Part shown: positions 1-64,000 of the stretch, piece after piece | Layout of the letters: each line of letters opens with the position of its first letter | How positions within the stretch are numbered: position 1 is the first letter of the stretch | DNA from: Clostridiaceae bacterium BRH_c20a | GTDB lineage: Bacteria > Bacillota > Peptococcia > Peptococcales > BICA1-8 | Reading direction: 5' to 3' | DNA length: 64,000 nucleotides | NCBI GenBank assembly: GCA_000961765.1 | Contig: LADT01000019.1 | Coordinates: 7,110 to 71,109, forward strand | Program-made: the position numbers and the translations under genes | The notes under the pieces: generated by a model | What the model was told of the DNA's origin: nothing | What the model saw: the letters and a program-made list of their open reading frames with translations, nothing else | The model's database searches: none

Positions 1-72
1 AAGAACTTAAAGCTGAACTTGATGGTGATCACCCGATTATTTTATCCCCGGTATTTGATTGAATAAGTGTCC

Positions 73-1545
73 CTACTTGTTCAATATGCGCTGTAGTAAT
101 CGCTGAAGAAAGGGCTTCTTAGCGGTAGACTTCTGGTTCTGGATGATCTCGGTGCTTCGTTTAGCTTGGGCCACATCGACCTCCGTGGAATGGGGTTGTA
201 CGGATTTAGAGGTTGGGTGGACAGGTTTTGCCTGATCAACAGAATTTACAGCACAGATATTTTTGGATCTTTGATAACTAGGTTTAACCTCGGTTGGTCG
301 GTCCCAGTGCTTTTGATGCTGCTGAGGGGGTTTTGTGTATGAAGGCTTATTCTGAGCTTCTTTTACGGTCTTCAGTGAGTTGGATTGCACCCATTCTTTG
401 GCGCTAGCTCTGTACTCATTGAAAATTGCCTCAGATGGAAATTCCGCTTCTTCAATCATAGCTCCGATATGCTCTTCAATTTCATAGAGGCTCATGATGT
501 CTTCGCCTGTAACCAAACTGATGGCACGGCCTCCGCTTCCAGCTCTACCGGTACGCCCGATCCTATGCACGTAGCTGTCTTTTTCGATAGGAACATCATA
601 GTTTATTACCAGAGACAAGCCGTCGATGTGAATACCACGGGCCGCAACATCTGTGGCTACTAGCAAATGAAACTCTCCCCGCTTGAACTGCTCTATTGTT
701 TTCATCCGTCTACTTTGGGGAATATCTCCATGTAACGCCTGAGAAGCATATCCCTTTCGGAATAAAAAGCTTTGAACCCTATCGACAGCCATTCGTGTGT
801 TGCAGAAAATAATACAGCTTTCCGGTTGTTCAACTAGAAGTAGGCGGCTCAACTGTAAGTTTTTTTCATTATTATTTACACGGTAGTATATTTGTTGAGT
901 CGTATCCACTGTTTTGGTTTGTGACTCAATATCAATAGTTTCTGGATGTTTCATATACTCTTTGCAAATTTTACGGATTTCAGCGGGTATGGTGGCTGAA
1001 AACAGGAGAGTCACCCTGTTTTTGGGGAGGGTTTTGATAATTCTTACCACTTGGTCTAGAAAGCCCATATCTAACATTCTGTCCGCTTCATCAAGTACCA
1101 AGAATCGTATATGTCTAGTTATTAGATTACCGTGACGAATGTGATCATATACTCGACCGGGTGTTCCAGAAACAATGGAAACGCCTTTTTTGAGAGCTTG
1201 AATTTCAACATTCATATTGTGCTGTCCATATACAGCCGTTGTCTTGTGAGGAAGATGCTTTGATATTTGTTTTAGAACGCTATCTACCTGGACTGCCAGT
1301 TCCCTTGTCGGTGTGAGAATCAGACCTTGGGGTCCTGCTGCTTTAGGATCAGTCATTTGCAGCATAGAAACGCCAAAAACTGCAGTTTTTCCACTGCCTG
1401 TTTTAGACATGACGATCAGATCTTTATGATCCAGTATATGGGGAATTGCTTTGCTTTGTACCTCTGTAGGCGTCTCAAAGCCCATCTCTTCTATAGCCTT
1501 TAAAATGGGGGATGAAATACCCAGATCATTAAAATTAGTTTTCAT
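73..1545 (-). CDS. DEAD-box ATP-dependent RNA helicase
   Basis: 490-aa ORF; Q-motif region FNDLGISSPILKAIEEMGFETPTEVQ, Walker A SKTGSGKTAVF, VLDEADRMLDMGF, SAT, HRIGRTGRAG; ~110-aa low-complexity C-terminal tail. Confidence 0.95.
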   Translation of the reverse strand: MKTNFNDLGISSPILKAIEEMGFETPTEVQSKAIPHILDHKDLIVMSKTGSGKTAVFGVSMLQMTDPKAAGPQGLILTPTRELAVQVDSVLKQISKHLPHKTTAVYGQHNMNVEIQALKKGVSIVSGTPGRVYDHIRHGNLITRHIRFLVLDEADRMLDMGFLDQVVRIIKTLPKNRVTLLFSATIPAEIRKICKEYMKHPETIDIESQTKTVDTTQQIYYRVNNNEKNLQLSRLLLVEQPESCIIFCNTRMAVDRVQSFLFRKGYASQALHGDIPQSRRMKTIEQFKRGEFHLLVATDVAARGIHIDGLSLVINYDVPIEKDSYVHRIGRTGRAGSGGRAISLVTGEDIMSLYEIEEHIGAMIEEAEFPSEAIFNEYRASAKEWVQSNSLKTVKEAQNKPSYTKPPQQHQKHWDRPTEVKPSYQRSKNICAVNSVDQAKPVHPTSKSVQPHSTEVDVAQAKRSTEIIQNQKSTAKKPFLQRLLQRILNK

Positions 1546-1849
1546 TATTATCTTCTTTCCTTATTGCAAGATGCTCTAATTATAACATTTATTTTTGCTT
1601 TGTTCTATACGAGAAGGTTCTAGCCCCTCCGATCTTGAAATTTTCTTAAGAATCAAAAAAAAATAAAAATTTATTGTTAGTGGGAGGAGATGTTATAGGG
1701 GACAGTAATAAATAATATTCTGGTAACTGCTAAGTATAGTAATTTTATTAAAAAAAGTTAAATAACTAAATATAAAGAGCAAAATCTTAGTAACCAACAG
1801 CCCTCCTTTAACATAGGATGAAACATCCAAAAGCAAAGGAGGGAAAGAT

Positions 1850-2326
1850 ATGAAATTATCCGTTGAGCTTTATACTGAAAAGCCCTTGTTTATTAAGGAT
1901 GAATCTTATGTAGAGATATCCCTTAGATCCCATGGATTTATCATCCCTGAATCAAGGGGAAGTGACATTTACAAAAATGGTTTTACAGCTTTATCGAGAT
2001 CTAGGATAGCAGGCATAGGGAGAAGTAATAGCTATAAAACTGACGACAGGGTATTAGGCTTGGGGACACTAGAGGCAAGACCTGGGAAGTATTTAGAATT
2101 GAATGAGGGGCAAATTGATGATGTTTATGTAATATTTGAAACAAATATTTTACTTGATCCCGGTACTATTCGAGATATGTTAGGTATAAGGATCGTAGAT
2201 AAATGGGGTAAAGCCTTTGATATTCCTTTTGCAAGACCAGATATAGAAATATATTGGAACGAGAGAGGCAGATTTGTAATATCCATAACTGAATTTGTAA
2301 ATAGTAAAATGCTGATAAAATTATAA
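1850..2326 (+). CDS. hypothetical protein
   Basis: 158-aa ORF with SD AAGGAGGG just upstream and a terminator downstream; no recognisable motif. Confidence 0.6.
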   Translation: MKLSVELYTEKPLFIKDESYVEISLRSHGFIIPESRGSDIYKNGFTALSRSRIAGIGRSNSYKTDDRVLGLGTLEARPGKYLELNEGQIDDVYVIFETNILLDPGTIRDMLGIRIVDKWGKAFDIPFARPDIEIYWNERGRFVISITEFVNSKMLIKL

Positions 2327-2349
2327 ATCGAGAATAGATGGTTTACTTA

Positions 2350-2374
2350 AAGTGTGGTTATGCCACACTTTTTT
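2350..2374 (+). terminator. Rho-independent terminator
   Basis: AAGTGTGG / CCACACTT stem followed by T-run. Confidence 0.7.
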
Positions 2375-2540
2375 AATTGAATGAAGTAATTAAGTGGGGT
2401 TAAGTTTTAAAATTTTTCTTAATAATTATGTATTTTAATTTGTATAAAAAAATAAATAATAAACTCTCAAATAAAAGAAGGAATATGCATTTATTTGTAG
2501 AAAGTTTATTTCCAGTGAAAATATAAGTGGAGTTGTTAAT

Positions 2541-2888
2541 ATGTATTTTCCCTCCAACCTAAGTCAGGAAATTATTAAGATTAACAACCAGGTTAACCAG
2601 GAAGTTATTGGTTATGGGTTGGAACGGCAGAAAGTATTCATAACAGAAAATATTATTGTTATAATTGCAAAAAATAAGAGGATTCCAGCTCTGGCCACAT
2701 TAGATAGCAGGGGTTTTTCTACCCTAGAAGTCAACTATATTCTTTTAACAGCTTTTAAAGCAAGATTAAAAGAATTATTGGAAAAGCAGTTTAATTTTAA
2801 AATCATAACAATTTTAAAAGATTATGATGTCCAGACTGAAAGTGCAGGTACAATAATTATTCTGCAAGAGCCTATTAAAACAATTTAA
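2541..2888 (+). CDS. small protein, DUF2294-like (weak)
   Basis: 115-aa ORF; length and layout resemble DUF2294-type proteins; by-eye only. Confidence 0.45.
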   Translation: MYFPSNLSQEIIKINNQVNQEVIGYGLERQKVFITENIIVIIAKNKRIPALATLDSRGFSTLEVNYILLTAFKARLKELLEKQFNFKIITILKDYDVQTESAGTIIILQEPIKTI

Positions 2889-3147
2889 AAAGTTATAGAT
2901 GGAGAAGGGAACTTTATAAAGTGCCCTAATCTCATTGTTAAGATCATACGACTGGCTGAGGGAGCTTGTAATTTAAGAGCCTGATAGACCGTCCAATGAA
3001 GGAACAATTAAGTTATAACTCCGAAAAGAGTTATGTTCTTATATTTTCTTTTTTGGGCGGTTTTTTGTTTTAGTGCAGAAAAATTTATATCAAAAATAAG
3101 TTTCCTAGTATAATCTTTACAATTAAATTTTCAAGGGAGGAATTTTT

Positions 3148-4164
3148 ATGGAAAAGGTATTAGTTTCAGATTTGGTACAAGCTCTTGACACTATAACGGG
3201 AGGGAGGTTGCCTAAAACTATTAGTGAGATGTACAATTCACAAAATCCTTTTGTTGTGGTGAAATCTTCAAATTTACCTGGTAAAGCTATAACAGAGACC
3301 CCGGGGCTGGTATTTGGAGACCCAGAAATGGAAATCAAAAAGATTGCAGTAATGATGACTATGACTGAGTCGGCAATTGAACTGGCAGGTTCCACAGATG
3401 TTAATGCAATATTAGCACACCATCCTATAGCAGATGCAGCTAATTCTGGTGGAGTTCTAATTAAGACCTACCTTGGCCTGTATAAAATTGCAGCATTGGA
3501 ACTTCACGAAGCATTTCACGGATTACATCCAGGTATTTCCTATATTCATGGACATTCTGCTTATCGTGTAGAAGTTGGCTACGGGGGAGTTTCGGGAAAT
3601 ATACTCTATGTGGGTAAGGCATTGGATGAAGTAAAAACTTTAGGAGATATATTGGATAGAATTAAAGACTTCATGAATATCGATGCTGAAACAGAATTTC
3701 TGAAAGCTGAGAAGGAAATAAGAAGCTGTGTAGAAATTGAAGAAACAAGTGTAGCAGTTCAAGGGGAGATTCTTCTAGGTACTAGGGCGAGTAAAGTGGA
3801 AAATATACTCCATATATTTCCTCATACTGGCTTTAGCCCTCAGCATCTGGAAAATGTAATGCGGGAAAATCCTGAAATTGATACTATCTTGGCATCAATC
3901 AGTAGGGTTAAATCTGATAATCCATTAGTAATTAAAGCTAAGGAATTAGGGCTAAATTTCATTGTCGGTAATCCCCATTCTCTTGAAATATTTGAAAATG
4001 GACTGCCACTAGCAAGGGCTATTAAAACCCTTTTACCTTCACTTGAAGTTGTAATCTTTAGGGAAAGAATGTGTTCAGTTCCTATTGATAAATTTGGAAG
4101 TGAGAGTATCCAGAAATATGCAGATATGATTACAGAAAAGTTCTTACTTAAAACAAAAAAATAG
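3148..4164 (+). CDS. NIF3-like metal-binding protein (tentative)
   Basis: 338-aa ORF with SD AAGGGAGG; AILAHHPIAD and HEAFHGLHPG histidine motifs resemble the NIF3 dinuclear-metal family. Confidence 0.5.
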   Translation: MEKVLVSDLVQALDTITGGRLPKTISEMYNSQNPFVVVKSSNLPGKAITETPGLVFGDPEMEIKKIAVMMTMTESAIELAGSTDVNAILAHHPIADAANSGGVLIKTYLGLYKIAALELHEAFHGLHPGISYIHGHSAYRVEVGYGGVSGNILYVGKALDEVKTLGDILDRIKDFMNIDAETEFLKAEKEIRSCVEIEETSVAVQGEILLGTRASKVENILHIFPHTGFSPQHLENVMRENPEIDTILASISRVKSDNPLVIKAKELGLNFIVGNPHSLEIFENGLPLARAIKTLLPSLEVVIFRERMCSVPIDKFGSESIQKYADMITEKFLLKTKK

Positions 4165-4250
4165 AAGGGAGGTATTAATTAGGTATTAAGTTATAAATTT
4201 ATTTTTCATAACTTTCGTATCTTAGTAAAAAAATTAAAGGAGGAATTCAA

Positions 4251-5342
4251 ATGTCGAAAATTGAAACTGAAGTAACGACAACTAGCAGAAAAACCATATC
4301 AGGTATTGAGTATGTTGGCTTAAGTCTAGTAGGATTATCACTAATAGGTTTGTTTTTCGGATCTAATCATATAGCTGGAATGTTCGATGCAATGGTAAAC
4401 AAAGCATTTGGTATCTTTAATGTTTTTATCTTTGGTAAGAACATTGGGGCCGCTATTATAGTCAGCGTAATGACTGGCCGAATTCTTGAAAGGTTAGGAT
4501 TTACAGATGCTTTAATGAGATTATTTGTTCCAATATTAAAGTTCATAGGTATTAACTCTGCTGTTGTGGTCCCAGGTGTTTACAATATATTAGGAGACGT
4601 AAATGCAGCAGGCCGTATTGCAGGACCTGTTCTCATAAAAGCGGGAGCTACTAAAGATGAACAAAAGATAGCTATTGCCACAATGGTACAGGCTCCAGCA
4701 TCATTTTCTATTTTCATGTTAGGTATGCTGGCTCTAAGTATGGCAGGTATTAGTGTATTTCCTGTTGTTATTATTACCTTATTTCTTCCCTTGGTTTTAG
4801 TACCTTTCATATTAAAATTTATCTGGAGAGATACAAAAGCAATTACACTAGATAATTTGCCAAGGTTCACTCCAACTACTCCTGCTCTTCCTACAATCTT
4901 TAATGCAGCAAGGGAAGGTGCAGAACTTCTCTTCCTATTAATAATTCCTGCAGCTGTTGTAATATTCGCAATCATAGGTGCATTAGAATACATTGGCATC
5001 TGGCAATATGCACAAGGCTTTCTAAATAGTGTTATGGGAGTTTTGAAAATTGAACCTATAACCGGTGCTTTGACAATATTGGTTTCTAACACCCTAGCAA
5101 TGGGAACTCTGGTTGCAAATTTAAAAGAAGCAGCAATTGCTCCGGCACTTGTTCTTGGTTCCTTTGTTTTGGCTAACTCAGGTTTCCCCCTTCAGGTTCC
5201 CTTTGGTCAGATTCCTGCAGTATGGGCAAATGTTACAGATCTTAATGAAAAAGAAGCTATGCAAGCAGCCGTTGTAGGTGTGCTGATAAGATTATTGACT
5301 GCAACACTTTGTGCATATTTATTGACTCCGCTGGTAAGTTAG
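4251..5342 (+). CDS. multi-pass membrane protein, family not recognised
   Basis: 363-aa ORF with SD AAAGGAGG; about 9-10 hydrophobic segments. Confidence 0.7.
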   Translation: MSKIETEVTTTSRKTISGIEYVGLSLVGLSLIGLFFGSNHIAGMFDAMVNKAFGIFNVFIFGKNIGAAIIVSVMTGRILERLGFTDALMRLFVPILKFIGINSAVVVPGVYNILGDVNAAGRIAGPVLIKAGATKDEQKIAIATMVQAPASFSIFMLGMLALSMAGISVFPVVIITLFLPLVLVPFILKFIWRDTKAITLDNLPRFTPTTPALPTIFNAAREGAELLFLLIIPAAVVIFAIIGALEYIGIWQYAQGFLNSVMGVLKIEPITGALTILVSNTLAMGTLVANLKEAAIAPALVLGSFVLANSGFPLQVPFGQIPAVWANVTDLNEKEAMQAAVVGVLIRLLTATLCAYLLTPLVS

Positions 5343-5347
5343 TTAAT

Positions 5348-5383
5348 AAAGGATGCCGACAAATTAAATTGTCGGCGTCCTTT
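5348..5383. terminator. bidirectional terminator between convergent genes
   Basis: AAAGGATGCCGACAA / TTGTCGGCGTCCTTT 15-bp stem (one mismatch) flanked by A/T runs. Confidence 0.8.
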
Positions 5384-5410
5384 ATTTATGTGGTATCCGA
5401 AGCAGGATGC

Positions 5411-6106
5411 CTAAGACATAAAGAATTTATAACCAGCACCTTTAATAGTCTTTATATAGATAGGGTGGGGGGGGTCTTTTTCGATTTTCCTCCGGATATT
5501 GCTGATGTGAACCATTACGGTTCGGTGATCTCCAAGACTTTCCATACCCCAAAGTGATTGAAACAGCTGCTCGCTGCTAAATACGGTATTAGGGTTTTGA
5601 GCTAATAATGCCAGAAGTTGAAATTCCTTAGGGGATAAAGTGACAGGTTTTTCATTTACCATAACTGATAAACTTATTAAGTCTATAGTTAAGCCCGGAT
5701 ATGTTAAGAGCTTATCGGAACTATTTGTTCTTTTTAACATTCGGCTTCTGCGTAAATGAGCTTTTACCCTTGCCAAGAGTTCCAATGCATCAAATGGTTT
5801 ACTTATGTAGTCATCTCCGCCGGCTGTCAGACCCATGGATTTTTCTATTGGTGTCCCTTTACAACTGAGGAAAATAATAGGTGTTGTTAGCTGTTTGCGA
5901 ATTTCTTGGCAAACCTCAATTCCGTCTAGCCCTGGCAGCATCATATCCAGGATAATTAAATCTGGATTGGCGGTGAGGGCATTTGCTATTGCTTGGTGTC
6001 CGTCCGAAGCTATAATTACTTGATAGCTTTCCTTTTCTAAATATAGAGTAAGTATTTCTCTGATATCCTCATCATCATCAACTATTAGTATTGTTTCCCC
6101 TGCCAA
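5411..6106 (-). CDS. OmpR/PhoB-family response regulator
   Basis: 231 aa; TTG start 7 nt after GAGGAGG; receiver domain (ILIVDDDEDI, DLIILDMMLPGLDG) plus winged-helix output domain (TVMVHISNIRRKIE, IKTIKGAGYKF). Confidence 0.93.
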   Translation of the reverse strand: MAGETILIVDDDEDIREILTLYLEKESYQVIIASDGHQAIANALTANPDLIILDMMLPGLDGIEVCQEIRKQLTTPIIFLSCKGTPIEKSMGLTAGGDDYISKPFDALELLARVKAHLRRSRMLKRTNSSDKLLTYPGLTIDLISLSVMVNEKPVTLSPKEFQLLALLAQNPNTVFSSEQLFQSLWGMESLGDHRTVMVHISNIRRKIEKDPPHPIYIKTIKGAGYKFFMS

Positions 6107-6148
6107 AGTACGTCCTCCTCTAAAGTTATGATGCTCAGCAAAGTGAGC

Positions 6149-6318
6149 TTACCTTTCAACCCATATTTGCCTACCCTGGTATTCTACAATTTCCTTGGCG
6201 GTAGCTAAGCCTAGACCGCTGCTTTTGTGACTAGAAGTCTTACTTTAGACACTTTATAGAAAAGATCAAATATATGAGGTAAATCTTTTTCGGGAATTCC
6301 TATTCCTGTATCTTGGCA
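6149..6318 (-). pseudogene. histidine kinase remnant (C-terminal HATPase_c fragment only)
   Basis: Minus-strand translation gives DTGIGIPEKDLPHIFDLFYKV. After a frame change it gives GLGLATAKEIVEYQGRQIWVER-stop. There is a stop 3 codons upstream of DTGIG and no HisKA or sensor coding upstream. Confidence 0.8.
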
Positions 6319-6510
6319 TCTTTAACTTTTAAAGAATATTTAAGGTTTACTTAAGGTTGTGTTGAAGCTCTAAGCTATCATTTAAGAGTAAAATATTTAT
6401 ATATAAAACATTTCGCTATTGTCGTCATAATTCCTTTTGTTTTGGTGTTTAATATCAAAATTTGTCGCATTTAAAGAATTCTTAAACAATAAAGGAAAGG
6501 AGCATATATT

Positions 6511-6696
6511 ATGTTAGTACTAGGTAGAAGACCGGGTGAGTATATTGTAATTAACGATTCTATTATCGTAAAAGTAGTTAAAAGTGAAAATGGTGATTTA
6601 AGGCTGGCAATCGAAGCACCTCAGGAAATAAATATAGTCCGAGGAGAAATTTATGAAGAGCAAGAAGATGAAAGAGGGAAGAAAGAGGCGTGTTAA
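6511..6696 (+). CDS. csrA: carbon storage regulator CsrA (copy 1)
   Basis: 61 aa MLVLGRRPGEYIVI..VKVV..LAIEAPQEINIVRGEIYE, canonical CsrA signature; SD AAAGGAAAGGAG. Confidence 0.93.
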   Translation: MLVLGRRPGEYIVINDSIIVKVVKSENGDLRLAIEAPQEINIVRGEIYEEQEDERGKKEAC

Positions 6697-6837
6697 TTTT
6701 AATTAAAAAATACGGTCTCTAATATAAGTTGAGTTTTTATTTTTGAACTATTAACGAGAAAACCTGTTCTTCGGAAGGTCTTGAAAGAGATGACAGGTTG
6801 CTTGTGAAAATAGTTCTATTTTTTTAAAAAAATACTC

Positions 6838-6864
6838 TAAAGTTTTTCAAAAAACTAACGATAT
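6838..6864 (+). promoter_or_regulatory. sigma-D/sigma-28-type promoter candidate
   Basis: TAAA-N15-AACGATAT versus consensus TAAA-N15-GCCGATAT (10 of 12 positions, exact 15-nt spacer). Confidence 0.55.
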
Positions 6865-6915
6865 AATTAGTAACGGATTATACTATCAATTAGAATTAAA
6901 TACTTAGTACCCAAG

Positions 6916-6986
6916 GACGATTTTGTTAGGTCTTACTTTCTTTGCAGGAGGCAAAGAGGTAGGTAATAGCAAATCGTCTTTTTTTT
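6916..6986 (+). promoter_or_regulatory. terminator-like long hairpin carrying a GGA-loop hairpin (CsrA-site-like)
   Basis: Outer stem GACGATTT (6916-6923) / AAATCGTC (6971-6978) followed by T8; nested CTTTGC-AGGAG-GCAAAG (6940-6956). Confidence 0.6.
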
Positions 6987-7043
6987 ATTCCAGAGAAAGC
7001 TAAAAATACTCAAACAAAAATAACTTCAAGGGGGAAAGACAAA

Positions 7044-7217
7044 ATGTTGGTACTTGGTAGAAAGCCTGGGGAGTATGTAATGATAGGAGAAAATATTAAG
7101 GTTAAGGTAGTGAAAAGTGATAAGGGAGCCTTGCGTTTTGCCATTGAAGCTCCCAAAGATGTAAGCATTGTCAGGGGTGAGGTTTATGAGGCCAAAAGAC
7201 TAGCTGAAGAAGCCTAG
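7044..7217 (+). CDS. csrA: carbon storage regulator CsrA (copy 2; below the ORF-track length cutoff)
   Basis: 57 aa MLVLGRKPGEYVMIGENIKVKVVKSDKGALRFAIEAPKDVSIVRGEVYEAKRLAEEA; SD AAGGGGGA. Confidence 0.9.
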   Translation: MLVLGRKPGEYVMIGENIKVKVVKSDKGALRFAIEAPKDVSIVRGEVYEAKRLAEEA

Positions 7218-7258
7218 GAAGAAATTTGAGACATTAGAATAAATTGATGTGATTTCAG

Positions 7259-7318
7259 GGACGAGTAATTATCTTATTCAGCAGGATGCTGTAAAAGGGA
7301 TAATTTACTCGTCCTTTT
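7259..7318 (+). promoter_or_regulatory. second terminator-like hairpin with nested GGA-loop hairpin
   Basis: GGACGAGTAATTATC / GATAATTTACTCGTCC outer stem then TTTT; nested CAGC-AGGAT-GCTG (7279-7291). Confidence 0.55.
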
Positions 7319-7372
7319 AAATCTATATTTCCCCATATAAGTCAAGGTGGCCATAGGCTTATTGAGGAACAA

Positions 7373-7422
7373 TTTTTGCGAAAAAGGATGTTCGCAAAAA
7401 AAAACAAAAAAAACAGGGAGGA
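7373..7422 (+). promoter_or_regulatory. flagellin mRNA leader with two CsrA-type sites
   Basis: Hairpin TTTTTGCGAA-AAAGGATG-TTCGCAAAAA (7373-7400, GGA in loop) plus SD AGGGAGGA (7415-7422); same two-site layout as the B. subtilis hag leader. Confidence 0.6.
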
Positions 7423-7429
7423 ATTATTA

Positions 7430-10400
7430 ATGAGAATTAACAACAACTTAATGGCAATGAATACCCATCGTCAGTTGGGTATGAACCAAGCAGGTGGTGC
7501 CAAATCTTTAGAAAAGCTTTCATCAGGCTTAAGGATTAACAGAGCTGGTGATGATGCGGCAGGCTTGGCAATCAGTGAAAAAATGAGAGGTCAGATTCGG
7601 GGCTTGAACCAGGCTACAAGAAATGCCCAAGATGGTATTTCTCTAATTCAAACTGCAGAAGGTGCTTTACAAGAAACCCATGCTATTTTACAGAGAATGA
7701 GAGAATTGGGAGTGCAGGCAGGTACAGATGTAGTTACTGATTCTGACAGGCAAAATATTCAATCTGAGATTGATCAGCTAACTAATGAAATCTCAAGGAT
7801 TTCAAACACTACCGAGTTTAACCAGAATAATTTATTAGCCGGTGGATTTAATGACAAAAGTGTTCTGATTGGTGCAAACCAGGGTCAAAACGTTTCTTTT
7901 TCTATTGGCAAGATGGATGCTAAGAGTTTAGGTGTAACTAGCGATGTAATTACCGCAAATATCGCAAATGATTCAGCAGGAATTAGTGCTGCCGTTCTTC
8001 GTGATGGCACTGGAGCAGCTCAATATGCAGGTCAAACTATAGGAATCACAAGTACACTCTTGCAAGCTGATAGCGCTGGTCAACTACAGGGTTCTAGTGC
8101 CGCCCAAACTATCAATGATGCTCAAGCAGCAGAAGCCGTTGCAACAGCTGTTTTTGGTGCAGGTGCGGATGCAACTTCAGCGAGCATTAATGCATATAAG
8201 GCAATGAATACAGCTGCCACCTATGCAACTGGAACAATTGATGCTAGCAGTAATGGTACTTTGACTGCGGCTAGTCAAGCTACTTATGTGACTGGAGCTA
8301 TTGATGCAAATGCTTTAACAGATGCTACAGATCAAGTATTTACATTTACCATGGAAGGTGTAAACGGTGGAAATGGCGTAGGAGTTGCCTTTGATATTAC
8401 TGTTACTGCTGGTACTGATTGGACTCAAGGCGTTGACCAGGATACAGATGGTGCAAGTTTAGCAGCTGCGCTACAACTTAAACTTTCTGGTAAGGTGGGT
8501 GAGTCTGTAACGGTTGACTACGATAGTGGCAATGACACATTAACTTTTACTAGAGGTGTAACAGGCGACAATAATTTAATAACATTAACAAATGTTACAG
8601 ATAATGGAGCCGGAGTTGCAGCTTTTACTACAGATGGTGTAGCTGCGGACGGTACCAACGGGACAACAACATTTAACTTCACCATGGCAGGCGTAAACGG
8701 TGGAAATGGCGTAGGTGCTGCTTTTAATGTTACTCTTACTGAAGGTGTCGATTGGACCCAGAATGGTGTTCAAGATGATTCTGGCACCTCCCTAGCTGCT
8801 GCCCTATCAACTAAACTTTCTGCAATTGCGGGTCAGGCTATAACTGCCAATTATGATACTGCTACTGATGCTATGACTTTCACTACAGCCCAAAAAGGCA
8901 GCGACCAGTCAATTGTACTAAACTCAGTTACTAATGAAGCAACTGCTACTGTAGCAGGATTTACTGAAGGTGTAGCAGCTACTGCTGGTACAGGTACAGG
9001 CTCTGTTGATGGTACCGGCTACGGCGTGGTCAGAATGAGCATTGATGATACCGCCTTTAATGTTACTATTAATGAAAGTTCGACACTAGCCAATGTGTTA
9101 GATAATATCAATTCTGCAGCTAATACTGCTTTAGGAACTACTGGCGTAACCTATGCTAGTGAGGACACGGGTAGTATAGTTATTACTTCAAATACCGACA
9201 GCACTGGTTCTTCAGTTAAAATTATCGGCGACTTTGAGTCTGATGGTACAACTTCCGCTAACGGTGCCCTTTTGCAAAACTTAGGTCTTTCTCTTAGTGC
9301 TACTAGTCAGACAGGGATGTCCGATGTAGGAGCAAGTGGAACAGCAGGAACATTTAGCTTAACTGTAAATGGTACTTCCTTTGATGTTACACTCCAAGAT
9401 GGTGATGATATTGACGCTGTGACAACAGCTATAAATGCTGCTGCTGAAACTGCCGGCGTTATCGATAATGGTGATGCGTTGGCTGCTAATGATGGTACAA
9501 TAATTACTTTAACTTCTTCTGATGTAAAAACCGGAGCTGGGACTGGCTCAAATGCCAATATCATTATTGGAGAAGACGATAATGGGGGTAAAACTTTAGC
9601 AGCACTAGGACTTACTTCAGGAACATATGGGGGTGCAGATGCTACTTCCGGTTCTTTAAGGATAGCTATCGATGGTACTGAATTTTCAGTAGGGTTAACT
9701 GATGGAAGTGATGCAACTGCTGTAGCCAATGCTATTAATGCTTCTGCTAATACCGCCCTTGGAACCTCAAGTCAGAACTATGCCTCAGTTAGTCAAGGAA
9801 AATTAGTTATTGAATCTCTTACTTCTGGAAGTAATTCTTCAGTAGGAATTTTAAATGATAATACCTCCGGTAGGACTATTGAAGCCTTAGGCTTACAAGT
9901 GGGAACAGTCTCAGGAGCAAACACGGGGCAATTACAGGTTGTTGCTTCTGTAGGTGGGGCTTCAGAAAGTGTAGCAATTGATACGAATGCAGATATAATT
10001 AAATTTAGTCAGGCTTTTGCAGGCTTAACCTTAACAAAAGATGCTGCCCATAATACAGCTGGAACTGCTGATATTGCAACTTCTGTTTTAAAGTCAGAAG
10101 CAGCTGCTATGACTACTGACGGACGTATTAAATCAGAAGCTAGTGTACAAAAGGGTATACTAGTGGATACAGCAGACGCTGCCAACAAAGCGGTTACAGC
10201 GATAAATAATGCAATAGCTAGTGTGTCTGATCAACGCTCAGCTTTAGGTGCTTTACAAAATAGATTAGAGCATACTATTAGCAACTTGGGTGCATCAGCT
10301 GAAAACTTACAAGCTGCTGAATCTCGAGTCAGAGATGTGGACATGGCTGCCGAAATGATGCAGTTCACTAAGAATAATATCCTGCAACAAGCAGCAACTG

Positions 10401-10456
10401 CAATGCTGGCTCAAGCAAACCAAGCACCACAAGGAGTACTGCAGCTTCTTAGATAA
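7430..10456 (+). CDS. fliC: giant flagellin (1008 aa)
   Basis: ATG 7430 with a good SD; the ORF-track TTG 7376 lies inside the leader hairpin. N-terminal MRINNNLMAMNTHRQL..LRINRAGDDAAGLAISEKMR. C-terminal LGALQNRLEHTISNL..MAAEMMQFTKNNILQQAATAMLAQANQAPQGVLQLLR. About 730-aa Thr/Ala/Gly-rich insert. Confidence 0.95.
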   Translation: MRINNNLMAMNTHRQLGMNQAGGAKSLEKLSSGLRINRAGDDAAGLAISEKMRGQIRGLNQATRNAQDGISLIQTAEGALQETHAILQRMRELGVQAGTDVVTDSDRQNIQSEIDQLTNEISRISNTTEFNQNNLLAGGFNDKSVLIGANQGQNVSFSIGKMDAKSLGVTSDVITANIANDSAGISAAVLRDGTGAAQYAGQTIGITSTLLQADSAGQLQGSSAAQTINDAQAAEAVATAVFGAGADATSASINAYKAMNTAATYATGTIDASSNGTLTAASQATYVTGAIDANALTDATDQVFTFTMEGVNGGNGVGVAFDITVTAGTDWTQGVDQDTDGASLAAALQLKLSGKVGESVTVDYDSGNDTLTFTRGVTGDNNLITLTNVTDNGAGVAAFTTDGVAADGTNGTTTFNFTMAGVNGGNGVGAAFNVTLTEGVDWTQNGVQDDSGTSLAAALSTKLSAIAGQAITANYDTATDAMTFTTAQKGSDQSIVLNSVTNEATATVAGFTEGVAATAGTGTGSVDGTGYGVVRMSIDDTAFNVTINESSTLANVLDNINSAANTALGTTGVTYASEDTGSIVITSNTDSTGSSVKIIGDFESDGTTSANGALLQNLGLSLSATSQTGMSDVGASGTAGTFSLTVNGTSFDVTLQDGDDIDAVTTAINAAAETAGVIDNGDALAANDGTIITLTSSDVKTGAGTGSNANIIIGEDDNGGKTLAALGLTSGTYGGADATSGSLRIAIDGTEFSVGLTDGSDATAVANAINASANTALGTSSQNYASVSQGKLVIESLTSGSNSSVGILNDNTSGRTIEALGLQVGTVSGANTGQLQVVASVGGASESVAIDTNADIIKFSQAFAGLTLTKDAAHNTAGTADIATSVLKSEAAAMTTDGRIKSEASVQKGILVDTADAANKAVTAINNAIASVSDQRSALGALQNRLEHTISNLGASAENLQAAESRVRDVDMAAEMMQFTKNNILQQAATAMLAQANQAPQGVLQLLR
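8336..9001 (+). repeat. intragenic tandem duplication, two ~111-aa units in the flagellin variable region
   Basis: FTMEGVNGGNGVGVAFDITVTAGTDWTQ versus FTMAGVNGGNGVGAAFNVTLTEGVDWTQ; period 333 nt. Confidence 0.85.
9026..10040 (+). repeat. three to four ~90-aa flagellin-IN-motif-like units
   Basis: MSIDDTAFNVTI.., LTVNGTSFDVTL.., IAIDGTEFSVGL.., VAIDTNADIIKF.. Each is followed by ..A..IN..A.. and ..LGL.. patterns. Confidence 0.65.
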
Positions 10457-10465
10457 TAAACTAAA

Positions 10466-10507
10466 TTAATGAAAGGGTCAGGGAGTGTTCTCTGACCCTT
10501 TCATTAA
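10466..10507. terminator. bidirectional terminator
   Basis: Perfect 16-bp stem TTAATGAAAGGGTCAG / CTGACCCTTTCATTAA between convergent genes. Confidence 0.85.
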
Positions 10508-10510
10508 TTA

Positions 10511-11590
10511 TTAAAGATTATATTTTTCTTTAATAGCCTTGCTTACTTCGACAATAGTTTTATATACTAAAGTAGCCAACTCTTCAGAGAGACTACCGGT
10601 ACCACAGCTTGGAGTAATTAGAACTTGCTGTAATAATTTTTCTCTATTAACACCCTTTTGCTCTAATATATCCACTTGCTGCTCAAATAAAGCCACTAAG
10701 CTGGCAGTAGTCTCTTGAAGCAGCTTTTCAGATGTTGGCACAATGCCAAAGGATAAGATGCCACCTTTAGCCAAATACTCATTAATTTCCTTTATGTAAA
10801 CACTCATTGAAGAAAAATACTCATAAGCATCAAAATTAACAACTGCTAAGTCTAAAGAAAATAACAACGGCCATTCGGTACCGGCACAAGTATGACTGCC
10901 TGCTAGTGCACCTGTTGAATTTATTGCCTCAATTACCTGATTCAGCTCATTAATGATTCCTTCCTTTGTTAAAGTAATATAGGTTGAAGAACCTAAAGAG
11001 TAAAGACCGGGGTCATCAATAAATATTATTACCGGCAAACCTAGTTCGAGCAGTTTTTTACTCTGCCATTTTCCAGCCAAGGCGAGGGTTTTGGTTAAAA
11101 CGTCCCGCAGCTGGTCATCATAAAAACTGGCTTTTTTATTACTATCGGTTACCTGTAAGCCTAAGGTAAGTGGACCGCTAACCTGGCCTTTTATAATTTC
11201 TGCCTCGGCATAAAAGCTATCTTGAACCCTTTGAGTGAATGAATAGAACCCTTTGGCAGAGCCATCTGCAAAGCCAAACCTGGCCAATGCAGCTTCATTC
11301 CCTTCAACGGCTTCTAAATAAAGTGAATAAAATTCCGTCAGCAAATCAGTAAAGTCTGCTCTCGTTGTATCAAAGTAAGGGGTTTTTCCTTCCACTACTC
11401 TCACCAAGCCTATATCTATCAGCGGAGTTAAGTATTGATTGATAAACCCCTCAGATTCACCAAGCTTGGGTAATTGTGGCCAGTGGGGAATCAATGGAAA
11501 GGTCTCTTTTATTAAATTGTGGCTGGCTGAAACATCATTTAGCGGCAAGCTGCCTATCCCGGTTATATTGCAATTACCTAACACTTTCAT
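10511..11590 (-). CDS. MetE C-terminal-like (cobalamin-independent methionine synthase family) zinc methyltransferase, tentative
   Basis: 359 aa; GSHTCAG and ITPSCGTG match the His-x-Cys and Cys zinc-ligand positions of that fold. Confidence 0.5.
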   Translation of the reverse strand: MKVLGNCNITGIGSLPLNDVSASHNLIKETFPLIPHWPQLPKLGESEGFINQYLTPLIDIGLVRVVEGKTPYFDTTRADFTDLLTEFYSLYLEAVEGNEAALARFGFADGSAKGFYSFTQRVQDSFYAEAEIIKGQVSGPLTLGLQVTDSNKKASFYDDQLRDVLTKTLALAGKWQSKKLLELGLPVIIFIDDPGLYSLGSSTYITLTKEGIINELNQVIEAINSTGALAGSHTCAGTEWPLLFSLDLAVVNFDAYEYFSSMSVYIKEINEYLAKGGILSFGIVPTSEKLLQETTASLVALFEQQVDILEQKGVNREKLLQQVLITPSCGTGSLSEELATLVYKTIVEVSKAIKEKYNL

Positions 11591-11710
11591 TATTTTATAA
11601 CTCCTTTTTTATTCAGAATATCTAAGCTATTCGCTATTATTACCATATTTCCTTTTCAACATGCCGTGCCGATTTGAAACATATAATCTATTATTTTGAG
11701 GAGAGATAGC

Positions 11711-12466
11711 ATGAAAATAGTATCCTGGAATGTTAACGGATTTAGAGCCTGTTTAGGAAAAGGCTTGGCAAATTATTTTGACAAGGTAGATGCTGATATC
11801 TTCTGTGTACAGGAGATAAAACTGCAGGAAGACCGGCTCAGCTTTGATTCGCCGGGATATTTTCAATATTGGAATTATGCCCTAAAAAAGGGCTACTCTG
11901 GGACTGGGGTTTTTTCAAAGCTTAAACCCCTTAGAGTAACCTATGGTTTAGGTTTGGACAGACATGACCAGGAAGGGCGGGTAATAACCTTGGAGTATAA
12001 AGATTTTTATCTGGTAAACGTTTATACTCCCAATTCCCAAAGGGGACTAGCAAGGCTGGACTATAGAATGGAATGGGAGGATGCTTTTAGACATTACTTG
12101 ATAAGTTTAGATAAAGAAAAGCCTGTGATATTCTGTGGTGATTTAAATGTCGCCCACCAGGAGATAGATTTGAAAAATCCCAAAACAAATAAAAAGAATG
12201 CAGGGTTTACTGAGGAAGAAAGGGGAAAAATGACAGAAATATTAAATACAGGATTTATTGATACCTTCCGTTATTTATATCCGGAGCAAGAAGGTGCCTA
12301 TACCTGGTGGTCTTATATGAATAATGCCAGAGAGAGAAATATTGGTTGGCGGATAGATTATTTTATTGCTTCGGAACGGCTTAAAGCAAAAATCAAAGAC
12401 TTTGAAATACATTCGGATGTTTTAGGGAGTGATCACTGCCCCATAGCATTAGAAATAGAAGTTTAA
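11711..12466 (+). CDS. xth: exodeoxyribonuclease III / AP endonuclease
   Basis: 251 aa from ATG 11711; MKIVSWNVNGFRA, VQEIK, GDLNVAH, SDHCPI. Confidence 0.93.
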   Translation: MKIVSWNVNGFRACLGKGLANYFDKVDADIFCVQEIKLQEDRLSFDSPGYFQYWNYALKKGYSGTGVFSKLKPLRVTYGLGLDRHDQEGRVITLEYKDFYLVNVYTPNSQRGLARLDYRMEWEDAFRHYLISLDKEKPVIFCGDLNVAHQEIDLKNPKTNKKNAGFTEEERGKMTEILNTGFIDTFRYLYPEQEGAYTWWSYMNNARERNIGWRIDYFIASERLKAKIKDFEIHSDVLGSDHCPIALEIEV

Positions 12467-12599
12467 AAGTCGCGTAAATATTTAGATCCTTCGCTATTGC
12501 TCAGGATGACAAGCTTGACATGAATTTATTAATTAAAGAGTATATAGGTTTTAGGTGGGGATTAATTGATGAACATGGTTAAAGGGAGTGATAAAATGC

Positions 12600-13202
12600 A
12601 TGGATATTATTAAATATGGTCAAGAGGAAATAGAATACCTGAAAAAAAGAGACAAAAAGCTTGGTGCAGCTATTGATAAAATAGGCATAATAAAGCGAAA
12701 GATCAATCCTGAACCTTTTGCCGCTATTATTTCTTCCGTTATCAGTCAGCAGATTTCAACTAAGGCTGCAGAAACTGTATGTAATAGACTATATAAATTG
12801 CTTGAAAACATTACACCAGAGAATATTGCTCAAAAAGACCTGTCTGAAATTCAGGGCTGTGGTATGTCTGAGCGAAAAGCCAGATACATCAAAGGTATTG
12901 CAGAAGCTAATATATCCGGTAAGGTGGATTTTAATTCACTTCATACTCTAACTGATGGTGAGGTAATAGAAAAGCTTTCCTCACTAAATGGAGTTGGTGT
13001 TTGGACTGCTGAGATGCTGCTTATTTTTTCACTCCGCCGCCCCGATGTAGTAAGCTATAATGATTTGGCTATACGCAGAGGAATGATGAATTTATATGGT
13101 CTTAAAAAACTCTCCAAGGAAGACTTTGCACGATATCGAAAAAGGTATTCTCCTTATGGCTCAATCGCTTCATTGTATCTTTGGGAAATTTCTGTCCAAT
13201 AG
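12600..13202 (+). CDS. HhH-GPD DNA glycosylase (AlkA-like 3-methyladenine glycosylase II)
   Basis: ISQQISTKAAETV, helix-hairpin-helix LNGVGVWTAEMLLIF, Asp in SYNDLAIRRG; ATG 12600 preferred over GTG 12588 because of SD AAGGGAG. Confidence 0.85.
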   Translation: MDIIKYGQEEIEYLKKRDKKLGAAIDKIGIIKRKINPEPFAAIISSVISQQISTKAAETVCNRLYKLLENITPENIAQKDLSEIQGCGMSERKARYIKGIAEANISGKVDFNSLHTLTDGEVIEKLSSLNGVGVWTAEMLLIFSLRRPDVVSYNDLAIRRGMMNLYGLKKLSKEDFARYRKRYSPYGSIASLYLWEISVQ

Positions 13203-13248
13203 ACTAAAAAAGTTAGGGGTATCCCTAACTTTTAAATATTTTGTCAAA

Positions 13249-14253
13249 CTAATATCTTGTCGCTAAAATTTTTCTTTCTATTTGGCTGATTTCATCTATT
13301 TGATTTTTATCAAGCTTTACAAATATTTGCTGACGGTATTTTTTACTAATACTAGATTTGTCCTTGAGTTTTTCTTCTCGAACATCAGACCAGTATATTT
13401 TTTTCCGCTTATAAAAAACGTCATAATCGACAACCCTTGTCCCATCTTCGAGATACTCGAGTCCTATTAATAATTTTTTTATGGTTTCAGGTTCATAAAA
13501 TGTAAAGAAACGAATGCGGTAGATGCCTACTGTCTTAAAGATTAGGGCATTATCTTGACCCCAGGACTCTCCTAATATAATTCCCAGCTCTAGAAATTCG
13601 ATAACTTTTAATAAACGCTGATAGTGGAGCATATATTCTTCAAATTTATCATAAATTTTGATTTCTAGTTCAAACCAATCCTTGTTGCCTAAACCTTCAT
13701 TTAGATACTTTAAGCCATGTATTCGAATACTTCTCCTTAAGGTCGAATATTTTTCCTCAATGAAAAGGGTTTTTTCATATAGATCACTGATACTTAATTT
13801 TTTATTCAAGGGTTGCTCTGTAAATGCTAATATAGTCCCTCTACTGTTATTATTATCAAGCAATTCAAGGAAAGAACCCGAGGTAGCAGCATGATCTTTA
13901 TTAATTTCTTCAATTATTTTTTCAATGTCTCCTAAAGCCCTCATAATGAGTATTCTAGGAGCTATCCTAGTTTGGCTTACTAGATTGCATTTTCGGTCAT
14001 TATGGAGCGAGCATAAGAACATGTCAGAATCTTCTTCAACTAAAAATAAATATTTAATATCATCAATATGGACAATATCCTTTAATGTTTCTACAACAAG
14101 GATAATAGTATATTCTTCTGAAGATTCTTCAAAAGCTTGGTCAAAGGTACAGGCTAAGGTGGCAAAGTACTCCTCAAGATATTGTTTTAATCTTTCGATA
14201 GCTCCACTTTCCATTATTAGTATTTTAGGGCCACTTCTAATTAATGATAACAT
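13249..14253 (-). CDS. hypothetical protein
   Basis: 334-aa AT-rich ORF; no firm motif (C-terminal DGTRVVDYDV is only faintly CitX-like). Confidence 0.6.
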   Translation of the reverse strand: MLSLIRSGPKILIMESGAIERLKQYLEEYFATLACTFDQAFEESSEEYTIILVVETLKDIVHIDDIKYLFLVEEDSDMFLCSLHNDRKCNLVSQTRIAPRILIMRALGDIEKIIEEINKDHAATSGSFLELLDNNNSRGTILAFTEQPLNKKLSISDLYEKTLFIEEKYSTLRRSIRIHGLKYLNEGLGNKDWFELEIKIYDKFEEYMLHYQRLLKVIEFLELGIILGESWGQDNALIFKTVGIYRIRFFTFYEPETIKKLLIGLEYLEDGTRVVDYDVFYKRKKIYWSDVREEKLKDKSSISKKYRQQIFVKLDKNQIDEISQIERKILATRY

Positions 14254-14338
14254 AGACTATCATTCCTTTCCCTATATTCAAGGCACAGAAAATCATGAAA
14301 AATTCTATTCTCAACTCCCCATTTTCAATTATTTCACG

Positions 14339-14956
14339 CTACATTCCTATTTTAAATTTACCTAAGCGGCTTTCATTTGTACCTATTGGATAAGGTAAAG
14401 AAAAGACCTTTTTACTGTTAAGAGCAATAATATTTATGTTTTGGATACCATTTAAGAAAACCTTACCATTTATAACTTGGCTCCCTAAGGATATATCATG
14501 ACCAAATAAGTTGAAATTACTAGGGGAGATAATAAAGTCATTACTATAATGGCTAATTTTAAGGCTGATATTTCCAATGTTTATCACTGCATTCTTTTCA
14601 TAAACAGTACTTCTATTAGTGAAGTTGCGGACAATATTTTTATTGTCATGATTACCCAAAGTAATATGTATTTCTTTAGCTGATGAACTTTCGAGAATTT
14701 CTATTAATTCGTCGACTCCATTTGAATATTCATCTATTCTGGAGGGATATATACTAAGCTTAATATTATCAACAAGGTCACCGGTATGGATAATATATTC
14801 AGGCTGAATTTTAGTTATTATTCTTTTTAGCTGGGAATAAAGAACAGTAGGTGTATCAGATATATGTAATATTTTTGGTTCGGGATTGTCCAGCAAGTTT
14901 TTGGATAAATATATACTACCTAAAGAGTAGAACAGTCCAGCTTTTAATTTCTCCAC
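14339..14956 (-). CDS. metallophosphoesterase
   Basis: 205 aa; HTGDLVD, TLGNHDN and FGHD motifs of calcineurin-like phosphoesterases. Confidence 0.75.
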   Translation of the reverse strand: MEKLKAGLFYSLGSIYLSKNLLDNPEPKILHISDTPTVLYSQLKRIITKIQPEYIIHTGDLVDNIKLSIYPSRIDEYSNGVDELIEILESSSAKEIHITLGNHDNKNIVRNFTNRSTVYEKNAVINIGNISLKISHYSNDFIISPSNFNLFGHDISLGSQVINGKVFLNGIQNINIIALNSKKVFSLPYPIGTNESRLGKFKIGM

Positions 14957-15161
14957 ATCTATTTCCTTTCCTATAAAAACAGTAGATTTTGGATAATATT
15001 GAGTTAATTATTAAAAGAAAGGGTCTTGCATGGGAATAATTCTGTTAATTACCTTTAATTCCTCTAAACTATCAATAAAACTTTGAGTGCTTATACTTGA
15101 ATTCCCTTTTTGTAGCATTTACATATAAAAGCTTTTTTAATTGCTGCCTCTTTTTGTGTTA

Positions 15162-15176
15162 ACTTGTTTAACAAGT
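15162..15176. promoter_or_regulatory. 15-bp palindrome, candidate TetR operator of the ABC operon
   Basis: ACTTGTT-T-AACAAGT about 125 nt upstream of the HlyD-family gene. Confidence 0.35.
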
Positions 15177-15302
15177 CAGAAAATTTTTCATTGTATATTT
15201 AATAAATTAATGCTAATCTAAAACCAAGTAAACTATAAAGGTGACATTAGTATACTTGTACATTTATATATTAAACACTTTTCGCGTTGAGGAGGAAGGT
15301 TA

Positions 15303-16301
15303 ATGGAGAAGAAAAAGAGAGCTGCGGTTTTTATCGTAGTATTAGCTGTTTTAGCAGGTTCCTTATGGGCCTGGCAGACATATTTTAAGGGCGGGCCCGA
15401 AGAAATCCAGGCTTCAGGAACAATTGAAGCAACTAGTGTAGACCTCCATGCTAAGCTGGCTGGGTCAATAAAAGTTCTTGATATAAAATCAGGGGATCCG
15501 GTAAAAAAAGGTCAGCCGGTAGCTGAATTAAGCCGCAATGATCTAGTTGCCCAGCGTGAAAGAGATAAATTAAGCGTACTGAAAGCTGAGGCTAGTTTGG
15601 CTGATCTGCAGTCAGGTGCAAGGATTCAAGAGATTAAAGAGGCAGAGGCTAACGTGAATATTGCTAAGACTAATCTTCAAAGGGCAATTGATGATTTAGC
15701 AAGGTTGGAAAATCTATTTGAGGCTGGGGCCATAACCCAGGTAGAGTATGAGAAGGCTCAGATGACCCTGGAAATCACTAAGAATCAGGTACAGGCCGCT
15801 GAAGCTCGTTTTAGTCTTTTGCAAGCTGGTAGTCGCCAGGAACTCATTAATTCTGCTCAGGTCGAAATAGACAGGAACAAGGCTATCCTTAAAGCCACAG
15901 ATGCCATGTTGGAAGATTTGACAATTCACTCACCCCTTGATGGCGTGGTTTTGTCAAAAAATTATGAATTAGGAGAGTATGTTACACCAGGTACTTCTAT
16001 AGCTACTGTTGTTAATCTAGATGACCTTTGGATTAGGATATATATACCTACCGATGATCTGCCCCAAGTAACCCTAGGGCAGAAGGTTTACTTCACAGTG
16101 AGTGGATTAGCTAAAAGCTTTGAAGGTGTTGTTGAGGAAATAGCTACCAAGGGTGAGTTCACACCCAAAACCATCCAGACCAAAAAAGAACGTACAAATG
16201 TGGTATTTGCTGTGAAAATTAGGATTAAGAGCGAAAATGGTATCTTAAAGCCTGGTATGCCTGCTGATGTGATTTTTCCCGGAGGCGGCCAAGATGATTA
16301 A
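15303..16301 (+). CDS. HlyD-family membrane fusion protein (YbhG-like)
   Basis: 332 aa; N-terminal TM helix, central coiled-coil, barrel-sandwich ends; overlaps the next gene by 8 nt. Confidence 0.88.
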
Positions 16302-17196
16302 TGCCACCGGAGTAAGCAAATCCTTTGGCCATATTCAAGCTGTCAAAGCAGTGGATCTGCACGTAACCAAACAGGAAATTTGTGGTTTAGTTGGTCCAGA
16401 TGGAGCTGGGAAGACTACCTTAATACGTATGATCTGTGGCCTTATTACACCTGATAAAGGACAGGTCGCCATTTTAGGTGTTGCACCTGATATACTGGCC
16501 GAAAGGGAAAATCTAGGCTATATGCCTCAAAGGTTCAGCCTTTATGGAGACCTGACAGTAATAGAAAATATCAATTTTTTTGGTGCTATGTATAAACTAG
16601 ATAAGAAAGTCATAATTCAACGGGCTGATGAAATATTGGCGATTACTAATCTTATCGAATTCAAAGACCGTTTTGCCGACAATCTCTCAGGAGGGATGAA
16701 ACAAAAACTGGCCCTCACTTGCGCCCTGGTGACCCGTCCGAAAATTTTGGTCTTGGATGAGCCCACCTATGGTGTAGACCCCGAGTCCCGCAAAGAATTT
16801 TGGAGAATTTTGTATCATCTTAATAAAGAGGGTATGACCATTTTGACCTCTACCCCCTATATGGATGAAGCTGAACTCTGTACTAAGGTAGCTTTTATAG
16901 ATAGGGGCAGGGTAGTGAAAATTGATTCACCCCAGGGACTTAAAGAAAAATTCCCCTTTACAATCCTGGAGCTGCAGGCCCAGACAAAAAATAAAACTAT
17001 TCTCCAAAAGCTGGCTGGAGTGCAGGATTTCTACTTTTTCGGAGATCGTTATCACCTGGTATTAGAGGAGACTACCACACTAGATGATGTTCGGCAGGCT
17101 CTGGAACAGCAAGGGATTCTTATTAGATCCCTTAAGATAATCGGGCCCTCTATGGACGATATCTTTGTTTCCTTGGCAGAGAAAGAGGTGGTCTAA
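16294..17196 (+). CDS. ABC transporter ATP-binding protein
   Basis: [24 protein letters not shown]. Confidence 0.95.
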
Positions 17197-18119
17197 TGGA
17201 ATATGTTATAGAAACTCGGGATTTGACCCGGGATTTTGGTAAGTTCACAGCGGTAGACAAACTTAATATTAAAATTAAGCCTGGTGAGATTTATGGTTTT
17301 CTTGGGCCAAATGGTGCTGGAAAATCTACTGTCATTAGAATGCTGTGTGGTATTTTGGAACCCACTGAAGGGTCAGCCACTATACTCGGTTATGATCTCT
17401 TGCGGGAAACAGAAAAAATTAAAAGTTACATTGGCTATATGTCCCAAAAGTTCAGTCTCTATGATGACCTTACAGTTTTGGAAAATTTAAATTTTTATGC
17501 CGGTATTTATAGCATAACTAGGGAGGTGCGACAGGAGCGTATCGGGGAGATGTTAGCAATGGCTGGTTTAAGGGGTCGTGAAAAGGAACTGGTTGCTAAT
17601 CTCAGTGGGGGCTGGAAGCAGCGGCTAGCTCTAGGCTGTGCCATAATTGCCCGTCCCGCTATTATCTTTTTGGATGAACCCACCAGCGGTGTTAGTCCCA
17701 CCAGCCGAAGGATGTTTTTTAATATTATTCAGGAATTAGCAAATCAAGGTACAACTATTATGGTTACTACTCATTTTATGGACGAAGCGGAGCGCTGTCA
17801 TAAAATTGCTTTTATTTCAGCCGGAAGGTTAATGGCTGTGAATACTCCTGACTATCTAAAAAGGAATACCCTTGAGGGCTTCTTGGTGGAGTTAGCCATA
17901 CCCCAGGCTATGGAGAAAATTAGCGCTTTTGAAAACTTACCCTATGTTAAGGATTGTACTATTCATGGCCCTTTGCTCCATGTTTTGTTGGATGATGAAA
18001 AACATATTGGAGCTTTGCGGGATTTTTCCGGAGTAGAACCCAGACCCATAGTTCCGTCCTTAGAGGATGTATTTATAGCATTAGCAAAACGTCAGAGGGC
18101 AGGTGAAAGTTATGCATAG
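17196..18119 (+). CDS. ABC transporter ATP-binding protein (second NBD)
   Basis: GPNGAGKST, LSGGWKQR, IFLDEPT; start overlaps the previous stop. Confidence 0.95.
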   Translation: MEYVIETRDLTRDFGKFTAVDKLNIKIKPGEIYGFLGPNGAGKSTVIRMLCGILEPTEGSATILGYDLLRETEKIKSYIGYMSQKFSLYDDLTVLENLNFYAGIYSITREVRQERIGEMLAMAGLRGREKELVANLSGGWKQRLALGCAIIARPAIIFLDEPTSGVSPTSRRMFFNIIQELANQGTTIMVTTHFMDEAERCHKIAFISAGRLMAVNTPDYLKRNTLEGFLVELAIPQAMEKISAFENLPYVKDCTIHGPLLHVLLDDEKHIGALRDFSGVEPRPIVPSLEDVFIALAKRQRAGESYA

Positions 18120-19221
18120 AATAATAGCAGTGTTACACAAGGAATTTTTACAAATGCGTCGCGATAAAATGACCCTAGGCCTAATATTTATGATTCCTTT
18201 AGTCCAGCTTTTGCTCTTTGGTTTTGCCATCCAGACGGAAGTTAAACATATTTCTACAGTGGTTTTTGACCAGTCCCTAACCAGTGAAAGCCGGGCCTTA
18301 TTGGAATCCTTCAGTGCTTCGGGCTATTTTGACATTAAGTATGTAGTTGATGAATATAGTGATGTGAATAAAATGATAGATAGCGGGAAGGCAAAGGTAG
18401 GGATCGTTTTCCCTCCCAACTTTGCTACTAGTGTAAACCGGGGTGTTCCAGCACCGGTGCAGGTTTTAGTGGATGCTAGTGACAACATGGTTGCCAATCA
18501 GGCTATTGCTATAGCCAATTCTATTGGGCTCATCAAGTCCCAGGAGATGCTCGCCAAAAAGGTAAAACTCTCTGGTCCACCTTATGATATAAGGGTTCGC
18601 CCCTTGTATAACCCGGACGGAATAACGGCCTATTATATGGTTCCGGCTATCTTAGGTATTGTTGTAACAATGACTATGGTTTTAATTACATCTATGGGTA
18701 TTGTCAGGGAAAGGGAAAGGGGTACACTAGAACAGCTAATGGTAACACCAATCAAACCCTTAGAGCTAATGATCGGGAAAATATTACCTTATATCGTCCT
18801 GGGGTATTTGCAAATTACTGTGGCCCTGATTATAGGTGTTACCGTTTTTGGCGTCCCTATTAGGGGCAGCCTCTTGGAGCTGTATTTATTAACCCTCTTT
18901 TTCATTACAGCTTCCCTGGGGTTGGGCATCCTGATTTCCAATGTAGCCAAGACTCAGATGCAGGCCATGCAGATGGGCTTTTTCGTTATGCTGCCCAGTA
19001 TCCTGTTATCAGGCTTTATGTTTCCTAGGGATGCCATGCCCCCCTTTATTTATTATCTTAGCAATGTGATTCCCCTTACTTACTACCTGGATATCATTAG
19101 GGGCATAGTATTAAAAGGGATTGGCTTCCCCTACCTGGTAGGGCAGGTTGTATCCCTGCTAGTTTTTTCCGTGGTACTACTAATTGCAAGTACCCTGAAG
19201 TTTAAGAAAAAAATCGCTTAA
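18103..19221 (+). CDS. ABC-2 type permease
   Basis: 372 aa; one N-terminal TM, large loop, C-terminal TM bundle; start GTG 18103 or ATG 18112. Confidence 0.88.
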   Translation: MKVMHRIIAVLHKEFLQMRRDKMTLGLIFMIPLVQLLLFGFAIQTEVKHISTVVFDQSLTSESRALLESFSASGYFDIKYVVDEYSDVNKMIDSGKAKVGIVFPPNFATSVNRGVPAPVQVLVDASDNMVANQAIAIANSIGLIKSQEMLAKKVKLSGPPYDIRVRPLYNPDGITAYYMVPAILGIVVTMTMVLITSMGIVRERERGTLEQLMVTPIKPLELMIGKILPYIVLGYLQITVALIIGVTVFGVPIRGSLLELYLLTLFFITASLGLGILISNVAKTQMQAMQMGFFVMLPSILLSGFMFPRDAMPPFIYYLSNVIPLTYYLDIIRGIVLKGIGFPYLVGQVVSLLVFSVVLLIASTLKFKKKIA

Positions 19222-19230
19222 TAAGCCACA

Positions 19231-19458
19231 GAGGCTGAGGCTGAGGCTGAGGCTGAGGTTAAGGTTAAGGTTAAGGTTAAGGCTAAGGCTAAGGCTAAGG
19301 CTAAGACTAAGATTAAGATTAAGATTAAGATTAAGCTTCGCTAGAATATACTTTAAAAAATCTAACGGAATGAAATGCAGTGAAATCTTAATCTAACGAA
19401 GTGAAATCTTATTTTCTTTTCTTCTCAACCTCAACCTTAGCCTTAACCTAGCGAAGCG
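19231..19458. repeat. composite hexamer-array element with inverted arms
   Basis: 18 hexamers (19231-19338): GAGGCT x4, GAGGTT, AAGGTT x3, AAGGCT x4, AAGACT, AAGATT x4, AAGCTT. A spacer follows with AATCTAACGRARTGAAAT duplicated. The inverted arm is CTCAACCTCAACCTTAGCCTTAACCTAGCGAAGCG (19424-19458). Confidence 0.95.
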
Positions 19459-19535
19459 GAGGTGTTACTATCAAAGAGAGAATTCTTTCTGCCTTTCTGG
19501 AGATTTCCAGGACCAAAGGCTTTTATAGGCTGACC

Positions 19536-20042
19536 ATGGATGAACTAGCGGCTGAGGCTGGCTTGAGCAAACGTACTCTTTATCGGTATTTCCGCAGCAA
19601 GGATGAAATAATTGAAGCTGCACTGGATAAGTTTATGGGGGAAGTGGCTTTAAAGATCGAAGAATTTGTTTCCACCCAGCACAGGCCAGATGAAATCATG
19701 GCCCACATGTTGCACAACATATTACTTCATGTAGGGCGGATAATTAACAATCCTCTGGTACTGGAGGATTTACGCAAGCATTATCCCCATTATTGGAAAA
19801 AGATTGATGACTTTCGCATGGAAAAGGCCCAGCACATCATCAAGAGTAAATTTTTTATGGATGACAAAAATAAGGCTTATATTAGGGATATTGATCCCCG
19901 CATTGTGACAACTGCAGTATTAGCCGCTGTCCAGGCAGTAGCCAATCCCGAATTTATCATTACCAATGGCTTGACCTTCGAAGTAACTATCAAGCAGCTA
20001 ATGGAGTTTTTACAATACGGTTTCATGAAAGAAGAAAAATAA
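19536..20042 (+). CDS. TetR-family transcriptional regulator (annotated from first ATG; homology extends upstream)
   Basis: ELAAEAGLSKRTLYRYF HTH. The in-frame upstream codons IKERILSAFLEISRTKGFYRLT (19470-19535) encode helix 1 but no ATG/GTG/TTG precedes them. Confidence 0.85.
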   Translation: MDELAAEAGLSKRTLYRYFRSKDEIIEAALDKFMGEVALKIEEFVSTQHRPDEIMAHMLHNILLHVGRIINNPLVLEDLRKHYPHYWKKIDDFRMEKAQHIIKSKFFMDDKNKAYIRDIDPRIVTTAVLAAVQAVANPEFIITNGLTFEVTIKQLMEFLQYGFMKEEK

Positions 20043-20066
20043 AAAGGATGACTTATTATTTCGGTA

Positions 20067-22193
20067 TTATTTATACTTGCACAATACTGCTTTAATGGCA
20101 AAGTAGTCTACTTCTGCCGGTAGACTTTCTTTAATGGGCTTTAAATACTCTCCACCTACTGTCTTTATAGCTTGCAAAATTAGATTTTCATATTCTTGCG
20201 GGATAAGGGCATCAAGGTTTACCGCCAGTCCTTCTAGAGCGCATTGAATAATATGATTTTGAGTAGTAATCAAGGTTAGCTCTCTTTGCCGGGCGATTTC
20301 CTCTAAAGGTAACCCTGTTTGATACAATTCTAAAGTTAATAAATGGCTTGGTGTTTTATCAATTTTCTTCTTGATCTTAGTGGTTTCGTTAGCCTCTTTT
20401 GTTATATTTCGTGATATATTGTTTTCCTCAGCATACTTTCTGATTTGGGCTAAAAACACATCCCCATATTTTTGCAGTTTATTTTCTCCTACGCCTTTAA
20501 TCTTTAATAAAGCATGGGCATCTTGTGGGTAAAATTTACTCATTTCCTTCAAAGTACTATCAGGGAAGATAATGTAGGGAGGTACGTTTTCCTTATTAGA
20601 GATATCTTTACGTAATTGTCTAAGTAGTTCGAATAAGGAATTATCCTCTGGTAGCCTTTCTCTTTTCTTTTGCACCTTTTGGTAGACCTTTTGATCATTT
20701 TTAAGAACCGCTAAGGCTTTTTCTTCAATTTTTACGACAGGGTACTGCCCTTCAGTCAAACTAAGATAACCATCAGCTACTAAGAGGTTGATTATATCCC
20801 TAATTTCCTTTTCTGTAGCTTCAGTCATAATTCCATAAGTAGATAGGCGGTCACAGTTTAATTCTAGGACTTTTTTATTTTTTGATCCTTTAAGAACCTG
20901 GGCAATAAAGGTGCTGCCATATCTTTGTTTGAGGCGAATAATACAAGAGAAAATTTTCTGTGCATCAACGGTGATATCTACTAAATCGCTATCATCAGTA
21001 CATGTAGAGCAATTTCCACAATCTCCCGGCACATCCTCTTCGCCAAAGTATTCCAGAATAAATTTACGAAGGCAGCTTGGGGTATAACAATAATCTATAA
21101 TTTCTTGCAGCTTTTTATATTCATTACTCTTTCTTTCCGGGGAGGTGACCGATTGTTCAATCATGAATTTTTGCAGCAGGATGTCTTGGGGACCAAATAG
21201 GAGAATACATTGACTAGGCTCACCATCTCTGCCAGCCCGCCCTGCTTCTTGATAATAAGCCTCCACATTTTTTGGCAGATTATAATGAATTACAAATCTG
21301 ACATTGGATTTATCAATGCCCATTCCAAAGGCGTTTGTTGCCACAATTATATTATTATTATCAAAAAGGAAAGCTTCCTGATTTTGTTTTCTCTCTTCTG
21401 TACTAAGTCCTGCATGGTATTTTGTAGGATTAAAGCCGGCAAGGGACAATTCTTTATAGATGCTTTCTACTTCTTTCCGGGTTGCAGCATAAATAATCCC
21501 TACCTGGTCTCTATTGTTTCTGACATAGTCTAAAACGTAATCCCTTTTATTTTCCCCTCTAACTACGGATAAAAAAAGGTTTTCACGGTTAAAGCCGGTA
21601 ATATAAATATTGGGTTTATTAAGTGTTAATAAATTAACCACATCTTTTTTTACTTCCTCAGTTGCGGTTGCAGTAAAAGCACCAATTATTGGCTTTGTGG
21701 GCAATTCTTTAATAAAGTCAGGAATGTGGCGATAGCTGGGTCTAAAATCATGACCCCATTGGGATACACAATGGGCTTCATCCACAGCTACAAAATCTAT
21801 TTGTAAATTGCTGATAAGGGAAGCAAAGCCTGCAGATTCTAATCTTTCAGGAGCAATATATAATAATTTATACTTTCCTTGCTTTACTTGATAAATTCTT
21901 TTTTCTGTTTCTGCAAAGCTTAAGGAACTATTTATAAAAGTAGCGGGTATTCCCATATTTTCAAGGGTATCTACCTGGTCCTTCATTAGGGAAATCAAGG
22001 GGGAGATGACCAGTGTTACTCCTTCTAATAATAGAGCCGGTATTTGATAGCACAGTGACTTACCAGCACCTGTAGGCATAATCACAAAGGTATCCTGCTT
22101 TTTTAGGATACTCATTATAATTTCCTCTTGCCCTTTCTTAAAATTATGATAGCCAAAATATTTCTTTAATATATCCAGTACTTTTGTATGCAT
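20067..22193 (-). CDS. recQ: ATP-dependent DNA helicase RecQ
   Basis: 708 aa; MPTGAGKSLCYQIPALL, VAVDEAHCVSQWGHDFRPSY, Zn-binding Cys cluster, C-terminal HRDC-like region. Confidence 0.96.
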   Translation of the reverse strand: MHTKVLDILKKYFGYHNFKKGQEEIIMSILKKQDTFVIMPTGAGKSLCYQIPALLLEGVTLVISPLISLMKDQVDTLENMGIPATFINSSLSFAETEKRIYQVKQGKYKLLYIAPERLESAGFASLISNLQIDFVAVDEAHCVSQWGHDFRPSYRHIPDFIKELPTKPIIGAFTATATEEVKKDVVNLLTLNKPNIYITGFNRENLFLSVVRGENKRDYVLDYVRNNRDQVGIIYAATRKEVESIYKELSLAGFNPTKYHAGLSTEERKQNQEAFLFDNNNIIVATNAFGMGIDKSNVRFVIHYNLPKNVEAYYQEAGRAGRDGEPSQCILLFGPQDILLQKFMIEQSVTSPERKSNEYKKLQEIIDYCYTPSCLRKFILEYFGEEDVPGDCGNCSTCTDDSDLVDITVDAQKIFSCIIRLKQRYGSTFIAQVLKGSKNKKVLELNCDRLSTYGIMTEATEKEIRDIINLLVADGYLSLTEGQYPVVKIEEKALAVLKNDQKVYQKVQKKRERLPEDNSLFELLRQLRKDISNKENVPPYIIFPDSTLKEMSKFYPQDAHALLKIKGVGENKLQKYGDVFLAQIRKYAEENNISRNITKEANETTKIKKKIDKTPSHLLTLELYQTGLPLEEIARQRELTLITTQNHIIQCALEGLAVNLDALIPQEYENLILQAIKTVGGEYLKPIKESLPAEVDYFAIKAVLCKYK

Positions 22194-22383
22194 AAATTTA
22201 CTCCTTTAAAAGATAATTAAATAACAATGTTAGACAAAGATACCATTAATGCCTCTTTTTTTTGTGATATATATTAAGTTAATTTACACATTTACTTTGA
22301 CATTGGCGAAAGGTGGGAGTTTAATGTTAAAGTAGAGAAAATAGAATAATATTTACAGATAAGCTTAAGGGAAGGGATGTTTT

Positions 22384-23253
22384 ATGAAAATAATTGATGC
22401 CCATCTTCATTTTTCTAACAGAGAGGGCTTGAAGAAAACTTCTAGGGAAATTTCCCAAATAGATTATAGTGCTAAAGGGCTAGGAAAGGAGTTTAGAGAA
22501 GGAAATGTAGTTGCCGGAGTTGTTATGAATACACCTGGACGAGACCCTTATGAATCCTTCGATCATTCAATGGAATTAGCTCTGGAGGATGGAACTCTAG
22601 ATTGCTTGCTCTCTTGCGTTGGAGTTAATCCGATAGAGCTGCAAAAGGGTAGTCGAGAATTGTTTATTATTGAAGAAGAACTTACAAAGATTTGGACAAC
22701 AGGTATTAAAATATATGCAGGATACTTTCATTATTACGTTTATGATCCAATCTATGACCCTATATACGAGCTTGCAAAAAAATACAAGGTTCCTGTTGCC
22801 ATCCATTGTGGGGATACCCAATCAGCGCAAGGTCTATTAAAATATTCCCACCCTCTAACTATAGATGAGCTGGCAGTAAATCATCCGGATCTAAATTTTA
22901 TTATTTGTCACTTGGGGGTTCCCTGGGTTATGGACACAGCTGAACTAATCCTAAAAAATCCCAATGTTTATGCAGATGTATCAGGGCTTATTGCAGGAAA
23001 CAAAGAACAAGTGCTACGGATGAAGGATACAAGGTTATATGTTGAGTTAATCCAGCAGGGCTTAGTATACGCCAATCGATATGACAAAATTCTATTCGGA
23101 TCAGACTGGCCCCTTGTGCCCATTGCCCCCTATGTTGAATTTATTAAAGATATAATTCCTGTAGAATACCATGAGGATGTATTTTTTAATAATGCCCTTA
23201 ATGTCTTTCCCAAAATGAAGTACATTATCAAATCGCTAGATGAACAAAAATAA
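22384..23253 (+). CDS. amidohydrolase-family (TIM-barrel metal-dependent) hydrolase
   Basis: 289 aa; MKIIDAHLHF start and later HCG / FGSDWP motifs. Confidence 0.75.
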   Translation: MKIIDAHLHFSNREGLKKTSREISQIDYSAKGLGKEFREGNVVAGVVMNTPGRDPYESFDHSMELALEDGTLDCLLSCVGVNPIELQKGSRELFIIEEELTKIWTTGIKIYAGYFHYYVYDPIYDPIYELAKKYKVPVAIHCGDTQSAQGLLKYSHPLTIDELAVNHPDLNFIICHLGVPWVMDTAELILKNPNVYADVSGLIAGNKEQVLRMKDTRLYVELIQQGLVYANRYDKILFGSDWPLVPIAPYVEFIKDIIPVEYHEDVFFNNALNVFPKMKYIIKSLDEQK

Positions 23254-23328
23254 GCCCCTCTTAAAACAGGGCTTATTTTTTTATAAATCAAAACCATAAA
23301 ATTAGTTTAAAAAAGTTCTTAATTAATA

Positions 23329-23381
23329 TTGACAAATAATCAATTAGGTAACATATTACTTATAAAGGTAATATATTACCT
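23329..23381 (+). promoter_or_regulatory. promoter with two tandem palindromic boxes (MarR operator candidate)
   Basis: TTGACA (23329-23334, mistaken for a TTG start in the ORF track); near-palindrome GGTAACATATTACT (23347-23360); perfect 14-bp palindrome GGTAATATATTACC (23367-23380). Confidence 0.6.
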
Positions 23382-23397
23382 AATCAGGGGGGATTTT

Positions 23398-23862
23398 ATG
23401 GATAGAGATGATATTCTTGAAAAACAAAAGCTTATATTTGGCAGCATTTTTTTACTATCAAATAAATTACAGGTAATAATGGACCGTGATTTAGCAAGAT
23501 ATGATTTGACTGCAAAACAATGGTTTTTGACAGCAATAATGGAGGAGTTCTTTAATAGCCCGCCTACTCTAAGTGAATTAGCAGAGGCAATGGGTAGTAC
23601 CCATCAAAATGTGAAACAAATTGCCCTTAAACTTCAAAAAAGGGATCTATTAGAAATGCAAAAAGACGAAAAGGACCGTAGAGCAACTCGATTGAAGCTA
23701 ACAGAGAAAAGTTATGCCTTTTGGGATAAAAGGCAGGAGCAAAGTAAAAGTTTTCTAAATGAGTTTTTTGAAGACCTAAGCGAAGAAGAATTAAATATAA
23801 TGTGTTATGGATTAAATAAGCTATATGAAAAGTTGCTAAAATTGGGAGAAACGCAGAAATAA
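23398..23862 (+). CDS. MarR-family transcriptional regulator
   Basis: 154 aa from ATG 23398 (SD GGGGGG); LTAKQWFLTAIM, PPTLSELAEAMGSTHQNVKQIALKL, DRRATRLKLTEKS. Confidence 0.88.
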   Translation: MDRDDILEKQKLIFGSIFLLSNKLQVIMDRDLARYDLTAKQWFLTAIMEEFFNSPPTLSELAEAMGSTHQNVKQIALKLQKRDLLEMQKDEKDRRATRLKLTEKSYAFWDKRQEQSKSFLNEFFEDLSEEELNIMCYGLNKLYEKLLKLGETQK

Positions 23863-23897
23863 TCTCATTAGAAAAAAACATATTTAGGGGGGTTGGG

Positions 23898-24374
23898 ATG
23901 AGTACGTTAATTGTTTATTCAACCAAGTACGGCTGTGCTCAGAAGTGTGCGCAAATGCTTTCGGAAAAATTAAACGGCAAAGTTGATTTATGTAATTTGA
24001 AAACTTCCAAGGCTTTAGATCCTGCAGCATATGATAAAGTGGTTATTGGTGGCTCAATATACATAGGTAAGGTTCAAAAAGAAGTAAGCCGTTTTTGTTC
24101 AGATAATAGGAGTATCTTAAAAGATAAAACCATAGGACTATTCATCTGCGGAATGTTTAAAGATCAAGCTGAGAAGGAATTAAAGGATTCTTTTCCTTTA
24201 GAAATTTTGAATAATGCTGTTGCCAAGGAATTCTTGGGAGGAGAATTTGTTTTTAAAAAAATGAATCCTGTTGAAAGGCTCATGGTCAAGAGGATAGCTA
24301 AGGTAGATAAAGACTTAACAGATATTTCGGAGGAAAATATTAATAGGATCGTACAGTCCATGAATAATATATAA
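23898..24374 (+). CDS. flavodoxin-like protein
   Basis: 158 aa; LIVYSTKYGCAQKCAQ N-terminus typical of flavodoxin/HemG-like proteins. Confidence 0.7.
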   Translation: MSTLIVYSTKYGCAQKCAQMLSEKLNGKVDLCNLKTSKALDPAAYDKVVIGGSIYIGKVQKEVSRFCSDNRSILKDKTIGLFICGMFKDQAEKELKDSFPLEILNNAVAKEFLGGEFVFKKMNPVERLMVKRIAKVDKDLTDISEENINRIVQSMNNI

Positions 24375-24412
24375 AAAATTAAAGATTAAAGATATGAGGG
24401 GAAGGATTTATC

Positions 24413-25294
24413 ATGAAAACTCAAAGAATAATTACGTTACTAGTTTTATGTATTGTAGTATTTTCATTAGTTGCAACTGCAGCCGGCATATTCTCCAATG
24501 AGGGTCCGGGGCCATATGAGCATACATCTGTTCGCGGTGAAACAGTATTAATTTATGGAAACGGCATTTATCAGCATATGTCTGCAGAAGTAGCTCCCCA
24601 AGGAATTGCTCAGGATGTTATCACAATGTTTTTAGGTATACCCTTACTTTTAATAGGGCTTTACTTTTCACAAAAAGGATCACTTCGAGGCAGAATACTT
24701 TTGGCAGGGACTTTGGGGTATTTTTTGGTTACATACCTTTTTTACTTGGTTATGGGTATGTTTAATAAAATGTTCCTGGTTTATGTAATTCTCCTTTCAA
24801 CTAGTTTCTTTGCTTTTTTTCTAACAATATTCTCATTTAATATAGGGAATTTAAGTACCCGCTTTCATGAAAAAACACCTGTCAGATTTGTGGGGGGGGT
24901 TCTCATCTTTAATACAATTTCTATTGCCCTACTGTGGCTGCAAGTAGTTGTACCACCACTGTTAAAAGGAGAGATTCCTAAAGATGTTGAACATTATACA
25001 ACTTTGATTGTTCAGGGCCTCGATTTGTCAATTCTTTTACCTCTAGCATTTTTATCTGGGGTGCTTTTAATCAAGAAAAGACCCTTGGGATATTTAATGG
25101 CACCGGTTTATATCGTCTTTTTATCAATTTTAATGACTGCACTTACAGCAAAAGTCATTGCCATGAATGGAGGTTTTCCGGTGTTGATTATAATTCCTTT
25201 AATTAATTCAATAACAATCTGGTGCTCGGTGCTGGTTATAAAAAATATCAAGGGGCAAATCCATAACGATATTGGTAATTCCCGTTGGGTTTAA
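24413..25294 (+). CDS. membrane protein, unknown function
   Basis: 293 aa, about 8 hydrophobic segments, SD GAGGGGAAGG. Confidence 0.7.
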   Translation: MKTQRIITLLVLCIVVFSLVATAAGIFSNEGPGPYEHTSVRGETVLIYGNGIYQHMSAEVAPQGIAQDVITMFLGIPLLLIGLYFSQKGSLRGRILLAGTLGYFLVTYLFYLVMGMFNKMFLVYVILLSTSFFAFFLTIFSFNIGNLSTRFHEKTPVRFVGGVLIFNTISIALLWLQVVVPPLLKGEIPKDVEHYTTLIVQGLDLSILLPLAFLSGVLLIKKRPLGYLMAPVYIVFLSILMTALTAKVIAMNGGFPVLIIIPLINSITIWCSVLVIKNIKGQIHNDIGNSRWV

Positions 25295-25300
25295 AGTAAA

Positions 25301-25346
25301 AGCGACAAGAGGTAGGTCCACAGGTCCACCCTCTGTCGCTTTTTTC
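25301..25346 (+). terminator. Rho-independent terminator
   Basis: AGCGACAAGAGG / CCCTCTGTCGCT stem followed by T6. Confidence 0.7.
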
Positions 25347-25406
25347 TTTCTCTTTTTGTTGTATAATATATTGGTAAAGAATAGAAATAGCCAAAGGAGC
25401 TTAAGG

Positions 25407-26222
25407 ATGATTAGCTTAAAGGGTAATTTAAGGATGTACCTGGAATTTAGCAGGAAATCATTTCAACGGGCTGCTGCTTACCGTTTTGAAGCCTGGATGC
25501 GGGTGCTATCTAATGTAATATTTTTATTTATGTGGGGATTTATTTGGTATGGATTGTACCAGGGTAAAGAAAGCGTTTCCGGGGTTACCTTTCAGACTGT
25601 TTTCAGCTATATATTAATCAGCCAGATGCTTCAGGGTCTGCACAGTGCTGGTACCCCCTTATGGGATATACAAGAGAAGGTTAGAACAGGAGATATTGTT
25701 TCTGAAATGATACGGCCCTATGATTACCCATTTAGGCTTTTATTTGCAGATTTCGGGAGTATAGCCTTTTATTTTATTACAGCAATACTTCCCTTGTATA
25801 GCGTGATTTTTATTTTATTAAAACTTGTAATACCAGCTTCGCCAGGTCAGTGGCTGTTGTTTTTATTTTCGGCCCTATTAGGCTATTTAATCCGTTACTG
25901 TCTGGAGCTTACTTTCGGTTTATTTACCTTTTGGCTGGTAGAGACTGGTGGAGTTGAGGATATTTTTTACTTTGCAATTTCTCTTTTTTCAGGAGCCATG
26001 ATACCCTTGTGGTTTTTCCCCGGCTGGTTAAACACCTTGGCCCGATTTCTTCCTTTTCAGGGTATTTTCTTCGTGCCCAATTCCATTTTTGTGGGACAAT
26101 TAAGCGGTAAGGAAATATTGCCTGCATTGGGCGTGCAGTTTCTTTGGCTGGTGATTTCTTTTCTAATTCTAAGGTTTGTCTGGTCGCGGGCAGCTAACAA
26201 AATTATAGTACAAGGGGGGTAG
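25407..26222 (+). CDS. ABC-2 family permease (DUF990-like)
   Basis: Start ATG 25407 with SD AAGGAG. The ORF-track start 25272 runs through the upstream terminator. About 6 TM segments. Confidence 0.8.
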   Translation: MISLKGNLRMYLEFSRKSFQRAAAYRFEAWMRVLSNVIFLFMWGFIWYGLYQGKESVSGVTFQTVFSYILISQMLQGLHSAGTPLWDIQEKVRTGDIVSEMIRPYDYPFRLLFADFGSIAFYFITAILPLYSVIFILLKLVIPASPGQWLLFLFSALLGYLIRYCLELTFGLFTFWLVETGGVEDIFYFAISLFSGAMIPLWFFPGWLNTLARFLPFQGIFFVPNSIFVGQLSGKEILPALGVQFLWLVISFLILRFVWSRAANKIIVQGG

Positions 26223-26224
26223 GG

Positions 26225-27037
26225 ATGATGCAGTCTTTCTTGAAAGCAGTCCATATTTATTGGTATATGGTAGAGGCAAGCATCCGGGCTCAAATGCAGT
26301 ATCGCTATGCCTTTGTTATGAATATTGTGGGTTGGATGATGCATTATACTGGGATGGGTATAACAATATGGGTCTTGCTATACTCCTTTCAAACATTAGA
26401 GGGCTGGGTTTTCTGGGAGCTGATTTTTCTGTTTGCGCTGTCTGTTCTTTCCTGGAGTATTTCTATTATTTTTTTCTTTCATTTTCGTACTTTAGATCAA
26501 TATATTGTTAAAGGAACCTTTGACCGTTTCCTAGTTAGACCCATACATCCTTTTTTCCATTTTATGGCGATGAAATTTGATATAGGGGCTATTGGACAAC
26601 TTTTATTCAGTATCTTAGCCTTTATCCTAGCGTATTCTAAGCTATCTCTCCATTGGTCATTTTGGAAATGGACGGTTTTTTCCGGTGCTTTATTGGGAGG
26701 TGCTTTAATCCAAGGTGGAATCATGGTTTTGATTTCGGCTATAGCCTTTTGGACAACCCGTTCCGAAAGGGTCTTTTGGGTAATAATGTTTCCATTAAGG
26801 AATTTAATAAACTATCCTTTATCAATCTTCCCTAGGGCAATTCAGATGGTCATTACTTTTATCCTTCCTTTTGCTTTTGTTAATTATTTACCGTCACTGT
26901 TACTATTAAATAAGACTGATTCCATTTTCCCTCCCTTTTGGGGGAGTTTAAGTTTACTAGTCGGTATTATTTTTTTCTGGCTCAGCCTTCAAGTTTGGCT
27001 AAAAGGTGTCAACAAGTATAACAGTACAGGTTCATAA
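26225..27037 (+). CDS. ABC-2 family permease (second subunit)
   Basis: 270 aa, about 6 TM segments, 2-nt gap from the preceding permease. Confidence 0.8.
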   Translation: MMQSFLKAVHIYWYMVEASIRAQMQYRYAFVMNIVGWMMHYTGMGITIWVLLYSFQTLEGWVFWELIFLFALSVLSWSISIIFFFHFRTLDQYIVKGTFDRFLVRPIHPFFHFMAMKFDIGAIGQLLFSILAFILAYSKLSLHWSFWKWTVFSGALLGGALIQGGIMVLISAIAFWTTRSERVFWVIMFPLRNLINYPLSIFPRAIQMVITFILPFAFVNYLPSLLLLNKTDSIFPPFWGSLSLLVGIIFFWLSLQVWLKGVNKYNSTGS

Positions 27038-27056
27038 TGGTTGAAAGGGGTTTACT

Positions 27057-28037
27057 ATGATTACTGTAAAAAATTTAAGTAAAACATTTAATGTTAATAA
27101 GCGGCAGGAAGGTATGCTGGGAGCTGTTCGCAGTCTCTTTTGGCGTGAATACATCAGTAAAAAAGCTGTTGATGATATCTCTTTTAATATCTCCCCTGGG
27201 GAAATAGTGGGTTACATCGGCCCTAATGGGGCGGGTAAATCCACAACAATCAAAATGCTGACCGGAATACTTGTCCCAACCTCCGGAGAGATTTTAGTAA
27301 ACGGAATTGTTCCCTTTCAGAATAGACAAAAAAATGCCCGACAGATTGGGGTCGTTTTTGGACAAAGGACTCAGCTCTGGTGGGATTTGCCTACCCAGGA
27401 TTCCTTTGAGCTTTTAAAGCATATTTACCAGATTCCTGAACAAACTTACCGGCAAAACATGGCTGATTTTATCGATATCTTAGCAATGGAAGAATTTTTA
27501 GATACACCCGTCCGACAATTATCCCTGGGTCAGAGAATGCGAGCGGATATAGCTGCTTCTCTGCTTCATGATCCCTCAATTCTTTTCCTTGATGAACCGA
27601 CTATCGGTCTTGATGTTGTGGCTAAGGACAGGATGAGGAAATTTATTCAGAAAATTAATAGAGAGCGGGGGGTAACGGTTATTCTTACCACCCATGATAT
27701 GGCAGATATTGAAAAGCTCTGCCAACGGATGATTTTGATTGATCAAGGGAAGATAATGTACGATGGGGAACTCTCTAAGGTTAAGGAGGTTTTTGGCGCG
27801 GCCCGTATTCTGATTATCGACTTAGAAGGGGATGCCCCCTTTGAGGAAAAGGGTGTAGAGCTGATTCGAGAAGAAGGGCAGAGGAAATGGCTGAAATTTA
27901 ACAGGGATGAAATAAGTTCGGCACAACTGTTGGCTGAAATAGCCAAAAAATATGAGATAAAGGACCTCATTATTCAAGAGCCGGAGATTGATTATATAAT
28001 CCGAAAAGTTTATGAACGGGGACTTAATATCTCCTAA
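27057..28037 (+). CDS. ABC transporter ATP-binding protein
   Basis: GPNGAGKST, LSLGQRMR, LFLDEPTIGLD. Confidence 0.95.
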   Translation: MITVKNLSKTFNVNKRQEGMLGAVRSLFWREYISKKAVDDISFNISPGEIVGYIGPNGAGKSTTIKMLTGILVPTSGEILVNGIVPFQNRQKNARQIGVVFGQRTQLWWDLPTQDSFELLKHIYQIPEQTYRQNMADFIDILAMEEFLDTPVRQLSLGQRMRADIAASLLHDPSILFLDEPTIGLDVVAKDRMRKFIQKINRERGVTVILTTHDMADIEKLCQRMILIDQGKIMYDGELSKVKEVFGAARILIIDLEGDAPFEEKGVELIREEGQRKWLKFNRDEISSAQLLAEIAKKYEIKDLIIQEPEIDYIIRKVYERGLNIS

Positions 28038-28099
28038 AAGCCACCCTTGCGGTGGTTTTTGGTTTTTATATTAAATTTAGATAAAAATAGAAAAACAGT

Positions 28100-28588
28100 A
28101 TGGGTATAGCAATATTCCCCGATGATGGGGATAATATTGATGAATTATTGAAAAATGCTGATACTGCAATGTATAAGGCTAAAGAACTAGGTAAAAATAA
28201 CATTCAGTTTTTTAATAAAGCAATGAAAGAAGAAATTTTAAGAAAGATTGACATTGAAAATAGTTTAAGAACTGCTATGGAAAATCAGGAGCTGTTCTTG
28301 GAGTATCAATCCTTATCGACTCTGTGGCTGCCTCTAAATACGATGAAAATTGATAAATCTTTTATCGCCGATATCTGTCTAGAAGCAAATAATTCTAATT
28401 TAGTTGAAGCTATTATTACAATTGCTCATTTGATGGGTTTGGAAATTACTGCTGAGGGTGTAGAAACTAAAGAACAGTTGGATTGCCTACTCCAAGCTGA
28501 TTGTGATGGGGTTCAGGGATATTTATTTAGTAAGCCCATTAGTGCCATAGAAGTACCTTTGTTTTTGAGTGCAAAGGGTAAGCTTTAA
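28100..28588 (+). pseudogene. GGDEF-EAL protein remnant (5' truncated and internally deleted)
   Basis: GIAIFPDDG..LLKNADTAMYKAKELGKNN is the end of a GGDEF domain. ELFLEYQ is the start of an EAL domain and joins directly to SLSTLWLPLNTMKIDKSF..AEGVETKEQ..QGYLFSKP, the EAL C-terminus. The EAL and DDFGTG core is missing. Confidence 0.85.
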
Positions 28589-28598
28589 GGAAGTAGGC

Positions 28599-30071
28599 TT
28601 AATTTTTAAGTACAGCACGCTGGTTTTTAAAAGTGCTTGTATTACTGTTTCCGTCCATGAGTAAAGACAGTAGGGCGGAACCAACCATAAAAAATGTTAA
28701 ATAAAGAAAATCATCATTGACAGCCTGGACAGCAGCAATAGCGTAGCTGGCAGTGCCCTGGATAATTTCACCGCTATAGCCCGCCTCGGCATAATAACGG
28801 GCGGTGTTAATGCTCAACACTACTGTTAGAATATTGATAGATATGACTGATACTATTTGCTTGCCCCAGTTAAACATGGATGAGGCATGGCCGGTCAAAG
28901 AGCTTGGTACATTTCCCAAACCGTAATCAGTCAGAGGCATCTTAACTATACCCATGCCCAGAAGACGGATACTCATATATATGGTAATAGCAACAACACC
29001 AGTGGAAAGTCCTGCCCGGCTCAGGGCATAATTACCTATGGCGGCAATCATAAGCCCGGAAAAAACTAAAATTTTGCTAGAGACCTTGTTGAAGAGGTAA
29101 TTTGAGGCTACATTTCCCATTACCATGGCTACTGAGGGCAGGATAAGAATCAGTCCGGATACCATAGGTGAATAGCCTAAAATGGTCTGGACATACACTG
29201 CCACCAGGATACCGTTTATGCCTAAGGTCATTGCTATTACACAATTTATTAGCAGAGCGATGGCAAAAGGACGGTATTTTAGGACCTTGAAGTTTAAAAT
29301 GGGCTGATTGCTATTGGTCTCCCTGATGATGAATAACAGGCTAAGCAGTAATCCCACTGCTAGAAAAAAGATGAATTTGGGGCTAGTTGCGCCCCAGACC
29401 TGTACATTGGTAAAGCCAATGAGCACCAGACCGGTGCCTACAGCCACCATGAGGATACCGGCAAAATCCATCGGTTCCCTATTTTGTCCAAGGTCTACGG
29501 GTAGGCTACGCCAGCTCAGGTATAGAGCCAAAGCCACCATAGGGACATTAATGAGAAAAAGGATATGCCAACTGGAAAATTCCAGTAGCATTCCGGCAAT
29601 GGAGGGGCCTATCGCTACTCCTAAGGAGTGAGACATAACGGTGACGCCCAGGTAATAGGGCTGTTTTTCCTTGGGAATATTACGGTATAACAGGGTCATG
29701 GTACAGGGTATAAGTACCCCGGAAACAGCACCTTTTACTATGCGGAAAAACACCAGGCTGTAAAGTCCCCAGGCGCTGGCGCAGGCTAAAGAGGACAATC
29801 CCATAGCAGCCAGCGCGGTCAAAAATAGTTTGCGGTAGCTGTACCGCTCACCAAAGTAGCTGGCTAAAGGCATTGCCATACCTAAAGATAGCATATAGCC
29901 CACCACTATCCACTGTGCCATGCGGATGTCGGTGTTAAATATAGTTATAAAGCTGGGCAGGGCAATGCTCACAGTCGTGTTATTCAGCATGATTGTAATT
30001 CCTGTCACCACCACCGCCGCTAAGAGCGCCTGCTGCTTTTTCTCGTCCTTTAAATATCCGGCGTTCTCCAT
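28599..30071 (-). CDS. MFS transporter, 14-TM DHA2/EmrB-like
   Basis: Second ATG (30071) preferred because GGGAGGG lies 6 nt upstream; about 14 hydrophobic segments. Confidence 0.88.
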   Translation of the reverse strand: MENAGYLKDEKKQQALLAAVVVTGITIMLNNTTVSIALPSFITIFNTDIRMAQWIVVGYMLSLGMAMPLASYFGERYSYRKLFLTALAAMGLSSLACASAWGLYSLVFFRIVKGAVSGVLIPCTMTLLYRNIPKEKQPYYLGVTVMSHSLGVAIGPSIAGMLLEFSSWHILFLINVPMVALALYLSWRSLPVDLGQNREPMDFAGILMVAVGTGLVLIGFTNVQVWGATSPKFIFFLAVGLLLSLLFIIRETNSNQPILNFKVLKYRPFAIALLINCVIAMTLGINGILVAVYVQTILGYSPMVSGLILILPSVAMVMGNVASNYLFNKVSSKILVFSGLMIAAIGNYALSRAGLSTGVVAITIYMSIRLLGMGIVKMPLTDYGLGNVPSSLTGHASSMFNWGKQIVSVISINILTVVLSINTARYYAEAGYSGEIIQGTASYAIAAVQAVNDDFLYLTFFMVGSALLSLLMDGNSNTSTFKNQRAVLKN

Positions 30072-30165
30072 TTTTTGCCCTCCCATGATTACTCGTGCTT
30101 AGAACTATCTCTATCTATTATAAAAGAGTTTACTAAATTTACAAATTAATTTTTTTATTACAATT

Positions 30166-30177
30166 CTAGTTAACTAG
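30166..30177. promoter_or_regulatory. perfect 12-bp palindrome in the divergent intergenic region
   Basis: CTAGTTAACTAG between the MFS and helicase genes. Confidence 0.3.
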
Positions 30178-30359
30178 TGGATAATACGCGCTGGAGTAGT
30201 TTCTCCCAGTGCACTTTTTGGTGTATGATATAATTACAGAGCTTAGATAACTCACTATTGAGAATAATAAGGTTTTGTTTTTTAGGCTTAAATTATGTAG
30301 AAATGGAAAAAACTAAAAAATATGAAAATGATTTTTAAAAGAGGTGCTGATAAATAAAC

Positions 30360-31517
30360 ATGGAAAATTTATTTCAACAATTGGGGTTAAATGAAAAAAT
30401 AATTAAAGGGCTAGAAAAAGGCGGCATTTTAAAGCCTACCAAAATACAAGAACAATCTATACCTGAAATACTATTAAACAGTGACATAATAGCGGAATCA
30501 GAAACAGGCAGCGGAAAAACCTTAGCATATCTGCTCCCATTATTTCAAAAAATACAATGGGCAAAAAGGGATATACAGGCAGTTATCCTGCTACCAACTC
30601 ATGAACTTGCAATACAAGTAAATTCAGAAATTAAGAAACTTGCCCAGAACTCAGACATCCCCATAATCTCAACCCCGATAATTGGAAATGTTAATATAAA
30701 GAGACAAATGGAAAATATAAAAAAAGACAAACCCCATATCATAGTAGGTTCTCCGGGGAGAATACTGGAACTTATTCAAATGAAAGTAATTAGAGCACAT
30801 ACAGCCGAAACAATTATCGTTGATGAGGCCGATAGACTTTTAGATAAAAATAATCTTGAGGAAATAAAAGCAATTATAAAGACCACATTAAAAGAACGAC
30901 AATTAATGTTTTTTTCAGCCACTATTACCAATAGTGCTTTGGAAACGGCTAAAGAAATGATGAAAAGTTATAAATTTATAAAAATTAAGGATAAGACAGT
31001 CCTGCATGAAAATATTAAGCATATGTTTTTTACTTGTGAGCGCAGGGAAAAAGTAGCTGTTTTAAGAAAACTATTATTTATACTAAAGCCTAAAAGAGCT
31101 ATTGCTTTTATTAATATTGCATATGAAATAGAAAATGCCATTGAAAGTCTGAAATATCATGGAGAAAAGGTAGAAGCAATATACGGAAAAACAAATAAAG
31201 AAGAGCGCAAAAATGCTATGCATAATTTTCAAACAGGAAAAGTAAATCTGCTTATAGCATCTGATATAGCTGCTAGGGGGCTTGATATAAAAGATGTAGA
31301 TTACATATTTAGTATTGATATTCCCGAAGAGGCCGAAAAGTATCTGCATAGAGCAGGTAGAACCGCGAGAGCAGGTAAAGAAGGAATATCTATTTGTATT
31401 ATCTTAGAAGAAGAGAGACAATTGTTGGAAAACTATGAGAAGAAACTTAAAATAAAAATGGAAGCCAAGGATATGTATAAAGGAAAAATAATAGAAGTGA
31501 AAAGTAAGGCAAGATAA
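30360..31517 (+). CDS. DEAD-box ATP-dependent RNA helicase (short form)
   Basis: 385 aa; ESETGSGKTLAYLLP, VDEADRLLD, SAT, HRAGRTARAGKEG. Confidence 0.93.
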   Translation: MENLFQQLGLNEKIIKGLEKGGILKPTKIQEQSIPEILLNSDIIAESETGSGKTLAYLLPLFQKIQWAKRDIQAVILLPTHELAIQVNSEIKKLAQNSDIPIISTPIIGNVNIKRQMENIKKDKPHIIVGSPGRILELIQMKVIRAHTAETIIVDEADRLLDKNNLEEIKAIIKTTLKERQLMFFSATITNSALETAKEMMKSYKFIKIKDKTVLHENIKHMFFTCERREKVAVLRKLLFILKPKRAIAFINIAYEIENAIESLKYHGEKVEAIYGKTNKEERKNAMHNFQTGKVNLLIASDIAARGLDIKDVDYIFSIDIPEEAEKYLHRAGRTARAGKEGISICIILEEERQLLENYEKKLKIKMEAKDMYKGKIIEVKSKAR

Positions 31518-31563
31518 AGTTTCTCTTAGCGGAACAAGTTAAAAAAAAATGAGGGCATTAATA

Positions 31564-31827
31564 ATGTATTTTATTTATATTCTAGAGTGTAAAGATGGTA
31601 CTCTTTACACTGGATGGACAACTAATATTAAAGCTAGAATAGAAAAACATAACCAAGGCAAAGGTGCTAAGTATACCCGACCACGACTTCCGGTTACTCT
31701 AAGATATTATGAAGTATTTGAAACAAAGACGGAAGCTATGCAAAGAGAGGCATTAATTAAAAAAATGACAAGGATAGCAAAATATACATTAATAGAAAGT
31801 AAACCCTTAAAAGATGACATCTCTTAA
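31564..31827 (+). CDS. GIY-YIG nuclease family protein
   Basis: [39 protein letters not shown]; ATG 31564 has SD GAGGG 7 nt upstream. Confidence 0.88.
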
Positions 31828-31920
31828 TTTAAGGGAATTATTTTTTAAAATGATAAAAAACGGTGGTTAAAATTAGTACTAATGGTATAAAATAGAGGTG
31901 GAAATTATTTATGGTGAGGG

Positions 31921-32589
31921 ATGTCCATGACGGCTAATGAGAATAGAGAATATGAAAAATTAGTAAACAGATATACTATAGGTGAAGAAATTTTTAATGG
32001 CATAACCCATGGTATCGGGGCCCTGCTTAGTATTGTTGCATTGGTGATACTTGTTGCTTTTGCTAGCATTAAAGGTGATGTCTGGCGTATAGTTAGTTTC
32101 AGCATCTACGGGTTTACCCTTTTTTTCTTGTATTTATCATCTACCCTTTATCACAGTATTTTTCATGAGAAAGCCAAAAGGGTACTACGATTATTTGATC
32201 ATATTTCTATATATTTACTGATTGCCGGGAGTTATACCCCGATAACCTTAATTGCAATGCGAGGGGTATGGGGCTGGACAATTTTCGGTATTATTTGGGG
32301 TTTGGCTTTTACGGGAATAATATTAAAAATAATGGGGATGAAAAGGTTTAAAATTGTATCTTTATTATTGTATCTTCTTATGGGTTGGTTAATAATAATT
32401 GCTTTCAAGCCCATGATGGCTATGATTCCAAACGGACTTTTTTCTTGGCTTCTGGCTGCAGGGTTAATCTATACTATTGGTATTGGTTTTTATATTTGGC
32501 GCAGGCCTTTTAGTCATGGAATTTGGCATCTTTTTGTCTTGGGTGGTAGTACGGTGCACTTTTTAGGTATGCTGTTGTATCTTGCTTAA
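31921..32589 (+). CDS. hemolysin III / PAQR family membrane protein
   Basis: 222 aa, 7 TM; EEIFNGITHGIGALLSI and HxxxH-type motifs; start 31921 or 31927. Confidence 0.85.
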   Translation: MSMTANENREYEKLVNRYTIGEEIFNGITHGIGALLSIVALVILVAFASIKGDVWRIVSFSIYGFTLFFLYLSSTLYHSIFHEKAKRVLRLFDHISIYLLIAGSYTPITLIAMRGVWGWTIFGIIWGLAFTGIILKIMGMKRFKIVSLLLYLLMGWLIIIAFKPMMAMIPNGLFSWLLAAGLIYTIGIGFYIWRRPFSHGIWHLFVLGGSTVHFLGMLLYLA

Positions 32590-32755
32590 TACTACCCTTA
32601 TTCAATGAATAAAGTGGAAAAATATCGTATGAAGACACTAAAATCGCCTGCTAGGCGATTTTTTGCTCTTGAAATGTAAATACTAGTTTTATTCATGGGA
32701 ACCCTAGAGCAAAAGGATATTTCTCTGGGTCCAACCCAAATAATGAAAAAGAGGT

Positions 32756-33310
32756 GTGCCTCCTTTCCTTATGTTGAAATTAATTAAAGTACCTTTTACC
32801 TATCAAGCTACTACCTTTAGCTGTGGAGCAGCTGCTTTGCAATCAGTCTTATTTTATTACGGTTTAGCAATGCGGGAAAAAGAAATGGCAGAGAAATTAC
32901 ATACAAATCCCGAAATCGGGACTAAGTATAAAAGTATAATTGAGCTAGCTAGAACCTTTGGTTTTAATGCAGAGGGTCATTTAAATATGACAATAGGTCA
33001 ATTGGAAGATAAAATCAACGAAAACATACCTGTTATCGTGTTAATCCAAGCTTGGGCAAAACAGTCCACAAACTATCATAATAACTCGGGTAATGAGCAT
33101 TATGTGGTAGCCATTGGTTTTGATCGGGAAAATTTTTATTTTATGGATCCCTATACCTTAGGAAATTACACTTATATCCCTAGGGCGGATTATAGTCAGC
33201 GTTGGCATGGCAGAGAAGGGGAGATAGTTCTAGAGCATTTAGGAATTATTATTACTGGGAAAAAGGGAAGAGCAGCATTTAACCCAGCGGAAATATTAAA
33301 ATTAGAGTAA
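32756..33310 (+). CDS. papain-like C39-type cysteine peptidase domain protein
   Basis: 184 aa; YQATTFSCGAAALQSVLFYYG (catalytic Cys context) and a later HYVVAIGFD His context. Confidence 0.6.
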   Translation: MPPFLMLKLIKVPFTYQATTFSCGAAALQSVLFYYGLAMREKEMAEKLHTNPEIGTKYKSIIELARTFGFNAEGHLNMTIGQLEDKINENIPVIVLIQAWAKQSTNYHNNSGNEHYVVAIGFDRENFYFMDPYTLGNYTYIPRADYSQRWHGREGEIVLEHLGIIITGKKGRAAFNPAEILKLE

Positions 33311-33333
33311 AATAGTAGTAAAAAAATGAAAGA

Positions 33334-34050
33334 GTGAAGGATATGGACGGATATACCTTGAGCTTTGAAAAGGAAATACACAGAATTAGAAGTGGAGAAT
33401 CTGTTTTGGCTGTTATTTTAACAGGAGCAGCGGCTGAGTTGCTTGATTTTACAAAACTAAGGGATATAGACATTTTTGTTATTTTGTCAAAAGGCCAATT
33501 TTTGGAACGGGAAGTAGCAGATAAAGACGGTATTATCTGGGATATAACTTATCTGCCGGTAAGTGTTTTAAAACAGGGAATAAAGGAAAAATGGCCTTTT
33601 CTGATCCACGGATTGTATAAAAGTAAACCCATAAGTTTAGATATGCAAGTAAGTTCTCTATTGGCGCAAATCCAAAGTCTCTATCTTCAGGGACCGGGAG
33701 CATTACCCGAGGAAGAATTAAAGTATTTAAGGTTTAAGCTAACCCAGGATTATGAAGATTTATTTAATCGGAGAGGAGATGCTTTAAATGCAAAGTTCCT
33801 TGCCTATTATTTATTTAAGGAAATTTTGACTGCGTATTTTAGGCTTAATAATAAATGGGTACCCCGGGAAAAGAAAATATTATCTTCAATTAAACAGGAG
33901 AAGGAATTATATAAATTATGCTTAAATTTTTTGGAAGAAAATAATGTGGAAAAAAATCTTTCTTACCTGCAAAATATGATAAAATATGTATTAAATCCTT
34001 GGGGAGGAAAACTAATAAATTGGCCTAAAGGGAAATTCCCTTTAAAATAG
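33334..34050 (+). CDS. nucleotidyltransferase-domain protein (tentative)
   Basis: 238 aa; LTGAAAELLDFTKLRDIDIFVI resembles the G-S/x..DxD minimal NTase motif. Confidence 0.45.
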   Translation: MKDMDGYTLSFEKEIHRIRSGESVLAVILTGAAAELLDFTKLRDIDIFVILSKGQFLEREVADKDGIIWDITYLPVSVLKQGIKEKWPFLIHGLYKSKPISLDMQVSSLLAQIQSLYLQGPGALPEEELKYLRFKLTQDYEDLFNRRGDALNAKFLAYYLFKEILTAYFRLNNKWVPREKKILSSIKQEKELYKLCLNFLEENNVEKNLSYLQNMIKYVLNPWGGKLINWPKGKFPLK

Positions 34051-34071
34051 CCGAAGAGAAGAGGTTTTTAC

Positions 34072-34638
34072 GTGGATAAGGAAAGAATTGAGAAGGCTGT
34101 AAAGGAAATATTACTGGCCATTGGAGAAGACCCAAATAGAGAAGGATTGTTAAATACACCTAAAAGGATCGCTAGTATGTATGAAGAAATATTTGCGGGA
34201 TTAGAAGACGACCCAGGAAAACATCTGGAGATATATTTTGAGGAAGAAAACCATGAGGAACTAGTCTTAGTTAAAGACATCCCTTTCCATAGTATGTGTG
34301 AGCATCACCTTGTTCCCTTTTTTGGTAAATGCCATGTAGGCTATATTCCTAAAGGAGGCAAATTAACCGGTTTAAGTAAATTGGCCAGGGTAGTTGAAAT
34401 GGTAGCTCGCAGACCACAGCTCCAGGAACGATTAACTTGTACAATTGCCGATACCATTGTGGACAAGCTTGCACCTCATGGTGTAATTGTAGTTGTTGAG
34501 GCAGAGCATATGTGCATGACTATGCGGGGTGTTAAAAAACCTGGGTCTAAGACACTGACCTCAGCAGTACGGGGAATATTTAAAAAAGATGCAAAATCCA
34601 GAGCGGAAGCACTGGCGTTGATTAATTTTGGAAGATAG
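34072..34638 (+). CDS. folE: GTP cyclohydrolase I
   Basis: 188 aa, GTG start; [32 protein letters not shown]. Confidence 0.95.
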
Positions 34639-34649
34639 TAACCCCTGCA

Positions 34650-34682
34650 GGTTAAGGTTAAGGCTGAGGCTGAGGTTAAGAA
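34650..34682. repeat. short hexamer array between folE and folP
   Basis: GGTTAAGGTTAAGGCTGAGGCTGAGGTTAAGAA; followed by TGTCAGACGCA / TGTCAAGACAC words (34722-34764). Confidence 0.9.
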
Positions 34683-34764
34683 GAAAACAATATAGATTTC
34701 GCTGTGATGACACCAAAGGATTGTCAGACGCATAATTTTTACCCTTAAGGAGTTGTCAAGACAC

Positions 34765-35601
34765 ATGTATTTCAATAGATTTGTCAATATGAAGTGTGGA
34801 AATACTACGCTAAATTTGGGATCTAAAACCTATATCATGGGTATCTTAAATGTTACTCCTGATTCTTTTTCTGATGGCGGTGACTTCGCTGATGTAGAGA
34901 AGGCTGTAGCCCATGCTCATATAATGGTTCGGGAAGGGGCGGACATTATTGACATCGGCGGTGAATCGACCAGGCCGGGGTTTGAGGAAATTAGCGCTGA
35001 GGAAGAGCTGGAAAGGGTTTTGCCAGTACTAAAAAGGCTGATAAAGGAGATTGATGTGCCTATATCTGTTGACACCTATAAAGCAGAGGTGGCTAGAGAG
35101 GTTTTGTCGATAGGTGCTAATATAGTCAATGATCAATGGGGTTTAAAAAAAGACCCCAGTCTAGCTGAGGTAATAGCCCAATGGCAGGTTCCGGCCATAT
35201 TTATGCACAATCAGGCTGGAATTGAATATCAAAATGATATTTTAGAAGAAATTAAACTTTCCTTGCAAGAATCAATAGATATTGCTTTAGATGCAGGTGT
35301 CAGGAAGGAAAATATTATCCTAGATCCGGGGATTGGTTTTGGAAAAAACCCGGAGCAGAATATGGTTGTGATGGCCAGGCTCCATGAGCTAAATGAGTTA
35401 GGTTATCCAATACTCTTGGGTACTTCCCGCAAGTCTATGCTAGGAAAAATTTTAGATTTGCCTCCAAAAGATAGAATTGAGGGAACTGTGGCTACTACTG
35501 TGATGGGAATTATGCAGGGAATAGATATTGTGCGGGTACATGACATAAAAGAGAATTGGCGGGCAGCTAAGGTTACTGACGCCATAATAAGAAAGCATTG
35601 A
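34765..35601 (+). CDS. folP: dihydropteroate synthase
   Basis: MGILNVTPDSFSDGG, DIGGESTRPG, DPGIGFGK; start ambiguous (TTG 34753, ATG 34765 or ATG 34789). Confidence 0.93.
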   Translation: MYFNRFVNMKCGNTTLNLGSKTYIMGILNVTPDSFSDGGDFADVEKAVAHAHIMVREGADIIDIGGESTRPGFEEISAEEELERVLPVLKRLIKEIDVPISVDTYKAEVAREVLSIGANIVNDQWGLKKDPSLAEVIAQWQVPAIFMHNQAGIEYQNDILEEIKLSLQESIDIALDAGVRKENIILDPGIGFGKNPEQNMVVMARLHELNELGYPILLGTSRKSMLGKILDLPPKDRIEGTVATTVMGIMQGIDIVRVHDIKENWRAAKVTDAIIRKH

Positions 35602-35610
35602 GGTAAAAAT

Positions 35611-35973
35611 ATGGATAAGATTTTTCTGAAAAATTTAGCTTTTTTTGGATTCCATGGAGTCTTGCAGGAAGAAAAAAATCTTGGGCAAAAATTTTTTGTT
35701 GATGTTGAATTAAGCTTGGACTTAAAAGAGGCCGGAGAAAGTGATAATGTCCAAGATACTGTAAGCTATGCTGATATATATCAATTAGTTAAAGATGTAG
35801 TATCAGACAATCGATTTAATTTGATTGAAGCTTTAGCGGAAAACATTGCCTTTGAAATTTTAAAATATGAAGAAATAACGGAAACAGTTGTCAGGGTACG
35901 CAAACCGGAGGCGCCTGTTGCTGGTATATTTGATTATTTTGGTGTGGAAATAAGGAGAAAAAGAAATGGCTAA
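35611..35973 (+). CDS. folB: dihydroneopterin aldolase
   Basis: 120 aa; LAFFGFHGVLQEEKNLGQKFFVDVEL, VSYADIY. Confidence 0.9.
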   Translation: MDKIFLKNLAFFGFHGVLQEEKNLGQKFFVDVELSLDLKEAGESDNVQDTVSYADIYQLVKDVVSDNRFNLIEALAENIAFEILKYEEITETVVRVRKPEAPVAGIFDYFGVEIRRKRNG

Positions 35974-36442
35974 GGCTTATTTAGGACTTGGCAGCAATCT
36001 AGGTGATAAAAAAACCAATGTAACAACTGCTTTAGAAATGCTTTATAAGAACCCGTTAATAGAAGTACTCAAAATTTCCTCCTTTTATGAAACGGAGCCT
36101 ATAGGCTTTAAGGAACAGGACTGGTTTTTAAATGTTGTTGTGAAGGTAGAGACTTTAGTAGAGCCATATAAGCTGCTTTCCTTTTGTCAGGCTATTGAAG
36201 ATCACCTTCAAAGAAAAAGACTTATAAGATGGGGCCCTAGAACTATGGATGTTGATGTCTTGCTTTATGAAAATTTTTCTTCTGAAGACCCCATATTAAC
36301 GATACCCCACCCGAGAATGACAGAACGGGCCTTTGTTTTAGTGCCCTTAGAGGAAATTGAACCAGATTTAGAAATAAAAGGGCAAAGAATTGGAGAGTTT
36401 TTAAATAAGTTAGAAGATGCTCATATAAAAAGAGTTGATTAA
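35966..36442 (+). CDS. folK: 2-amino-4-hydroxy-6-hydroxymethyldihydropteridine pyrophosphokinase
   Basis: 158 aa; YLGLGSNLGD, RWGPRTMDVDVLLY, HPRMTERAFVLVPL; overlaps folB by 8 nt. Confidence 0.93.
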   Translation: MAKAYLGLGSNLGDKKTNVTTALEMLYKNPLIEVLKISSFYETEPIGFKEQDWFLNVVVKVETLVEPYKLLSFCQAIEDHLQRKRLIRWGPRTMDVDVLLYENFSSEDPILTIPHPRMTERAFVLVPLEEIEPDLEIKGQRIGEFLNKLEDAHIKRVD

Positions 36443-36505
36443 AAAATTGCTAAATATGATATTATTATACTTGTTTGAACAGAAATTTGCTTAGGAAGTG
36501 ATATA

Positions 36506-37678
36506 TTGACCAGCGGCAATGTACATCGGTTAGAAATAAACGGTAGAGAAATTATCCTTATTGGGACAGCCCATGTTTCCAGAAAAAGTGTTGAAGAAGT
36601 TAAAGAGATAATTCAGGAAGAAAAACCTGATGCAGTTTGCGTAGAACTGTGTCAGTCCCGTTACCAATCAATCTCTGATGCTGATAAATGGAAAAATATG
36701 GACATCGTTAAGATTATTAAAGAAGGCAAAGCCTTGATGTTATTAATTAACTTAATTTTGTCCTCTTATCAAAAAAGATTAGCACGGCAGTTTGGTATTC
36801 AACCCGGTCAGGAGATGATTCAGGGTATTGAATCGGCAAATGAACTAGGAGCTACTCTTTGTTTAGCTGACCGGGATATTCAGACGACAATGCTCAGGTT
36901 ATGGAGGGGCATAGGTCTCTGGGGGAAATTCAAGCTGTTTTTCCAACTGATTTTAAGTATGTTTGTTGATGAAGAAGTAAGTGAGGAAGAACTGGAAAAA
37001 ATGAAAAGCCAGGATATGTTAACTGCAGCTTTAGATGAATTATCCCAGTCATTTCCTCTTTTTAAGGCTATCCTAATTGATGAAAGGGATAAATATTTAG
37101 CTCAGAAAATAAAAGAAGCACCGGGAAATAAGGTTATTGCCGTTTTAGGTGCCGGTCATGTTCCGGGGATAAAGAATGAACTATTCCATGACCATGACCT
37201 AGCTGAACTTTCGCGGGTACCACCTGCATCTAAAACAGCGAAGATAATAGGATGGAGTATTCCGGTAGTAATACTAATAATCATTGCTTCTACCTTCTCA
37301 GTTAGTAAGGCTGCAGGTATAGACCAAATGGTAAGCTGGGTTCTTTGGAATGGTTCTTTAGCAGCTCTTGGTACATTACTGGCTCTTGGCCATCCTCTTT
37401 CTATATTGACAGCATTTTTAGCTGCACCGATAAGCTCGTTAAGTCCTCTTCTAGCGGCGGGTTGGTTTGCTGGTCTTACTGAGGCTTTGATAAGAAAGCC
37501 AAATGTTCAGGATTTCGAGAACATGTCTGAGGATATTTATTCTTTCAAAGGTTTTTGGCGTAATAAGGTTACTCATATTCTTTTGGTAGTTGTATTTGCT
37601 AATTTAGGCAGCACCGTAGGTACCTTAGTAGGAGGAGCAGAAGTAGTAAGGCAGTTTATTAATACAGTTTTTGGATAA
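36506..37678 (+). CDS. TraB/GumN family protein
   Basis: 390 aa; GREIILIGTAHVSRKSVEEV, PDAVCVELC, GAGHVPG, C-terminal TM segments. Confidence 0.85.
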   Translation: MTSGNVHRLEINGREIILIGTAHVSRKSVEEVKEIIQEEKPDAVCVELCQSRYQSISDADKWKNMDIVKIIKEGKALMLLINLILSSYQKRLARQFGIQPGQEMIQGIESANELGATLCLADRDIQTTMLRLWRGIGLWGKFKLFFQLILSMFVDEEVSEEELEKMKSQDMLTAALDELSQSFPLFKAILIDERDKYLAQKIKEAPGNKVIAVLGAGHVPGIKNELFHDHDLAELSRVPPASKTAKIIGWSIPVVILIIIASTFSVSKAAGIDQMVSWVLWNGSLAALGTLLALGHPLSILTAFLAAPISSLSPLLAAGWFAGLTEALIRKPNVQDFENMSEDIYSFKGFWRNKVTHILLVVVFANLGSTVGTLVGGAEVVRQFINTVFG

Positions 37679-37700
37679 AGGACGATAGAGCATAGATGCG

Positions 37701-37838
37701 AATTTAGAAATGTAGAATGTAGAATGTAGAAATTTAGAATTTAGAATTTAGAATGTAGAATGAAAAATTTAAAATGAAGAAAACACGAACCCTTTAGGGA
37801 CACATTCATAGACCATAGACCATAGATTATAGAGATAG
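37701..37838. repeat. composite heptamer-array element (TAGAATK array - unique core - CATAGAC array)
   Basis: 8 TAGAAT(G/T) units (37705-37762), core GAAGAAAACACGAACCCTTTAGGGACACAT (37776-37805), CATAGAC-type units (37807-37838). Confidence 0.95.
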
Positions 37839-37847
37839 TCATTTACT

Positions 37848-37873
37848 AAAAGCCTGCAGAAGCAGGTTTTTTT
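37848..37873 (+). terminator. Rho-independent terminator
   Basis: AAAGCCTGC-AGAA-GCAGGTTTT followed by a T-run. Confidence 0.75.
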
Positions 37874-37909
37874 AATTTTTATACAATTGCAAAACTTCTG
37901 AATTTGATA

Positions 37910-37969
37910 TTGCAAATTCATAGAAAATGTCGTAAAATGGCATTATAGGTAAAACTACTCATCAGTGAG
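37910..37969 (+). promoter_or_regulatory. promoter plus conserved CTCATCAGTGAG box upstream of the permease
   Basis: TTGCAA-N17-TAAAAT with spacer ..AAATGTCG; CTCA-TCAG-TGAG inverted repeat 20 nt after the -10. Confidence 0.6.
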
Positions 37970-38027
37970 GAGGAGGGTAGCTGTTAACTGGGAATACCTT
38001 ACACATAAAAAATAAGGGGGTTTCAAT

Positions 38028-39419
38028 GTGGATACTCAAGTTACTTTAGGATCATTGCACTTTATTTATTTTTCAGTAGTAATTTTAGTTATTGGTGTTA
38101 TGGTAGCCAGAAGAGATACTGTGCTGCCCTGTATTATTGGTTTATTTGTTATTGGCCTTGCCGCCAAAGGTTCATTGGTGGGTGCAGTCCAGGTTATGTT
38201 TAATGCTTTAATGGCCGCCGGTGGAGAATTTTTAGGACTTATTGTTGTTATTTCCCTTGTAGTTGGAATGAGTAAAGCCATGGCTGATTCAGGAACCGAT
38301 TACCTTATTATGCGCCCTGCAGCCAAAATTATGGTTAATAGAAATATTGCCTTTTTCGTGACGGGTATTGCGATGCTTATTGTTTCTTGGTTTGTATGGC
38401 CTTCTCCTGCAGTTGCACTGATAGGTGCATTATTACTGCCTGTTGCTCTTAGAGCTGGTTTACCTGCTATTGGTGCGGCAGTTGCAATGAACATTTTTGG
38501 TCATGGAATTGGTTTATCCAGTGACTGGATTATCCAAGGTGCTCCTGGAATTACGGCAAGTGCAGCTGGCCTCGCCGATGCCACTAAGGTAACCTATCCA
38601 GGTGCTCCCCTTTACTTAGTTATGGCTGTTGTAACTGTTGCAGTTGCCTTCTATATGTTAAGAAAAGATTTAAATACAAATGCCCATCTTTATCAAACTG
38701 AACTGGCCGGTGCTACTAAGGATGATGAGAATGAAAAACGTAAATTTAGCACTAGTTCTTATATATTTGCCGTATTAATACCACTTGTTTTTGCCATCGA
38801 TGTGGTAGCAATGTTAATGTTAGACCTCAAAGGCGGAGATGCTACAGCTTTAATTGGTGGTACTGCCCTAGCAATAACAGCAGTTTTAGCTATAGCTCAG
38901 TTTAAAGGTGAATCTTTAGAGAAGGTTACTGACTATGTCCGAGACGGCTTTATGTTTGGTATCAAGATATTTGCCCCTGTTATTGTTATTGGTGCCTTCT
39001 TCTTCTTAGGTAGTGAAGGAACAGCAAAGGCAATACTTGGGGAAAATGCAACTGGACTGTTAACAGATTTAGGAAGCTATTTAGCTCAGAATGCTCCACT
39101 AAGTAAAGCGCCAGTGGCATTTATAACCATAATAATTGGCGGTATTACTGGTCTTGATGGATCCGGATTTTCCGGTTTGCCATTAGTGGGCTCTCTAGCT
39201 CAAACCTTTGGTACTGCTATCGATGGTAATGTAGGAGTTCTAGCTGCCCTTGGACAAATTAGTTCCGTTTGGGTAGGCGGAGGTACTATTATTCCTTGGG
39301 GCTTAATCCCTGTAGCTGCTATTTGTGGTGTTGAGCCTATGGAATTAGCCCGTCGAAACTTTATCCCGGTTATGATTGGTTTTCTAGTCACAACCATATT
39401 TGCAATCTTCTTAATCTAA
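38028..39419 (+). CDS. multi-pass permease (ion-transporter-superfamily-like), substrate unknown
   Basis: 463 aa, GTG start with SD AAGGGGG; about 12 hydrophobic segments and one central hydrophilic loop. Confidence 0.8.
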   Translation: MDTQVTLGSLHFIYFSVVILVIGVMVARRDTVLPCIIGLFVIGLAAKGSLVGAVQVMFNALMAAGGEFLGLIVVISLVVGMSKAMADSGTDYLIMRPAAKIMVNRNIAFFVTGIAMLIVSWFVWPSPAVALIGALLLPVALRAGLPAIGAAVAMNIFGHGIGLSSDWIIQGAPGITASAAGLADATKVTYPGAPLYLVMAVVTVAVAFYMLRKDLNTNAHLYQTELAGATKDDENEKRKFSTSSYIFAVLIPLVFAIDVVAMLMLDLKGGDATALIGGTALAITAVLAIAQFKGESLEKVTDYVRDGFMFGIKIFAPVIVIGAFFFLGSEGTAKAILGENATGLLTDLGSYLAQNAPLSKAPVAFITIIIGGITGLDGSGFSGLPLVGSLAQTFGTAIDGNVGVLAALGQISSVWVGGGTIIPWGLIPVAAICGVEPMELARRNFIPVMIGFLVTTIFAIFLI

Positions 39420-39482
39420 CTTCAGTTGCGATGACTTGATCAGTATTGTATAATTATCTTGTTTTAAATTTAAAAATTATTT

Positions 39483-40217
39483 ATGTGGAGAGTGGGTGTT
39501 TTGCAAACACCACGGGAAAGTCATAGATTTCATATTCTAGAAGTAATTGAAAAAAGTGAAGCGCCCTTAGGTGCCAACCAGATAAAAAAGGAACTGTCCA
39601 GTTTAGGGTTAAATATTAGTGAAGCAACTGTTGGCAGGGTTTTATTCGGTCTGGATCAGGAGACCCTAACTAAAAAAGAGGGCTTTAAAGGCAGGATTTT
39701 AACAGAACAAGGGCAAAATGCTTTACGGGAAATGCGTATTCAGCGGGAAAGAAAAGAATATGGTGAAGAGTTTTTTAAAGTTTTAGATAGTACCTCTGAA
39801 GCCGAATTAGTCGAGATTCTAGTTGCCAGGAGAGTTATTGAGAGTCAATTAGCTAGGATGGCAGCATTGCATATTACACCAGAAATTGCCCAGGAAATGC
39901 AAGATACCATCGATCGACAGGCAAAGTATAGTAAAAAGGGTATTGCGGCCGAATATGATGTCCAGTTTCATAAGCTTATTTCCCGGTCAGCAGGTAATAA
40001 AGTTCTTGATGCTATGCTGGATCTAATCAGGCAAGATGGGCAACTCACTCCTGCTTTAGAGTATATTCGCAAAAAGGTTAAAAGTAGTATAATTGTGGAC
40101 CATAAGAAGATTATGGAGGCCATTATTAATAAAGATCCTAATACCGCTGAAAAGGCAATGATTGAGCATATGGATAATTTAATTCGAGATGTAAATAAAT
40201 ACTGGGGTAAGATGTAA
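39483..40217 (+). CDS. winged-helix plus FCD (FadR C-terminal type) domain transcriptional regulator
   Basis: 244 aa; the C-terminal half (LVARRVIESQLARMAAL..FHKLISRSAGNKVL..DHKKIMEAI) fits the FCD domain; start may be TTG 39501. Confidence 0.7.
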   Translation: MWRVGVLQTPRESHRFHILEVIEKSEAPLGANQIKKELSSLGLNISEATVGRVLFGLDQETLTKKEGFKGRILTEQGQNALREMRIQRERKEYGEEFFKVLDSTSEAELVEILVARRVIESQLARMAALHITPEIAQEMQDTIDRQAKYSKKGIAAEYDVQFHKLISRSAGNKVLDAMLDLIRQDGQLTPALEYIRKKVKSSIIVDHKKIMEAIINKDPNTAEKAMIEHMDNLIRDVNKYWGKM

Positions 40218-40344
40218 GAACCCCGAGAAATGATTAGTGTCTAATTAAAAATTAAAGATTTATTTTTTAGAACCCTGCAGTTTTGCGGGGTTCTTTAGGT
40301 TTTAAAAAAATATGGTTTATTATAATTATTTTTGAAAATTATGA

Positions 40345-40403
40345 CTTGAAAAATGTTGGTAAATGTCATAAAATGATAGTAGAAAAATCTGCTCATCAGT
40401 GAG
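40345..40403 (+). promoter_or_regulatory. paralogous promoter plus CTCATCAGTGAG box upstream of the catabolic operon
   Basis: TTGAAA-N17-TAAAAT with spacer ..AAATGTCA; identical 12-nt CTCATCAGTGAG box 19 nt after the -10. Confidence 0.6.
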
Positions 40404-40424
40404 TAGCGAAATTGAGGTGTATAC

Positions 40425-40865
40425 ATGGTAGCAATAGATCCTTATAAAGCAGGAATGTTTAAAACTGATCCTTATGTGGTTAAAAGAAGTATAAAGGGTG
40501 AATTGGTAGTTGTTTTGGATGGTTATATGGAAAATAGAGGGCTTAAGCTTATCGCACCTATTTCCCGCTGTATTTTAAAAAATGAAATCCATGAATTGCT
40601 TTTTACCGATGAAATTGATGCAGGTCCAGGAATGAGCGTTGACAAAATTTCCTACCTAGGTTTTTTTGAAGTTGAACAGGGTAGTGTGATGGTGTCTGGT
40701 GATGAAGTATTCTTAAACAATCAACTTATCGGTCATATTGCCGGTTTTGATGAAACCCATATGCCAAATCATCTTAATATTATTATGAAGCGCCAAAATA
40801 GGTTAACGGGAGTAGAATTGGGTTGTAGTATTGGTGATACAATTACATTTCAAAAGCCTAAATAA
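40425..40865 (+). CDS. small protein of unknown function (faint glucitol-IIA-like beta-barrel pattern)
   Basis: 146 aa; GHIAGFDETHMPNHLNIIM..IGDTITF loosely recalls SrlB-type GHxTLxFDG..PG..L.F. Confidence 0.55.
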   Translation: MVAIDPYKAGMFKTDPYVVKRSIKGELVVVLDGYMENRGLKLIAPISRCILKNEIHELLFTDEIDAGPGMSVDKISYLGFFEVEQGSVMVSGDEVFLNNQLIGHIAGFDETHMPNHLNIIMKRQNRLTGVELGCSIGDTITFQKPK

Positions 40866-40966
40866 TAAAGTATATATTTTTTACTAGTTCATTGATAATA
40901 ATTATCGTTATCATTGTTCAGTATTTAAAAGTTGAATATTTAAATATTCTGAAAGGAGGTGTAATA

Positions 40967-41428
40967 GTGAGTTTTGAGGAACGAATTAAAGAATTGGGAC
41001 TTGAGTTGCCGGAAGCACCTAAACCGGTAGCAGCATATGTACCTGCTGTTTTAGTTGATAAATATATCTATACTTCTGGGCAAATTCCTTTTGTTAATGG
41101 TGAATTAAAGTTTAAAGGAAAAATAGGCCAAGAGCTAAACGAGCAAGAAGGATATGAAGCTGCAAAGGTTTGTGCTTTAAACTGTTTAAGTGTAATAAAA
41201 AGTGTTATAGGTGATTTAGACAAAATAGACCGGGTTATAAAAGTAAATGGCTTTGTAGCCAGTGCGGCAGGTTTTAATATGCAGCCTAAGGTAATAAATG
41301 GTGCATCAGAGTTAATAGGTCAAATATTTGGTGATCAAGGACAGCATGCCCGCGCAGCGGTAGGAGTAAATGAGCTGCCTTTAGATTCTGCCTGTGAGGT
41401 TGAGATGATAGTAAAGATTAAAGGTTAA
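40967..41428 (+). CDS. RidA/YjgF-family enamine/imine deaminase
   Basis: 154 aa from GTG 40967 (SD AAGGAGG 7 nt upstream); YTSGQIPF, ARAAVGVNELPLDSACEVEMIV. Confidence 0.85.
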   Translation: MSFEERIKELGLELPEAPKPVAAYVPAVLVDKYIYTSGQIPFVNGELKFKGKIGQELNEQEGYEAAKVCALNCLSVIKSVIGDLDKIDRVIKVNGFVASAAGFNMQPKVINGASELIGQIFGDQGQHARAAVGVNELPLDSACEVEMIVKIKG

Positions 41429-41590
41429 GGTTAAGGTTGAGGTTGAGATTAAGGTTGTCTATAGTCTATAGTCTATAGTCCATAGTCCATAGTCCATAGT
41501 CAGGACCACTAATAGTAATAAATAAATGATTAGTCACTAGCCACGGTACTGTAATTCACCAGTCACCAGTCACTAGTAACTAGTCACTAA
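41421..41590. repeat. composite array element upstream of the PLP gene
   Basis: AAGGTT-type hexamers x6 (41421-41456), GTCTATA x3 + GTCCATA x3 (41457-41498), TCACCAG TCACCAG TCACTAG TAACTAG TCACTAA (41556-41590). Confidence 0.95.
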
Positions 41591-41611
41591 AATAAAAGGA
41601 GGAAATGAAAA

Positions 41612-43072
41612 ATGAGTCCAAAATATAAATTTCAAATGTATAAAGAGCTGCATGCCAAAACTGGGGAGATATATGCCGATGCTGCTAAAGCTGCAGACGA
41701 AATAGGTATACCTAAAGATATTAGAGGAACTTTTGGTTTAACTGGTGCTATCTCAGGTTGTCCCGCACCTTTAAGAAGGGATATTTTAGAGGCAGGGGAA
41801 AAAGGTGCTGTTGAAGTAATACCTCTTGCTAAGTTAATGGACGAGATTAGGGAAGTTGTAAAAGATGTCTATGGCGATGAGTGGGAAGCTGCTGCTACAA
41901 GTACTTGTGAAGCTACTCTTTGGACTTCCTTTGATGCGTTGTTTACACCTCCCATGCAGGGCAGGGGTGATAATTACAGAGCCAGGTACATAGCTCCCTA
42001 TGAAAAGCATTTACATCACCAGGGTGGTTATGGTCGACCATTTCCCGGAAAATATAAGGATATGTTTGCTGACAGAGGCTCAACAGCTGGAGAACTAGGC
42101 TTCCACGGCAAAAGGCAAAATAATCTTGATGCGGTATTTGTTCCTTTAGAAGGAGCTAAATATGAAGTTCACGGTATTAAGCAGTGGCCAGTACCTTTGC
42201 TGTCTGAAGTTGATCCCGAAGCTTCCATTGAAAGTATTGCTTTACATGCGGAGATTCACGAAGCTATGCTTACAGGCTTCACCTCCTTAGGCTATCCATC
42301 CCCAGGTTATGGATATAGTGCTCAGGATGAAGAGGGTACTCCTTTACTGTGCAAATATATTGCTGAGTTAGCTCATTCCTACAATGTTCCTTATGTTATA
42401 GATAATGCTTGGGGATTGCCCTTTGTTGGTATTAATCCTGCTAAAATTGGCTGTGATGTAATTACATATAGTATGGATAAGGCTACAGGCGCTGCCACTA
42501 GCGGTTTGATTATTGGTAAAGAAGAACCAATGGTACAAATTCGCAGAGCTTTAGGCATGCATGGTGACCGTTGGGGAACCCCATCCTCCTATGGCAAAGC
42601 TGCTTATGTAACCTTTGACCCAGGTAAAGAGGCTCTCTTAACTCAGCTCCAGGCTCTGAAGGTATTAAGAGATACACCAGAAGTATTGACAAAACCCGTT
42701 GATGACCTATATGAAATAGTTGTAGAGGAATTTAACAATATTCCGGCGAAGTTTAAAGACGGAATTAAAATTACTAAGGTTTATAATTCTACTGCAATTG
42801 AAGTTAACTATGAAGGTACTTGGAAAAATGGACAAATGGGTATTCCTATTTTCTCTATTGAAGATATGTATTCAGGAACAAACCTCTTACAGACTGGTAT
42901 GACTAAATTCGGTGTTATACCAACAATTGCCTATGATGCAAACATCTATATTTCACCTGGTTTAGGTACCTGTGATGAAGAAGGACAGTTAATTCCTGAA
43001 AAGACTCGTTATGCTGTTAAAGCTTTAGTTAAGCTAATTGAAATAGTTTGCAAACATGCAGGAGTACTTTAA
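41612..43072 (+). CDS. SelA-like fold-type-I PLP-dependent enzyme
   Basis: 486 aa; VIDNAWG then ITYSMDKATGAATSGLIIGKEE (Lys290, nt 42479-42481) parallels the SelA SGDKLLGGPQAGIIVGKKE Schiff-base region. Confidence 0.7.
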   Translation: MSPKYKFQMYKELHAKTGEIYADAAKAADEIGIPKDIRGTFGLTGAISGCPAPLRRDILEAGEKGAVEVIPLAKLMDEIREVVKDVYGDEWEAAATSTCEATLWTSFDALFTPPMQGRGDNYRARYIAPYEKHLHHQGGYGRPFPGKYKDMFADRGSTAGELGFHGKRQNNLDAVFVPLEGAKYEVHGIKQWPVPLLSEVDPEASIESIALHAEIHEAMLTGFTSLGYPSPGYGYSAQDEEGTPLLCKYIAELAHSYNVPYVIDNAWGLPFVGINPAKIGCDVITYSMDKATGAATSGLIIGKEEPMVQIRRALGMHGDRWGTPSSYGKAAYVTFDPGKEALLTQLQALKVLRDTPEVLTKPVDDLYEIVVEEFNNIPAKFKDGIKITKVYNSTAIEVNYEGTWKNGQMGIPIFSIEDMYSGTNLLQTGMTKFGVIPTIAYDANIYISPGLGTCDEEGQLIPEKTRYAVKALVKLIEIVCKHAGVL

Positions 43073-43078
43073 TTAATA

Positions 43079-43281
43079 ACTGGTGACTAGTTGCTAGTTG
43101 CCAGTTGCTAGGTAAACATAGTGCTGCAGTGCTACAGGTAAACCTAGGTTGAGGATTTGCTTCGCTAGGCTAAGGTTTCGCTTCGCTAGGTTAAGGTTGA
43201 GAAAAAGGCTTTAATATTTATCTTTTTAACCTTAACCTTAACCTTAACCTTAACCTTATTTATAAATTTAACCTTAGCCTT
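43079..43281. repeat. composite array element downstream of the PLP gene (mirror order)
   Basis: ACTGGTG ACTAGTT GCTAGTT GCCAGTT GCTAGG (43079-43113, reverse orientation of the TCACYAG family); GCTTCGCTAGG + AAGG words; AACCTT x5 (43228-43257); AACCTTAGCCTT (43270-43281). Confidence 0.95.
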
Positions 43282-43356
43282 GGGGCAAGCTTGGGCACTG
43301 TCACACTTGCTCATTTAAATTAAGTTTTCAAAATATTTCCACAAGGAGGAGAAAAG

Positions 43357-44637
43357 ATGCCGAGAGTTGTGATTGTAGGTGGCGGTTGGTCCGGTGTTGC
43401 TGCTGGTCTAGCTGCTAGGAAAGCAGGTGCTGAAGTATTAGTTTTGGAAAGGGCAGATATGCTTTTAGGGACCGGCTTAGTCGGTGGAATAATGAGAAAT
43501 AATGGCCGTTTCGTGGCTACTGAAGAATCAATTGCTATGGGTGCCCATGAACTTTTTGATGCTACAGAAGAAACAGCTCGCCACAAAAACATGGAATTTC
43601 CGGGGCATAAACATGCTACTCTTTATGATGTAGCAAAAATAGAACCGGCTGTAAGAAAAAAACTTACTGAAGCTGGCGTGGAATTTAAACTTAAGCAAAG
43701 AGTAAAAGATGTAAAAATGAATGGTACTGCCATTACTGCTGTGATTGATGAACAAGGCAGAGAATATGAGGCAGATGTATTTGTTGAAACTACTGGTACT
43801 GCCGGACCTCAAGGTAACTGCTTGAAATACGGCAATGGTTGTGCTATGTGTATATTGCGCTGTCCAACCTTTGGTCCTAGAATTGCTTTAGCTACTAAGT
43901 GTGGAGTAGAAGAATTCATGGGCAAAAAGGCTGATGGTACCTTTGGAGCCATGAGTGGTTCCTGCAAATTGCATATGGAATCCCTTTCTGAAGAGATTCA
44001 AAAACAGCTGTACACTAAGGGTGTTGCAGTAGTGCCTATTCCTAGGGAGCTGCAAAAGGAAGGGGCCTTAGAGTCTAAAGCCTGCCAGCAGTATGCTTTA
44101 GCTGAATTTAAAGAAAATGTTATTCTTTTAGATACAGGTCATGCAAAATTAATGTCTCCTTATTATCCTTTGGATACTCTACGGAGAATTCCCGGTTTTG
44201 AAAACGCCCGTTATGAGGATCCTTATTCCGGCGGTATAGGTAATTCCATGCGTTATTTGGCGTTATCCCCACGGGATAATTTCCTGAAGACTAAAGGCTT
44301 AGATAATCTTTTCTGTGGTGGAGAAAAGGCTGGTCTCTTAGTAGGTCACACCGAGGCTATTGTTACCGGTAGCTTAGCCGGTCATAATGCAGTACGTTAT
44401 GCTTCAAAAAAAGAGTTAGTAGAGATTCCGACTTCTTTAGCTATTGGTGATGCTATTAATTATGTCAAAGAGCAAATGACCACGGAAGAAGGCCTTACTA
44501 AGAAATATACCTTCTCCGGTTCAGTATACTTTGAGCGCATGAGGGAGCTAGGTCTTTATACAACTGATGTGGATGCTATTCATAAGCGGGTAGCTGAAGC
44601 TGGTATGACTGGACTATATAACAAAAAAGTGAACTAA
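43357..44637 (+). CDS. FAD-dependent oxidoreductase, GidA/TrmFO-like
   Basis: 426 aa; VVIVGGGWSGVAAGLAARKAG dinucleotide fold; C-terminal FCGGEKAGLLVGHTEAIVTGSLAGHNA resembles the GidA-type AGQ..G..GY.EA..G..AG. Confidence 0.75.
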   Translation: MPRVVIVGGGWSGVAAGLAARKAGAEVLVLERADMLLGTGLVGGIMRNNGRFVATEESIAMGAHELFDATEETARHKNMEFPGHKHATLYDVAKIEPAVRKKLTEAGVEFKLKQRVKDVKMNGTAITAVIDEQGREYEADVFVETTGTAGPQGNCLKYGNGCAMCILRCPTFGPRIALATKCGVEEFMGKKADGTFGAMSGSCKLHMESLSEEIQKQLYTKGVAVVPIPRELQKEGALESKACQQYALAEFKENVILLDTGHAKLMSPYYPLDTLRRIPGFENARYEDPYSGGIGNSMRYLALSPRDNFLKTKGLDNLFCGGEKAGLLVGHTEAIVTGSLAGHNAVRYASKKELVEIPTSLAIGDAINYVKEQMTTEEGLTKKYTFSGSVYFERMRELGLYTTDVDAIHKRVAEAGMTGLYNKKVN

Positions 44638-44677
44638 TTGTAAAAAAAATTATAATCTGTAGGTACTGTAGCTACAG

Positions 44678-44705
44678 AAAGACCTGCGGAGCAGGTCTTT
44701 CTTAT
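44678..44705 (+). terminator. Rho-independent terminator
   Basis: AGACCTGC-GGA-GCAGGTCT followed by TTTCTT. Confidence 0.7.
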
Positions 44706-44763
44706 AATTAATAGGGACTTTATCTTAATTAAATTTTTAATATAAATTTCCGTTTTTAATTTA

Positions 44764-44800
44764 AACAAAATATTCTTATTCTTCCGTAGGATATTTTGTT
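44764..44800. promoter_or_regulatory. 10-bp perfect inverted repeat upstream of the mutase operon
   Basis: AACAAAATAT-N17-ATATTTTGTT ending 11 nt before ATG 44812. Confidence 0.5.
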
Positions 44801-44811
44801 CATATGGGGGT

Positions 44812-45063
44812 ATGACTGTGACTGATGCTTTAAAGAGAGTAATAGATGCTTTAGACGTAGAAACTTTCTTAGTCTGTGAGAGTGAAGAAGAGGGTAAAAA
44901 GTTAGCATTAGCTATGATGAAAAACCTGGGCTTTAAGGATGTAGATCTGGTATTTATTGAATTTATTGGTTCGGGAGCAAGAATTAGGGCTAGGGCCTAT
45001 ATGCACCGACCAGGGGATCAATATGGGTGGTTATTTGCTGAGGAGGTAAAAGGTAATGACTAA
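44812..45063 (+). CDS. 83-aa protein of unknown function, translationally coupled to the mutase
   Basis: ORF with SD TGGGGG; its stop overlaps the next start in ATGACTAA (8-nt overlap). Confidence 0.65.
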   Translation: MTVTDALKRVIDALDVETFLVCESEEEGKKLALAMMKNLGFKDVDLVFIEFIGSGARIRARAYMHRPGDQYGWLFAEEVKGND

Positions 45064-46873
45064 AAAGGTTTTGTTATCCCCTTTAGACCCCGTTCATGAT
45101 ATAGGATTAAAAATGATAAAGAGGGGTCTTAATGAAGCCGGTCTAGAAACAAAATTACTGCCTCCTGATACTCCGGCGGAAGAAATTATTCGTATTTGTA
45201 TGGAAGGAAGCTTTGATACCCTGCTTTTAAGCCGCACTTTAGGTTATGGAGTTGCTGAATTGTTAGCCCGCTTTGTAGATTTGGCGGATGCCGCAGGCTT
45301 GAGAGATAATGTCCGTATAGGTATTGGTGGTATGGCTGTTCGGCCGGAAATTGCAGCAGAATTAGGCTTTGATGCTGGATTTGGCCCGGGAACTACAGTG
45401 GAGGAAGCGGTTGCTTTTGTGGAGGGGAGGGAATATAGTCCCCAAGAAAATGAAATAAAAAAGGAAAAGGTGGATATTGCCTCCCCTTATACGTACCACT
45501 ATAAGAATCAAAAGATAGGTAGTTTATTAGAAAAAATAACCATGCAGATTATAGCCTGGGCTGCTAATAAAACATCTCCGGGGGTAGAAAGGGCTAAACT
45601 TAGAGAAAATGATTGGGATTATCAGGCCTTTCTAAAGAAAGAGGATGACAGTAAGTTTTATAAACACTATGCCCAATTATGTGATCAAATTCCAAAGGAT
45701 TTTTATCTCAAGGGAGTAATGCATCCTAAAACTAGAGAGCTCTCTAAGGATGAACTTATCAGTCTAAATACCTATATTAGTAATATGCAAAAACAGATGA
45801 AGGTTAAAAAGCTGCAGCATACTAAGAAGCTGCCTATAGTTTGGAACCAGTATGGCACGGGATGTCCCTTTATGGATATTGCTCATGTTAAGGCTAGTGA
45901 AGGATGGGGTGCTGACGGTGTAGTTCATTTTGACCCTTCATGGGGGGCTAGAACCGAAGGCTTTTTAAACGGTAACCTCACTCATCAGGAGGATGGTACA
46001 GTTATCACTCCTAATAATTTATATAGAATTCATAGGATGTTGGAAAAATCCACTTTATGGCAGGTAAGGGCTCACCGAGGTTTAAATACAGCTGAAACCG
46101 TTGTTTTGGCCGGTAAAATAGGTGCAGACTTAACTAAGATTAATATCTGTTATGGGTCGTTGGCGGCCGGTACAGATCCTGCCCGTTTAACTATAGATGC
46201 TTTTCATGCCATCAAATATGCTGCTAAATATAAAATGCCCTTTGATGTTGTTACAAATGAGGAATTAACCGGAGTTCCAGCTTATAAAGCTTTTGCCGGG
46301 ATGCTGATAGTAGCAGATCTGGCGGTAAGATTAGGAGCTAAGCCTATACTGCAGCCTTTATTTGCCTTCTCACCGGAGGTAATGGTAAGTGGACAGATGG
46401 ATGATAACTATATTGATTTTAATGCCGCCAAAATATATGCATTGAGAAGTATAGTTGATGCTCCAATTTGGCCAGGTGCACCTATCGGGTTTTTAACCCA
46501 GACCGAAGATAGGGTGCAATCCTCTCTATCTACAGCTCTGCATGCACTTTTAGCGACAAGCTTAGGTGTTGATGCAATATCCATTGCTTCTGCTGATGAA
46601 GCATACTCAGGAGGACCTATAAGTATACCTTCTAAAATTGATACCTTAAGAGGTGTGGAGGAAAGCTTCAGATTCTTAGGTCTTGCAGGAATAAAACCTA
46701 CAGAAAAGGCTCAAATCTGGCAGGAACAGATGGTTATAGGGATTGAAAATGTTCTTTCTCAGATTGCAGAACAGGGGGACTTCGTTCAATCATTATATGA
46801 TGGTGTCTTAGGAAGCAAAGAAGAAGGGGCCTTCCCTGGTAGGGCCGGATATAATACCGTTCGGGAAGAATAA
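45056..46873 (+). CDS. cobalamin-binding-domain fusion protein, putative B12-dependent mutase
   Basis: 605 aa. Residues 1-125 parallel glutamate mutase S (KKVLLSPLDPVHDIGLKMI; LLLSRTLGYG; GIGGMAV; GFGPGTTVEEAVAFV). In the ~470-aa C-terminal domain, WGADGVVHFDPSWGAR, WQVRAHRGLNT and SADEAYSGGPISIPS faintly parallel MutE segments. Confidence 0.65.
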   Translation: MTKKVLLSPLDPVHDIGLKMIKRGLNEAGLETKLLPPDTPAEEIIRICMEGSFDTLLLSRTLGYGVAELLARFVDLADAAGLRDNVRIGIGGMAVRPEIAAELGFDAGFGPGTTVEEAVAFVEGREYSPQENEIKKEKVDIASPYTYHYKNQKIGSLLEKITMQIIAWAANKTSPGVERAKLRENDWDYQAFLKKEDDSKFYKHYAQLCDQIPKDFYLKGVMHPKTRELSKDELISLNTYISNMQKQMKVKKLQHTKKLPIVWNQYGTGCPFMDIAHVKASEGWGADGVVHFDPSWGARTEGFLNGNLTHQEDGTVITPNNLYRIHRMLEKSTLWQVRAHRGLNTAETVVLAGKIGADLTKINICYGSLAAGTDPARLTIDAFHAIKYAAKYKMPFDVVTNEELTGVPAYKAFAGMLIVADLAVRLGAKPILQPLFAFSPEVMVSGQMDDNYIDFNAAKIYALRSIVDAPIWPGAPIGFLTQTEDRVQSSLSTALHALLATSLGVDAISIASADEAYSGGPISIPSKIDTLRGVEESFRFLGLAGIKPTEKAQIWQEQMVIGIENVLSQIAEQGDFVQSLYDGVLGSKEEGAFPGRAGYNTVREE

Positions 46874-46874
46874 T

Positions 46875-47894
46875 ATGGCCGTTATACTAGGTATTGCGGG
46901 AACAGCTAAAAATACAGGCAAAACCACTACTACCAAAGCGATTATGGACCAAGTACAACAGGATAAGAACAGGTTATTGGGCTTAACTAGCATTGGGTAT
47001 GACGGTGAGGATATGGATAATATTACCGGATTACCCAAGCCAAAAATTGAGGTCTGGCCCGGGGCACTTGTAGCTGTAGCTGAGCGAAGTCTTGAGGTTA
47101 GTTCAGCTCAAATTCAATTGCTGGAAAAAACCGATATAGCTACACCCTTGGGTAAAATAATTCTGGGAAAAGTTATTAAAAGTGGCACACTTCTTATCGC
47201 TGGACCAAATAAGAGTAAGGAACTGCGCCGGATTTTACCTCTCTTACAGCATTATGGGGCCAATTTTATAATTGTTGACGGAGCTTTAAACCGGATAGCG
47301 CCCATGGTTGAGGTAAATAGTTTAATACTAGCTACTGGAGCGGCTAAAACATCTAACCTAACTGATCTTGCTTGGGAAACAAAACATCTTGTGGAAATCC
47401 TCCAATACCCAGTTTTCCCTAAAACTGAGAATATGGTCAATGTGGATTCGATACTGGACATCCAAGCTGCTCAAAGGCTAACTGCTATTCTATTAAATAA
47501 TCAAGGAGTAGTAATTAATGGTGTAATCAGCTCACAGGGCCTTGAGTACTTAATTCAGGCAGGGGAAGAGCTAAAGGGAAAAATGCTGATTTTACCTGAT
47601 GCCATAAAGCTTTTAGTCTGTGGTGAGGTTAGACATATTTATAACCTTCTTACTCGCTTAAAAAATTTTGGTCTGGAAATAGGGGTAAAAAAAGAAGTTC
47701 GGGTGACGGCTCTTACAGTAAACCCCTATTACCCCCAATTCCGCTTTTCCTCTAATGATTATCAAGCAGCATATGTGGACCAGGGACTACTCTATGAAAG
47801 CATCACGAACAGTGTCAATATCCCCGTATTTGATATAGTTGAAGAAGGGGGCCATAAACTCTACGAAGTAATAGTGGAAAAAGAAATATATTGA
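46875..47894 (+). CDS. BioD/CobQ/CbiA-type P-loop ATPase-like protein
   Basis: 339 aa; starts 1 nt after the mutase stop; GIAGTAKNTGKTTT fits GTxxxxGK[ST] of dethiobiotin synthetase/CobQ; FIIVDGALN parallels the EGAGG strand. Confidence 0.55.
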   Translation: MAVILGIAGTAKNTGKTTTTKAIMDQVQQDKNRLLGLTSIGYDGEDMDNITGLPKPKIEVWPGALVAVAERSLEVSSAQIQLLEKTDIATPLGKIILGKVIKSGTLLIAGPNKSKELRRILPLLQHYGANFIIVDGALNRIAPMVEVNSLILATGAAKTSNLTDLAWETKHLVEILQYPVFPKTENMVNVDSILDIQAAQRLTAILLNNQGVVINGVISSQGLEYLIQAGEELKGKMLILPDAIKLLVCGEVRHIYNLLTRLKNFGLEIGVKKEVRVTALTVNPYYPQFRFSSNDYQAAYVDQGLLYESITNSVNIPVFDIVEEGGHKLYEVIVEKEIY

Positions 47895-47913
47895 TATTGA
47901 GCAATGAAAACTT

Positions 47914-47937
47914 AAAAAACGCCCTAGGGCGTTTTTT
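47914..47937. terminator. bidirectional terminator
   Basis: AAAAAACGCCC-TA-GGGCGTTTTTT between convergent genes; overlaps the minus-strand stop codon. Confidence 0.85.
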
Positions 47938-48751
47938 AAGTTGCATCATTATTTACGCAAATAAAGGTTTTACGGTTTTTCTCCTGCCAGACATAAGAAA
48001 GAAGTTTTTTCTGAAGTGCCGGTGTATTTATACTGATTATAGTATCATAATGGAGTTCTTTAATCTCGGTTAGCTTTTCGAAAGAAATTACTTTATCGGC
48101 AGCGGTAGACAATAACTGATTAACGATTTTATGAGAAAAAGGGCCTATTACTTTAACTGTTTTACCTTTTGCTTTCAACTCATCAATTAAGGATTTTACC
48201 ATCCCCAGCCAAAAACCATCAACACAGACAATTACATCCTGCATCTTACCCCAAGGCAGCTCTGGTAATGCTGGTCCTTGAGGTTTTAATTCAAGTATTG
48301 TTCCTTTTGCTACCAGAGGGCCGTATTTCAAAGGAATCTCATAATTAGTATCCATAATGATAAGAGAAATCAAGTTTTGCTCTGGTACAACTTTTGAAAT
48401 TACACCGGACATAGCAATGGTTTTATTAAAATTTTGGGTAGTAATTTTGACAAATTGAAAGGCTTGAATATTTTGCAAATGACTAGGAATAAAGCAGACA
48501 AGCTTGAGAAAATCCTTTTCACTTATTTTCTGCAGTACTTCAATCTTATCGTTAGAAGTTTTGGATAATTGAGAACCATTGGTTAGATAGGACTGATAAA
48601 TACACATTCCTGCCCAGTTTAGGCTGCAATCACAGCTTTGGCCATGATTTAGAATATTGCATACGGGGCAGTCCCCAGTAACAGCAGCAGCACAGGGGCA
48701 TTTCTCAGTTGCTGCATCCAGGCAGGCCTTTTCTACAGGTAAAGTATTCAT
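47936..48751 (-). CDS. Cys-rich protein with possible ferredoxin-reductase-like C-terminal part
   Basis: 271 aa; 8 Cys within residues 10-50 (CLDAATEKCPCAAAVTGDCPVCNILNHGQSCDCSLNWAGMC); remainder weakly PyrK/FNR-like. Confidence 0.5.
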   Translation of the reverse strand: MNTLPVEKACLDAATEKCPCAAAVTGDCPVCNILNHGQSCDCSLNWAGMCIYQSYLTNGSQLSKTSNDKIEVLQKISEKDFLKLVCFIPSHLQNIQAFQFVKITTQNFNKTIAMSGVISKVVPEQNLISLIIMDTNYEIPLKYGPLVAKGTILELKPQGPALPELPWGKMQDVIVCVDGFWLGMVKSLIDELKAKGKTVKVIGPFSHKIVNQLLSTAADKVISFEKLTEIKELHYDTIISINTPALQKKLLSYVWQEKNRKTFICVNNDAT

Positions 48752-48841
48752 AGATTATCACCTTTCTTTTTAATGAATCTGCAATTCATGATATGCTTCT
48801 ATAGAAAAAAAGGTGATAAATATTATTGAAGGTGTGTCCCC

Positions 48842-49270
48842 TTACCTTAACAGCACCTGTTTAGAGAGCCTTTGGCCTGTGGCGCACCAGTTAGCGAAGT
48901 GTTCGCAGTTATTAAAAATAAAATTATATCCGTCAAAATTCCCACCTACTTGACTCAAAGCTCTATTTCTAACATCTTCTCGTGTAAATGCATATTTTAC
49001 ATTTTCTTCAATACACAAGTCATCATTTAGTAAGAAGCTTTGGAGGGAAGTTCTTTGAATCCAAGCTGATTTTTGGATAAGGAATCTATCGCCCCGAAAA
49101 TGAACAGCAGTACCGTCACCTATATCTATTCCATAGTGTCTGTAGCTTGGGAATCCATCCTCAAACTGCTGCCAAAAAATCCTTTTGTGACAACTCTTAT
49201 AATAATTTAATACCAGTTGCTGCTCTGGCTTTCGGAGATGCCTGACTACATAAATTACGTCCCCCTTCAT
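48842..49270 (-). CDS. LRAT/NlpC-P60-like thiol acyltransferase/hydrolase domain protein
   Basis: 142 aa; HYGIDIGDGTAVHF and NNCEHFANWCATG (His / NCEHF Cys motifs). Confidence 0.75.
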   Translation of the reverse strand: MKGDVIYVVRHLRKPEQQLVLNYYKSCHKRIFWQQFEDGFPSYRHYGIDIGDGTAVHFRGDRFLIQKSAWIQRTSLQSFLLNDDLCIEENVKYAFTREDVRNRALSQVGGNFDGYNFIFNNCEHFANWCATGQRLSKQVLLR

Positions 49271-49285
49271 TATTTTTTCGCCCCT

Positions 49286-49780
49286 TTAAAATAAAATATT
49301 ATTGATGACTCCGCAGGATAGCCTTTTTCCTGCATCTCCGGCAGGCTGAGTGCGGTAATCATCGGGATTTTGATGAACGATTACTGCTTTGCCAATGATA
49401 TCACGGACGCTAAATTTGTTGGTATAAAAGCTAATAAAAGCATAGCCATTATTAGAAAATAAAACAGGAAAGTCTCCGGCATGATTTCCATGGGGTTGAT
49501 TAAACGGGTTCCAGTGCCCGCCGGCAGCCTGAAAGGGATTATCCGGGTCGCCTATTAAGCAGATCCCGTTTTCATGAATATGAAAACCGTGGGGACCTAC
49601 AGGGTCACCATTGTTTTGGGCAGGTTGGTATGGGGGAAGGCCGAATACCTCTGTATAAACCAAAACTCCGCCTATTACATCCTGAAAGATTACTGTGCCT
49701 CTAATCTGAGGAGCAAGGGGCCCTCCCCTGAGATTTGCTCTTGCTATATTTGTTAAGTATATAATTATTCCTCCTTTCAC
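49286..49780 (-). CDS. sodC: Cu/Zn superoxide dismutase family protein
   Basis: GPHGFHIHENGIC, GGHWNP, HGNHAGDFP, VIVHQNPDDY..GDAGKRLSCGVI; start codon uncertain (see findings). Confidence 0.9.
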   Translation of the reverse strand: MKGGIIIYLTNIARANLRGGPLAPQIRGTVIFQDVIGGVLVYTEVFGLPPYQPAQNNGDPVGPHGFHIHENGICLIGDPDNPFQAAGGHWNPFNQPHGNHAGDFPVLFSNNGYAFISFYTNKFSVRDIIGKAVIVHQNPDDYRTQPAGDAGKRLSCGVINNILF

Positions 49781-49800
49781 TCAGAATCATGTCAATAGTT

Positions 49801-49839
49801 AATAGACCATAGACAATAGACCATAGACCATAGGCTATG
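49801..49839. repeat. CCATAGA-type heptamer array
   Basis: AATAGACCATAGACAATAGACCATAGACCATAGGCTATG between two minus-strand genes. Confidence 0.9.
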
Positions 49840-49843
49840 ATTG

Positions 49844-50458
49844 TTATACAAATCGAAGTATAGCTAAAGTTATTAAAATGATTCCCGGCAATAAGGCAAA
49901 CTTTTCTCCTAAACGGTTTATGATATTTTTGCGGGCAATTATATTTCCTAAGCCTATGAGGATAAAATGAGTTAGACCAAATAAAAATGGTGTCAAGTAA
50001 GGGCTAAAACCGAAAAATGATAAGGTGAAGGCGGCAATAGACGCATCCATAGCTACTGCAATGCCTAAGAGAGTACCCTCAAAGGGTTTAATATCATTTT
50101 CGTGGTCAATATCAGCCAAAAGGGGATTATGAATTATTTTAAGTAAATCTTTAAAGCCAATTTTATTCTTTTGTTCTTTTTTCATTTCCTTTCTTTGTTT
50201 CAGACCTTCCTTTAAGGTAAAAATTCCTAAAAGTAGTAAAAGAAACCCACCCAGATATTTCCCGGTTTCAACCGATATATAACGCTGTAGACTGTATCCC
50301 AGCAACATAGTTGGCATTGTACAAATGATGGACCAGGAAGATATTATTAATAAGGAAGGCAGTGATATTCTAATTTTTCTTAATCCAAAGGAAAAACCGC
50401 CCCAAAAACCGTCAATTGCAACTGCGGTCGCAACTAAAATCAAGCCAAATATACTCAT
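49844..50458 (-). CDS. YtaF/MntP-like (DUF204) membrane protein
   Basis: 204 aa; two TM bundles separated by a charged loop, N-terminal AIDGFWGGFSFG. Confidence 0.6.
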   Translation of the reverse strand: MSIFGLILVATAVAIDGFWGGFSFGLRKIRISLPSLLIISSWSIICTMPTMLLGYSLQRYISVETGKYLGGFLLLLLGIFTLKEGLKQRKEMKKEQKNKIGFKDLLKIIHNPLLADIDHENDIKPFEGTLLGIAVAMDASIAAFTLSFFGFSPYLTPFLFGLTHFILIGLGNIIARKNIINRLGEKFALLPGIILITLAILRFV

Positions 50459-50643
50459 TGAACATCACCTTGTTTAGTTTAGTAGAAATCTATAATACAA
50501 TATGTAATAAATACTTTTTACGTCACAAAAAATGGATTCTCTTTTATACTTTAAGCTAAGTTTATTCACCACCAGGCAAGTCAAGAACCGTCCCTAATTG
50601 CGCCTAAACTCGCCCACTTGCCCACTTTTAGACTCCCTAGACT

Positions 50644-51474
50644 TTATACAATTATTCCAATTACCCCAAAACCGCCATGGGTTCCAAATACAGGACCTAG
50701 ATCTGTGATAATTAATTCTTTTGGGTTTAGATTAGTAGTTATCTCTTTTATAATGTGATTTATTTCGTCCTCTTCAGAGGAATGGGCAATACCAATTACC
50801 GTGGAGGAAAAATCCATTTTGGTATTCTTAACTAACTCTAAGAGTCTTTTAATTGCTTTTTTTCGTCCTCTTATTTTCTCAGAGTTCCCCAGGGTACCGT
50901 CAGGCAGGGTACTCATAACCGGTTTGATACTTAAGAACTGGGCAATACCTCCCTCCCAGGGTTTAACCCGTCCACCTTTTACTGCATTTTCCAGAGTATT
51001 TAGGGTAAAGTAGGCTATCATTTCTGAACGATATTTAAGTATGGCTTCTTTAATTTCTTGAAGTGACTTGCCCCTCTCAGCTAAACGGCAGGCCTCTATA
51101 ACTTGCATGCCTATACCTATGCTGATATTTAGCGAGTCGATTACTTCTACTTCAAAATCTACCATAGCTTTGGCTAAAACAGCGCTCTGATAAGTACCAC
51201 TAAGGCCGGAGGATAGTGTAATGCAAAGGACGGGACCACGACTATGTGCCCTTTGGAAAGCTTCAACAAAGGCCTGAGGTGTTGGCTGTGAAGTTTTAGG
51301 CAGCCCTTTGGTAGCTGCCATTTTTTCATAAAAGTCGGGGGTAGTTATTTCAATTCCATCTAAATAAACTTCATTACCAAAAATAATGCTGAGTGGTACA
51401 ATTTCAATGTTGTATTCATCTATTATATGTTGCGGGATATCTGCGGCAGTATCGGTTACTAACTGCACTCTCAT
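50644..51474 (-). CDS. DegV-family fatty-acid-binding protein
   Basis: MRVQLVTDTAADIP..; ATG 51474 has SD GGGGTG 6 nt upstream. Confidence 0.88.
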   Translation of the reverse strand: MRVQLVTDTAADIPQHIIDEYNIEIVPLSIIFGNEVYLDGIEITTPDFYEKMAATKGLPKTSQPTPQAFVEAFQRAHSRGPVLCITLSSGLSGTYQSAVLAKAMVDFEVEVIDSLNISIGIGMQVIEACRLAERGKSLQEIKEAILKYRSEMIAYFTLNTLENAVKGGRVKPWEGGIAQFLSIKPVMSTLPDGTLGNSEKIRGRKKAIKRLLELVKNTKMDFSSTVIGIAHSSEEDEINHIIKEITTNLNPKELIITDLGPVFGTHGGFGVIGIIV

Positions 51475-51627
51475 AAAAATCACCCCTTGAAAATATTTGC
51501 TTGTAACAGTTTATCTCTTATATTTGCTAACTTTTCTTAAAATCCTGCCTAGAAATAAATCAAACGGTATTAAAAAGGATATAGGATAGTGATATAATAG
51601 AGCAAAATCTATACTAGGAGGGTTTTT

Positions 51628-51918
51628 ATGGAAATCTTACTTAACGATAAATTAAAAGATTATTTAAAGGATAAAAAAAGTAAACAAATCATTATCAATA
51701 GCATTTCCACAAAAGTATGCTGTGGAGGTGTATCTCTGCCTGTTGCTAAAATAGGCCAACCGGATAGTAATAGAGGTTATTACCATTTTCATTTAGCTGA
51801 TAATGTTGAGGTCTATGTTCAAAAAGGAATAGAAGCTAAGAATAATAAGCTTTTTTTAAATTTAAAAAATTTTCTAATTTTTAAGGATATTGAGGTTGAG
51901 GGTGTAAAGCTTCTTTAG
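51628..51918 (+). CDS. small CC-motif protein (HesB-like layout), tentative
   Basis: 96 aa; adjacent cysteines in STKVCCGGVSLP; SD AGGAGG. Confidence 0.5.
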   Translation: MEILLNDKLKDYLKDKKSKQIIINSISTKVCCGGVSLPVAKIGQPDSNRGYYHFHLADNVEVYVQKGIEAKNNKLFLNLKNFLIFKDIEVEGVKLL

Positions 51919-51957
51919 AGAAGTTAGAAGGATCATATATTTAGGAGGTGTGATTAT

Positions 51958-52289
51958 ATGAAGAATATTATTAAAGCAAACTCAAGAATGGGGAAACAGT
52001 AGTAGGTTCAATCATATCTGTTAATTCTCCTGATATTGTGGAAGTATATGACTTATCACAATCTTTAGGAATTCCCGGTCAAATGGGTCATCCTTTGTTG
52101 GAAGAAAAAATAGTATGGTCATTAGATGTTATAAAGGAGGCAGGATTAATAGCGGGGATTTTTACCAGTAGTTTTGTTGAGGATGCACAACAAAGAATTA
52201 AACAGGGTTTTCGATATATTTTATATAGTATGGATACTATTATGCTTAGTAAAATAGCCCGATCTGAACTGAGTCGGCTTAGAAATTAA
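51958..52289 (+). pseudogene. HpcH/HpaI-family aldolase remnant (frameshift plus internal deletion)
   Basis: ATG 51958 with SD AGGAGG reads MKNIIKANSRMGKQ-stop. A shifted frame gives SKLKNGETVVGSIISVNSPDIVEVY joined directly to DLSQSLGIPGQMGHPLLEEKI..., the C-terminal third of the fold. About 150 aa of the barrel are missing. Confidence 0.75.
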
Positions 52290-52384
52290 AGAATTGATTT
52301 ATTAATCCAATAAACAGGATTAATAAAAAAAATGTCGAATTTTATTTAGGATAATTTTAGTAAATTTTTAGGAGGAGTTAATTT

Positions 52385-53809
52385 GTGAAAAGGATCCAGA
52401 AAAATATGAATTTGTTTTTCCTTTTAGGCACAAGTATTTTGGCAATAGTAGGTTTGATATTTTTAAGTATTGCCAGCCAATTGATATGGTTAAAATATGC
52501 CAGTTTGGTAGGGGTCGTATTTGTAGTTATCTATAATTTATACCTGTATAAGTTCCTTTTTCACCCAGTAAAACTTATGACTGATACATTGGAAGAGGTG
52601 GAAAATGGTAAGGTTGGTACACGCAATAGGAATACAAACCTAATAAAGTGTTGGCAGGAATTAAATTGTCAGAAAAATGACTGTGTAGGCTATGAAAATG
52701 AAAATTTACGATGCTGGGAGTTAACTGGAACTCGATGTAAAGACCAAACTAAAGACCAAACTCAGGGAACCATTGTGGAAAAACTAAAGGAATGTAAAGA
52801 CTGTGTTGTTTATAATAAATCAGCTAAAGGTGAAATTGGAAATATGGCAAGGCTTTTGGATAATATATTGGCTATTACTGGCGGAGTATTGGCCCAGATA
52901 AAATTCTCCTCCCAGGAGCTGGGTCAAGTAAATCAGGCTTTAGGTGTGAGCTCTAAGGCTTCTCTTTCTGCAACTAAAGAAATAAACAGTTCTTTGGGGG
53001 AAACTGCAAAAATGACAACTAATCAGGTTTCCGCTGCGGAAGATATGCATCATTTTGCAAATAAACTTGCGGAGATTGTTTATAATCTGGACGTTAACTC
53101 TCAAGATATTACAAATTTTTGCCAAGAAACAAGTAAGGATAATGCTAAGGTAGCCTCGTCTGTTAATAATTTGTTGGTTAATGCTGGTGAAACCAAAAAA
53201 TATGCTGATCATACAGTGGAAAAGATGACGGCGTTACGGGATAAATCAGGTGCTATTAATACTATAGTATCTACAATAAATAATATTGCAGATCAAACCA
53301 ATCTTTTAGCTCTAAATGCCAGTATTGAGGCTGCTCGGGCTGGAGAGCATGGGCGGGGTTTTAGTGTAGTTGCTGAGGAAATACGAAAGTTATCGGAAGA
53401 GACAGCAAAGTCTGTTACTGAGATAAAGGGTATAGTCATCGGTATGGGTAATGAAATGGATGAGACGATAAAAGTAGTAAATTCTACTATGGGTATTATT
53501 GAGGTGCAAAATAATAAGATAAATGAGACCGGAACATATTTTAGAACAATGGAAGCAAAGGTGAACCAAGTTGTAAATAACATTAATAATTTACGTAACA
53601 GTATAGAATTGATAGAAAAGGAGCAGAAGGGTTTTTTAGTAAAAATAGAAGAAGTAGTATCGGTTTCCGAAGAAATAACTGCGGCTACTCAGGAAATTCT
53701 AGGTAGTACCCAAGATCAGGAAGATGGCCTAACTGTTGTTGGAGAGCAGATTGGTAGACTGGATAAAGTAATTAAAGAATTGGATACATATGCTCGTTTT
53801 TTTAAATAA
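52385..53809 (+). CDS. methyl-accepting chemotaxis protein with Cys-rich (two CW) module
   Basis: 474 aa, GTG start; two N-terminal TM helices; [34 protein letters not shown]; signalling domain [37 protein letters not shown]. Confidence 0.9.
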
Positions 53810-53888
53810 ACATTAAATAATTGTTAACTTTTAATTAAAAGCGGAATTAAACGTTTGAATTACATCTTATTATCTCCATATAATGATA

Positions 53889-53938
53889 TTGACAGTACTA
53901 CAGAACATATGGTATATTTACATTACCCCTGGGGGGTA
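53889..53938 (+). promoter_or_regulatory. promoter with GC-tract palindrome (CsoR/RcnR-type operator architecture)
   Basis: TTGACA-N18-TATATT, then TACCCC-T-GGGGGGTA (53924-53938) over the predicted transcription start. Confidence 0.5.
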
Positions 53939-53964
53939 TAATAAATATAAGAGGTGTCCAGGTA

Positions 53965-54150
53965 ATGAAAATTAATATTAATAAAAACAGATGCCCGCAG
54001 AATCATAGATGTCCTTCCGTGAAAGTTTGTCCCACGGGTGCTATTATCCAAAAGGGCAATAATTGTCCAGAAATTGATGAAGAAAAATGTATCAGTTGTA
54101 CTAAATGTGTTAGCTATTGCCCTATGCAAGTTTTTAAACTTGCTATTTAA
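53965..54150 (+). CDS. small 4Fe-4S ferredoxin-domain protein
   Basis: 61 aa; CPQNHRCPSVKVCP and CISCTKCVSYCP cysteine clusters. Confidence 0.75.
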   Translation: MKININKNRCPQNHRCPSVKVCPTGAIIQKGNNCPEIDEEKCISCTKCVSYCPMQVFKLAI

Positions 54151-54193
54151 TATGATGGGGACACCATTGTCCCAGGTATAACACCCTCTTCCC

Positions 54194-54221
54194 AGACCTG
54201 TTGAGTGCAGGTCTTTTTTTT
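54194..54221 (+). terminator. Rho-independent terminator
   Basis: AGACCTG-TTGAGTG-CAGGTCT followed by T8. Confidence 0.85.
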
Positions 54222-54265
54222 ATCTAAAAACTCTGATAAGCTAACAATAGTCTAAAAACATAACT

Positions 54266-54329
54266 AAGGTTAAGGTTGAGGTTAAGAAATATTTAACCTT
54301 AACCTAGCGAAGCGAAACCTTAACCTTAT
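54266..54329. repeat. hexamer-array hairpin element
   Basis: AAGGTT AAGGTT GAGGTT AAG - AAATAT - TTAACCTTAACCTAGCGAAGCGAAACCTTAACCTTA. Confidence 0.95.
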
Positions 54330-54336
54330 ATTTGGG

Positions 54337-56235
54337 GTGGATAGCTTGATTGTATTGCAAGGAAAAAACTTAACCAAGTCCTATGGGGTTGAAACAGTTT
54401 TTGAAGACGTAAGCTTTATTATCACCGAAGGGGAAAAAATAGGCTTAGTGGGACCAAACGGGGCTGGTAAAACAACTTTGTTTCGCTGTTTAACAGGAGA
54501 AGAGCATTTGGGCGGAGGAGAAGTTACCATAGGTAACAAATACACCATGGGCTATCTCGAACAAATTCCTAATTACCCTCTAGGGACCGCTCTTATGGAT
54601 TGTGTTTTGGATAGCTTTGCCGACGTTTTCCAAATGCGGGATCATTTACGGAGCCTAGAAAAAGAAATGGGAGAAAGGTCAGGCAAGGACCTGGATAAGC
54701 TATTAGATAAATATAGTCTGTTAACCCATGAATATGAAGAAGCTGGCGGCTTCAGCTGTGAGGCAATTGCCCGTCGTATTATAAAGGGGCTAGGGTTTAA
54801 AGATGAGGATTTGAATAGGGATGTCAATACCTTTAGCGGCGGGGAAAAAACCAGAGCGGGCTTAGCCCGACTTTTAGTACGGGAGCCGGATCTCCTGCTT
54901 TTAGATGAACCTACAAATCACTTGGATTTACAAGCTTTAGAATGGCTGGAGTCATTTCTCAAGACCTATCGGGGTGCGGTATTTTTAATATCCCATGATC
55001 GTTATTTTCTTGATGAGGTAGTGAACAAAGTCTTTGAGCTTGATAATAAACAACTAAAAACTTTCTCTGGTAACTACAGTAAATATTTAGTATTAAAAAA
55101 AGAACAGGAACTGGCCCAAGCAAAGGCTTATGAAAAACAGCAGAAGGAAATACAAAAAATAGAAGAGTATATATTGAAATATAAGGCAGGTATAAAGTCC
55201 AAACAAGCCCGGGGAAGGGCCAGCCAATTATCAAGACTTGAGAGAATTGAAAAGCTCCCTGGGCAAAATTCTTTTGAACTTAAAGCTGGTGCACCAGGAG
55301 AAACAGGAGATATTGTTCTGCAGGCAATAGAGTTAGAGATGGCTTATGATGGGACGAAACTTTTTTCCGGGCTTAACGTCAATATATATAAAGGAGAAAA
55401 GGTGGCTTTAATTGGCGGTAATGGCACAGGCAAATCAACAATTTTAAAGCTAGCAACAGGTAGCCTTTTACCTAAACAAGGACTAGTTACTCTAGGTTCC
55501 CGGGTAAAAGTGGGATATTTTGACCAAGAGCATAAAAACCTGGATAAAAATAAAAGGGTTATCGATGAAATTATGGATAATTACGCCTTGAATGAAGGGC
55601 AAGCCCGAAACAAACTGGCTCAAGTTCTTTTTCAGGATGAGGATGTTTTTAAAAAAGTGGCTGATTTAAGTGGGGGCGAGAAAGGTCGATTATCTATCTT
55701 AAAGATTATTCTTGATGAGCCAAACTTTTTGATCTTAGATGAGCCTACTAATCACTTAGATATTTCTTCCCAAGAAGCTGTTGAGGATTTTTTAAGCGAT
55801 TTTCCCGGTACACTCTTGATTGTCTCCCATGATAGATTTTTGTTAGAAAAGATTACCCAGCGAACCTTAGAGTTAGAAAAGGGAGTACTGAATAATTACT
55901 TAGGCAGCTATTCCTATTACAAAGAAAAAAAGGATGAACTTCAGCGGCTTAAGGATGAGGAACAAAATCAGAAAGTAAAGGTGACTGTTAAAGTCCAGGA
56001 GAAACCAAAAGTCAATAAATCCAAGCTTAGGGAAGAAATTAAGAACTTGGAGGTAAAAATTCAAAGCTTAGAACAGTTTAAAGAAACTCTAAGTGGAGAA
56101 TTAGCTGATCCTAATACCTATCAAGATGAAGAAAAAAGCAGACTAAAAGTAGCAGAGTTTAAAAGAACAGAAGAAGAACTGCCAATGTTATATGAAGAAT
56201 GGGAAAGACTATGTATTATACTGGAAGAAGCATGA
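54337..56235 (+). CDS. ABC-F family ATPase (two NBDs, no TM domain)
   Basis: 632 aa; GPNGAGKTT and GGNGTGKST, two LSGGE signatures, charged linker and C-terminal coiled coil. Confidence 0.93.
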   Translation: MDSLIVLQGKNLTKSYGVETVFEDVSFIITEGEKIGLVGPNGAGKTTLFRCLTGEEHLGGGEVTIGNKYTMGYLEQIPNYPLGTALMDCVLDSFADVFQMRDHLRSLEKEMGERSGKDLDKLLDKYSLLTHEYEEAGGFSCEAIARRIIKGLGFKDEDLNRDVNTFSGGEKTRAGLARLLVREPDLLLLDEPTNHLDLQALEWLESFLKTYRGAVFLISHDRYFLDEVVNKVFELDNKQLKTFSGNYSKYLVLKKEQELAQAKAYEKQQKEIQKIEEYILKYKAGIKSKQARGRASQLSRLERIEKLPGQNSFELKAGAPGETGDIVLQAIELEMAYDGTKLFSGLNVNIYKGEKVALIGGNGTGKSTILKLATGSLLPKQGLVTLGSRVKVGYFDQEHKNLDKNKRVIDEIMDNYALNEGQARNKLAQVLFQDEDVFKKVADLSGGEKGRLSILKIILDEPNFLILDEPTNHLDISSQEAVEDFLSDFPGTLLIVSHDRFLLEKITQRTLELEKGVLNNYLGSYSYYKEKKDELQRLKDEEQNQKVKVTVKVQEKPKVNKSKLREEIKNLEVKIQSLEQFKETLSGELADPNTYQDEEKSRLKVAEFKRTEEELPMLYEEWERLCIILEEA

Positions 56236-56269
56236 TTTTACATTCAGAGCAGCGGGATGTAAAAAGAGT

Positions 56270-56588
56270 GTGTCCAGTGCCCAGTGCTCAGTGCTCAGGA
56301 AATGACAGTACTTCAGGGATAGAATTTTGCGTCTGACATACACAACGGTAATATTATTGGTCTGACAATACTTCCGGATGAATATCGTGCGTCTGACACA
56401 AGCATTGCATGTCTATTCTGTAGACGATAGACGATGGACACGAAATTAAAATGTAGAATTGTAGAATTTAGAATTTAGAATGGAGAAAACACGGACCATT
56501 AGGGTTACATGAATAATAAGAAATAAGATTAGAGACCATAGACCATAGACCATAGACCATAGACCATAGACCATAGACCATAGACTAG
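56270..56588. repeat. large composite repeat element
   Basis: CAGTGCY x3 (56275-56295); TG(C)GTCTGACA x3 at about 30-nt spacing (56328, 56358, 56388); TAGACGA x2; TAGAATK x4 (56454-56482); core GAGAAAACACGGACCATTAGGGTTACAT (56483-56510); GACCATA x7 (56534-56582). Confidence 0.95.
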
Positions 56589-56611
56589 CCACTAACACGA
56601 GGAGGATTATT

Positions 56612-56929
56612 ATGGAGTATACTTTTCCCCGAGTAAATGATGGGAATTTTTTCGAAGTCATTTCCTTGAACCAGAAAGTATTAATAGTTTTTTCTTCTCC
56701 AAGCTGTGGGAGATGCATCATTGCTAAGCAACATCTAAAAGACATACTTCCTAATTTTAAGGATATGGTAGTATTTGAATGCAAAGTTGAAGATGCGCCA
56801 AATACTGTAGAAAAATATAAAGTTACCAGTGTGCCGCAAATAAAGCTTTTTCAAAAGGGTGAACCGACATACACAGCTTTTGGTATATTGAACTCTCAAC
56901 ACTTATATTACGATTTGAAAATGACTTAG
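56612..56929 (+). CDS. thioredoxin-fold protein
   Basis: 105 aa; CGRC active-site-like motif in VFSSPSCGRCIIAK; VPQIKLF. Confidence 0.75.
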   Translation: MEYTFPRVNDGNFFEVISLNQKVLIVFSSPSCGRCIIAKQHLKDILPNFKDMVVFECKVEDAPNTVEKYKVTSVPQIKLFQKGEPTYTAFGILNSQHLYYDLKMT

Positions 56930-56962
56930 GTGGCTTATTGCATACAGAAGGAGGCAGAAGAA

Positions 56963-57409
56963 ATGAAAAAGAATGTATTTCTTGCACTATTATTTTTAAT
57001 AATTATTGGTCTTATCATAGGATGTACAAGCCCTAAAGAAGAGCCCAAAACTCCGGAGCAAATTGCTGAGGAGGAGTACCAGGACTTTGAAAACCACGCT
57101 ATAAAGATAGCTAAAGAGTTTGTCGTGGCAACTCAAGGGGATAAAGAGAAAATAAAAGAGTTGAGCTTCCCTGCCTTACTTAAAGATATAGAAGAGAAAA
57201 ATTGGAGCATTATGCTTGTTGAGGAAATAAAAATAAAACCGGAGACCTTTGAGGCTGCTACGGAAAAGCTGGGGCAGAAGCAGGTTTTAATTCGCCTTTT
57301 CTACGAAGGAGATATGAATATGGAGGGCGAAATCATTTCTGTTAAATTATCCAGTAAACTTGGTGTTATTGAAATAGATGGTAAGCCTGTAATCTTTTCG
57401 GTAGAATAG
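56963..57409 (+). CDS. lipoprotein, unknown function
   Basis: ATG 56963 with SD AAGGAGG; signal peptide MKKNVFLALLFLIIIGLIIGC with lipobox. Confidence 0.75.
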   Translation: MKKNVFLALLFLIIIGLIIGCTSPKEEPKTPEQIAEEEYQDFENHAIKIAKEFVVATQGDKEKIKELSFPALLKDIEEKNWSIMLVEEIKIKPETFEAATEKLGQKQVLIRLFYEGDMNMEGEIISVKLSSKLGVIEIDGKPVIFSVE

Positions 57410-57422
57410 CAAGACATCAGCA

Positions 57423-57452
57423 AAAAAACCTGCAGAAAGTGCAGGTTTTTTT
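57423..57452 (+). terminator. Rho-independent terminator
   Basis: AAAAAACCTGCA-GAAAG-TGCAGGTTTTTT. Confidence 0.88.
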
Positions 57453-57513
57453 GCAACCTTTTTTCCATTTTGGTAGTCAAACTAGTAGAGGAAGAGATCA
57501 GGGGGGCCTAATA

Positions 57514-58056
57514 TTGGCTGAAGATATATTAATAAAAGGCTTAAAGAAGGGTCAGGAGGAGGCTTTTTCCCGGCTTCTTGATACATATGGAAATAAAGTC
57601 TTGCAGACTGCATTTTTTTATTTAAAAAGTAGGGAATTAGCCCAGGATATTTGCCAGGAAGTTTTACTAACTGTTTTTAAGGAAATAAAAAACTTCAAGG
57701 GGGAATCCTCCCTATATACTTGGATTTATAGGATTACCGTCAATAAGTGTTATGACTTTTCTAAGCAAAAGAAAAACCAGCACGAAATATTAATTGATAT
57801 GGAGACTGTTGCAGAAAAGGATTTAGGTCAACCAACTGATGAACAGGTATTAAAAAAACTTGAACAAGAGAGTATCCGTAAGGCTCTTCAAAAACTGGAC
57901 TTTACATACCGGGAAGTAATATTTCTCTTTTACTATCAGCGCTTAAAGATTGAGGAAATGGCTGAAATTCTTAATTGTCAACCAGGTACAGTAAAAAGCA
58001 GGTTATCTAGGGGCCGGGAAAGATTAAAACAAATTCTGGTTGAGGAGGTTTTATAG
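57514..58056 (+). CDS. ECF-type sigma-70 family sigma factor
   Basis: TTG 57514 after SD GGGGGG (the ORF-track start 57439 lies in the terminator); region 2 YRITVNKCYDF, region 4 MAEILNCQPGTVKSRLSRGRERL. Confidence 0.85.
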   Translation: MAEDILIKGLKKGQEEAFSRLLDTYGNKVLQTAFFYLKSRELAQDICQEVLLTVFKEIKNFKGESSLYTWIYRITVNKCYDFSKQKKNQHEILIDMETVAEKDLGQPTDEQVLKKLEQESIRKALQKLDFTYREVIFLFYYQRLKIEEMAEILNCQPGTVKSRLSRGRERLKQILVEEVL

Positions 58057-58057
58057 T

Positions 58058-58393
58058 ATGGCAGAAAGACTTGAGCAGAATAAGAATCTTGATGAGCTTA
58101 TTGAGGATTGTTTAATAGCCGATTTTTCTAAGATTAAGCTAAGTGAGTCAGAAATTAAACAGATTAAATCAAAGCTGCCTAAAAAGTGGTGGCAGAAAAC
58201 AATAGAATTATCCAAGAGTAAGGCTCTGACCGCTGGGGTTATGGGTGCAATTATATATGGCTATGTACTGGCTCAATTTGTCTGGGTATCACCTCAAGAC
58301 CTAGAGGCTAATAAGCTTAATGACTTTTATATTGAACAAAAGATTGGTGAACAGGTTGTTCGGATTAGTCTTAATTCTAGTGGAGGTAAATAG
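58058..58393 (+). CDS. putative single-pass anti-sigma factor
   Basis: 111 aa from ATG 58058 (SD GAGGAGG), immediately after the sigma gene; one TM helix ALTAGVMGAIIYGYVLAQFVWV. Confidence 0.55.
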   Translation: MAERLEQNKNLDELIEDCLIADFSKIKLSESEIKQIKSKLPKKWWQKTIELSKSKALTAGVMGAIIYGYVLAQFVWVSPQDLEANKLNDFYIEQKIGEQVVRISLNSSGGK

Positions 58394-58395
58394 CT

Positions 58396-60576
58396 ATGGC
58401 TAAATATAAAGTGAAAATAATTAACATGGTAGTAATAATAATACTGGTTCTGGTGGGGACATATTTTTTATTGCCCAACCTGCTCTTCGGTATGGCCAGA
58501 TCCTATGCTGAGGAGCCGGAACAAAAAGAAAGAGCTCAAATTCTCTACCAGAGAATTGTGGAATATTTCCCCAAAAGTTATACTGCACCAGAGGCGTTGT
58601 ACTGGCTGGCGTTGAGTATTGAACCCCCTTCCTATGGAAGTTTTAGTGGGGGGGGAGTGATTATTACCAAACATATGACAACATCCTCCATGGATCAGAT
58701 GGAAGGGGTAGGTATTGATGTTGCCATTAATTCCTATAAGAAATTATTAGAAAGCTATCCAAAATCCCAATATGCAGAATTTGTACCTTTGCGTTTAGGT
58801 GAGCTGTATTATAACCTGGGGCGGTTTACAGAAGCTGAAAAATATTTATTGCAGGGGCTAAAAAATGATAATAAGCGAAAATTTATCTCTTCTGAGTGCA
58901 ATTATAAGCTGATTGAATTATATCTTAAAATGCATCAGCCAAAAAAAGCTCTAGAGATGATTGGCGTATATCGGACAAACAACCCTACTAGTATGGTCTC
59001 TAATCTATATTTGTTAGAAGGGGATGCCTATAGGCAGTTAGGAGAATATAAAAAGGCCGAAGATACTTATAAAAAGGTATTTGATAATCTACCCAAAGAT
59101 TTACCCGAAGAAGATTTGAAGGCTAATCAGGACTTCCTTAAAGAAGAAGTAGATGCAAGATTAATTAAGAATAAGCTTGCAGAGGAAAATAATGATAACG
59201 AAAAAGGTGTTATAAAAGGGACTGTAACTAGAGAAGGTGCTCCTTTAGAGAGAGTACAAATTTTCCTAATAGATGAAAACAGGACTAGAGAAGGATTTTC
59301 TTCCCATGAAATTAAGGAGGCCCCTTATGTTTTCACTGATTTATGGGGCAACTTTGAATTCACCGGAATTATACCGGGCAGCTACAGCTTAGGATTAGGC
59401 CTTCCGAGTGCATATTTAGACGGTTATACACTAGTCCCTCGTCCCGATGCTCAGTTTGAAATTGGCGTAGGAAAGGAGATAACAACTAGCTACCAATTAG
59501 TACCATTAATTAAGACCTTAGAGCCACAAAGGGCTAGTTATCAAAAATTAGACTCTTTGACCTTTAGCTGGGAGCCGGTAATGGACGCTGCATATTATCA
59601 GCTGGAAATGGGCAGTGTTCAAAGGCGTGAAAATGGCGTAGGTTATGGCAGCAGTGTAGTAAAAGATAAAATCCCCTCAAATAAAATTACCCTAACTCAA
59701 GCCGACCTTGCCCAATCTAAAGGTATCAGCCTTGATGATGAAGGGGTTATCCCCTCATCCCTGTTTGGCATAGTATTTCCCGGAGGAGAGTTTGTCTGGA
59801 ATATTAAAGCCTTTGATCGGGATGATAATTTTTTAGCTGAAAGCTCCGGATATCAATTCCACATTGATAAAGAAAAGTTATCAACATTTTTCACTTCCGA
59901 TGAAGGGCTAATTGATGGTGACAGGCTGGTTTTAGAGAGGAAATATGATGAAGCAATCACATGGTATGAAAAATATCTCCAAGAAGATTCTTCAAATTTC
60001 CATGTTCTAAACATGTTAAGCAATCTTTATAACTATCATAAAAAAGATTGGAAGAAAACAAAGGATTATTATGAGCTGCTGTATAATTTAACTAATTCCC
60101 AAGTATATTTGGAGAAATTAGCTTTAAGTCTTTATTCTGCAGGGCAGTATCAAGAGGCCCTTCCGTATTTGAAGAAAGTAGTTGAAGATCATCAAGGTAA
60201 TTGGTATTTTCTAAATAGCTTAGGGCGAAGTTATATAATTGATGGTGATTTAAAGCAAGGGGAAAAATATTTAGCGGAGTCAGTGGCAACGGGACAATGC
60301 TCTAGAATTGATTTTGTTATATTAAAAGCAGCACAAGGAAAATGGCAGGAAGCCTATAGTATATTGCATAAACTCGATAAGAAGTATCTCAATAATTTTG
60401 CTCCACTGGAATTGATTCTCAAGGATTTAATCCAAGAAAAGCCTACAATGCCAATCGGTTGGAATCAGTATCTTTTGGAATTAATTAAAAACCCTAAGGA
60501 AACAAAAAAAATAGAAAAACATTGGGATAATGTTAAATTAAATGAGTTGGTACAAGTTTTTATCAAAAGTATTTAA
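58396..60576 (+). CDS. membrane-anchored TPR-repeat protein with carboxypeptidase-regulatory-like beta-sandwich
   Basis: 726 aa; N-terminal TM helix; TPR-like helical repeats at both ends; GVIKGTVTREGAPLERVQIFLID..FEFTGIIPGSYSL. Confidence 0.75.
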   Translation: MAKYKVKIINMVVIIILVLVGTYFLLPNLLFGMARSYAEEPEQKERAQILYQRIVEYFPKSYTAPEALYWLALSIEPPSYGSFSGGGVIITKHMTTSSMDQMEGVGIDVAINSYKKLLESYPKSQYAEFVPLRLGELYYNLGRFTEAEKYLLQGLKNDNKRKFISSECNYKLIELYLKMHQPKKALEMIGVYRTNNPTSMVSNLYLLEGDAYRQLGEYKKAEDTYKKVFDNLPKDLPEEDLKANQDFLKEEVDARLIKNKLAEENNDNEKGVIKGTVTREGAPLERVQIFLIDENRTREGFSSHEIKEAPYVFTDLWGNFEFTGIIPGSYSLGLGLPSAYLDGYTLVPRPDAQFEIGVGKEITTSYQLVPLIKTLEPQRASYQKLDSLTFSWEPVMDAAYYQLEMGSVQRRENGVGYGSSVVKDKIPSNKITLTQADLAQSKGISLDDEGVIPSSLFGIVFPGGEFVWNIKAFDRDDNFLAESSGYQFHIDKEKLSTFFTSDEGLIDGDRLVLERKYDEAITWYEKYLQEDSSNFHVLNMLSNLYNYHKKDWKKTKDYYELLYNLTNSQVYLEKLALSLYSAGQYQEALPYLKKVVEDHQGNWYFLNSLGRSYIIDGDLKQGEKYLAESVATGQCSRIDFVILKAAQGKWQEAYSILHKLDKKYLNNFAPLELILKDLIQEKPTMPIGWNQYLLELIKNPKETKKIEKHWDNVKLNELVQVFIKSI

Positions 60577-60633
60577 AATAGTAACTAAGCGCTACAGAAT
60601 CTACAGGAACTAGAGTTATACCCCATTAATAGT

Positions 60634-60705
60634 AACGTATCGCAAAAAAAGCGACAGAAGTTAGGCGGCTTCCTTTTTGTATAAAATTTGAGCCATAGGT
60701 ACAAC
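60634..60705. repeat. partial copy (C) of the TA-cassette boundary repeat
   Basis: AACGTATCG.. and GTTAGGCGGCTTCCTTTTTGT..AATTTGAGCCATAGGTACAA match copy A at 61568-61662. Confidence 0.7.
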
Positions 60706-60711
60706 TGCAAC

Positions 60712-60760
60712 ATAAAAAGAGGAATGTATCTTCGTGATACTATCCTCTATTACTTTTTTT
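60712..60760. terminator. hairpin terminator downstream of the antitoxin gene
   Basis: AGAGGAATGTATC-TTCGT-GATACTATCCTCT flanked by A-run/T-run on both sides. Confidence 0.7.
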
Positions 60761-60779
60761 GCATAGCAATCTATACTTC

Positions 60780-61064
60780 TCAGTTAATCGTAATATGGAT
60801 TTCCTTGCCGAGGCTTCGGGCAACTTTGATGACAAAATCCAGTGAGGGGTTGTAGGCACCGCTTTCGAAACGGGATATATTGGATTTTTGTGTCCCAACA
60901 CGTAATGCAAGCTCTTCCTGAGTAATGTTCAGTTGATTCCGAGCATCAATGATTTGTGCGATCAAATCATAACGAGGTTTTAATTTCTCATATTCTGCCT
61001 TAAATTCCTCGTCTTTCATCAACCTTGTTTTAATATCTTCAAATTTCACTCCTGCTTTACTCAT
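60780..61064 (-). CDS. higA: XRE-family HTH antitoxin (HigA-like)
   Basis: LNITQEELALRVGTQKSNISRFESG; ATG 61064 overlaps the toxin stop by 8 nt (alternative ATG 61082). Confidence 0.85.
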   Translation of the reverse strand: MSKAGVKFEDIKTRLMKDEEFKAEYEKLKPRYDLIAQIIDARNQLNITQEELALRVGTQKSNISRFESGAYNPSLDFVIKVARSLGKEIHITIN

Positions 61065-61422
61065 CTTGACACCTTCTTTCATAATCTAATTTATAGCTCA
61101 ATGCTTTTTCAAGCTGTCGTTGGGTTGTTTTATTGGTTTTCTTTACAAAACCATGCAACAATATAAAGGTATTTTTTTCATATAGAAAGTAAAATATTCT
61201 TGTAATATCGGATGAAAACTTAACCCGCAGCTCAAACAATCCTTTATAGCGTTCACCCTTGATTGCGGTTGAAAAGGGTTCGCGGATATTGATACCCAGC
61301 TTTTTAAGCAGCAATATATCGCTGTATGCTTTGGCGCGCAGCTTTGGATTCAGCGACAACAAAAAATCTTCAACAGGGATTTCACCGTTTTCCTTTTGAT
61401 AGAATTCTATTTGCCAATCCAA
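61057..61422 (-). CDS. higB: Gp49/HigB-like RelE-superfamily toxin
   Basis: 121 aa; WQIEFYQKENGEIPVEDFL..GLFELRV..RIFYFLYEKNTFILLHGFVKKT; toxin-first gene order. Confidence 0.85.
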   Translation of the reverse strand: MDWQIEFYQKENGEIPVEDFLLSLNPKLRAKAYSDILLLKKLGINIREPFSTAIKGERYKGLFELRVKFSSDITRIFYFLYEKNTFILLHGFVKKTNKTTQRQLEKALSYKLDYERRCQDE

Positions 61423-61463
61423 ACCGCCGCCTCCTTTAATAATATATGCCTGTTATAATAATT

Positions 61464-61485
61464 ATGTTATCATATATGATAACAT
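61464..61485. promoter_or_regulatory. perfect 22-bp palindrome, likely TA autoregulatory operator
   Basis: ATGTTATCATATATGATAACAT, 42 nt upstream of the toxin start. Confidence 0.6.
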
Positions 61486-61523
61486 ATGTCAATAAATATT
61501 CACGACCTTTAAGTTCTACTAAA

Positions 61524-61662
61524 AGAGGCGCTATCCCTTTGCGGGACAACGCCTCTCTCTTGCATTTACGTATCGGTCTAGGGCATGGTTCAATAAGTTT
61601 CCCTATTGAAACGTGCCTTTAGGCGGCTTCCTTTTGTTTTTTAATTGAACCATGGGTAAGAG
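61524..61662. repeat. copy A of the ~110-bp structured boundary repeat
   Basis: AGAGGCGCTATCCCTTTGCGGGACAACGCCTCT hairpin, ..CGTATCGG.., GGTTCAATAAGTTTCCCTATTGAAAC hairpin, TTTAGGCGGCTTCC.. Confidence 0.85.
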
Positions 61663-61765
61663 TAAAGATGGTATCTATATTATCTAATATAAATATGCAC
61701 GAAAGGGCTTAGCTTCAAACGAGGCCAAGCCCTTTTAACGATAAAAACCTTTAATTTGCAGTATT

Positions 61766-62104
61766 TTACTCCATATCTATCTTCGAAAGCTGTTTTAGCT
61801 GTTCCCGCTTGCCGTAAATAACGGCGGTAACTTGCACCTTACTATTTTCTTCGTCAACCCAGAAATAAATAAGAAAGTTTTTCACAGGCATTTTACGAAC
61901 GCCACAGGTTCGCCACGGTTCTTCCTCGGTCAACGCAACCCGCTGCGGAAACTGTGAAAGCGACGAAATCAAACGTTCCATTTCGTTGAGCAACCGCAAG
62001 GCGGCTTTCGGTGCTTTTAACTCGGAAGCAATGTATTTTACGATTTCCTGCAGTTGTTCCTCCGCCTGTGTGGTGATTTTAACCGTATACGTATTGTCTG
62101 CCAT
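61766..62104 (-). CDS. parE: ParE/RelE-family toxin
   Basis: 112 aa; Y.V.IT..AE.QL.EI..YI, FPQR, FLIYFWVDEENSKVQVTAVIYGKR. Confidence 0.85.
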   Translation of the reverse strand: MADNTYTVKITTQAEEQLQEIVKYIASELKAPKAALRLLNEMERLISSLSQFPQRVALTEEEPWRTCGVRKMPVKNFLIYFWVDEENSKVQVTAVIYGKREQLKQLSKIDME

Positions 62105-62107
62105 AAG

Positions 62108-62407
62108 CTATAATCCTCGTCTTAAATCAACTAACACCTCAGAAGCTGGACGAGAATGGTCAGCTTTTGCTTCATCCAAACCATTCTGCATGATTGCATT
62201 GAACGTGTCGGCATCCATTTCATCCCGTGCCATTGGATCGGCAGGAAGCGACAGGGAAAACGGAATGCTTTTCGTCATGATAATTTGCTTGTAGAGCATA
62301 TTGATAACAACGGAAGCCGGAATCCCCAGTTTTGACATGATCGCTTCCGCTTTTTCCTTTATTTCTGGCTCGACACGAGCGAGGACATTTGCTGTTTTAG
62401 CAGCCAT
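62108..62407 (-). CDS. relB: RelB/DinJ-family antitoxin
   Basis: 99 aa; ANVLARVEPEIKEKAEAIMSKLGIPASVVINMLYKQI ribbon-helix-helix; 3-nt gap to the toxin gene. Confidence 0.85.
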   Translation of the reverse strand: MAAKTANVLARVEPEIKEKAEAIMSKLGIPASVVINMLYKQIIMTKSIPFSLSLPADPMARDEMDADTFNAIMQNGLDEAKADHSRPASEVLVDLRRGL

Positions 62408-62586
62408 AATAGCACCACCTTTCTTTTTAAATATTATATTTTATTGTATAACGTTTAGCAATACATTATTCAGCCTTATTTCTTACTCCGAATTTCAACG
62501 TTTCGAATCTTCTAACACAAAGTATTGAAATTTTAATTTTTATGCATTAAGTAATAATGGTTTAGAACTTCGCAAATAACAATAAT

Positions 62587-62700
62587 AGAGAGGCGCTATC
62601 CCTTATGGGACAATGCCTCTCTCTTACTTTTCCGTATCGGTTTTGGGTATGGTTCAATAAGTTTCTCTATTGAACCGCGCCTCTCTCTGCCGCTTTTTTT
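62587..62700. repeat. copy B of the boundary repeat
   Basis: AGAGAGGCGCTATCCCTTATGGGACAATGCCTCTCT, ..CCGTATCGG.., GGTTCAATAAGTTTCTCTATTGAACC; roughly 85 percent identical to copy A by eye. Confidence 0.85.
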
Positions 62701-62849
62701 CTTCTGTTTCTTAAAAAAACTAATAAAACATAAAAAAATAATAAAATAAATGAAACTAATGGAGGATTATTTTAGACTTCGGAGAATAAAGATAATAAAC
62801 AGTATCTTAAACTAACGTTCAGTACTCTGAACGATAAGGGAGGAAAACT

Positions 62850-63305
62850 ATGTCGGGTAAATATTTTGATGAATGGGTAATTGGTGAAGAATACTTTACT
62901 CCAACCCGTACGATAACGGAAACTGATGTTGTTATGTTTGCGGCATTAAGTGGTGACTATAATGAGCTTCATACCAGCGAGGAGTTTGGTAAGAACACTC
63001 CTTTTGGCAAAAGAATAGTACATGGACTTTTAGGTTTAGCCATATCACATGGTCTGCTTTTTAGACTTGGTATTCTAGAAGGAACAGCTATTGCTTTTCT
63101 AAATGTTGAATCCTGGCAGTTTAAGGCTCCTATTTTCTTTGGTGATACAATTCACGTTAAGGTTATGGTTGAGGATAAAAAAGCTAGTTCATCTAAACCG
63201 GATCGGGGTGTAATAAAACTATACATACAAATCGTTAAACAAGATGGTACGGTATGTCAGGAGGGCTTCAAAACATTAATGATGAAGCGAAAAGTGGAAA
63301 TCTAA
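62850..63305 (+). CDS. MaoC-like (R)-specific enoyl-CoA hydratase/dehydratase
   Basis: 151 aa; FAALSGDYNELHTSEEF, GKRIVHGLLGL hot-dog fold motifs. Confidence 0.85.
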   Translation: MSGKYFDEWVIGEEYFTPTRTITETDVVMFAALSGDYNELHTSEEFGKNTPFGKRIVHGLLGLAISHGLLFRLGILEGTAIAFLNVESWQFKAPIFFGDTIHVKVMVEDKKASSSKPDRGVIKLYIQIVKQDGTVCQEGFKTLMMKRKVEI

Positions 63306-63334
63306 AAAATTAACTGAATGTGGTGATAGCAGTC

Positions 63335-64000
63335 ATGAATGAGAAAAAAAACTATCTGGTACCAGCAATTGAAAAAGCTTTGGATATTTTGGAATACCTT
63401 AAAGAAAAGCCACAGTCTGCCTTAACCCAAATTTACCAGGACCTTGATCTGCCTAAAAGCAGCACCTATGGTATTCTTCAAACCCTAGAGACGAGAGGAT
63501 ATATTCGTAAAGATCTTGCAAATGGGTATTCCCTGGGATTAAAACTATTTGAGCTGGGTGTAATCTCAGTAGAAGGTACAGACCTGATTAAGGAAGCTTT
63601 GCCTGTTATGGAGGAATTAGCCCATAAAATTGGCTTTGTCTGTAATTTGGGAGTTTTAGAAGGGGATCTGGGAGTATATATTGAGAAGGTTGAGCCATCA
63701 AGTCCTGTTCGCCTAAATTCCTGGAAAGGTAAAACTATTCCTCTGCACTGCACGTCACTAGGTAAGGTTTTATTAGCCTATAAAGGGTTAGACCAGATTT
63801 TAGAAGTATTAAACCGTTTAAAGCTATCTAAAAATACGGAAAAAAGCATAACTGATAAGGAACTGCTTCTAGGAGAAATTCTCCAGGTCAAACAAAAGGG
63901 CTATGCTATAGATGCTGAGGAGCATGAACACGATATTACCTGTTTTGCTGCACCTATTTTTGATCATAAAGGCCAGGTAGTAGCCGCCATCAGCTTATCT
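63335..64000 (+). CDS. IclR-family transcriptional regulator (3' end beyond the window)
   Basis: Open to the window end; VPAIEKALDILEYL, LPKSSTYGILQTLETRGYI, LHCTSLGKVLLAY, GYAIDAEEHEHDITCFAAPIFD. Confidence 0.85.
   Translation, partial: MNEKKNYLVPAIEKALDILEYLKEKPQSALTQIYQDLDLPKSSTYGILQTLETRGYIRKDLANGYSLGLKLFELGVISVEGTDLIKEALPVMEELAHKIGFVCNLGVLEGDLGVYIEKVEPSSPVRLNSWKGKTIPLHCTSLGKVLLAYKGLDQILEVLNRLKLSKNTEKSITDKELLLGEILQVKQKGYAIDAEEHEHDITCFAAPIFDHKGQVVAAISLS

Follow-up and report, generated by a model that had tools for sequence, protein, structure and literature searches.

The closest described relatives of the enzyme system treated here are two adenosylcobalamin (AdoCbl)-dependent aminomutases. 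Lysine 5,6-aminomutase (KamDE) and its reactivase, made up of KamB and the MutS-like ATPase KamC, are represented by the proteins of Acetoanaerobium/Clostridium sticklandii and Thermoanaerobacter tengcongensis (PDB 1XRS, 8T0V, and 9Q1A), and their gene neighbors are KamA, Kdd, Kce, and Kal. The PLP (vitamin B6) site of KamD includes two phosphate-binding arginines (R184 and R268) and a serine at the pyridine nitrogen (S238; PMC3958899). D-Ornithine 4,5-aminomutase (OraSE; PDB 3KOW and others) is encoded in the ord-ortAB-oraSE-orr cluster. Its large subunit OraE is composed of a barrel, a dimerization domain, and a B12 domain, its small subunit OraS (121 aa) is not an OAM_dimer module, and its accessory protein is GlmL-like. 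A further reference is the PLP-independent carbon-skeleton mutase GlmS/GlmE (PDB 1I9C and 6H9E), which also combines a His-on B12 domain with a TIM barrel.

The window, that is, the whole stretch of 64,000 nucleotides that was analyzed, contains all ten open reading frames of the original prediction at the same coordinates, and domain assignment by profile search showed its gene inventory and family guesses to be essentially right. On the forward strand, the ORF of a 463-aa permease (38028..39419) is followed by the gene of a transcription regulator (39483..40217) with a winged helix of RNase R type (HTH_12, E 2.2e-13) and an FCD ligand-binding domain (E 3.2e-24). Past the regulator gene, the terminator scan found a terminator-like hairpin on the forward strand (40269..40294; 11 bp with 6 G-C pairs), which separates the permease and regulator genes from the enzyme genes; a promoter-like site at 40346-40374 is a consensus match only. 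The enzyme genes, all on the forward strand, encode a DUF6917 protein (146 aa, 40425..40865), a RidA/YjgF-family protein (153 aa, 40967..41428), a fold-type-I PLP enzyme (486 aa, 41612..43072), a GidA/TrmFO-like FAD protein (426 aa, 43357..44637), a small subunit (83 aa, 44812..45063), a B12-binding and TIM-barrel enzyme (605 aa, 45056..46873), and a P-loop protein (339 aa, 46875..47894). The RidA ORF opens at 40892, and its RBS-backed start is the GTG at 40967, after a GGAGG site. The stop of the 83-aa gene overlaps the start of the 605-aa gene, and the 339-aa gene starts two bases after the stop of the latter; the 83-aa gene is predicted to be translationally coupled to the B12 enzyme gene.

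The 605-aa protein has an N-terminal B12-binding Rossmann domain (about residues 1-125) and a KamD-like TIM barrel (about residues 135-605). The former confirms the supposed corrinoid-binding fold: it matches PF02310 (E 2.8e-11), has its ligand His14 in the motif DPVHDIG, and finds its closest PDB sequence matches in KamE (E 1e-12 to 1e-13) and OraE (E 3e-11). An hhalign comparison with KamE (probability 98%, E 4e-14) placed His14 opposite KamE His133. For the barrel, the top Foldseek match of the AF2 model (pLDDT 76) was KamD (1xrs_A, E 3.7e-15, TM 0.63), followed by OraE (E 5.7e-9), which is thus the second-best match in fold as in sequence, and then by IcmF and the weaker GlmE (E 3.4e-7, TM 0.48). 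The hhalign alignment of the barrel with KamD is of modest confidence (E 8e-5, probability 28-61%, residues 255-384 only) and is anchored by GAD...GA(T/R)TEGF, (S/R)GL...E, and YG; in a permissive alignment, the C-terminal segment runs colinear with KamD. In HMM searches, the barrel reached neither the KamD nor the OraE family model, and the Met_asp_mut_E model gave a weak match in one of 25 family members. We regard the protein, from its sequence and predicted fold, as an AdoCbl-type enzyme in which a B12 domain of KamE/OraE type is fused to a TIM barrel.

The remaining two members of the core point in the same direction. Ten of the 21 members of the 83-aa family match Pfam OAM_dimer (PF16554, best E 3.5e-4), and hhalign places the protein, with low probability, on KamE residues 42-73; it is likely the counterpart of the KamE/OraE dimerization domain. 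The 339-aa protein had been predicted to be of BioD/CobQ type. Instead, it scores 216 bits against NCBIfam NF052386 (cutoff 210) and, along its entire length, shows 28% identity to authentic Acetoanaerobium noterae KamB, whose Walker A motif it shares; this identifies it by sequence as a homolog of this lysine 5,6-aminomutase reactivase subunit. Its gene lies directly downstream of the B12 enzyme gene, and no gene for its partner KamC is present in the window. The accessory protein thus differs from that of OraSE, and the position of the coupled small-subunit gene directly upstream of the large B12 subunit gene recalls the OraSE arrangement. The domain order differs from both references: the B12 domain is N-terminal to the barrel and the dimerization domain is a separate protein, unlike in KamDE, and the order of OraE is reversed. 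Because of the KamE/OraE-type B12 domain, the KamD-like barrel, the OAM_dimer-like 83-aa protein, and the KamB-type reactivase, sequence and model comparisons place the core within the AdoCbl aminomutase superfamily, as a third lineage that has diverged very far and has its domains rearranged.

The original prediction had held that the locus matches no textbook AdoCbl pathway. This is correct as far as the canonical partners are concerned: profile and homology searches found neither Kdd, Kce, and Kal of the lysine route, nor Ord, OrtA, OrtB, and Orr of the ornithine route, nor methylaspartase, GlmL, and MeaB, in agreement with the absences noted before. It needs refinement in that the mutase is distantly related, with shuffled domains, to lysine 5,6- and ornithine 4,5-aminomutase and is accompanied by a KamB-like reactivase. 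In place of the KamDE neighbors, the locus encodes the SelA-like PLP enzyme, RidA, the GidA-like flavoprotein, and DUF6917.

To assess the association of these genes, we counted neighborhoods in 51 related loci whose sequence extends 8 kb or more to either side of the B12 gene. All 51 have the 83-aa gene directly upstream of the B12 gene; next in frequency come the SelA-like PLP enzyme (49), DUF6917 (46), the flavoprotein (45), the KamB-like protein (42), RidA (41), the FCD regulator (30), and the permease (21). The loci show about 30 gene orders and are spread over several Bacillota classes, Candidatus Adiutrix, and Treponema. The association is far beyond chance, with same-strand co-occurrence of the core genes in 41-51 of the 51 loci. 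Some minimal loci (L041, L047, L060, L063, and L071) contain nothing but the regulator, the 83-aa gene, the B12 gene, and the PLP enzyme, which makes the PLP enzyme the most closely linked partner of the mutase; the Treponema version consists of DUF6917, the PLP enzyme, the 83-aa protein, the B12 enzyme, and the KamB-like protein only. The 605-aa protein has more than 1000 homologs. The best 120 listed are 65-96% identical to it, and all 43 of these that carry a source name are annotated generically or misassigned. In all annotation sources, the cluster proteins are called 'hypothetical' or 'B12-binding domain protein', and literature searches on the gene set found no paper describing the cluster. 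The gene cluster is real, widely conserved among anaerobic bacteria, and never characterized. No characterized pathway with this gene set was found and the corrinoid fold is present; the original prediction therefore withstands both objections, with its observation confirmed and its interpretation supported.

The B12 enzyme apparently lacks the vitamin-B6 site of the lysine and ornithine aminomutases. In the alignments, the loop carrying the PLP-binding Lys144 of KamE is deleted, and OraE Lys629 is not kept, its counterpart K22 being variable (K8, R6, A7, and others). Four of the five alignable PLP-contact residues are replaced. Invariant D293, R341, and A371 stand in the places of R184, S238, and R268, respectively, the GQS phosphate loop (G187-S189) is deleted, and the stacking Tyr263, kept as Y366, is the sole PLP contact retained. 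Since the lysine loop and most PLP contacts are missing, a classical amino shift with enzyme-bound PLP is improbable, and the apparent loss of the B6 site suggests that the cluster probably marks an unknown breakdown pathway. The invariant barrel lysines K361 and K411 could act as alternative PLP-binding lysines in a different mode. Were the new enzyme PLP-independent, GlmS/GlmE, which handles an amino acid substrate without PLP, might be a functional analog.

The enzyme might still belong with lysine 5,6- or ornithine 4,5-aminomutase as a divergent member, or be a near analog for another diamino acid (e.g. 2,4-diaminobutyrate), and its classical PLP-dependent 1,2-amino shift would then feed a non-canonical route of oxidative deamination by the flavoprotein, hydrolysis by RidA, and PLP-dependent cleavage. 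The nearest structures and sequences (KamD, KamE, and OraE), the reactivase, the conserved stacking tyrosine, and the colinear C-terminal segment would all fit, and a ProC-like reductase, found in 14 loci, would suit cyclic imines from amino-keto acids. We nevertheless consider this unlikely in view of the deleted lysine loop, the exchange of the phosphate-binding arginines and the pyridine-nitrogen serine for invariant residues, the unreached KamD and OraE models, the different domain order, and the absence of the Kdd/Kce/Kal and Ord/OrtAB/Orr genes.

The 486-aa enzyme gave weak, sub-threshold HMM matches around residues 240-315 (DgaE family, 8.7e-6; Aminotran_5, 3.6e-5; SelA, 8.6e-3), and the Cys/Met family is also among its weak best matches. 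The best Foldseek matches of its AF2 model (pLDDT 82) were SelA (3wcn, E 3.9e-12), SufS, and SepCysS; its nearest relatives are these three, DgaE, and Cap15. K290 in the motif YSMDKATG is invariant among the aligned homologs and is the probable Schiff-base lysine. The protein is a PLP enzyme of fold type I with kinship to the SelA/DgaE/SepCysS/SufS group. It has the same active-site region (YSMDKATG...GLIIGKEE) as SelA and DgaE, the latter being D-glucosaminate-6-phosphate ammonia-lyase, but is 120 residues longer, scores far under the family cut-off (24.9 against 385 bits), and lacks PTS or aldolase partners. The RidA-family protein (PF14588, E 6e-26; PF01042, E 2e-16) has an arginine opposite E. 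coli RidA Arg105, which we take to be the catalytic arginine, and is a probable enamine/imine deaminase. The flavoprotein (PF01134, E 1.9e-32) matched only MnmG/GidA and TrmFO in a PDB profile search; its invariant Cys-x6-Cys-x2-Cys-x3-Cys motif (C155, C162, C165, and C169) possibly binds an Fe-S cluster. A second flavoprotein paralog is located beside a PyrK-like 2Fe-2S protein in about 10 loci. The DUF6917 protein (PF21891, E 3.1e-48) has the invariant D/E/H-rich motif GFDETHMPNHLN, and a PDB search gave no useful match.

We favor, with moderate confidence, the view that the locus is a substrate-inducible utilization operon built around a new AdoCbl radical isomerase lineage. Most likely, an amino or organic acid is taken up and rearranged by radical chemistry, and the product then undergoes PLP-dependent elimination and, with the help of RidA, hydrolysis to a 2-oxo acid. 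The permease, or an ABC or EamA transporter in other genomes, would import a small carboxylate-bearing molecule, most probably an amino acid or one of its derivatives, which the FCD regulator would sense. The 83-aa and 605-aa proteins would assemble into a split and re-fused version of KamE and KamD, with dimerization domain, His-on B12 domain, and TIM barrel. As in the family, Co-C homolysis would yield the 5'-deoxyadenosyl radical and initiate a 1,2-rearrangement of the substrate, either by PLP-independent migration or with PLP bound differently, and the KamB-like protein would swap damaged cofactor. SelA/DgaE-group enzymes form aminoacrylate or enamine intermediates, which are substrates of RidA hydrolysis. 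From this chemistry and the gene linkage, the PLP enzyme would most likely carry out alpha,beta-elimination/deamination of the rearranged alpha-amino acid, and RidA would hydrolyze the freed enamine/imine to the 2-oxo acid. The flavoprotein may provide a redox step, in some genomes jointly with a PyrK-like protein or an NADP reductase of ProC type, and DUF6917 may play an auxiliary or catalytic part. The 2-oxo acid might enter central metabolism, in some genomes via an adjacent 2-oxoacid:ferredoxin oxidoreductase. Alternatively, the PLP enzyme could act ahead of the mutase, e.g. as a racemase, and RidA could serve the flavoprotein instead. The absence of RidA, the flavoprotein, or the reactivase from some loci speaks against the utilization operon.

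The catabolic role and the amino-acid-like substrate are suggested by the regulator, the variable transporters, RidA, and the occasional adjacent oxidoreductase genes. The polytopic permease has no Pfam, NCBIfam, or PDB relative, even with 16 aligned homologs at E up to 10, and is a probable substrate importer; elsewhere, Dpp/Opp-type ABC, EamA, or other transporters take its place. A regulator of the same HTH_12 and FCD make-up adjoins the cluster in L087, L090, and L091, and about 7 loci have a 2-oxoacid:ferredoxin oxidoreductase no farther than 10 kb away, which in L087 immediately follows the KamB-like gene. A biosynthetic or salvage function (e.g. for an unusual amino acid, compatible solute, or cofactor precursor) would fit the very high sequence conservation of 63-97% across classes, more typical of core metabolism, the many loci without a dedicated transporter within 10 kb, and the autotrophic acetogens and phototrophs among the hosts. 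It seems quite improbable, however, given the recurrence of FCD-type regulators and several kinds of importer, the oxidoreductase genes, the deamination suggested by RidA beside a beta-eliminating type of PLP enzyme, and the two or three paralogous copies in some genomes (L006/L007, L028/L037, and L038), usual for substrate-specific catabolic modules. That the 605-aa protein is a methyl-transfer corrinoid protein or B12-dependent sensor with functionally unrelated neighbors, as the resemblance of its B12 domain alone to methyltransferase corrinoid proteins might suggest (weak MtgC and MtbC matches; 1y80 and 7xcn), is very hard to reconcile with the barrel of radical-mutase type, the translationally coupled reactivase gene, the linkage to the PLP enzyme, and the absence from the cluster of MtxA, MtxB, and a RamA-type activase in profile searches.

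Two elements at the borders of these genes deserve mention. A Cys-rich 271-aa protein (47936..48751, reverse strand) converges on the cluster end as predicted, but does not belong to the conserved core, being found in 5 of the 51 loci, each time on the opposite strand. It shows a weak PRK05802 match (residues 8-102) and 32% identity over 91 aa to the 319-aa accessory protein with a Fer2_3 C-terminus; in its N-terminal 90 aa it shares homology with the PyrK-like FAD/NAD/2Fe-2S electron-transfer protein of other cluster versions, and it is probably accessory. In the gap that separates the 83-aa gene from the flavoprotein gene, direct reading of the forward strand revealed a perfect 12-bp hairpin (44676..44702; AGAAAGACCTGC gga GCAGGTCTTTCT). 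The terminator scan made no call there because no T-run follows, and the hairpin is possibly a weak terminator, an attenuator, or an RNA-processing site.

All ten open reading frames of the original prediction were found where it had placed them, and together they span 38028–48751. Its reading of the region as a cobalamin-dependent catabolic locus is supported, with the refinements described here, and we regard the finding as real. Pfam and NCBIfam scans confirmed most of the family guesses (FCD regulator, RidA/YjgF protein, GidA-like FAD protein, and B12-binding domain). The 486-aa protein, guessed to be a SelA-like PLP enzyme, proved to be a fold-type-I PLP enzyme with only weak similarity to SelA, DgaE, and the Cys/Met family. 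The 146-aa protein that had been left without a family belongs to DUF6917 (Pfam, E 3e-48). The regulator possesses an FCD domain (86 bits), and its DNA-binding domain scores as HTH_12 (RNase R type), not as PF00392, and therefore represents an atypical GntR/FCD subgroup. No Pfam or NCBIfam match was obtained for the permease, the 83-aa protein, or the C-terminal 470 aa (residues 135–605) of the 605-aa protein; the latter two gave none even at E values up to 10, and the same was true of 16 aligned permease homologues. PDB profile searches with the 83-aa protein, DUF6917, and the permease gave nothing useful. For the RidA gene, the most likely start is the GTG codon at 40967, which has a GGAGG site upstream, and not 40892. 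A strong terminator-like hairpin (40269–40294) follows the regulator gene, and a perfect 12-bp hairpin (44676–44702) separates the flavoprotein gene from the 83-aa gene. The genes for the 83-, 605-, and 339-aa proteins overlap or abut. Neither a riboswitch nor any other RNA family was detected in the window by an Rfam search.

Scanning one genome per species yielded 79 related loci. Of these, 51 had flanks of 8 kb or more in both directions, and in them the presence of each gene was counted by tblastn, using the window proteins as queries. The 83-aa gene was present in all 51 loci, followed by the genes for the PLP enzyme (49), DUF6917 (46), the flavoprotein (45), the P-loop protein (42), and RidA (41); the regulator and permease genes were found in 30 and 21 loci, respectively. 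The Cys-rich 271-aa protein was rejected as a core member, since its gene occurred in only 5 of the 51 loci. Apart from the gene of this protein, every cluster gene lies on the same strand as the B12 enzyme gene, and about 30 different gene orders were observed. Minimal versions of the cluster consist only of the regulator, the 83-aa gene, the B12 enzyme gene, and the PLP enzyme gene. The co-occurrence counts and these minimal versions led us to conclude that the unit is real and that the B12 enzyme and the 486-aa PLP enzyme are its tightest functional pair. Among the hosts are Peptococcaceae, Desulfosporosinus, Desulfotomaculum, Sporomusa, Pelosinus, heliobacteria, Tepidanaerobacter, Thermovorax, Halothermothrix, Candidatus Adiutrix, and a Treponema, and the closest relative of the window is the MAG "Peptococcaceae bacterium BICA1-8". 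Some genomes possess two or three copies of the cluster, which suggests subfamilies with different substrates. Whole-cluster paralogues, each about 65–80% identical, were seen in L006 and L007 (loci of the same MAG), in L028 and L037 (the same contig, about 17 kb apart), and in L038. The locus of the Treponema sp. MAG (L086, 1–21000) carries a reduced cluster of DUF6917, the PLP enzyme, the 83-aa protein, the B12 enzyme, and the KamB-like protein, without RidA and the flavoprotein.

The central protein of the cluster is the 605-aa one (45056–46873, + strand). Its N-terminal domain matched the B12-binding family PF02310 (E 2.8e-11), and its best sequence matches in the PDB were KamE, the beta subunit of lysine 5,6-aminomutase (5,6-LAM), and the B12 domain of OraE from ornithine 4,5-aminomutase. 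In a profile alignment with KamE (hhalign, probability 98%), His14 stood opposite the cobalt ligand His133. The corresponding motif, DPVHDIG, exceeds DxHxxG by one residue and is shared without change by all 25 sequences compared. The PF02310 match and the KamE alignment bear out the corrinoid-binding fold that had been proposed for this protein. The PDB sequence search matched the B12 domain alone. In Foldseek searches of the PDB with an AlphaFold2 model (pLDDT 76, pTM 0.73), the best match of the remaining part was KamD, the TIM-barrel alpha subunit of 5,6-LAM (1xrs_A, E 3.7e-15, TM 0.63; also 8t0v_A and 9q1a_C), and further matches of the model were OraE (3kow_B, E 5.7e-9), IcmF, and glutamate mutase E (3.4e-7). 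The model thus predicts a KamD/OraE-type TIM barrel at the level of the fold. An hhalign comparison of the family with KamD (E 8e-5, probability 61%) showed convincing anchors; adding OraE to the template gave the same alignment with a probability of 28%, and the permissive mode extended it colinearly to the C-terminus.

The curated models NF052384 (Lys_5_6_mutase), NF040743 (OraE), and OAM_alpha did not recognize the 605-aa protein; in NCBIfam, NF052385 and NF040743 matched only the B12 domain region, far below their cut-offs, and left the barrel unmatched, and the Pfam model OAM_alpha matched 2 of the 25 members weakly (E 0.13). When the barrel was compared with 1.84 billion representative sequences by phmmer, the only full-length protein among the matches listed was one of 614 aa (50% identity), and the others were shorter pieces. 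Homologs of the whole protein number more than 1000. The best 120 are all about 600–620 aa long and 65–96% identical, and all 43 among them that have a source name bear generic or misassigned annotations. Databases list the proteins as "hypothetical protein" or "cobalamin B12-binding domain-containing protein", or under misleading transferred names. In the 83-aa family, 10 of 21 members gave weak matches to OAM_dimer (PF16554), the Pfam dimerization domain of ornithine aminomutase; the best had E 3.5e-4, and none reached the gathering score. The alignment of this family with the KamE N-terminus had a probability of 21%.

The 339-aa P-loop protein had been labeled BioD/CobQ-type. This label is replaced here by homology to KamB, a component of the KamDE reactivase KamB/KamC, because the protein exceeds the NCBIfam KamB cut-off (216 versus 210 bits) and is 28% identical to authentic KamB over the full length, the Walker A motif included. 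The homologies of the B12 domain, the barrel, the 83-aa protein, and the 339-aa protein indicate that the core is a remote relative of KamDE and OraSE. In contrast to those enzymes, the dimerization module here appears to stand alone as the small 83-aa protein, with the B12 domain placed ahead of the barrel in one fused chain. For glutamate mutase (GlmS/GlmE), the MutE barrel model PF06368 matched one of the 25 members (E 0.041), the fold match to GlmE is weaker than that to KamD, and GlmL and methylaspartase are absent. No KamC (the MutS-like ATPase partner of KamB) was found in the window either. We used as comparison the authentic kce-kdd-kamA-kamB-kamC-kamD-kamE and ord-ortAB-oraSE-orr clusters from Acetoanaerobium noterae and Fusobacterium vincentii. 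Against these canonical clusters (L083 and L085), none of KamA/Kdd/Kce/Kal or Orr/Ord/OrtAB was found among the ten proteins. The absence of the canonical partner genes agrees with the original view that the gene set lies outside the textbook AdoCbl pathways. The canonical lysine and ornithine fermentation clusters are located on replicons (L083, L084, and L085; NZ_CP154629.1 and NZ_CP084075.1) of 2.6 Mb in A. noterae and 2.1 Mb in F. vincentii, which are filed as "plasmids" in PLSDB and are almost unannotated. KamB-like P-loop proteins about 43% identical to that of the window also occur with no B12 enzyme nearby (L088, 10001–11032; L089, 10001–11023), and the KamB-like family is thus not confined to contexts of B12-enzyme reactivation. 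These lone genes show a conserved DUF1015–acetyltransferase–KamB-like order near dnaB/dnaI and mraZ, and in L089 two lysine-2,3-aminomutase-like radical SAM genes are close by.

In 5,6-LAM, PLP is contacted by Lys144-beta (internal aldimine), Ser238 (pyridine N), Tyr263 (stacking), and Asn299, and its phosphate by Arg184, Arg268, and the Gly187-Gln188-Ser189 loop (PMC3958899). The lysine of the aminomutases, Lys144-beta or Lys629, is located 11 residues after the ligand histidine. In the hhalign alignment with KamE, the Lys144-bearing loop is gone from the new family through an eight-residue deletion, and Lys629 of OraE is faced by K22, which varies among family members (K, R, A, N, H, G, or S). 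We compared the barrel residues R184, GQS, S238, Y263, and R268 of KamD in an alignment of moderate confidence and modest statistical support, made from sequences and not from superposed coordinates. R184 is replaced with the invariant D293, S238 with the invariant R341 inside the invariant motif RAHRGLN, and R268 with the invariant A371. The GQS loop falls within a nine-residue deletion flanked by the conserved anchors GAD and GA(T/R)TEGF, and Tyr263 is the sole contact retained, as Y366. From these alignments, the canonical aminomutase PLP site appears to be gone in the new family, and the cofactor requirement probably differs from that of the known aminomutases. The invariant barrel lysines K361 and K411 leave room for a different mode of PLP binding. 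The enzyme might instead be a classical PLP-dependent aminomutase that works with new downstream enzymes; set against the replaced contact residues, this explanation seems unlikely to us.

The 486-aa partner enzyme was modeled as a generic fold-type-I PLP enzyme (pLDDT 82), and its nearest structures in Foldseek were SelA at the top, SufS, SepCysS, MJ0158, and Cap15. Its HMM scores are far under the cut-offs (DgaE, 24.9 versus 385; SelA, 15.6 versus 22.8), and the fold and the S-x-D-K lysine motif are present. The active-site stretch YSMDKATG...GLIIGKEE is similar to those of SelA and DgaE. The SelA/DgaE group uses aminoacrylate-type intermediates, which fits the RidA protein encoded next door. 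The latter matched PF14588 (91 bits) and PF01042 (60 bits), both over the cut-offs, and carries the catalytic Arg for imine hydrolysis, aligned with Arg105 of E. coli RidA. The flavoprotein combines a GidA/TrmFO-type FAD domain with an invariant C-x6-C-x2-C-x3-C motif. In about ten loci, a second copy of the flavoprotein adjoins a PyrK-like protein of 319 aa that bears a 2Fe-2S motif and has only its N-terminal 90 residues in common with the Cys-rich protein of the window.

These data are consistent with a pathway in which a carboxylate-bearing small molecule would be taken up and sensed, and the 83-aa/605-aa enzyme would catalyze an AdoCbl-initiated 1,2-rearrangement, with the KamB-like protein repairing the cofactor. 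The 486-aa enzyme would then carry out a PLP-dependent elimination or deamination, RidA would assist hydrolysis to a 2-oxo acid, and a flavin-dependent redox step would follow; DUF6917 would take part in an unspecified role. The comparisons themselves show the homologies, the folds, the gene linkage, and the loss of the canonical PLP residues; from these we infer how the steps are ordered, what kind of substrate is used, that the direction is catabolic, and that radical chemistry is involved, and we consider this general picture probable, if by no wide measure. The same genes could serve biosynthesis or salvage, and we regard such a role as quite improbable. A non-radical function of the corrinoid would have to be reconciled with the KamDE/OraSE kinship of the core and is very improbable indeed. 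We tentatively raise a further reading, doubtful as it is: the 83-aa/605-aa protein may be an AdoCbl radical enzyme that has the aminomutase fold, has lost the built-in PLP site, and catalyzes a reaction type new for the fold. Together, the enzyme, DUF6917, the flavoprotein with the Cys motif, and the orphan permease would then constitute an entirely new pathway by which anaerobes handle a common but as yet unassigned metabolite. The reaction would be either a migration or elimination that needs no PLP, or a rearrangement partnered by the separately encoded SelA-like PLP protein.

An AdoCbl radical enzyme with its reactivase in an inducible operon is a system of known kind, and the architecture and the partner set are new. 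The reviews PMC3958899 and PMC9105233 describe only two AdoCbl-dependent aminomutases, those of lysine and ornithine. The family would represent a third aminomutase lineage; over 1000 members have been sequenced, their domains are arranged in an unusual way, and the cofactor requirement is apparently a different one. Five conserved partners of the enzyme (DUF6917, the 486-aa PLP enzyme, the Cys-motif flavoprotein, the 83-aa subunit, and the permease) carry no assigned function. Within the limited literature collection searched, we found no paper on DUF6917, this gene set, or a third AdoCbl aminomutase lineage. Once its substrate is identified, the enzyme would extend anaerobic metabolism by a B12-dependent reaction, and the result would also correct misannotations such as "beta-lysine 5,6-aminomutase beta subunit", "methylmalonyl-CoA mutase cobalamin-binding domain", and "KamB". 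The question is directly testable because the hosts include the cultivable Sporomusa ovata, Heliomicrobium modesticaldum, Desulfosporosinus, and Tepidanaerobacter.

The neighbors of the cluster vary among the loci. The transporter is an orphan permease, a Dpp/Opp-type ABC system, or EamA; a ProC-like NADP Rossmann protein is encoded nearby in 14 loci, and a four-subunit 2-oxoacid:ferredoxin oxidoreductase within 10 kb in about seven. In one clade the oxidoreductase genes come directly downstream of the cluster (L087, 11031–14028; also L036, L053, L058, and L091), in L087 right after the KamB-like gene, and L091 has a Leu/Val-type amino-acid dehydrogenase, the oxidoreductase, and a phosphotransacylase (Ptb) behind their own sigma-54 regulator. 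The Treponema cluster is surrounded by peptidoglycan-recycling-type genes (LD-carboxypeptidase [Peptidase_S66], M14 peptidase, MurQ-like SIS protein, and Opp-type ABC transporter), which may hint at a murein-derived substrate or be coincidental. We judged the peptidoglycan genes, the oxidoreductase of about seven loci, and the dehydrogenase and Ptb of L091 too sporadic to name a substrate.

Outside the unit, three open reading frames upstream (34753–36442) have translations that look folP-, folB-, and folK-like by eye, and a 390-aa one (36506–37678) looks TraB-family-like; the latter is syntenic in the closest relatives only (L004, L005, and L007). Downstream (48842–49780, − strand), a 142-aa protein of no recognized type adjoins a 164-aa protein whose translation shows the motif HGFHIHENG, typical of Cu,Zn superoxide dismutase. 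Short tandem arrays of 6–7-base units (AGGCTA/TAAGGT, GAATGTA, AAGGTT, GTCYATA, TCACTAG, TTAACC, ATAGACC, and AGACCAT) occupy many intergenic spacers (19232–19335, 37700–37826, 41421–41589, 43087–43258, 49793–49833, and 56442–56585). Those flanking the PLP enzyme gene roughly mirror each other, with AAGGTT...TCACTAG on one flank and CTAGTTG...TTAACC on the opposite one, and the arrays are reminiscent of the cyanobacterial STRR heptamer repeats.

Follow-up and report, generated by a model that had tools for sequence, protein, structure and literature searches.

We favor, with some reservation, the reading that the 605-residue protein encoded at positions 45056–46873 of the window is the catalytic subunit of an uncharacterized, probably PLP-independent AdoCbl radical isomerase from the KamDE/OraSE lineage, in which the parts have been rearranged. 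The window is the whole stretch of DNA that was analyzed, 64,000 nucleotides of contig LADT01000019.1 from Clostridiaceae bacterium BRH_c20a, and all of the features described here lie on its forward strand. The reading frame begins with an ATG that follows a GAGGAGG Shine-Dalgarno sequence 9 nt upstream, and its start overlaps the stop of an 83-residue open reading frame by 8 nt. Full-length homologues contained 600–623 residues, all with an N-terminal B12 domain fused to approximately 470 further residues. A gene-calling artefact was ruled out because the same fusion was found in every full-length homologue, which upholds the claim of a preliminary description of this DNA that a His-on-type B12 Rossmann domain is naturally fused to a large domain of the AdoCbl-isomerase kind. 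Conservation was measured over 154 distinct full-length family members, the most divergent having 49.5% identity. The protein contains four cysteines only (C49, C209, C270 and C365), and the CxxxCxxC motif of B12-dependent radical SAM proteins was not found among them. Literature searches, in which subscription papers were partly covered, returned no paper on this family.

The N-terminal domain (residues 1–125, positions 45056–45430) is a Rossmann domain for cobalamin, predicted to bind it in the base-off/His-on mode. It matched the Pfam B12-binding family PF02310 over residues 5–119 with an E-value of 2.8e-11 and a score of 43.8 bits (cut-off 32.1 bits). The Ser/Leu after strand 3 and the Gly-Gly after strand 4 that are expected of a B12 Rossmann domain were both present, as S59-x-T-L62 (S59 in 148 and L62 in 149 of the 154 sequences) and G91-G92 (154 of 154); the role of the leucine after strand 3 has been described (PMC13331322). 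The preliminary description had placed this domain nearest to glutamate mutase component S. By sequence it is instead nearest to the lysine 5,6- and ornithine 4,5-aminomutases, the family profile giving E-values of 1.4e-17 for KamE and 1.5e-12 for OraE compared to about 1e-3 for GlmS. KamE was the top sequence match, with 31–33% identity in Foldseek alignments; it has the motif ELGFDAGFGPGT in common with the domain, and the match includes ELG(F/Y)DAGFGPGT. Alignment with the Rossmann domain of OraE using hhalign gave a probability of 97–99%. The NCBIfam models Lys_5_6_beta (41 bits; cut-off 280) and ornith_mutase_E (33.9 bits; cut-off 800) matched the B12 domain only, while the GlmS equivalog models scored 17–20 bits against cut-offs of 110–136 (NF002612, 19.8 against 110; TIGR01501, 17.3 against 135.8) and the models of MtgC, MtbC and other corrinoid proteins scored 19–32 bits against cut-offs of 215–370.

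The His loop, P9-L-D11-P12-V-H14-D15-I-G17-L-K19 (positions 45080–45112), was examined in the alignment of the 154 sequences. The segment D11-P12-V13-H14-D15-I16-G17 at positions 45086–45106 has the register DxxHxxG and not the canonical DxHxxG, and the off-register motif pointed out in the preliminary description proved to be real and family-wide. The family pattern is P-x-D-P-V-H-D-x-G-x-K, in which P9, D11, P12, V13, H14, D15 and K19 were conserved in 100% of the 154 sequences, the most divergent member included. The histidine and the glycine are in register with the canonical motif, while the canonical aspartate position is taken by Pro12 and the aspartate lies one residue further from the histidine (His-3). 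The same placement of Pro12 was obtained with hhalign, in which the loop is one residue shorter than that of OraE, where the canonical G-E-D-E-H-S-V-G is found. His14 is presumed from these alignments to be the lower axial cobalt ligand, and an invariant variant of DxHxxG bears on the tuning of cobalt by the Asp-His pair.

The C-terminal 470 or so residues gave no Pfam match even at E ≤ 10, PF09043 and PF01642 being among the families absent, and matched no NCBIfam family, consistent with the earlier remark that only faint GlmE-like strings occur in this part. phmmer, run with the C-terminal domain on 1.84 billion representatives, returned no family other than the domain's own. The fold was assigned from an AF2 model with a pTM of 0.79, which has an eight-fold β/α pattern in residues 251–545 (positions 45806–46690), and from Foldseek, which together gave a (β/α)8 barrel of the kind seen in AdoCbl isomerases. 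The Foldseek matches were ordered KamD (E 1e-13), OraE (2e-8) and GlmE (5e-8), and also included IcmF and MCM. The top three were all KamD (E 1e-13 to 5e-12, TM 0.59–0.62), the KamD structures matched by the barrel being 1xrs_A (E 1.1e-13, TM 0.62), 8t0v_A and 9q1a_C. In profile-profile hhalign alignments the C-terminal part was collinear with OraE throughout, at borderline significance (E 6e-4 to 3e-3, probability 10–28%). The linker and helical region before the barrel (residues 126–250, positions 45431–45805, AF2 helices at 152–247) is the least conserved part, with 10% of columns invariant, and its residues 176–245 aligned with the N-terminal region 21–92 of OraE using hhalign. The C-terminal helices (residues 546–605 and stop, positions 46691–46873) are collinear with OraE 387–425 and end in a G-A-[YF]-P-G-R-x-G tail that was aligned to OraE 'GGYF..GFFVDSGYYPERNGDG' by HMMER and hhalign alike.

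The barrel is presumed from the model to hold the substrate and adenosyl site. Among the 154 sequences 45% of its columns were at least 98% invariant, and the invariant positions, which include R299, R338, H340, R341, K361, Y366, R377, N401, E402/E403 and D514/E515, cluster at the C-terminal strand ends. In the AF2 model, low-confidence loops fall precisely at the active site, after β7 and β8 (477–488 and 513–522). It is scarcely credible that such a protein is a non-catalytic B12-binding protein, for example a sensor or a cofactor store: nothing beyond the lack of an assigned function speaks for this, while the massing of near-invariant positions at the strand ends and the place of the gene in an operon, beside genes for enzymes and for a reactivase-like protein, speak against it. 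A corrinoid methyl-transfer protein, with a corrinoid domain joined to a methyltransferase barrel and non-radical chemistry, is very improbable. Weak matches at 20–32 bits to cognate corrinoid proteins, MtgC and MtbC among them, and to 1y80 and 4jgi, point in this direction, and many of the hosts are acetogens rich in corrinoid methyl-transfer systems. However, the scores are far below the cut-offs, the matches of the barrel were to AdoCbl isomerases rather than to MttB, MtaB or pterin-binding barrels, and the cluster contains a KamB-like gene and no RamA-type activase. Neither of the alternatives raised in the preliminary description, a flavodoxin or a methyltransferase, was supported.

The arrangement of a B12 domain ahead of a barrel had been regarded as unprecedented, which was too strong. 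IcmF carries its N-terminal B12 domain at residues 53–143 of 1113, ahead of the barrel in one chain, and gave a long collinear Foldseek alignment. It differs in that a G-protein domain of the MeaB type is inserted in its chain and in that its barrel is one for CoA esters (PF01642). Both are missing here, and no MeaB-type G-protein chaperone was found in the cluster. 2-Methyleneglutarate mutase, in which one chain has about 614 residues, was tentatively rejected as a counterpart: nicotinate-pathway genes were absent and the C-terminal part had no NCBIfam or Pfam match.

When the protein is considered as a fused relative of glutamate mutase (GlmS plus GlmE) performing a methylaspartate-type carbon-skeleton rearrangement, the significant GlmE fold match (E 4.7e-8, TM 0.54) and the weak GlmS sequence match are in agreement. 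A base-off/His-on Rossmann domain, a barrel and a glutamate after β8 are common to both, and the PLP-independent chemistry of glutamate mutase would fit the missing PLP site described below. The many invariant arginines, which presumably recall the arginine claw of GlmE, were also counted for this reading. It is nevertheless improbable, since KamD, OraE, KamE and KamB were closer at every level, the equivalog scores are far from their cut-offs and the family profile found no GlmE chain in the PDB at E ≤ 10. Glutamate mutase differs further in having separate subunits, the canonical DxHxxG and the partner genes MutL and methylaspartase; no methylaspartate ammonia-lyase or MutL was found in the cluster of the window or among the called genes of three related loci. 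Glutamate mutase, put forward in the preliminary description, is therefore not the nearest relative, given the low GlmS scores, a Foldseek order with KamD and OraE ahead of GlmE, and neighbors that are KamB-like and OAM_dimer-like. The pairing of 'SADEAYSGG' with GlmE 'TPHEAIG' in that description did lead to E515, the glutamate that the alignments place with OAM Glu338 and LAM Glu411. This residue (D514-E515, positions 46595–46600) is invariant and was aligned with both glutamates by every method. In the aminomutases the glutamate after β8 has an adenosyl-contacting role (PMC4413051).

The PLP site was compared using MAFFT L-, G- and E-INS-i alignments of the barrel, and four MAFFT strategies were compared with hhalign. 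The comparison sequences were full OraE genes from metagenome loci and KamD residues from the PDB alignment; on one long contig (L006) OraE was frameshifted. The position of the PLP lysine (Lys144β and Lys629, 11 residues after the histidine) falls inside a four-residue insertion, 'IDIK' in OraE, that is missing from the family in hhalign alignments. The nearest lysine, K22, is variable (alanine in 60, arginine in 47 and lysine in 29 of the 154 sequences). The PLP ligands of LAM are Arg184, Gly187-Ser189, Ser238, Tyr263, Arg268 and Asn299 (PMC3958899), and the four MAFFT runs agreed in mapping them to D293, W296, G297, A298, R341, Y366, A371 and N401. In this register Arg184 is replaced by Asp293, Ser189 by Ala298, Ser238 by Arg341 and Arg268 by Ala371, and only the tyrosine (Y366) and the asparagine (N401) of the barrel ligands are kept. 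With hhalign this mapping was reproduced in the β2 phosphate loop alone (D293 to A298) and the middle strands were set differently, so that residue equivalences in β3–β6 are provisional; the PLP N1 serine, for example, corresponds to Arg341 in MAFFT and, in the alternative register, to a position that varies among S, A and C. For the substrate ligands of OraE the counterparts are Gln265 (Glu81), Lys361 (His182) and Trp472 (Arg297).

A retained PLP site, suggested by a weak HMMER pairing of NQYGTGC and HFDPSW with OraE Y160/S162 and H182/Y187, was rejected because this pairing sets β1 and β2 of the query on β3 and β4 of OraE, against the eight-strand count and the segment lengths. With neither the PLP lysine nor the phosphate and N1 ligands in place, the reaction is probably PLP-independent and closer in style to glutamate mutase or an eliminase. 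In KamDE and OraSE the PLP lysine is believed to act as a 'lock' on radical formation, and the family would then have lost this control.

It is unlikely, though worth considering, that the protein is a genuine aminomutase that needs both PLP and AdoCbl and acts on a new substrate. PLP would then be held in another way than in KamDE and OraSE, for example without a covalent link or by a lysine of the barrel (K361 is a candidate), with its phosphate in the Gly-rich β7/β8 loops. Both domains have aminomutases as their nearest relatives, the neighbor is KamB-like, and the stacking tyrosine (Y366) and phenol-binding asparagine (N401) are kept in the MAFFT register. From the sequence, the SGGP insertion after β8 and the WPGAP after β7 resemble phosphate loops and could form a phosphate site, making either PLP or a phosphorylated substrate possible. 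The cluster, with its PLP enzyme, Rid protein and flavoprotein, also suits the handling of amines and imines. Against this stand the missing Lys-bearing insertion and variable K22, the replacement of Arg184, Ser189, Arg268 and the N1 serine, and the absence of any PF09043 signal at E ≤ 10.

Neighborhoods were counted over 49 loci with full flanks. The 83-residue frame (positions 44812–45063), a candidate small subunit translationally coupled to the B12 gene, was directly upstream of it in all 49. It gave a weak match to the Pfam family OAM_dimer (PF16554, E 0.18, residues 19–53 on model positions 19–53), and a 32-sequence profile gave OraE 513–582 as the best hhalign match (E 1.1e-3, probability 21%; next best 0.38). 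These weak but consistent sequence matches suggest a resemblance to the dimerization domain found ahead of the Rossmann domain in the aminomutase proteins OraE and KamE. The gene for a 339-residue P-loop protein (GIAGTAKNTGKTT, positions 46875–47894) starts 1 nt after the stop of the B12 gene and was found in 40 of the 49 loci. Its product matched the NCBIfam model NF052386 (reactivase_KamB) with 216.1 bits against a cut-off of 210, and presumably serves as a reactivase subunit or chaperones the cofactor. Neither KamC nor a partner of the MutL type was found in the cluster, and no KamB-like or other cluster gene was found near OraE in the OraE loci examined.

The OAM_dimer-like frame and the KamB-like neighbor make the protein look like a domain-permuted aminomutase relative. 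The same blocks, a barrel, a Rossmann domain and, if the 83-residue protein is its counterpart, a dimerization-type domain, occur in OraS/OraE, which also has a small extra subunit encoded directly upstream and is collinear over the whole barrel and C-terminal tail. OraE is ordered barrel, dimerization domain, Rossmann domain, whereas here a separate, putatively dimerization-like protein is followed by Rossmann domain and barrel. KamDE is divided into an α chain (barrel) and a β chain (dimerization and Rossmann domains), compared to one chain with the Rossmann domain before the barrel here, and the family further differs from it in the DxxHxxG loop and in lacking a Lys144β equivalent, a PF09043 signal and KamC. 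Such a gene-level permutation would represent a third architecture for aminomutase-type machinery.

In the proposed rearrangement the dimerization-type domain would have become the separate 83-residue protein and the Rossmann domain would have moved to the N-terminus, joined to the barrel by the helical linker. The Rossmann domain would bind the cobamide base-off with His14 as lower ligand, and substrate binding in the barrel would trigger Co-C homolysis, with E515 holding the adenosyl ribose. The 5'-deoxyadenosyl radical would abstract a hydrogen atom, followed by a 1,2-rearrangement or a rearrangement-elimination, and the KamB-like protein may swap damaged cofactor. The cluster transporter would bring in the substrate, a small carboxylate or an amino acid, and the PLP enzyme, flavoprotein and Rid deaminase could strip nitrogen from the product. 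On the best reading the isomerase would start a catabolic pathway. Only tentatively, and at somewhat less than an even chance, can the assignment be taken as far as a PLP-independent aminomutase offshoot with a re-registered Asp/His loop, catalyzing a radical rearrangement outside those known, which would be the step that commits a small amino or carboxylic acid to breakdown by an undescribed pathway of seven genes in strictly anaerobic Bacillota. A specificity unlike that of the known enzymes, as had been anticipated, is supported. To our knowledge only about a dozen AdoCbl-dependent reactions have been described, and new families are rarely found.

Relatives were present in approximately 135 species genomes, almost all from strictly anaerobic Bacillota. 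Acetogens, sulfate reducers and heliobacteria would gain a B12-dependent trait with this family, a point of relevance to models of how anaerobic communities depend on cobamides. Across the 49 loci the B12 gene, small frame, PLP enzyme, DUF6917, flavoprotein, Rid and KamB-like genes form a conserved module with a shuffled gene order. The 486-residue orphan fold-type-I PLP enzyme (positions 41612–43072, SMDK lysine motif, 48 of 49 loci) gave weak Aminotran_5, Cys_Met_Meta_PP and SelA/DgaE matches around residues 242–314, and its AF2 model was closest in fold to SepCysS, SufS, SelA and aminotransferases. The DUF6917 protein (positions 40425–40865, PF21891 with E 3e-48) is encoded in 45 of 49 loci and also adjoins the most divergent family member. 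The fold search of the PLP enzyme gave generic fold-type-I matches only and DUF6917 has no PDB relative, so that the substrate was not narrowed. The Rid-family imine/enamine deaminase (positions 40892–41428, PF14588 with E 6e-26, 38 of 49 loci) matched the PA0814 structure 9bk9 (E 8e-36), and its true start is probably near 40964. The co-conservation of the PLP enzyme and Rid protein fits an amine pathway and would equally suit a true aminomutase. The flavoprotein is a 426-residue GIDA/TrmFO-like FAD oxidoreductase with a C-x6-C-x2-C-x3-C motif (positions 43357–44637, PF01134 with E 1.9e-32, 44 of 49 loci). These partners are tightly conserved, and solving the family could yield functions for several orphan families together.

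An Rfam scan of the window gave no riboswitch or other match. Upstream of the DUF6917 gene lie the genes for the cluster's GntR/FCD-type regulator, with FCD and winged-helix domains (positions 39483–40217), also found at loci L002 and L166, and a 463-residue polytopic membrane protein (positions 38028–39419, 21 of 49 loci). The latter is presumed to be the substrate transporter, and its homologue in Zhaonella gave a weak CitMHS match.

The ORF at 45056–46873 (+) encodes a 605-aa protein in which a cobalamin-binding domain whose His loop is invariant is fused to a barrel of the AdoCbl-isomerase type, and it lies with aminomutase-type partners in a conserved operon. The gene has a strong Shine-Dalgarno sequence (GAGGAGG). 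Its ATG falls within the final codons of the 83-aa ORF upstream and its stop is one base from the start of the next gene, so that the three are translationally coupled. The Pfam B12-binding family was matched above threshold at residues 5–119. All homologues are about 600–623 aa long, and the fusion to a large C-terminal part put forward in the preliminary description is therefore natural. The motif D-P-V-H-D-I-G, which had also been read there at nt 45086–45106, is encoded at that position. P9, D11, P12, V13, H14, D15 and K19 are invariant in 154 distinct full-length homologues, and the most divergent homologue, at 49.5% identity, also keeps all seven residues. Cobalamin would be bound in the base-off/His-on form through His14. 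In the BRH_c20a metagenome-assembled genome the protein bears just the label 'cobalamin-binding protein' and its neighbours are called hypothetical, and no paper on the family was found in the searchable literature. The family is of high interest to B12 enzymology.

The nearest relatives of the B12 domain are the Rossmann domains of aminomutases. The family profile scored KamE of lysine 5,6-aminomutase (LAM) at E 1.4e-17 and OraE of D-ornithine 4,5-aminomutase (OAM) at 1.5e-12, far ahead of GlmS of glutamate mutase at only about 1e-3, so that GlmS, with which the domain had first been aligned by eye, is not its closest relative. The NCBIfam models, all under cut-off, ran from Lys_5_6_beta and OraE at the top to the methylaspartate mutase S models at the bottom, and profile-profile comparison of the Rossmann domain with OraE gave a probability of 97–99%. 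A glutamate-mutase fusion by descent, towards which the GlmS score points, is improbable beside the KamE and OraE scores. The C-terminal ~470 residues matched no Pfam or NCBIfam family when searched to E ≤ 10, and a phmmer search of 1.84 billion representative proteins returned only members and fragments of the same family for this part. The AlphaFold2 model of the 605-aa protein (pLDDT 77, pTM 0.79) comprises a Rossmann domain, a helical region, an eight-fold β/α barrel and C-terminal helices. In Foldseek against the PDB the top matches were KamD chains (E 1e-13 to 5e-12, TM 0.59–0.62), followed by chains of the fused isobutyryl-CoA mutase IcmF (E 2e-9), OraE (2e-8), GlmE (5e-8) and then the acyl-CoA mutase MCM. 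Methyltransferase barrels were absent from the leading PDB matches, and a corrinoid methyltransferase is very improbable.

The downstream 339-aa P-loop protein reaches 216 bits against the NCBIfam model of the KamB reactivase subunit, for which the cut-off is 210, and this KamB-like protein may exchange the cofactor. The upstream 83-aa protein weakly matched the Pfam model of the OAM dimerisation domain (E 0.18), and the sole notable hhalign match of its 32-sequence profile was OraE 513–582 (E 1.1e-3), the domain directly ahead of the OraE Rossmann domain. OraE runs from barrel to dimerisation domain to Rossmann domain, whereas the order in the B12 family is dimerisation-like protein, Rossmann domain, linker and barrel, which is a gene-level permutation. 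The placement of the B12 domain before the barrel had been considered novel, but it is not unique, as IcmF has the same order. We regard the family as a variant within the aminomutase lineage of AdoCbl isomerases.

For residue comparison, full OraE genes were retrieved from metagenome loci and KamD residues were taken from a PDB alignment. On contig L006 the OraE gene (5030–8282) had been called as several pieces, probably because of frameshift errors, which accounts for the abundance of 'partial' OraE entries in the protein collection. Profile-profile alignment of query 176–605 with OraE 21–425 was collinear and borderline (E 6e-4 to 3e-3, probability 10–28%). The stretches stable between methods were β1/β2 ('…PIVWNQYGTG…W-GADGVVHFD' versus 'PVITTEIASG…WHGADHIMVIRT'), the β8 loop ('IASADEAYSGG…' versus 'ITPDEGR…') and the tail ('G-A-[YF]-P-G-R-x-G' versus 'GYYPERNG'). 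Four MAFFT strategies shared a strand-for-strand register, with which hhalign disagreed in the middle strands. An earlier HMMER register that apparently kept the OAM PLP residues was rejected, being two strands out of step.

The PLP ligands of LAM are Lys144β, Arg184, Gly187-Ser189, Tyr236, Ser238, Tyr263, Arg268 and Asn299, with OAM counterparts that include Lys629 and Ser162 (PMC3958899, PMC9105233); Co-C cleavage is promoted by OAM Glu338/LAM Glu411 (PMC4413051). Literature residue numbers need care, since His225, Arg297 and Glu338 of OAM are chain indices 222, 294 and 335 in PDB 3kow, where the numbers of Ser162 and Tyr187 match the index. The B12 family is without the 'IDIK' insertion of OraE Lys629, and the adjacent K22 is variable. 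MAFFT and hhalign agree in placing Asp293 at Arg184 and Trp296-Gly297-Ala298 at Gly187-Gln188-Ser189. In the MAFFT register Ser238 and Arg268 give way to Arg341 and Ala371, and the stacking Tyr263 and Asn299 are retained, in this register only, as Y366 and N401; hhalign instead puts a variable S/A/C site at Ser238 and Asp397 at Arg268. OAM Glu338/LAM Glu411 is retained as the invariant E515. With E515 kept and the PLP ligands mostly replaced in these low-confidence alignments, the adenosyl machinery looks to have been preserved and the PLP site not. A PLP-dependent aminomutase whose PLP site has moved would suit the lineage and the MAFFT positions of Y366 and N401, and is unlikely beside the replaced ligands; a non-catalytic binder is scarcely credible. 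The favoured reading is that a small carboxylate or amino acid undergoes a PLP-free 1,2-rearrangement, in which Co-C homolysis would occur with E515 at the ribose.

Relatives are encoded at 135 places in the 185,579 species genomes searched, nearly all in Bacillota that are strict anaerobes, among them Sporomusa, Pelosinus, Desulfosporosinus, Desulfotomaculum, heliobacteria, Tepidanaerobacter and Thermovenabulum. The gene is present twice in some genomes. The whole cluster is complete in duplicate in Desulfosporosinus sp. OT (loci L111 and L120, ~17 kb apart on one contig) and Peptococcaceae BICA1-8 (L089 and L090), which hints at two related substrates. Across the 49 loci whose 10-kb flanks were complete, the small 83-aa ORF was present in all 49, the 486-aa PLP enzyme in 48, DUF6917 in 45, the flavoprotein in 44, the KamB-like protein in 40, the Rid protein in 38 and the presumed transporter in 21. 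The gene order varies by lineage, which argues for a functional module, and the locus of the most divergent member (L166) retains the small ORF, DUF6917 and the PLP enzyme together with an FCD regulator. A MutL-family gene (PF13941; L166 1–1154) lies 9 kb upstream of that member with unrelated genes between; MutL is the reactivase type of glutamate mutase, and its nearness here is probably coincidental.

The PLP enzyme, flavoprotein and Rid protein might strip nitrogen downstream of the rearrangement. The 486-aa PLP enzyme (41612–43072, +) belongs to an orphan family of fold type I whose structural neighbours are all generic; the family has >1000 members, nearly all annotated hypothetical, and its distribution tracks the B12 gene. 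The Rid protein is similar to PA0814-type imine deaminases. Both the N- and the C-terminal part of the flavoprotein (43357–44637, +) resemble GIDA/TrmFO/MnmG, a fold that is unusual in a small-molecule pathway, and its C-x6-C-x2-C-x3-C motif might hold an Fe-S cluster. No riboswitch was found in the window. The genes flanking the cluster are unrelated, comprising a folate operon and assorted others. The folate biosynthesis operon (34072–36442, +), just upstream, encodes GTP cyclohydrolase I, dihydropteroate synthase, FolB and HPPK. Convergent with the cluster is a 271-aa ORF (47936–48751, −) whose N-terminus is rich in Cys and which weakly matches FAD/NAD proteins of the sulfide/dihydroorotate-dehydrogenase-like kind. 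Only 5 of the 49 related loci have a homologue of this ORF next to the B12 gene. A Cu/Zn superoxide dismutase gene (49286–49780, −) is present in an otherwise strict-anaerobe genome context.

Follow-up and report, generated by a model that had tools for sequence, protein, structure and literature searches.

What does a P-loop protein do beside a B12 mutase when the two are encoded, together with a protein of only 83 aa, by three almost contiguous genes, and what kind of mutase is it? This question is raised by a locus of Clostridiaceae bacterium BRH_c20a, located in a stretch of 64,000 nucleotides that was analysed as a whole (“the window”; Table 1). The tight coupling of the trio, on which the original prediction had been built, is confirmed. 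The stop of the 83-aa gene and the start of the mutase gene overlap by 8 nt (ATGACTAA), with GGAGG upstream, and the TAA of the mutase gene is followed, after a gap of 1 nt, by the ATG of the P-loop gene. Downstream of the third gene, a perfect hairpin with a T-run (AAAAAACGCCCTAGGGCGTTTTTT; arms AAAAAACGCCC-TA-GGGCGTTTTTT) is present, which is missing from the terminator scan output because its loop is shorter than 3 nt. Generally, the promoter and terminator scan gave counts not above those of shuffled sequence, and a riboswitch search between 37 and 49 kb of the window found none.

All three ORFs are genuine, conserved genes. In a word-index search, the P-loop protein gave at least 1249 homologue clusters, the mutase at least 1074 (65–96% identity), and the 83-aa protein 38 (47–100% identity).

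Table 1. Features of the trio and of the surrounding gene cluster, in window coordinates.
Feature	Position	Strand	Basis
Transporter, 463 aa	38028-39419	+	Associated with the cluster
GntR/FCD regulator	39483-40217	+	Pfam FCD + HTH
Terminator-like hairpin after the GntR/FCD regulator	40269-40294		Terminator scan
DUF6917 gene	40425-40865	+	Pfam/NCBIfam
RidA-like gene	40892-41428	+	Pfam/NCBIfam
Fold-type-I PLP enzyme, 486 aa	41612-43072	+	Pfam/NCBIfam
GidA-like FAD protein, 426 aa, Cx6CxxCxxxCP motif	43357-44637	+	Pfam/NCBIfam
83-aa small-protein ORF	44812-45063	+	ORF list
605-aa mutase ORF	45056-46873	+	ORF list
B12-binding Rossmann domain, KamE/OraE type, aa 1-125 of the 605-aa protein	45056-45430	+	PF02310
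KamD-like TIM barrel, ~480 aa, C-terminal domain of the 605-aa protein	45431-46873	+	AF2 + Foldseek
339-aa P-loop ORF	46875-47894	+	ORF list
KamB-family P-loop NTPase, 339 aa	46875-47894	+	NCBIfam NF052386
Walker A GTAKNTGKTT, aa 9-18 of the 339-aa protein	46899-46928	+	Sequence
Intrinsic terminator-like hairpin, bidirectional, ends operon	47914-47937	.	Read from sequence

The middle gene had been read as encoding a B12 mutase, and this reading is borne out by a Pfam PF02310 match of the N-terminal domain (E 2.8e-11) together with homology to KamE, OraE, and KamD. Among PDB sequences, those closest to the N-terminal domain are KamE (8t0v, 9q1a, 1xrs) and OraE (3kow), and the signature ELG(F/Y)DAGFGPG is common to this domain and KamE. 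His14, which is invariant in the mutase family and part of an invariant DPVHDIG motif, is the putative cobalt ligand; the motif takes the place of DxHxxG, with Pro12 occupying the canonical Asp position. The lysine that anchors PLP in KamE and OraE (His+11) is missing, the aligned residue being the nearly invariant Leu25 of the 605-aa family, and the protein contains neither a counterpart of the IDIK segment of OraE nor the downstream 9-residue insert of KamE.

The C-terminal barrel, a putative substrate and radical-chemistry domain, matched none of the Pfam and NCBIfam models, and phmmer against 1.84 billion representatives retrieved its own family only, with no remote relatives. Foldseek with the AF2 model, which has a pLDDT of only 75.9, gave lysine 5,6-aminomutase alpha as the best match (1xrs_A; E 2e-14, TM 0.54/0.63), followed by 8t0v_A and 9q1a_C (E range of the three 2e-14 to 6e-12) and then by OraE; hhalign against KamD of F. 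vincentii yielded E 4e-5, with (F/W)GA(T/R)TEGF as a common motif. Against the KamE model, the mutase reaches 41 bits where the cutoff is 280, and the KamD model does not match it at all. Judging from these sequence and model comparisons, the 605-aa protein is a distant KamE-type B12 domain fused to a KamD-like barrel, with the domain order permuted. Members of the mutase family are found in Peptococcaceae, Negativicutes, heliobacteria, Thermosediminibacter, and termite-gut Treponema and Adiutrix. In databases, most of them are labelled “hypothetical protein” or “cobalamin B12-binding domain-containing protein”, and a few carry the erroneous label “lysine aminomutase beta subunit” or “methylmalonyl-CoA mutase cobalamin-binding domain/chain”.

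The 83-aa gene is located directly 5′ of the mutase gene in all 65 of 65 loci. Its product probably corresponds to the N-terminal “dimerisation” (OAM_dimer) domain of KamE/OraE, here split off as a chain of its own, as suggested by weak, below-threshold matches of 20 of the 38 family members to PF16554 (best E 5e-4) and by the best hhalign matches, likewise weak, which fall on equivalent regions of KamE (residues 45–72, E 0.006) and OraE (residues 524–577, E 0.28). The 83-aa profile gave nothing significant against the PDB. An OraS-like nature of the protein was considered and rejected, as there is no similarity to OraS.

The trio can be set beside two known aminomutases. With KamD/KamE of lysine 5,6-aminomutase, it has in common both the B12-domain and the barrel signature as well as tightly overlapping genes; in contrast to KamD/KamE, its B12 domain is N-terminal on the barrel chain and its putative dimerisation domain is a separate polypeptide. 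D-ornithine 4,5-aminomutase (OraS/OraE) resembles the trio in that the small-subunit gene overlaps the gene of the large B12 subunit, in the relatedness of the OraE barrel and Rossmann domains to those of the mutase, and in being part of a cluster, which for OraSE is an amino-acid catabolic operon. Unlike the trio mutase, OraE follows the order barrel, dimerisation domain, Rossmann domain and keeps the PLP lysine; moreover, the accessory protein of OraS/OraE is of the ASKHA GlmL type, whereas that of the trio is a P-loop protein.

For this P-loop protein, two roles had been envisaged on the basis of its BioD/CobQ-like P-loop, namely that of a new type of reactivase or cofactor-loading factor and that of an ATP-dependent amide- or carboxyl-activating enzyme. 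The spacing G-x5-GK[ST] is indeed present (GIAGTAKNTGKTTT), and the fold is of the SIMIBI class. HMM classification, however, leads to a family that databases already name an aminomutase reactivase subunit: NCBIfam NF052386 (“lysine 5,6-aminomutase reactivase subunit KamB”) matches the 339-aa protein with E 6e-64 and 216.1 bits, a small margin over the cutoff of 210 in view of the 360–388 bits reached by canonical KamB. The match is split in two stretches, the best of which spans aa 6–186; among sampled homologues, 30 of 30 match the model (best E 1e-76). The protein can be aligned end to end with the KamB proteins of F. vincentii and A. noterae, at 28–29% identity over ~305 aa and with the motifs GxxKNxGKTT, LGLTSIGxDGE, IAGP, VDGAxxR, TGAA, and NPxxP in common; the reference kamA-kamB-kamC-kamD-kamE operons were taken from two PLSDB plasmid entries that are in fact chromosomes. 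By its sequence, the protein is a member of the KamB family and not of a new class. Of the earlier proposal, the reactivase or loading function agrees with the KamB annotation, while the novelty of the type does not stand.

In the alignment of 30 homologues, G9, T10, K12, N13, G15, K16, T17, and T18 are invariant, as is a Walker-B-like VDGALNR motif, which makes an active NTPase plausible; the guanine-specificity motif NKxD is absent from this alignment, consistent with ATP. The AF2 model (pLDDT 90.5) contains an extra β-insertion and a large conserved second α/β domain. Owing to the multi-domain nature of the protein, Foldseek returned only weak, generic SIMIBI matches (ParA/MinD/SRP) with a TM of ~0.28. 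No solved relative was found among PDB sequences.

The extended Walker A spacing and the SIMIBI fold are also features of dethiobiotin synthetase, CobQ, CbiA, and MobB, and a pathway enzyme of the dethiobiotin-synthetase/CobQ type, which activates a carboxyl or carbonyl group of an intermediate with ATP, would be in line with this spacing, with CTP synthetase occurring among the weak fold matches, and with the size and conservation of the second domain. Yet, the Pfam CbiA match is not significant (E 0.041; 14 bits versus a cutoff of 25.4), the BioD and CobQ models do not match at all, a ligase role lacks support from the genomic context, and linkage of the KamB-like gene to the cluster is not obligatory. 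To our knowledge, an enzyme is already assigned to every catalytic step of the lysine fermentation pathway, to whose operon the homologous KamB belongs. In a paper on that pathway, kamB and kamC are labelled “HP” and “mutS”, respectively, and no catalytic role is assigned to either (PMC3149608). The carboxyl-activating role proposed earlier is, thus, little supported, and we consider such a pathway enzyme quite improbable.

Nucleotide-driven accessory factors occur beside AdoCbl enzymes that suffer inactivation, such as the methylmalonyl-CoA mutase chaperones MeaB/ArgK and the B12 eliminase reactivases DdrAB, GdrAB, and EutA. The job presumed for the KamB-like protein is the same, and MeaB, too, is a SIMIBI P-loop protein. 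There is, however, no sequence-family relation to any of these factors, none of which gave an HMM match, and the KamB-like protein also differs from them by the missing NKxD motif, the β-insertion, and the second domain. As originally stated, it is neither MeaB- nor GlmL/MutL-like: the MeaB/ArgK and GlmL/MutL HMMs do not match it, and in a positive control the genuine GlmL-type protein of an ornithine operon matched its GlmL models strongly.

Lysine 5,6-aminomutase undergoes suicide inactivation and has an ATP-dependent auxiliary protein, E2, of ~80 kDa, for which AdoCbl-synthetase activity and label transfer from ATP to E1 were reported (PMC3958899). This mass roughly equals that of KamB plus KamC (338 + 487 aa), which counts for KamB as a reactivase. 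In the open literature, we found no experimental demonstration of KamB as a reactivase, the name resting on NCBI curation, and no publication dealing with the function of KamB or with the present gene cluster. The activities reported for E2 also suit a protein that loads or adenosylates cobalamin on new mutase instead of repairing it, i.e., a MeaB-analogous delivery or gating chaperone or an AdoCbl-forming factor. This would be in keeping with the SIMIBI fold, which is that of the broad class of G3E chaperones, and with the weak match to MobB, an adapter NTPase, by 3 of the 30 sampled homologues; it is at odds with the lack of a MeaB/ArgK match and of NKxD and with a search of the KamB-like protein in which no adenosyltransferase domain was detected. 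Loading and repair are not separable from sequence, and we regard loading as an unlikely alternative.

In the lysine 5,6-aminomutase system (kamA-kamB-kamC-kamD-kamE) of Fusobacterium and Acetoanaerobium, a KamB-family P-loop protein is encoded with the mutase, as it is in the trio. In contrast to the canonical operon, the locus is devoid of KamC, a MutS2-like ATPase: searching the 64-kb window and 84 KamB-like loci, each with flanks of 10 kb, by tblastn with two KamC sequences gave no match. The other large ORFs of the window were considered as KamC candidates and rejected as unrelated.

The association of the three genes recurs in other genomes. Beyond the constant position of the small gene, linkage of mutase and KamB-like gene is strong: of 82 informative loci, 68 have both in one cluster, and in 48 of the 82 the KamB-like gene is directly 3′ of the mutase gene. 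Depending on the lineage, the KamB-like gene follows the mutase gene, precedes the small gene, or comes behind the FAD gene, and the Sporomusa acidovorans copy shows no linkage to the mutase cluster; “stoichiometric co-production”, as deduced from the coupling, is therefore unsafe for the third gene. For 14 of the 82 KamB-like genes, there is no mutase within 10 kb, and these genes reside in a backbone of either DUF1015-GNAT-YgjP...YlbF-Fur or CofD-WhiA, so that the role may be broader or a different one. In the extreme case, the KamB-like gene would be a housekeeping gene unrelated to the mutase, with the mutase cluster repeatedly inserted beside it in a syntenic backbone, for which the recurrence of a deacetylase-DUF1015-GNAT-YgjP-KamB-YlbF-Fur arrangement (loci L010 and L013–L030, and Zhaonella) and the interleaving of stand-alone and in-cluster copies in the tree would speak. 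However, this backbone is absent from the window, and the gene is in the cluster at the said 68 loci although gene order varies by lineage. Furthermore, the association of KamB with KamDE is independently canonical, so that the KamB-like gene is unlikely to be next to a KamDE homologue by chance; a housekeeping function apart from the mutase, hence, receives very little credence from us. The neighbourhood of a KamB and a KamDE homologue rather repeats the canonical kamB...kamD-kamE arrangement and, thus, counts for a KamB-type helper.

Together with its neighbours, the trio makes up a conserved cluster of about eight genes. Among 83 scored KamB-like loci, the PLP enzyme is encoded in 62, DUF6917 and the FAD protein in 60 each, the RidA-like protein in 53, the GntR/FCD regulator in 43, and the transporter in 27; the upstream gene order (DUF6917, RidA, PLP, FAD) is the same in Zhaonella and Sporomusa. 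PDB sequence searches with the 486-aa PLP, the 426-aa FAD, and a 271-aa protein gave remote matches or none. The surrounding genes are wholly different from those of the canonical lysine pathway, with no kamA, kdd, kce, or kal. This cluster had gone unnoticed in the original prediction, as had the fused and permuted KamE/KamD architecture of the mutase, the probable KamE-like split domain, and the absence of KamC.

Taken together, we consider it fairly probable that the 83-aa and 605-aa proteins form an AdoCbl-dependent isomerase of the lysine/ornithine aminomutase superfamily, with a permuted architecture, and that its activity is maintained by a single-component ATPase of the KamB type. Most likely, this SIMIBI NTPase would spend ATP on maintaining the mutase, through release or exchange of damaged cobalamin or through help with re-adenosylation after suicide inactivation, and would do so without the MutS2-like KamC of the canonical lysine system. 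The mutase would work in a conserved catabolic context, comprising the transporter, the GntR regulator, DUF6917, RidA, the PLP enzyme, and the FAD/Fe-S-like enzyme, on a substrate that probably bears an amino group. Counted against this reading are the KamB score barely over the cutoff, the absence of KamC from the window and the 84 loci, the 14 genes without a mutase within 10 kb, and the missing PLP lysine, because of which the reaction chemistry may not be that of the aminomutases known so far.

A more far-reaching interpretation, which we put forward tentatively and hold to be possible but rather doubtful, is that the two chains represent a third, uncharacterised branch of B12 aminomutases that lacks the Rossmann PLP lysine, is served by an ATPase without KamC, and catalyses a rearrangement not yet assigned to a gene; the cluster would then encode a hitherto undiscovered pathway of anaerobic catabolism that hundreds of Firmicutes species possess. 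Such an enzyme could perform a 1,2-shift with PLP bound in another way or without PLP altogether, for example one of the orphan B12 aminomutase activities, which were described biochemically decades ago.

While the KamB-type helper family is already known, the rearranged mutase is an uncharacterised relative of the B12 lysine/ornithine aminomutases. AdoCbl-dependent isomerases comprise a very small set of enzyme types; a widespread and tightly conserved mutase family with aminomutase-like domains, yet without the PLP lysine, would be a good place to look for new radical chemistry or an orphan activity, and the cluster, in which KamB occurs alone, is a simpler system from which the function of the KamB family may be learned.

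The three open reading frames of the trio, encoding an 83-aa small protein, a 605-aa B12 mutase and a 339-aa P-loop protein, are genuine conserved genes. In a word-index search, homologue clusters numbered at least 1249 for the P-loop protein and at least 1074 for the mutase (65–96% identity, all approximately 605 aa), with 38 for the small protein. The tight coupling originally noted is evident in the DNA: the stop codon of the small gene overlaps the start of the mutase gene (ATGACTAA), with GGAGG upstream, and a single base separates the mutase TAA from the ATG of the P-loop gene.

Coordinates of the trio and of other features in the window
Feature	Position	Remarks
Flagellin-family ORF	7376-10456	1026 aa, unusually long
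RidA ORF (mechanical)	40892-41428	178 aa, TTG start
GidA-like FAD protein	43357-44637	
83-aa ORF	44812-45063	co-directional with the other two trio ORFs
605-aa ORF (mutase)	45056-46873	co-directional with the other two trio ORFs
339-aa ORF (P-loop protein)	46875-47894	co-directional with the other two trio ORFs
Perfect hairpin with T-run	47914-47937	ends the trio unit
271-aa protein	47936-48751	- strand, convergent to the 339-aa gene

The 339-aa protein belongs to the named KamB family, passing the NCBIfam equivalog NF052386 (“lysine 5,6-aminomutase reactivase subunit KamB”) with 216.1 bits (E 6e-64; curated cutoff, 210 bits); the model also matches 30/30 sampled homologues. As predicted, its P-loop (GIAGTAKNTGKTTT) has the G-x5-GK[ST] spacing, unchanged in 30 homologues, and the protein is not of the MeaB or GlmL type; neither model matched it, while a GlmL-type protein from the ornithine operon of Acetoanaerobium noterae, used as positive control, matched its own models. 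CbiA and MobB matches for the family stayed sub-threshold, and Foldseek with the confident AF2 model (pLDDT 90.5) retrieved only the general SIMIBI P-loop class (ParA, MinD, SRP, NifH). The suggestion of a new type of reactivase is supported in part: a role of that kind is plausible, yet the type is not new, as the protein falls within an already named family.

Reference kam operons were taken from Fusobacterium vincentii and A. noterae, whose chromosomes are filed as plasmids in PLSDB; these records (L085, NZ_CP084075.1; L086/L087, NZ_CP154629.1), 2.1 and 2.6 Mb in size and evidently chromosomal, carry lysine and ornithine fermentation operons. Both kam operons have the order kamA, kamB, kamC, kamD, kamE, with a kamB of 338–340 aa and a kamC of 487–496 aa encoding a MutS2-like ATPase (NF052383). 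Canonical KamB proteins score 360–388 bits on NF052386, in contrast to the window protein, which shares with them 28–29% identity over about 305 residues as well as common motifs. No KamC was found in the whole 64-kb window or in 84 fetched KamB-like loci.

In the 605-aa protein, Pfam recognizes only a B12-binding domain (aa 5–119, E 2.8e-11), whose nearest sequences are KamE (8t0v, 9q1a, 1xrs), the β subunit of lysine 5,6-aminomutase (5,6-LAM), and OraE of ornithine aminomutase (3kow), all with the signature ELG(F/Y)DAGFGPG. The other ~480 residues matched no Pfam or NCBIfam model, and phmmer against 1.84 billion representatives returned for this region its own family only, without remote relatives. 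The AF2 model (pLDDT 75.9) has its best structural match in the 5,6-LAM α subunit KamD (1xrs_A, E 2e-14, TM 0.54/0.63), followed by 8t0v_A and 9q1a_C, then OraE, glutamate mutase and acyl-CoA mutases; profile comparison with F. vincentii KamD gave E 4e-5, with (F/W)GA(T/R)TEGF in both. Based on the B12-domain sequence matches and the KamD structure and profile matches, the protein consists of a KamE-type Rossmann domain fused N-terminally to a KamD-like barrel. Unlike known aminomutases, the protein has the His motif DPVHDIG, with Pro12 at the canonical Asp position; the PLP-anchoring lysine of KamE/OraE (His+11) is replaced by a conserved Leu25, and the inserts flanking that lysine are missing.

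The small gene lies directly 5' of the mutase gene in 65/65 loci. Its product has no significant model match; Pfam OAM_dimer, the KamE/OraE dimerisation domain, is just sub-threshold in 20/38 family members (best E 5e-4), and the best profile alignments fall within this domain (KamE 45–72, E 0.006; OraE 524–577, E 0.28). The protein might, thus, correspond to the KamE N-terminal domain as a separate chain. An OraS-like identity was rejected, there being no resemblance to OraS.

Co-occurrence of the trio in other genomes was checked by scanning one genome per GTDB species, which yielded 340 KamB-like relatives, the best 80 loci of which were retained. Within 10 kb, among 83 KamB-like loci, the mutase is present in 69, the small gene in 66, the 486-aa PLP enzyme in 62, DUF6917 and the GidA-like FAD protein in 60 each, RidA in 53, the GntR/FCD regulator in 43 and the transporter in 27. 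Placement of the KamB-like gene varies across 82 informative loci: directly 3' of the mutase (48), 3' with a 60–700 nt gap (4), elsewhere within the cluster (16), or with no mutase within 10 kb (14). Sporomusa acidovorans has a cluster without it (L084) and the gene at another chromosomal site (L071). Stand-alone copies recur in a deacetylase-DUF1015-GNAT-YgjP-KamB-YlbF-Fur backbone or with CofD-WhiA; they interleave with in-cluster copies in a distance tree and look like the same orthologue, relocated. Two loci (L013 2771–5329, L018 2801–5353) carry, 5' of the stand-alone DUF1015-GNAT-YgjP-KamB-like block, two tandem KamA-like genes each (60–63% identical to F. vincentii KamA). In one Clostridia MAG (L010 6539–11014), RidA, PLP enzyme, FAD enzyme and KamB-like gene stand together, with neither small gene nor mutase gene found within 10 kb. 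Several genomes have two complete clusters (L004/L005, L006/L009, L007/L008, L042/L064), which hints at two related substrates; in Desulfosporosinus sp. OT, the paralogous copies lie ~17 kb apart on one contig.

Regarding neighbouring genes, the GidA-like FAD protein has only MnmG/GidA as nearest solved relatives (E ~1e-5), and its ferredoxin-like cysteine motif CLKYGNGCAMCILRCP (Cx6CxxCxxxCP) suggests an Fe-S cluster. The 271-aa protein is Cys-rich at its N-terminus (CPCAAAVTGDCPVCN...CDC), and over the first ~100 residues it matches the N-terminus of PRK05802 (E 7e-15), annotated as [quoted passage not shown]; neither Pfam nor the PDB has a match to the remainder. Of the 83 KamB-like loci, 17 contain this protein, which is often encoded immediately downstream and in the same direction (e.g., L033, L046, L057, L061, L065, L079) and could be an electron-transfer partner. 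RidA homologues measure ~152 aa, and the true start is probably ~25 codons downstream of the TTG. The flagellin-family ORF matches flagellin N- and C-terminal regions (E 7e-93).

The 5,6-LAM core enzyme E1 (KamDE) undergoes suicide inactivation, and its auxiliary protein E2 is ATP-dependent and ~80 kDa in size (PMC3958899), which is about the summed mass of KamB and KamC. A lysine-pathway paper of 2011 still labelled the kamB and kamC genes “HP” and “mutS” (PMC3149608). No demonstration of KamB function was found in the open literature; NCBI curation is therefore the source of the name “reactivase”. Because the window protein is homologous to KamB and its gene is repeatedly linked to that of a KamDE-like enzyme, it would most likely be an ATP-driven accessory factor that maintains undamaged cofactor on the B12 enzyme, be it by repair, exchange or loading, which sequence does not distinguish, and it would work without KamC. 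The neighbouring RidA, PLP enzyme, FAD protein, transporter and GntR regulator suggest amino-compound catabolism. The novelty lies in the combination: an aminomutase-like enzyme that is permuted, tightly conserved and devoid of the PLP lysine is accompanied by a KamB-type protein as sole accessory factor, within a conserved cluster that is itself uncharacterised.
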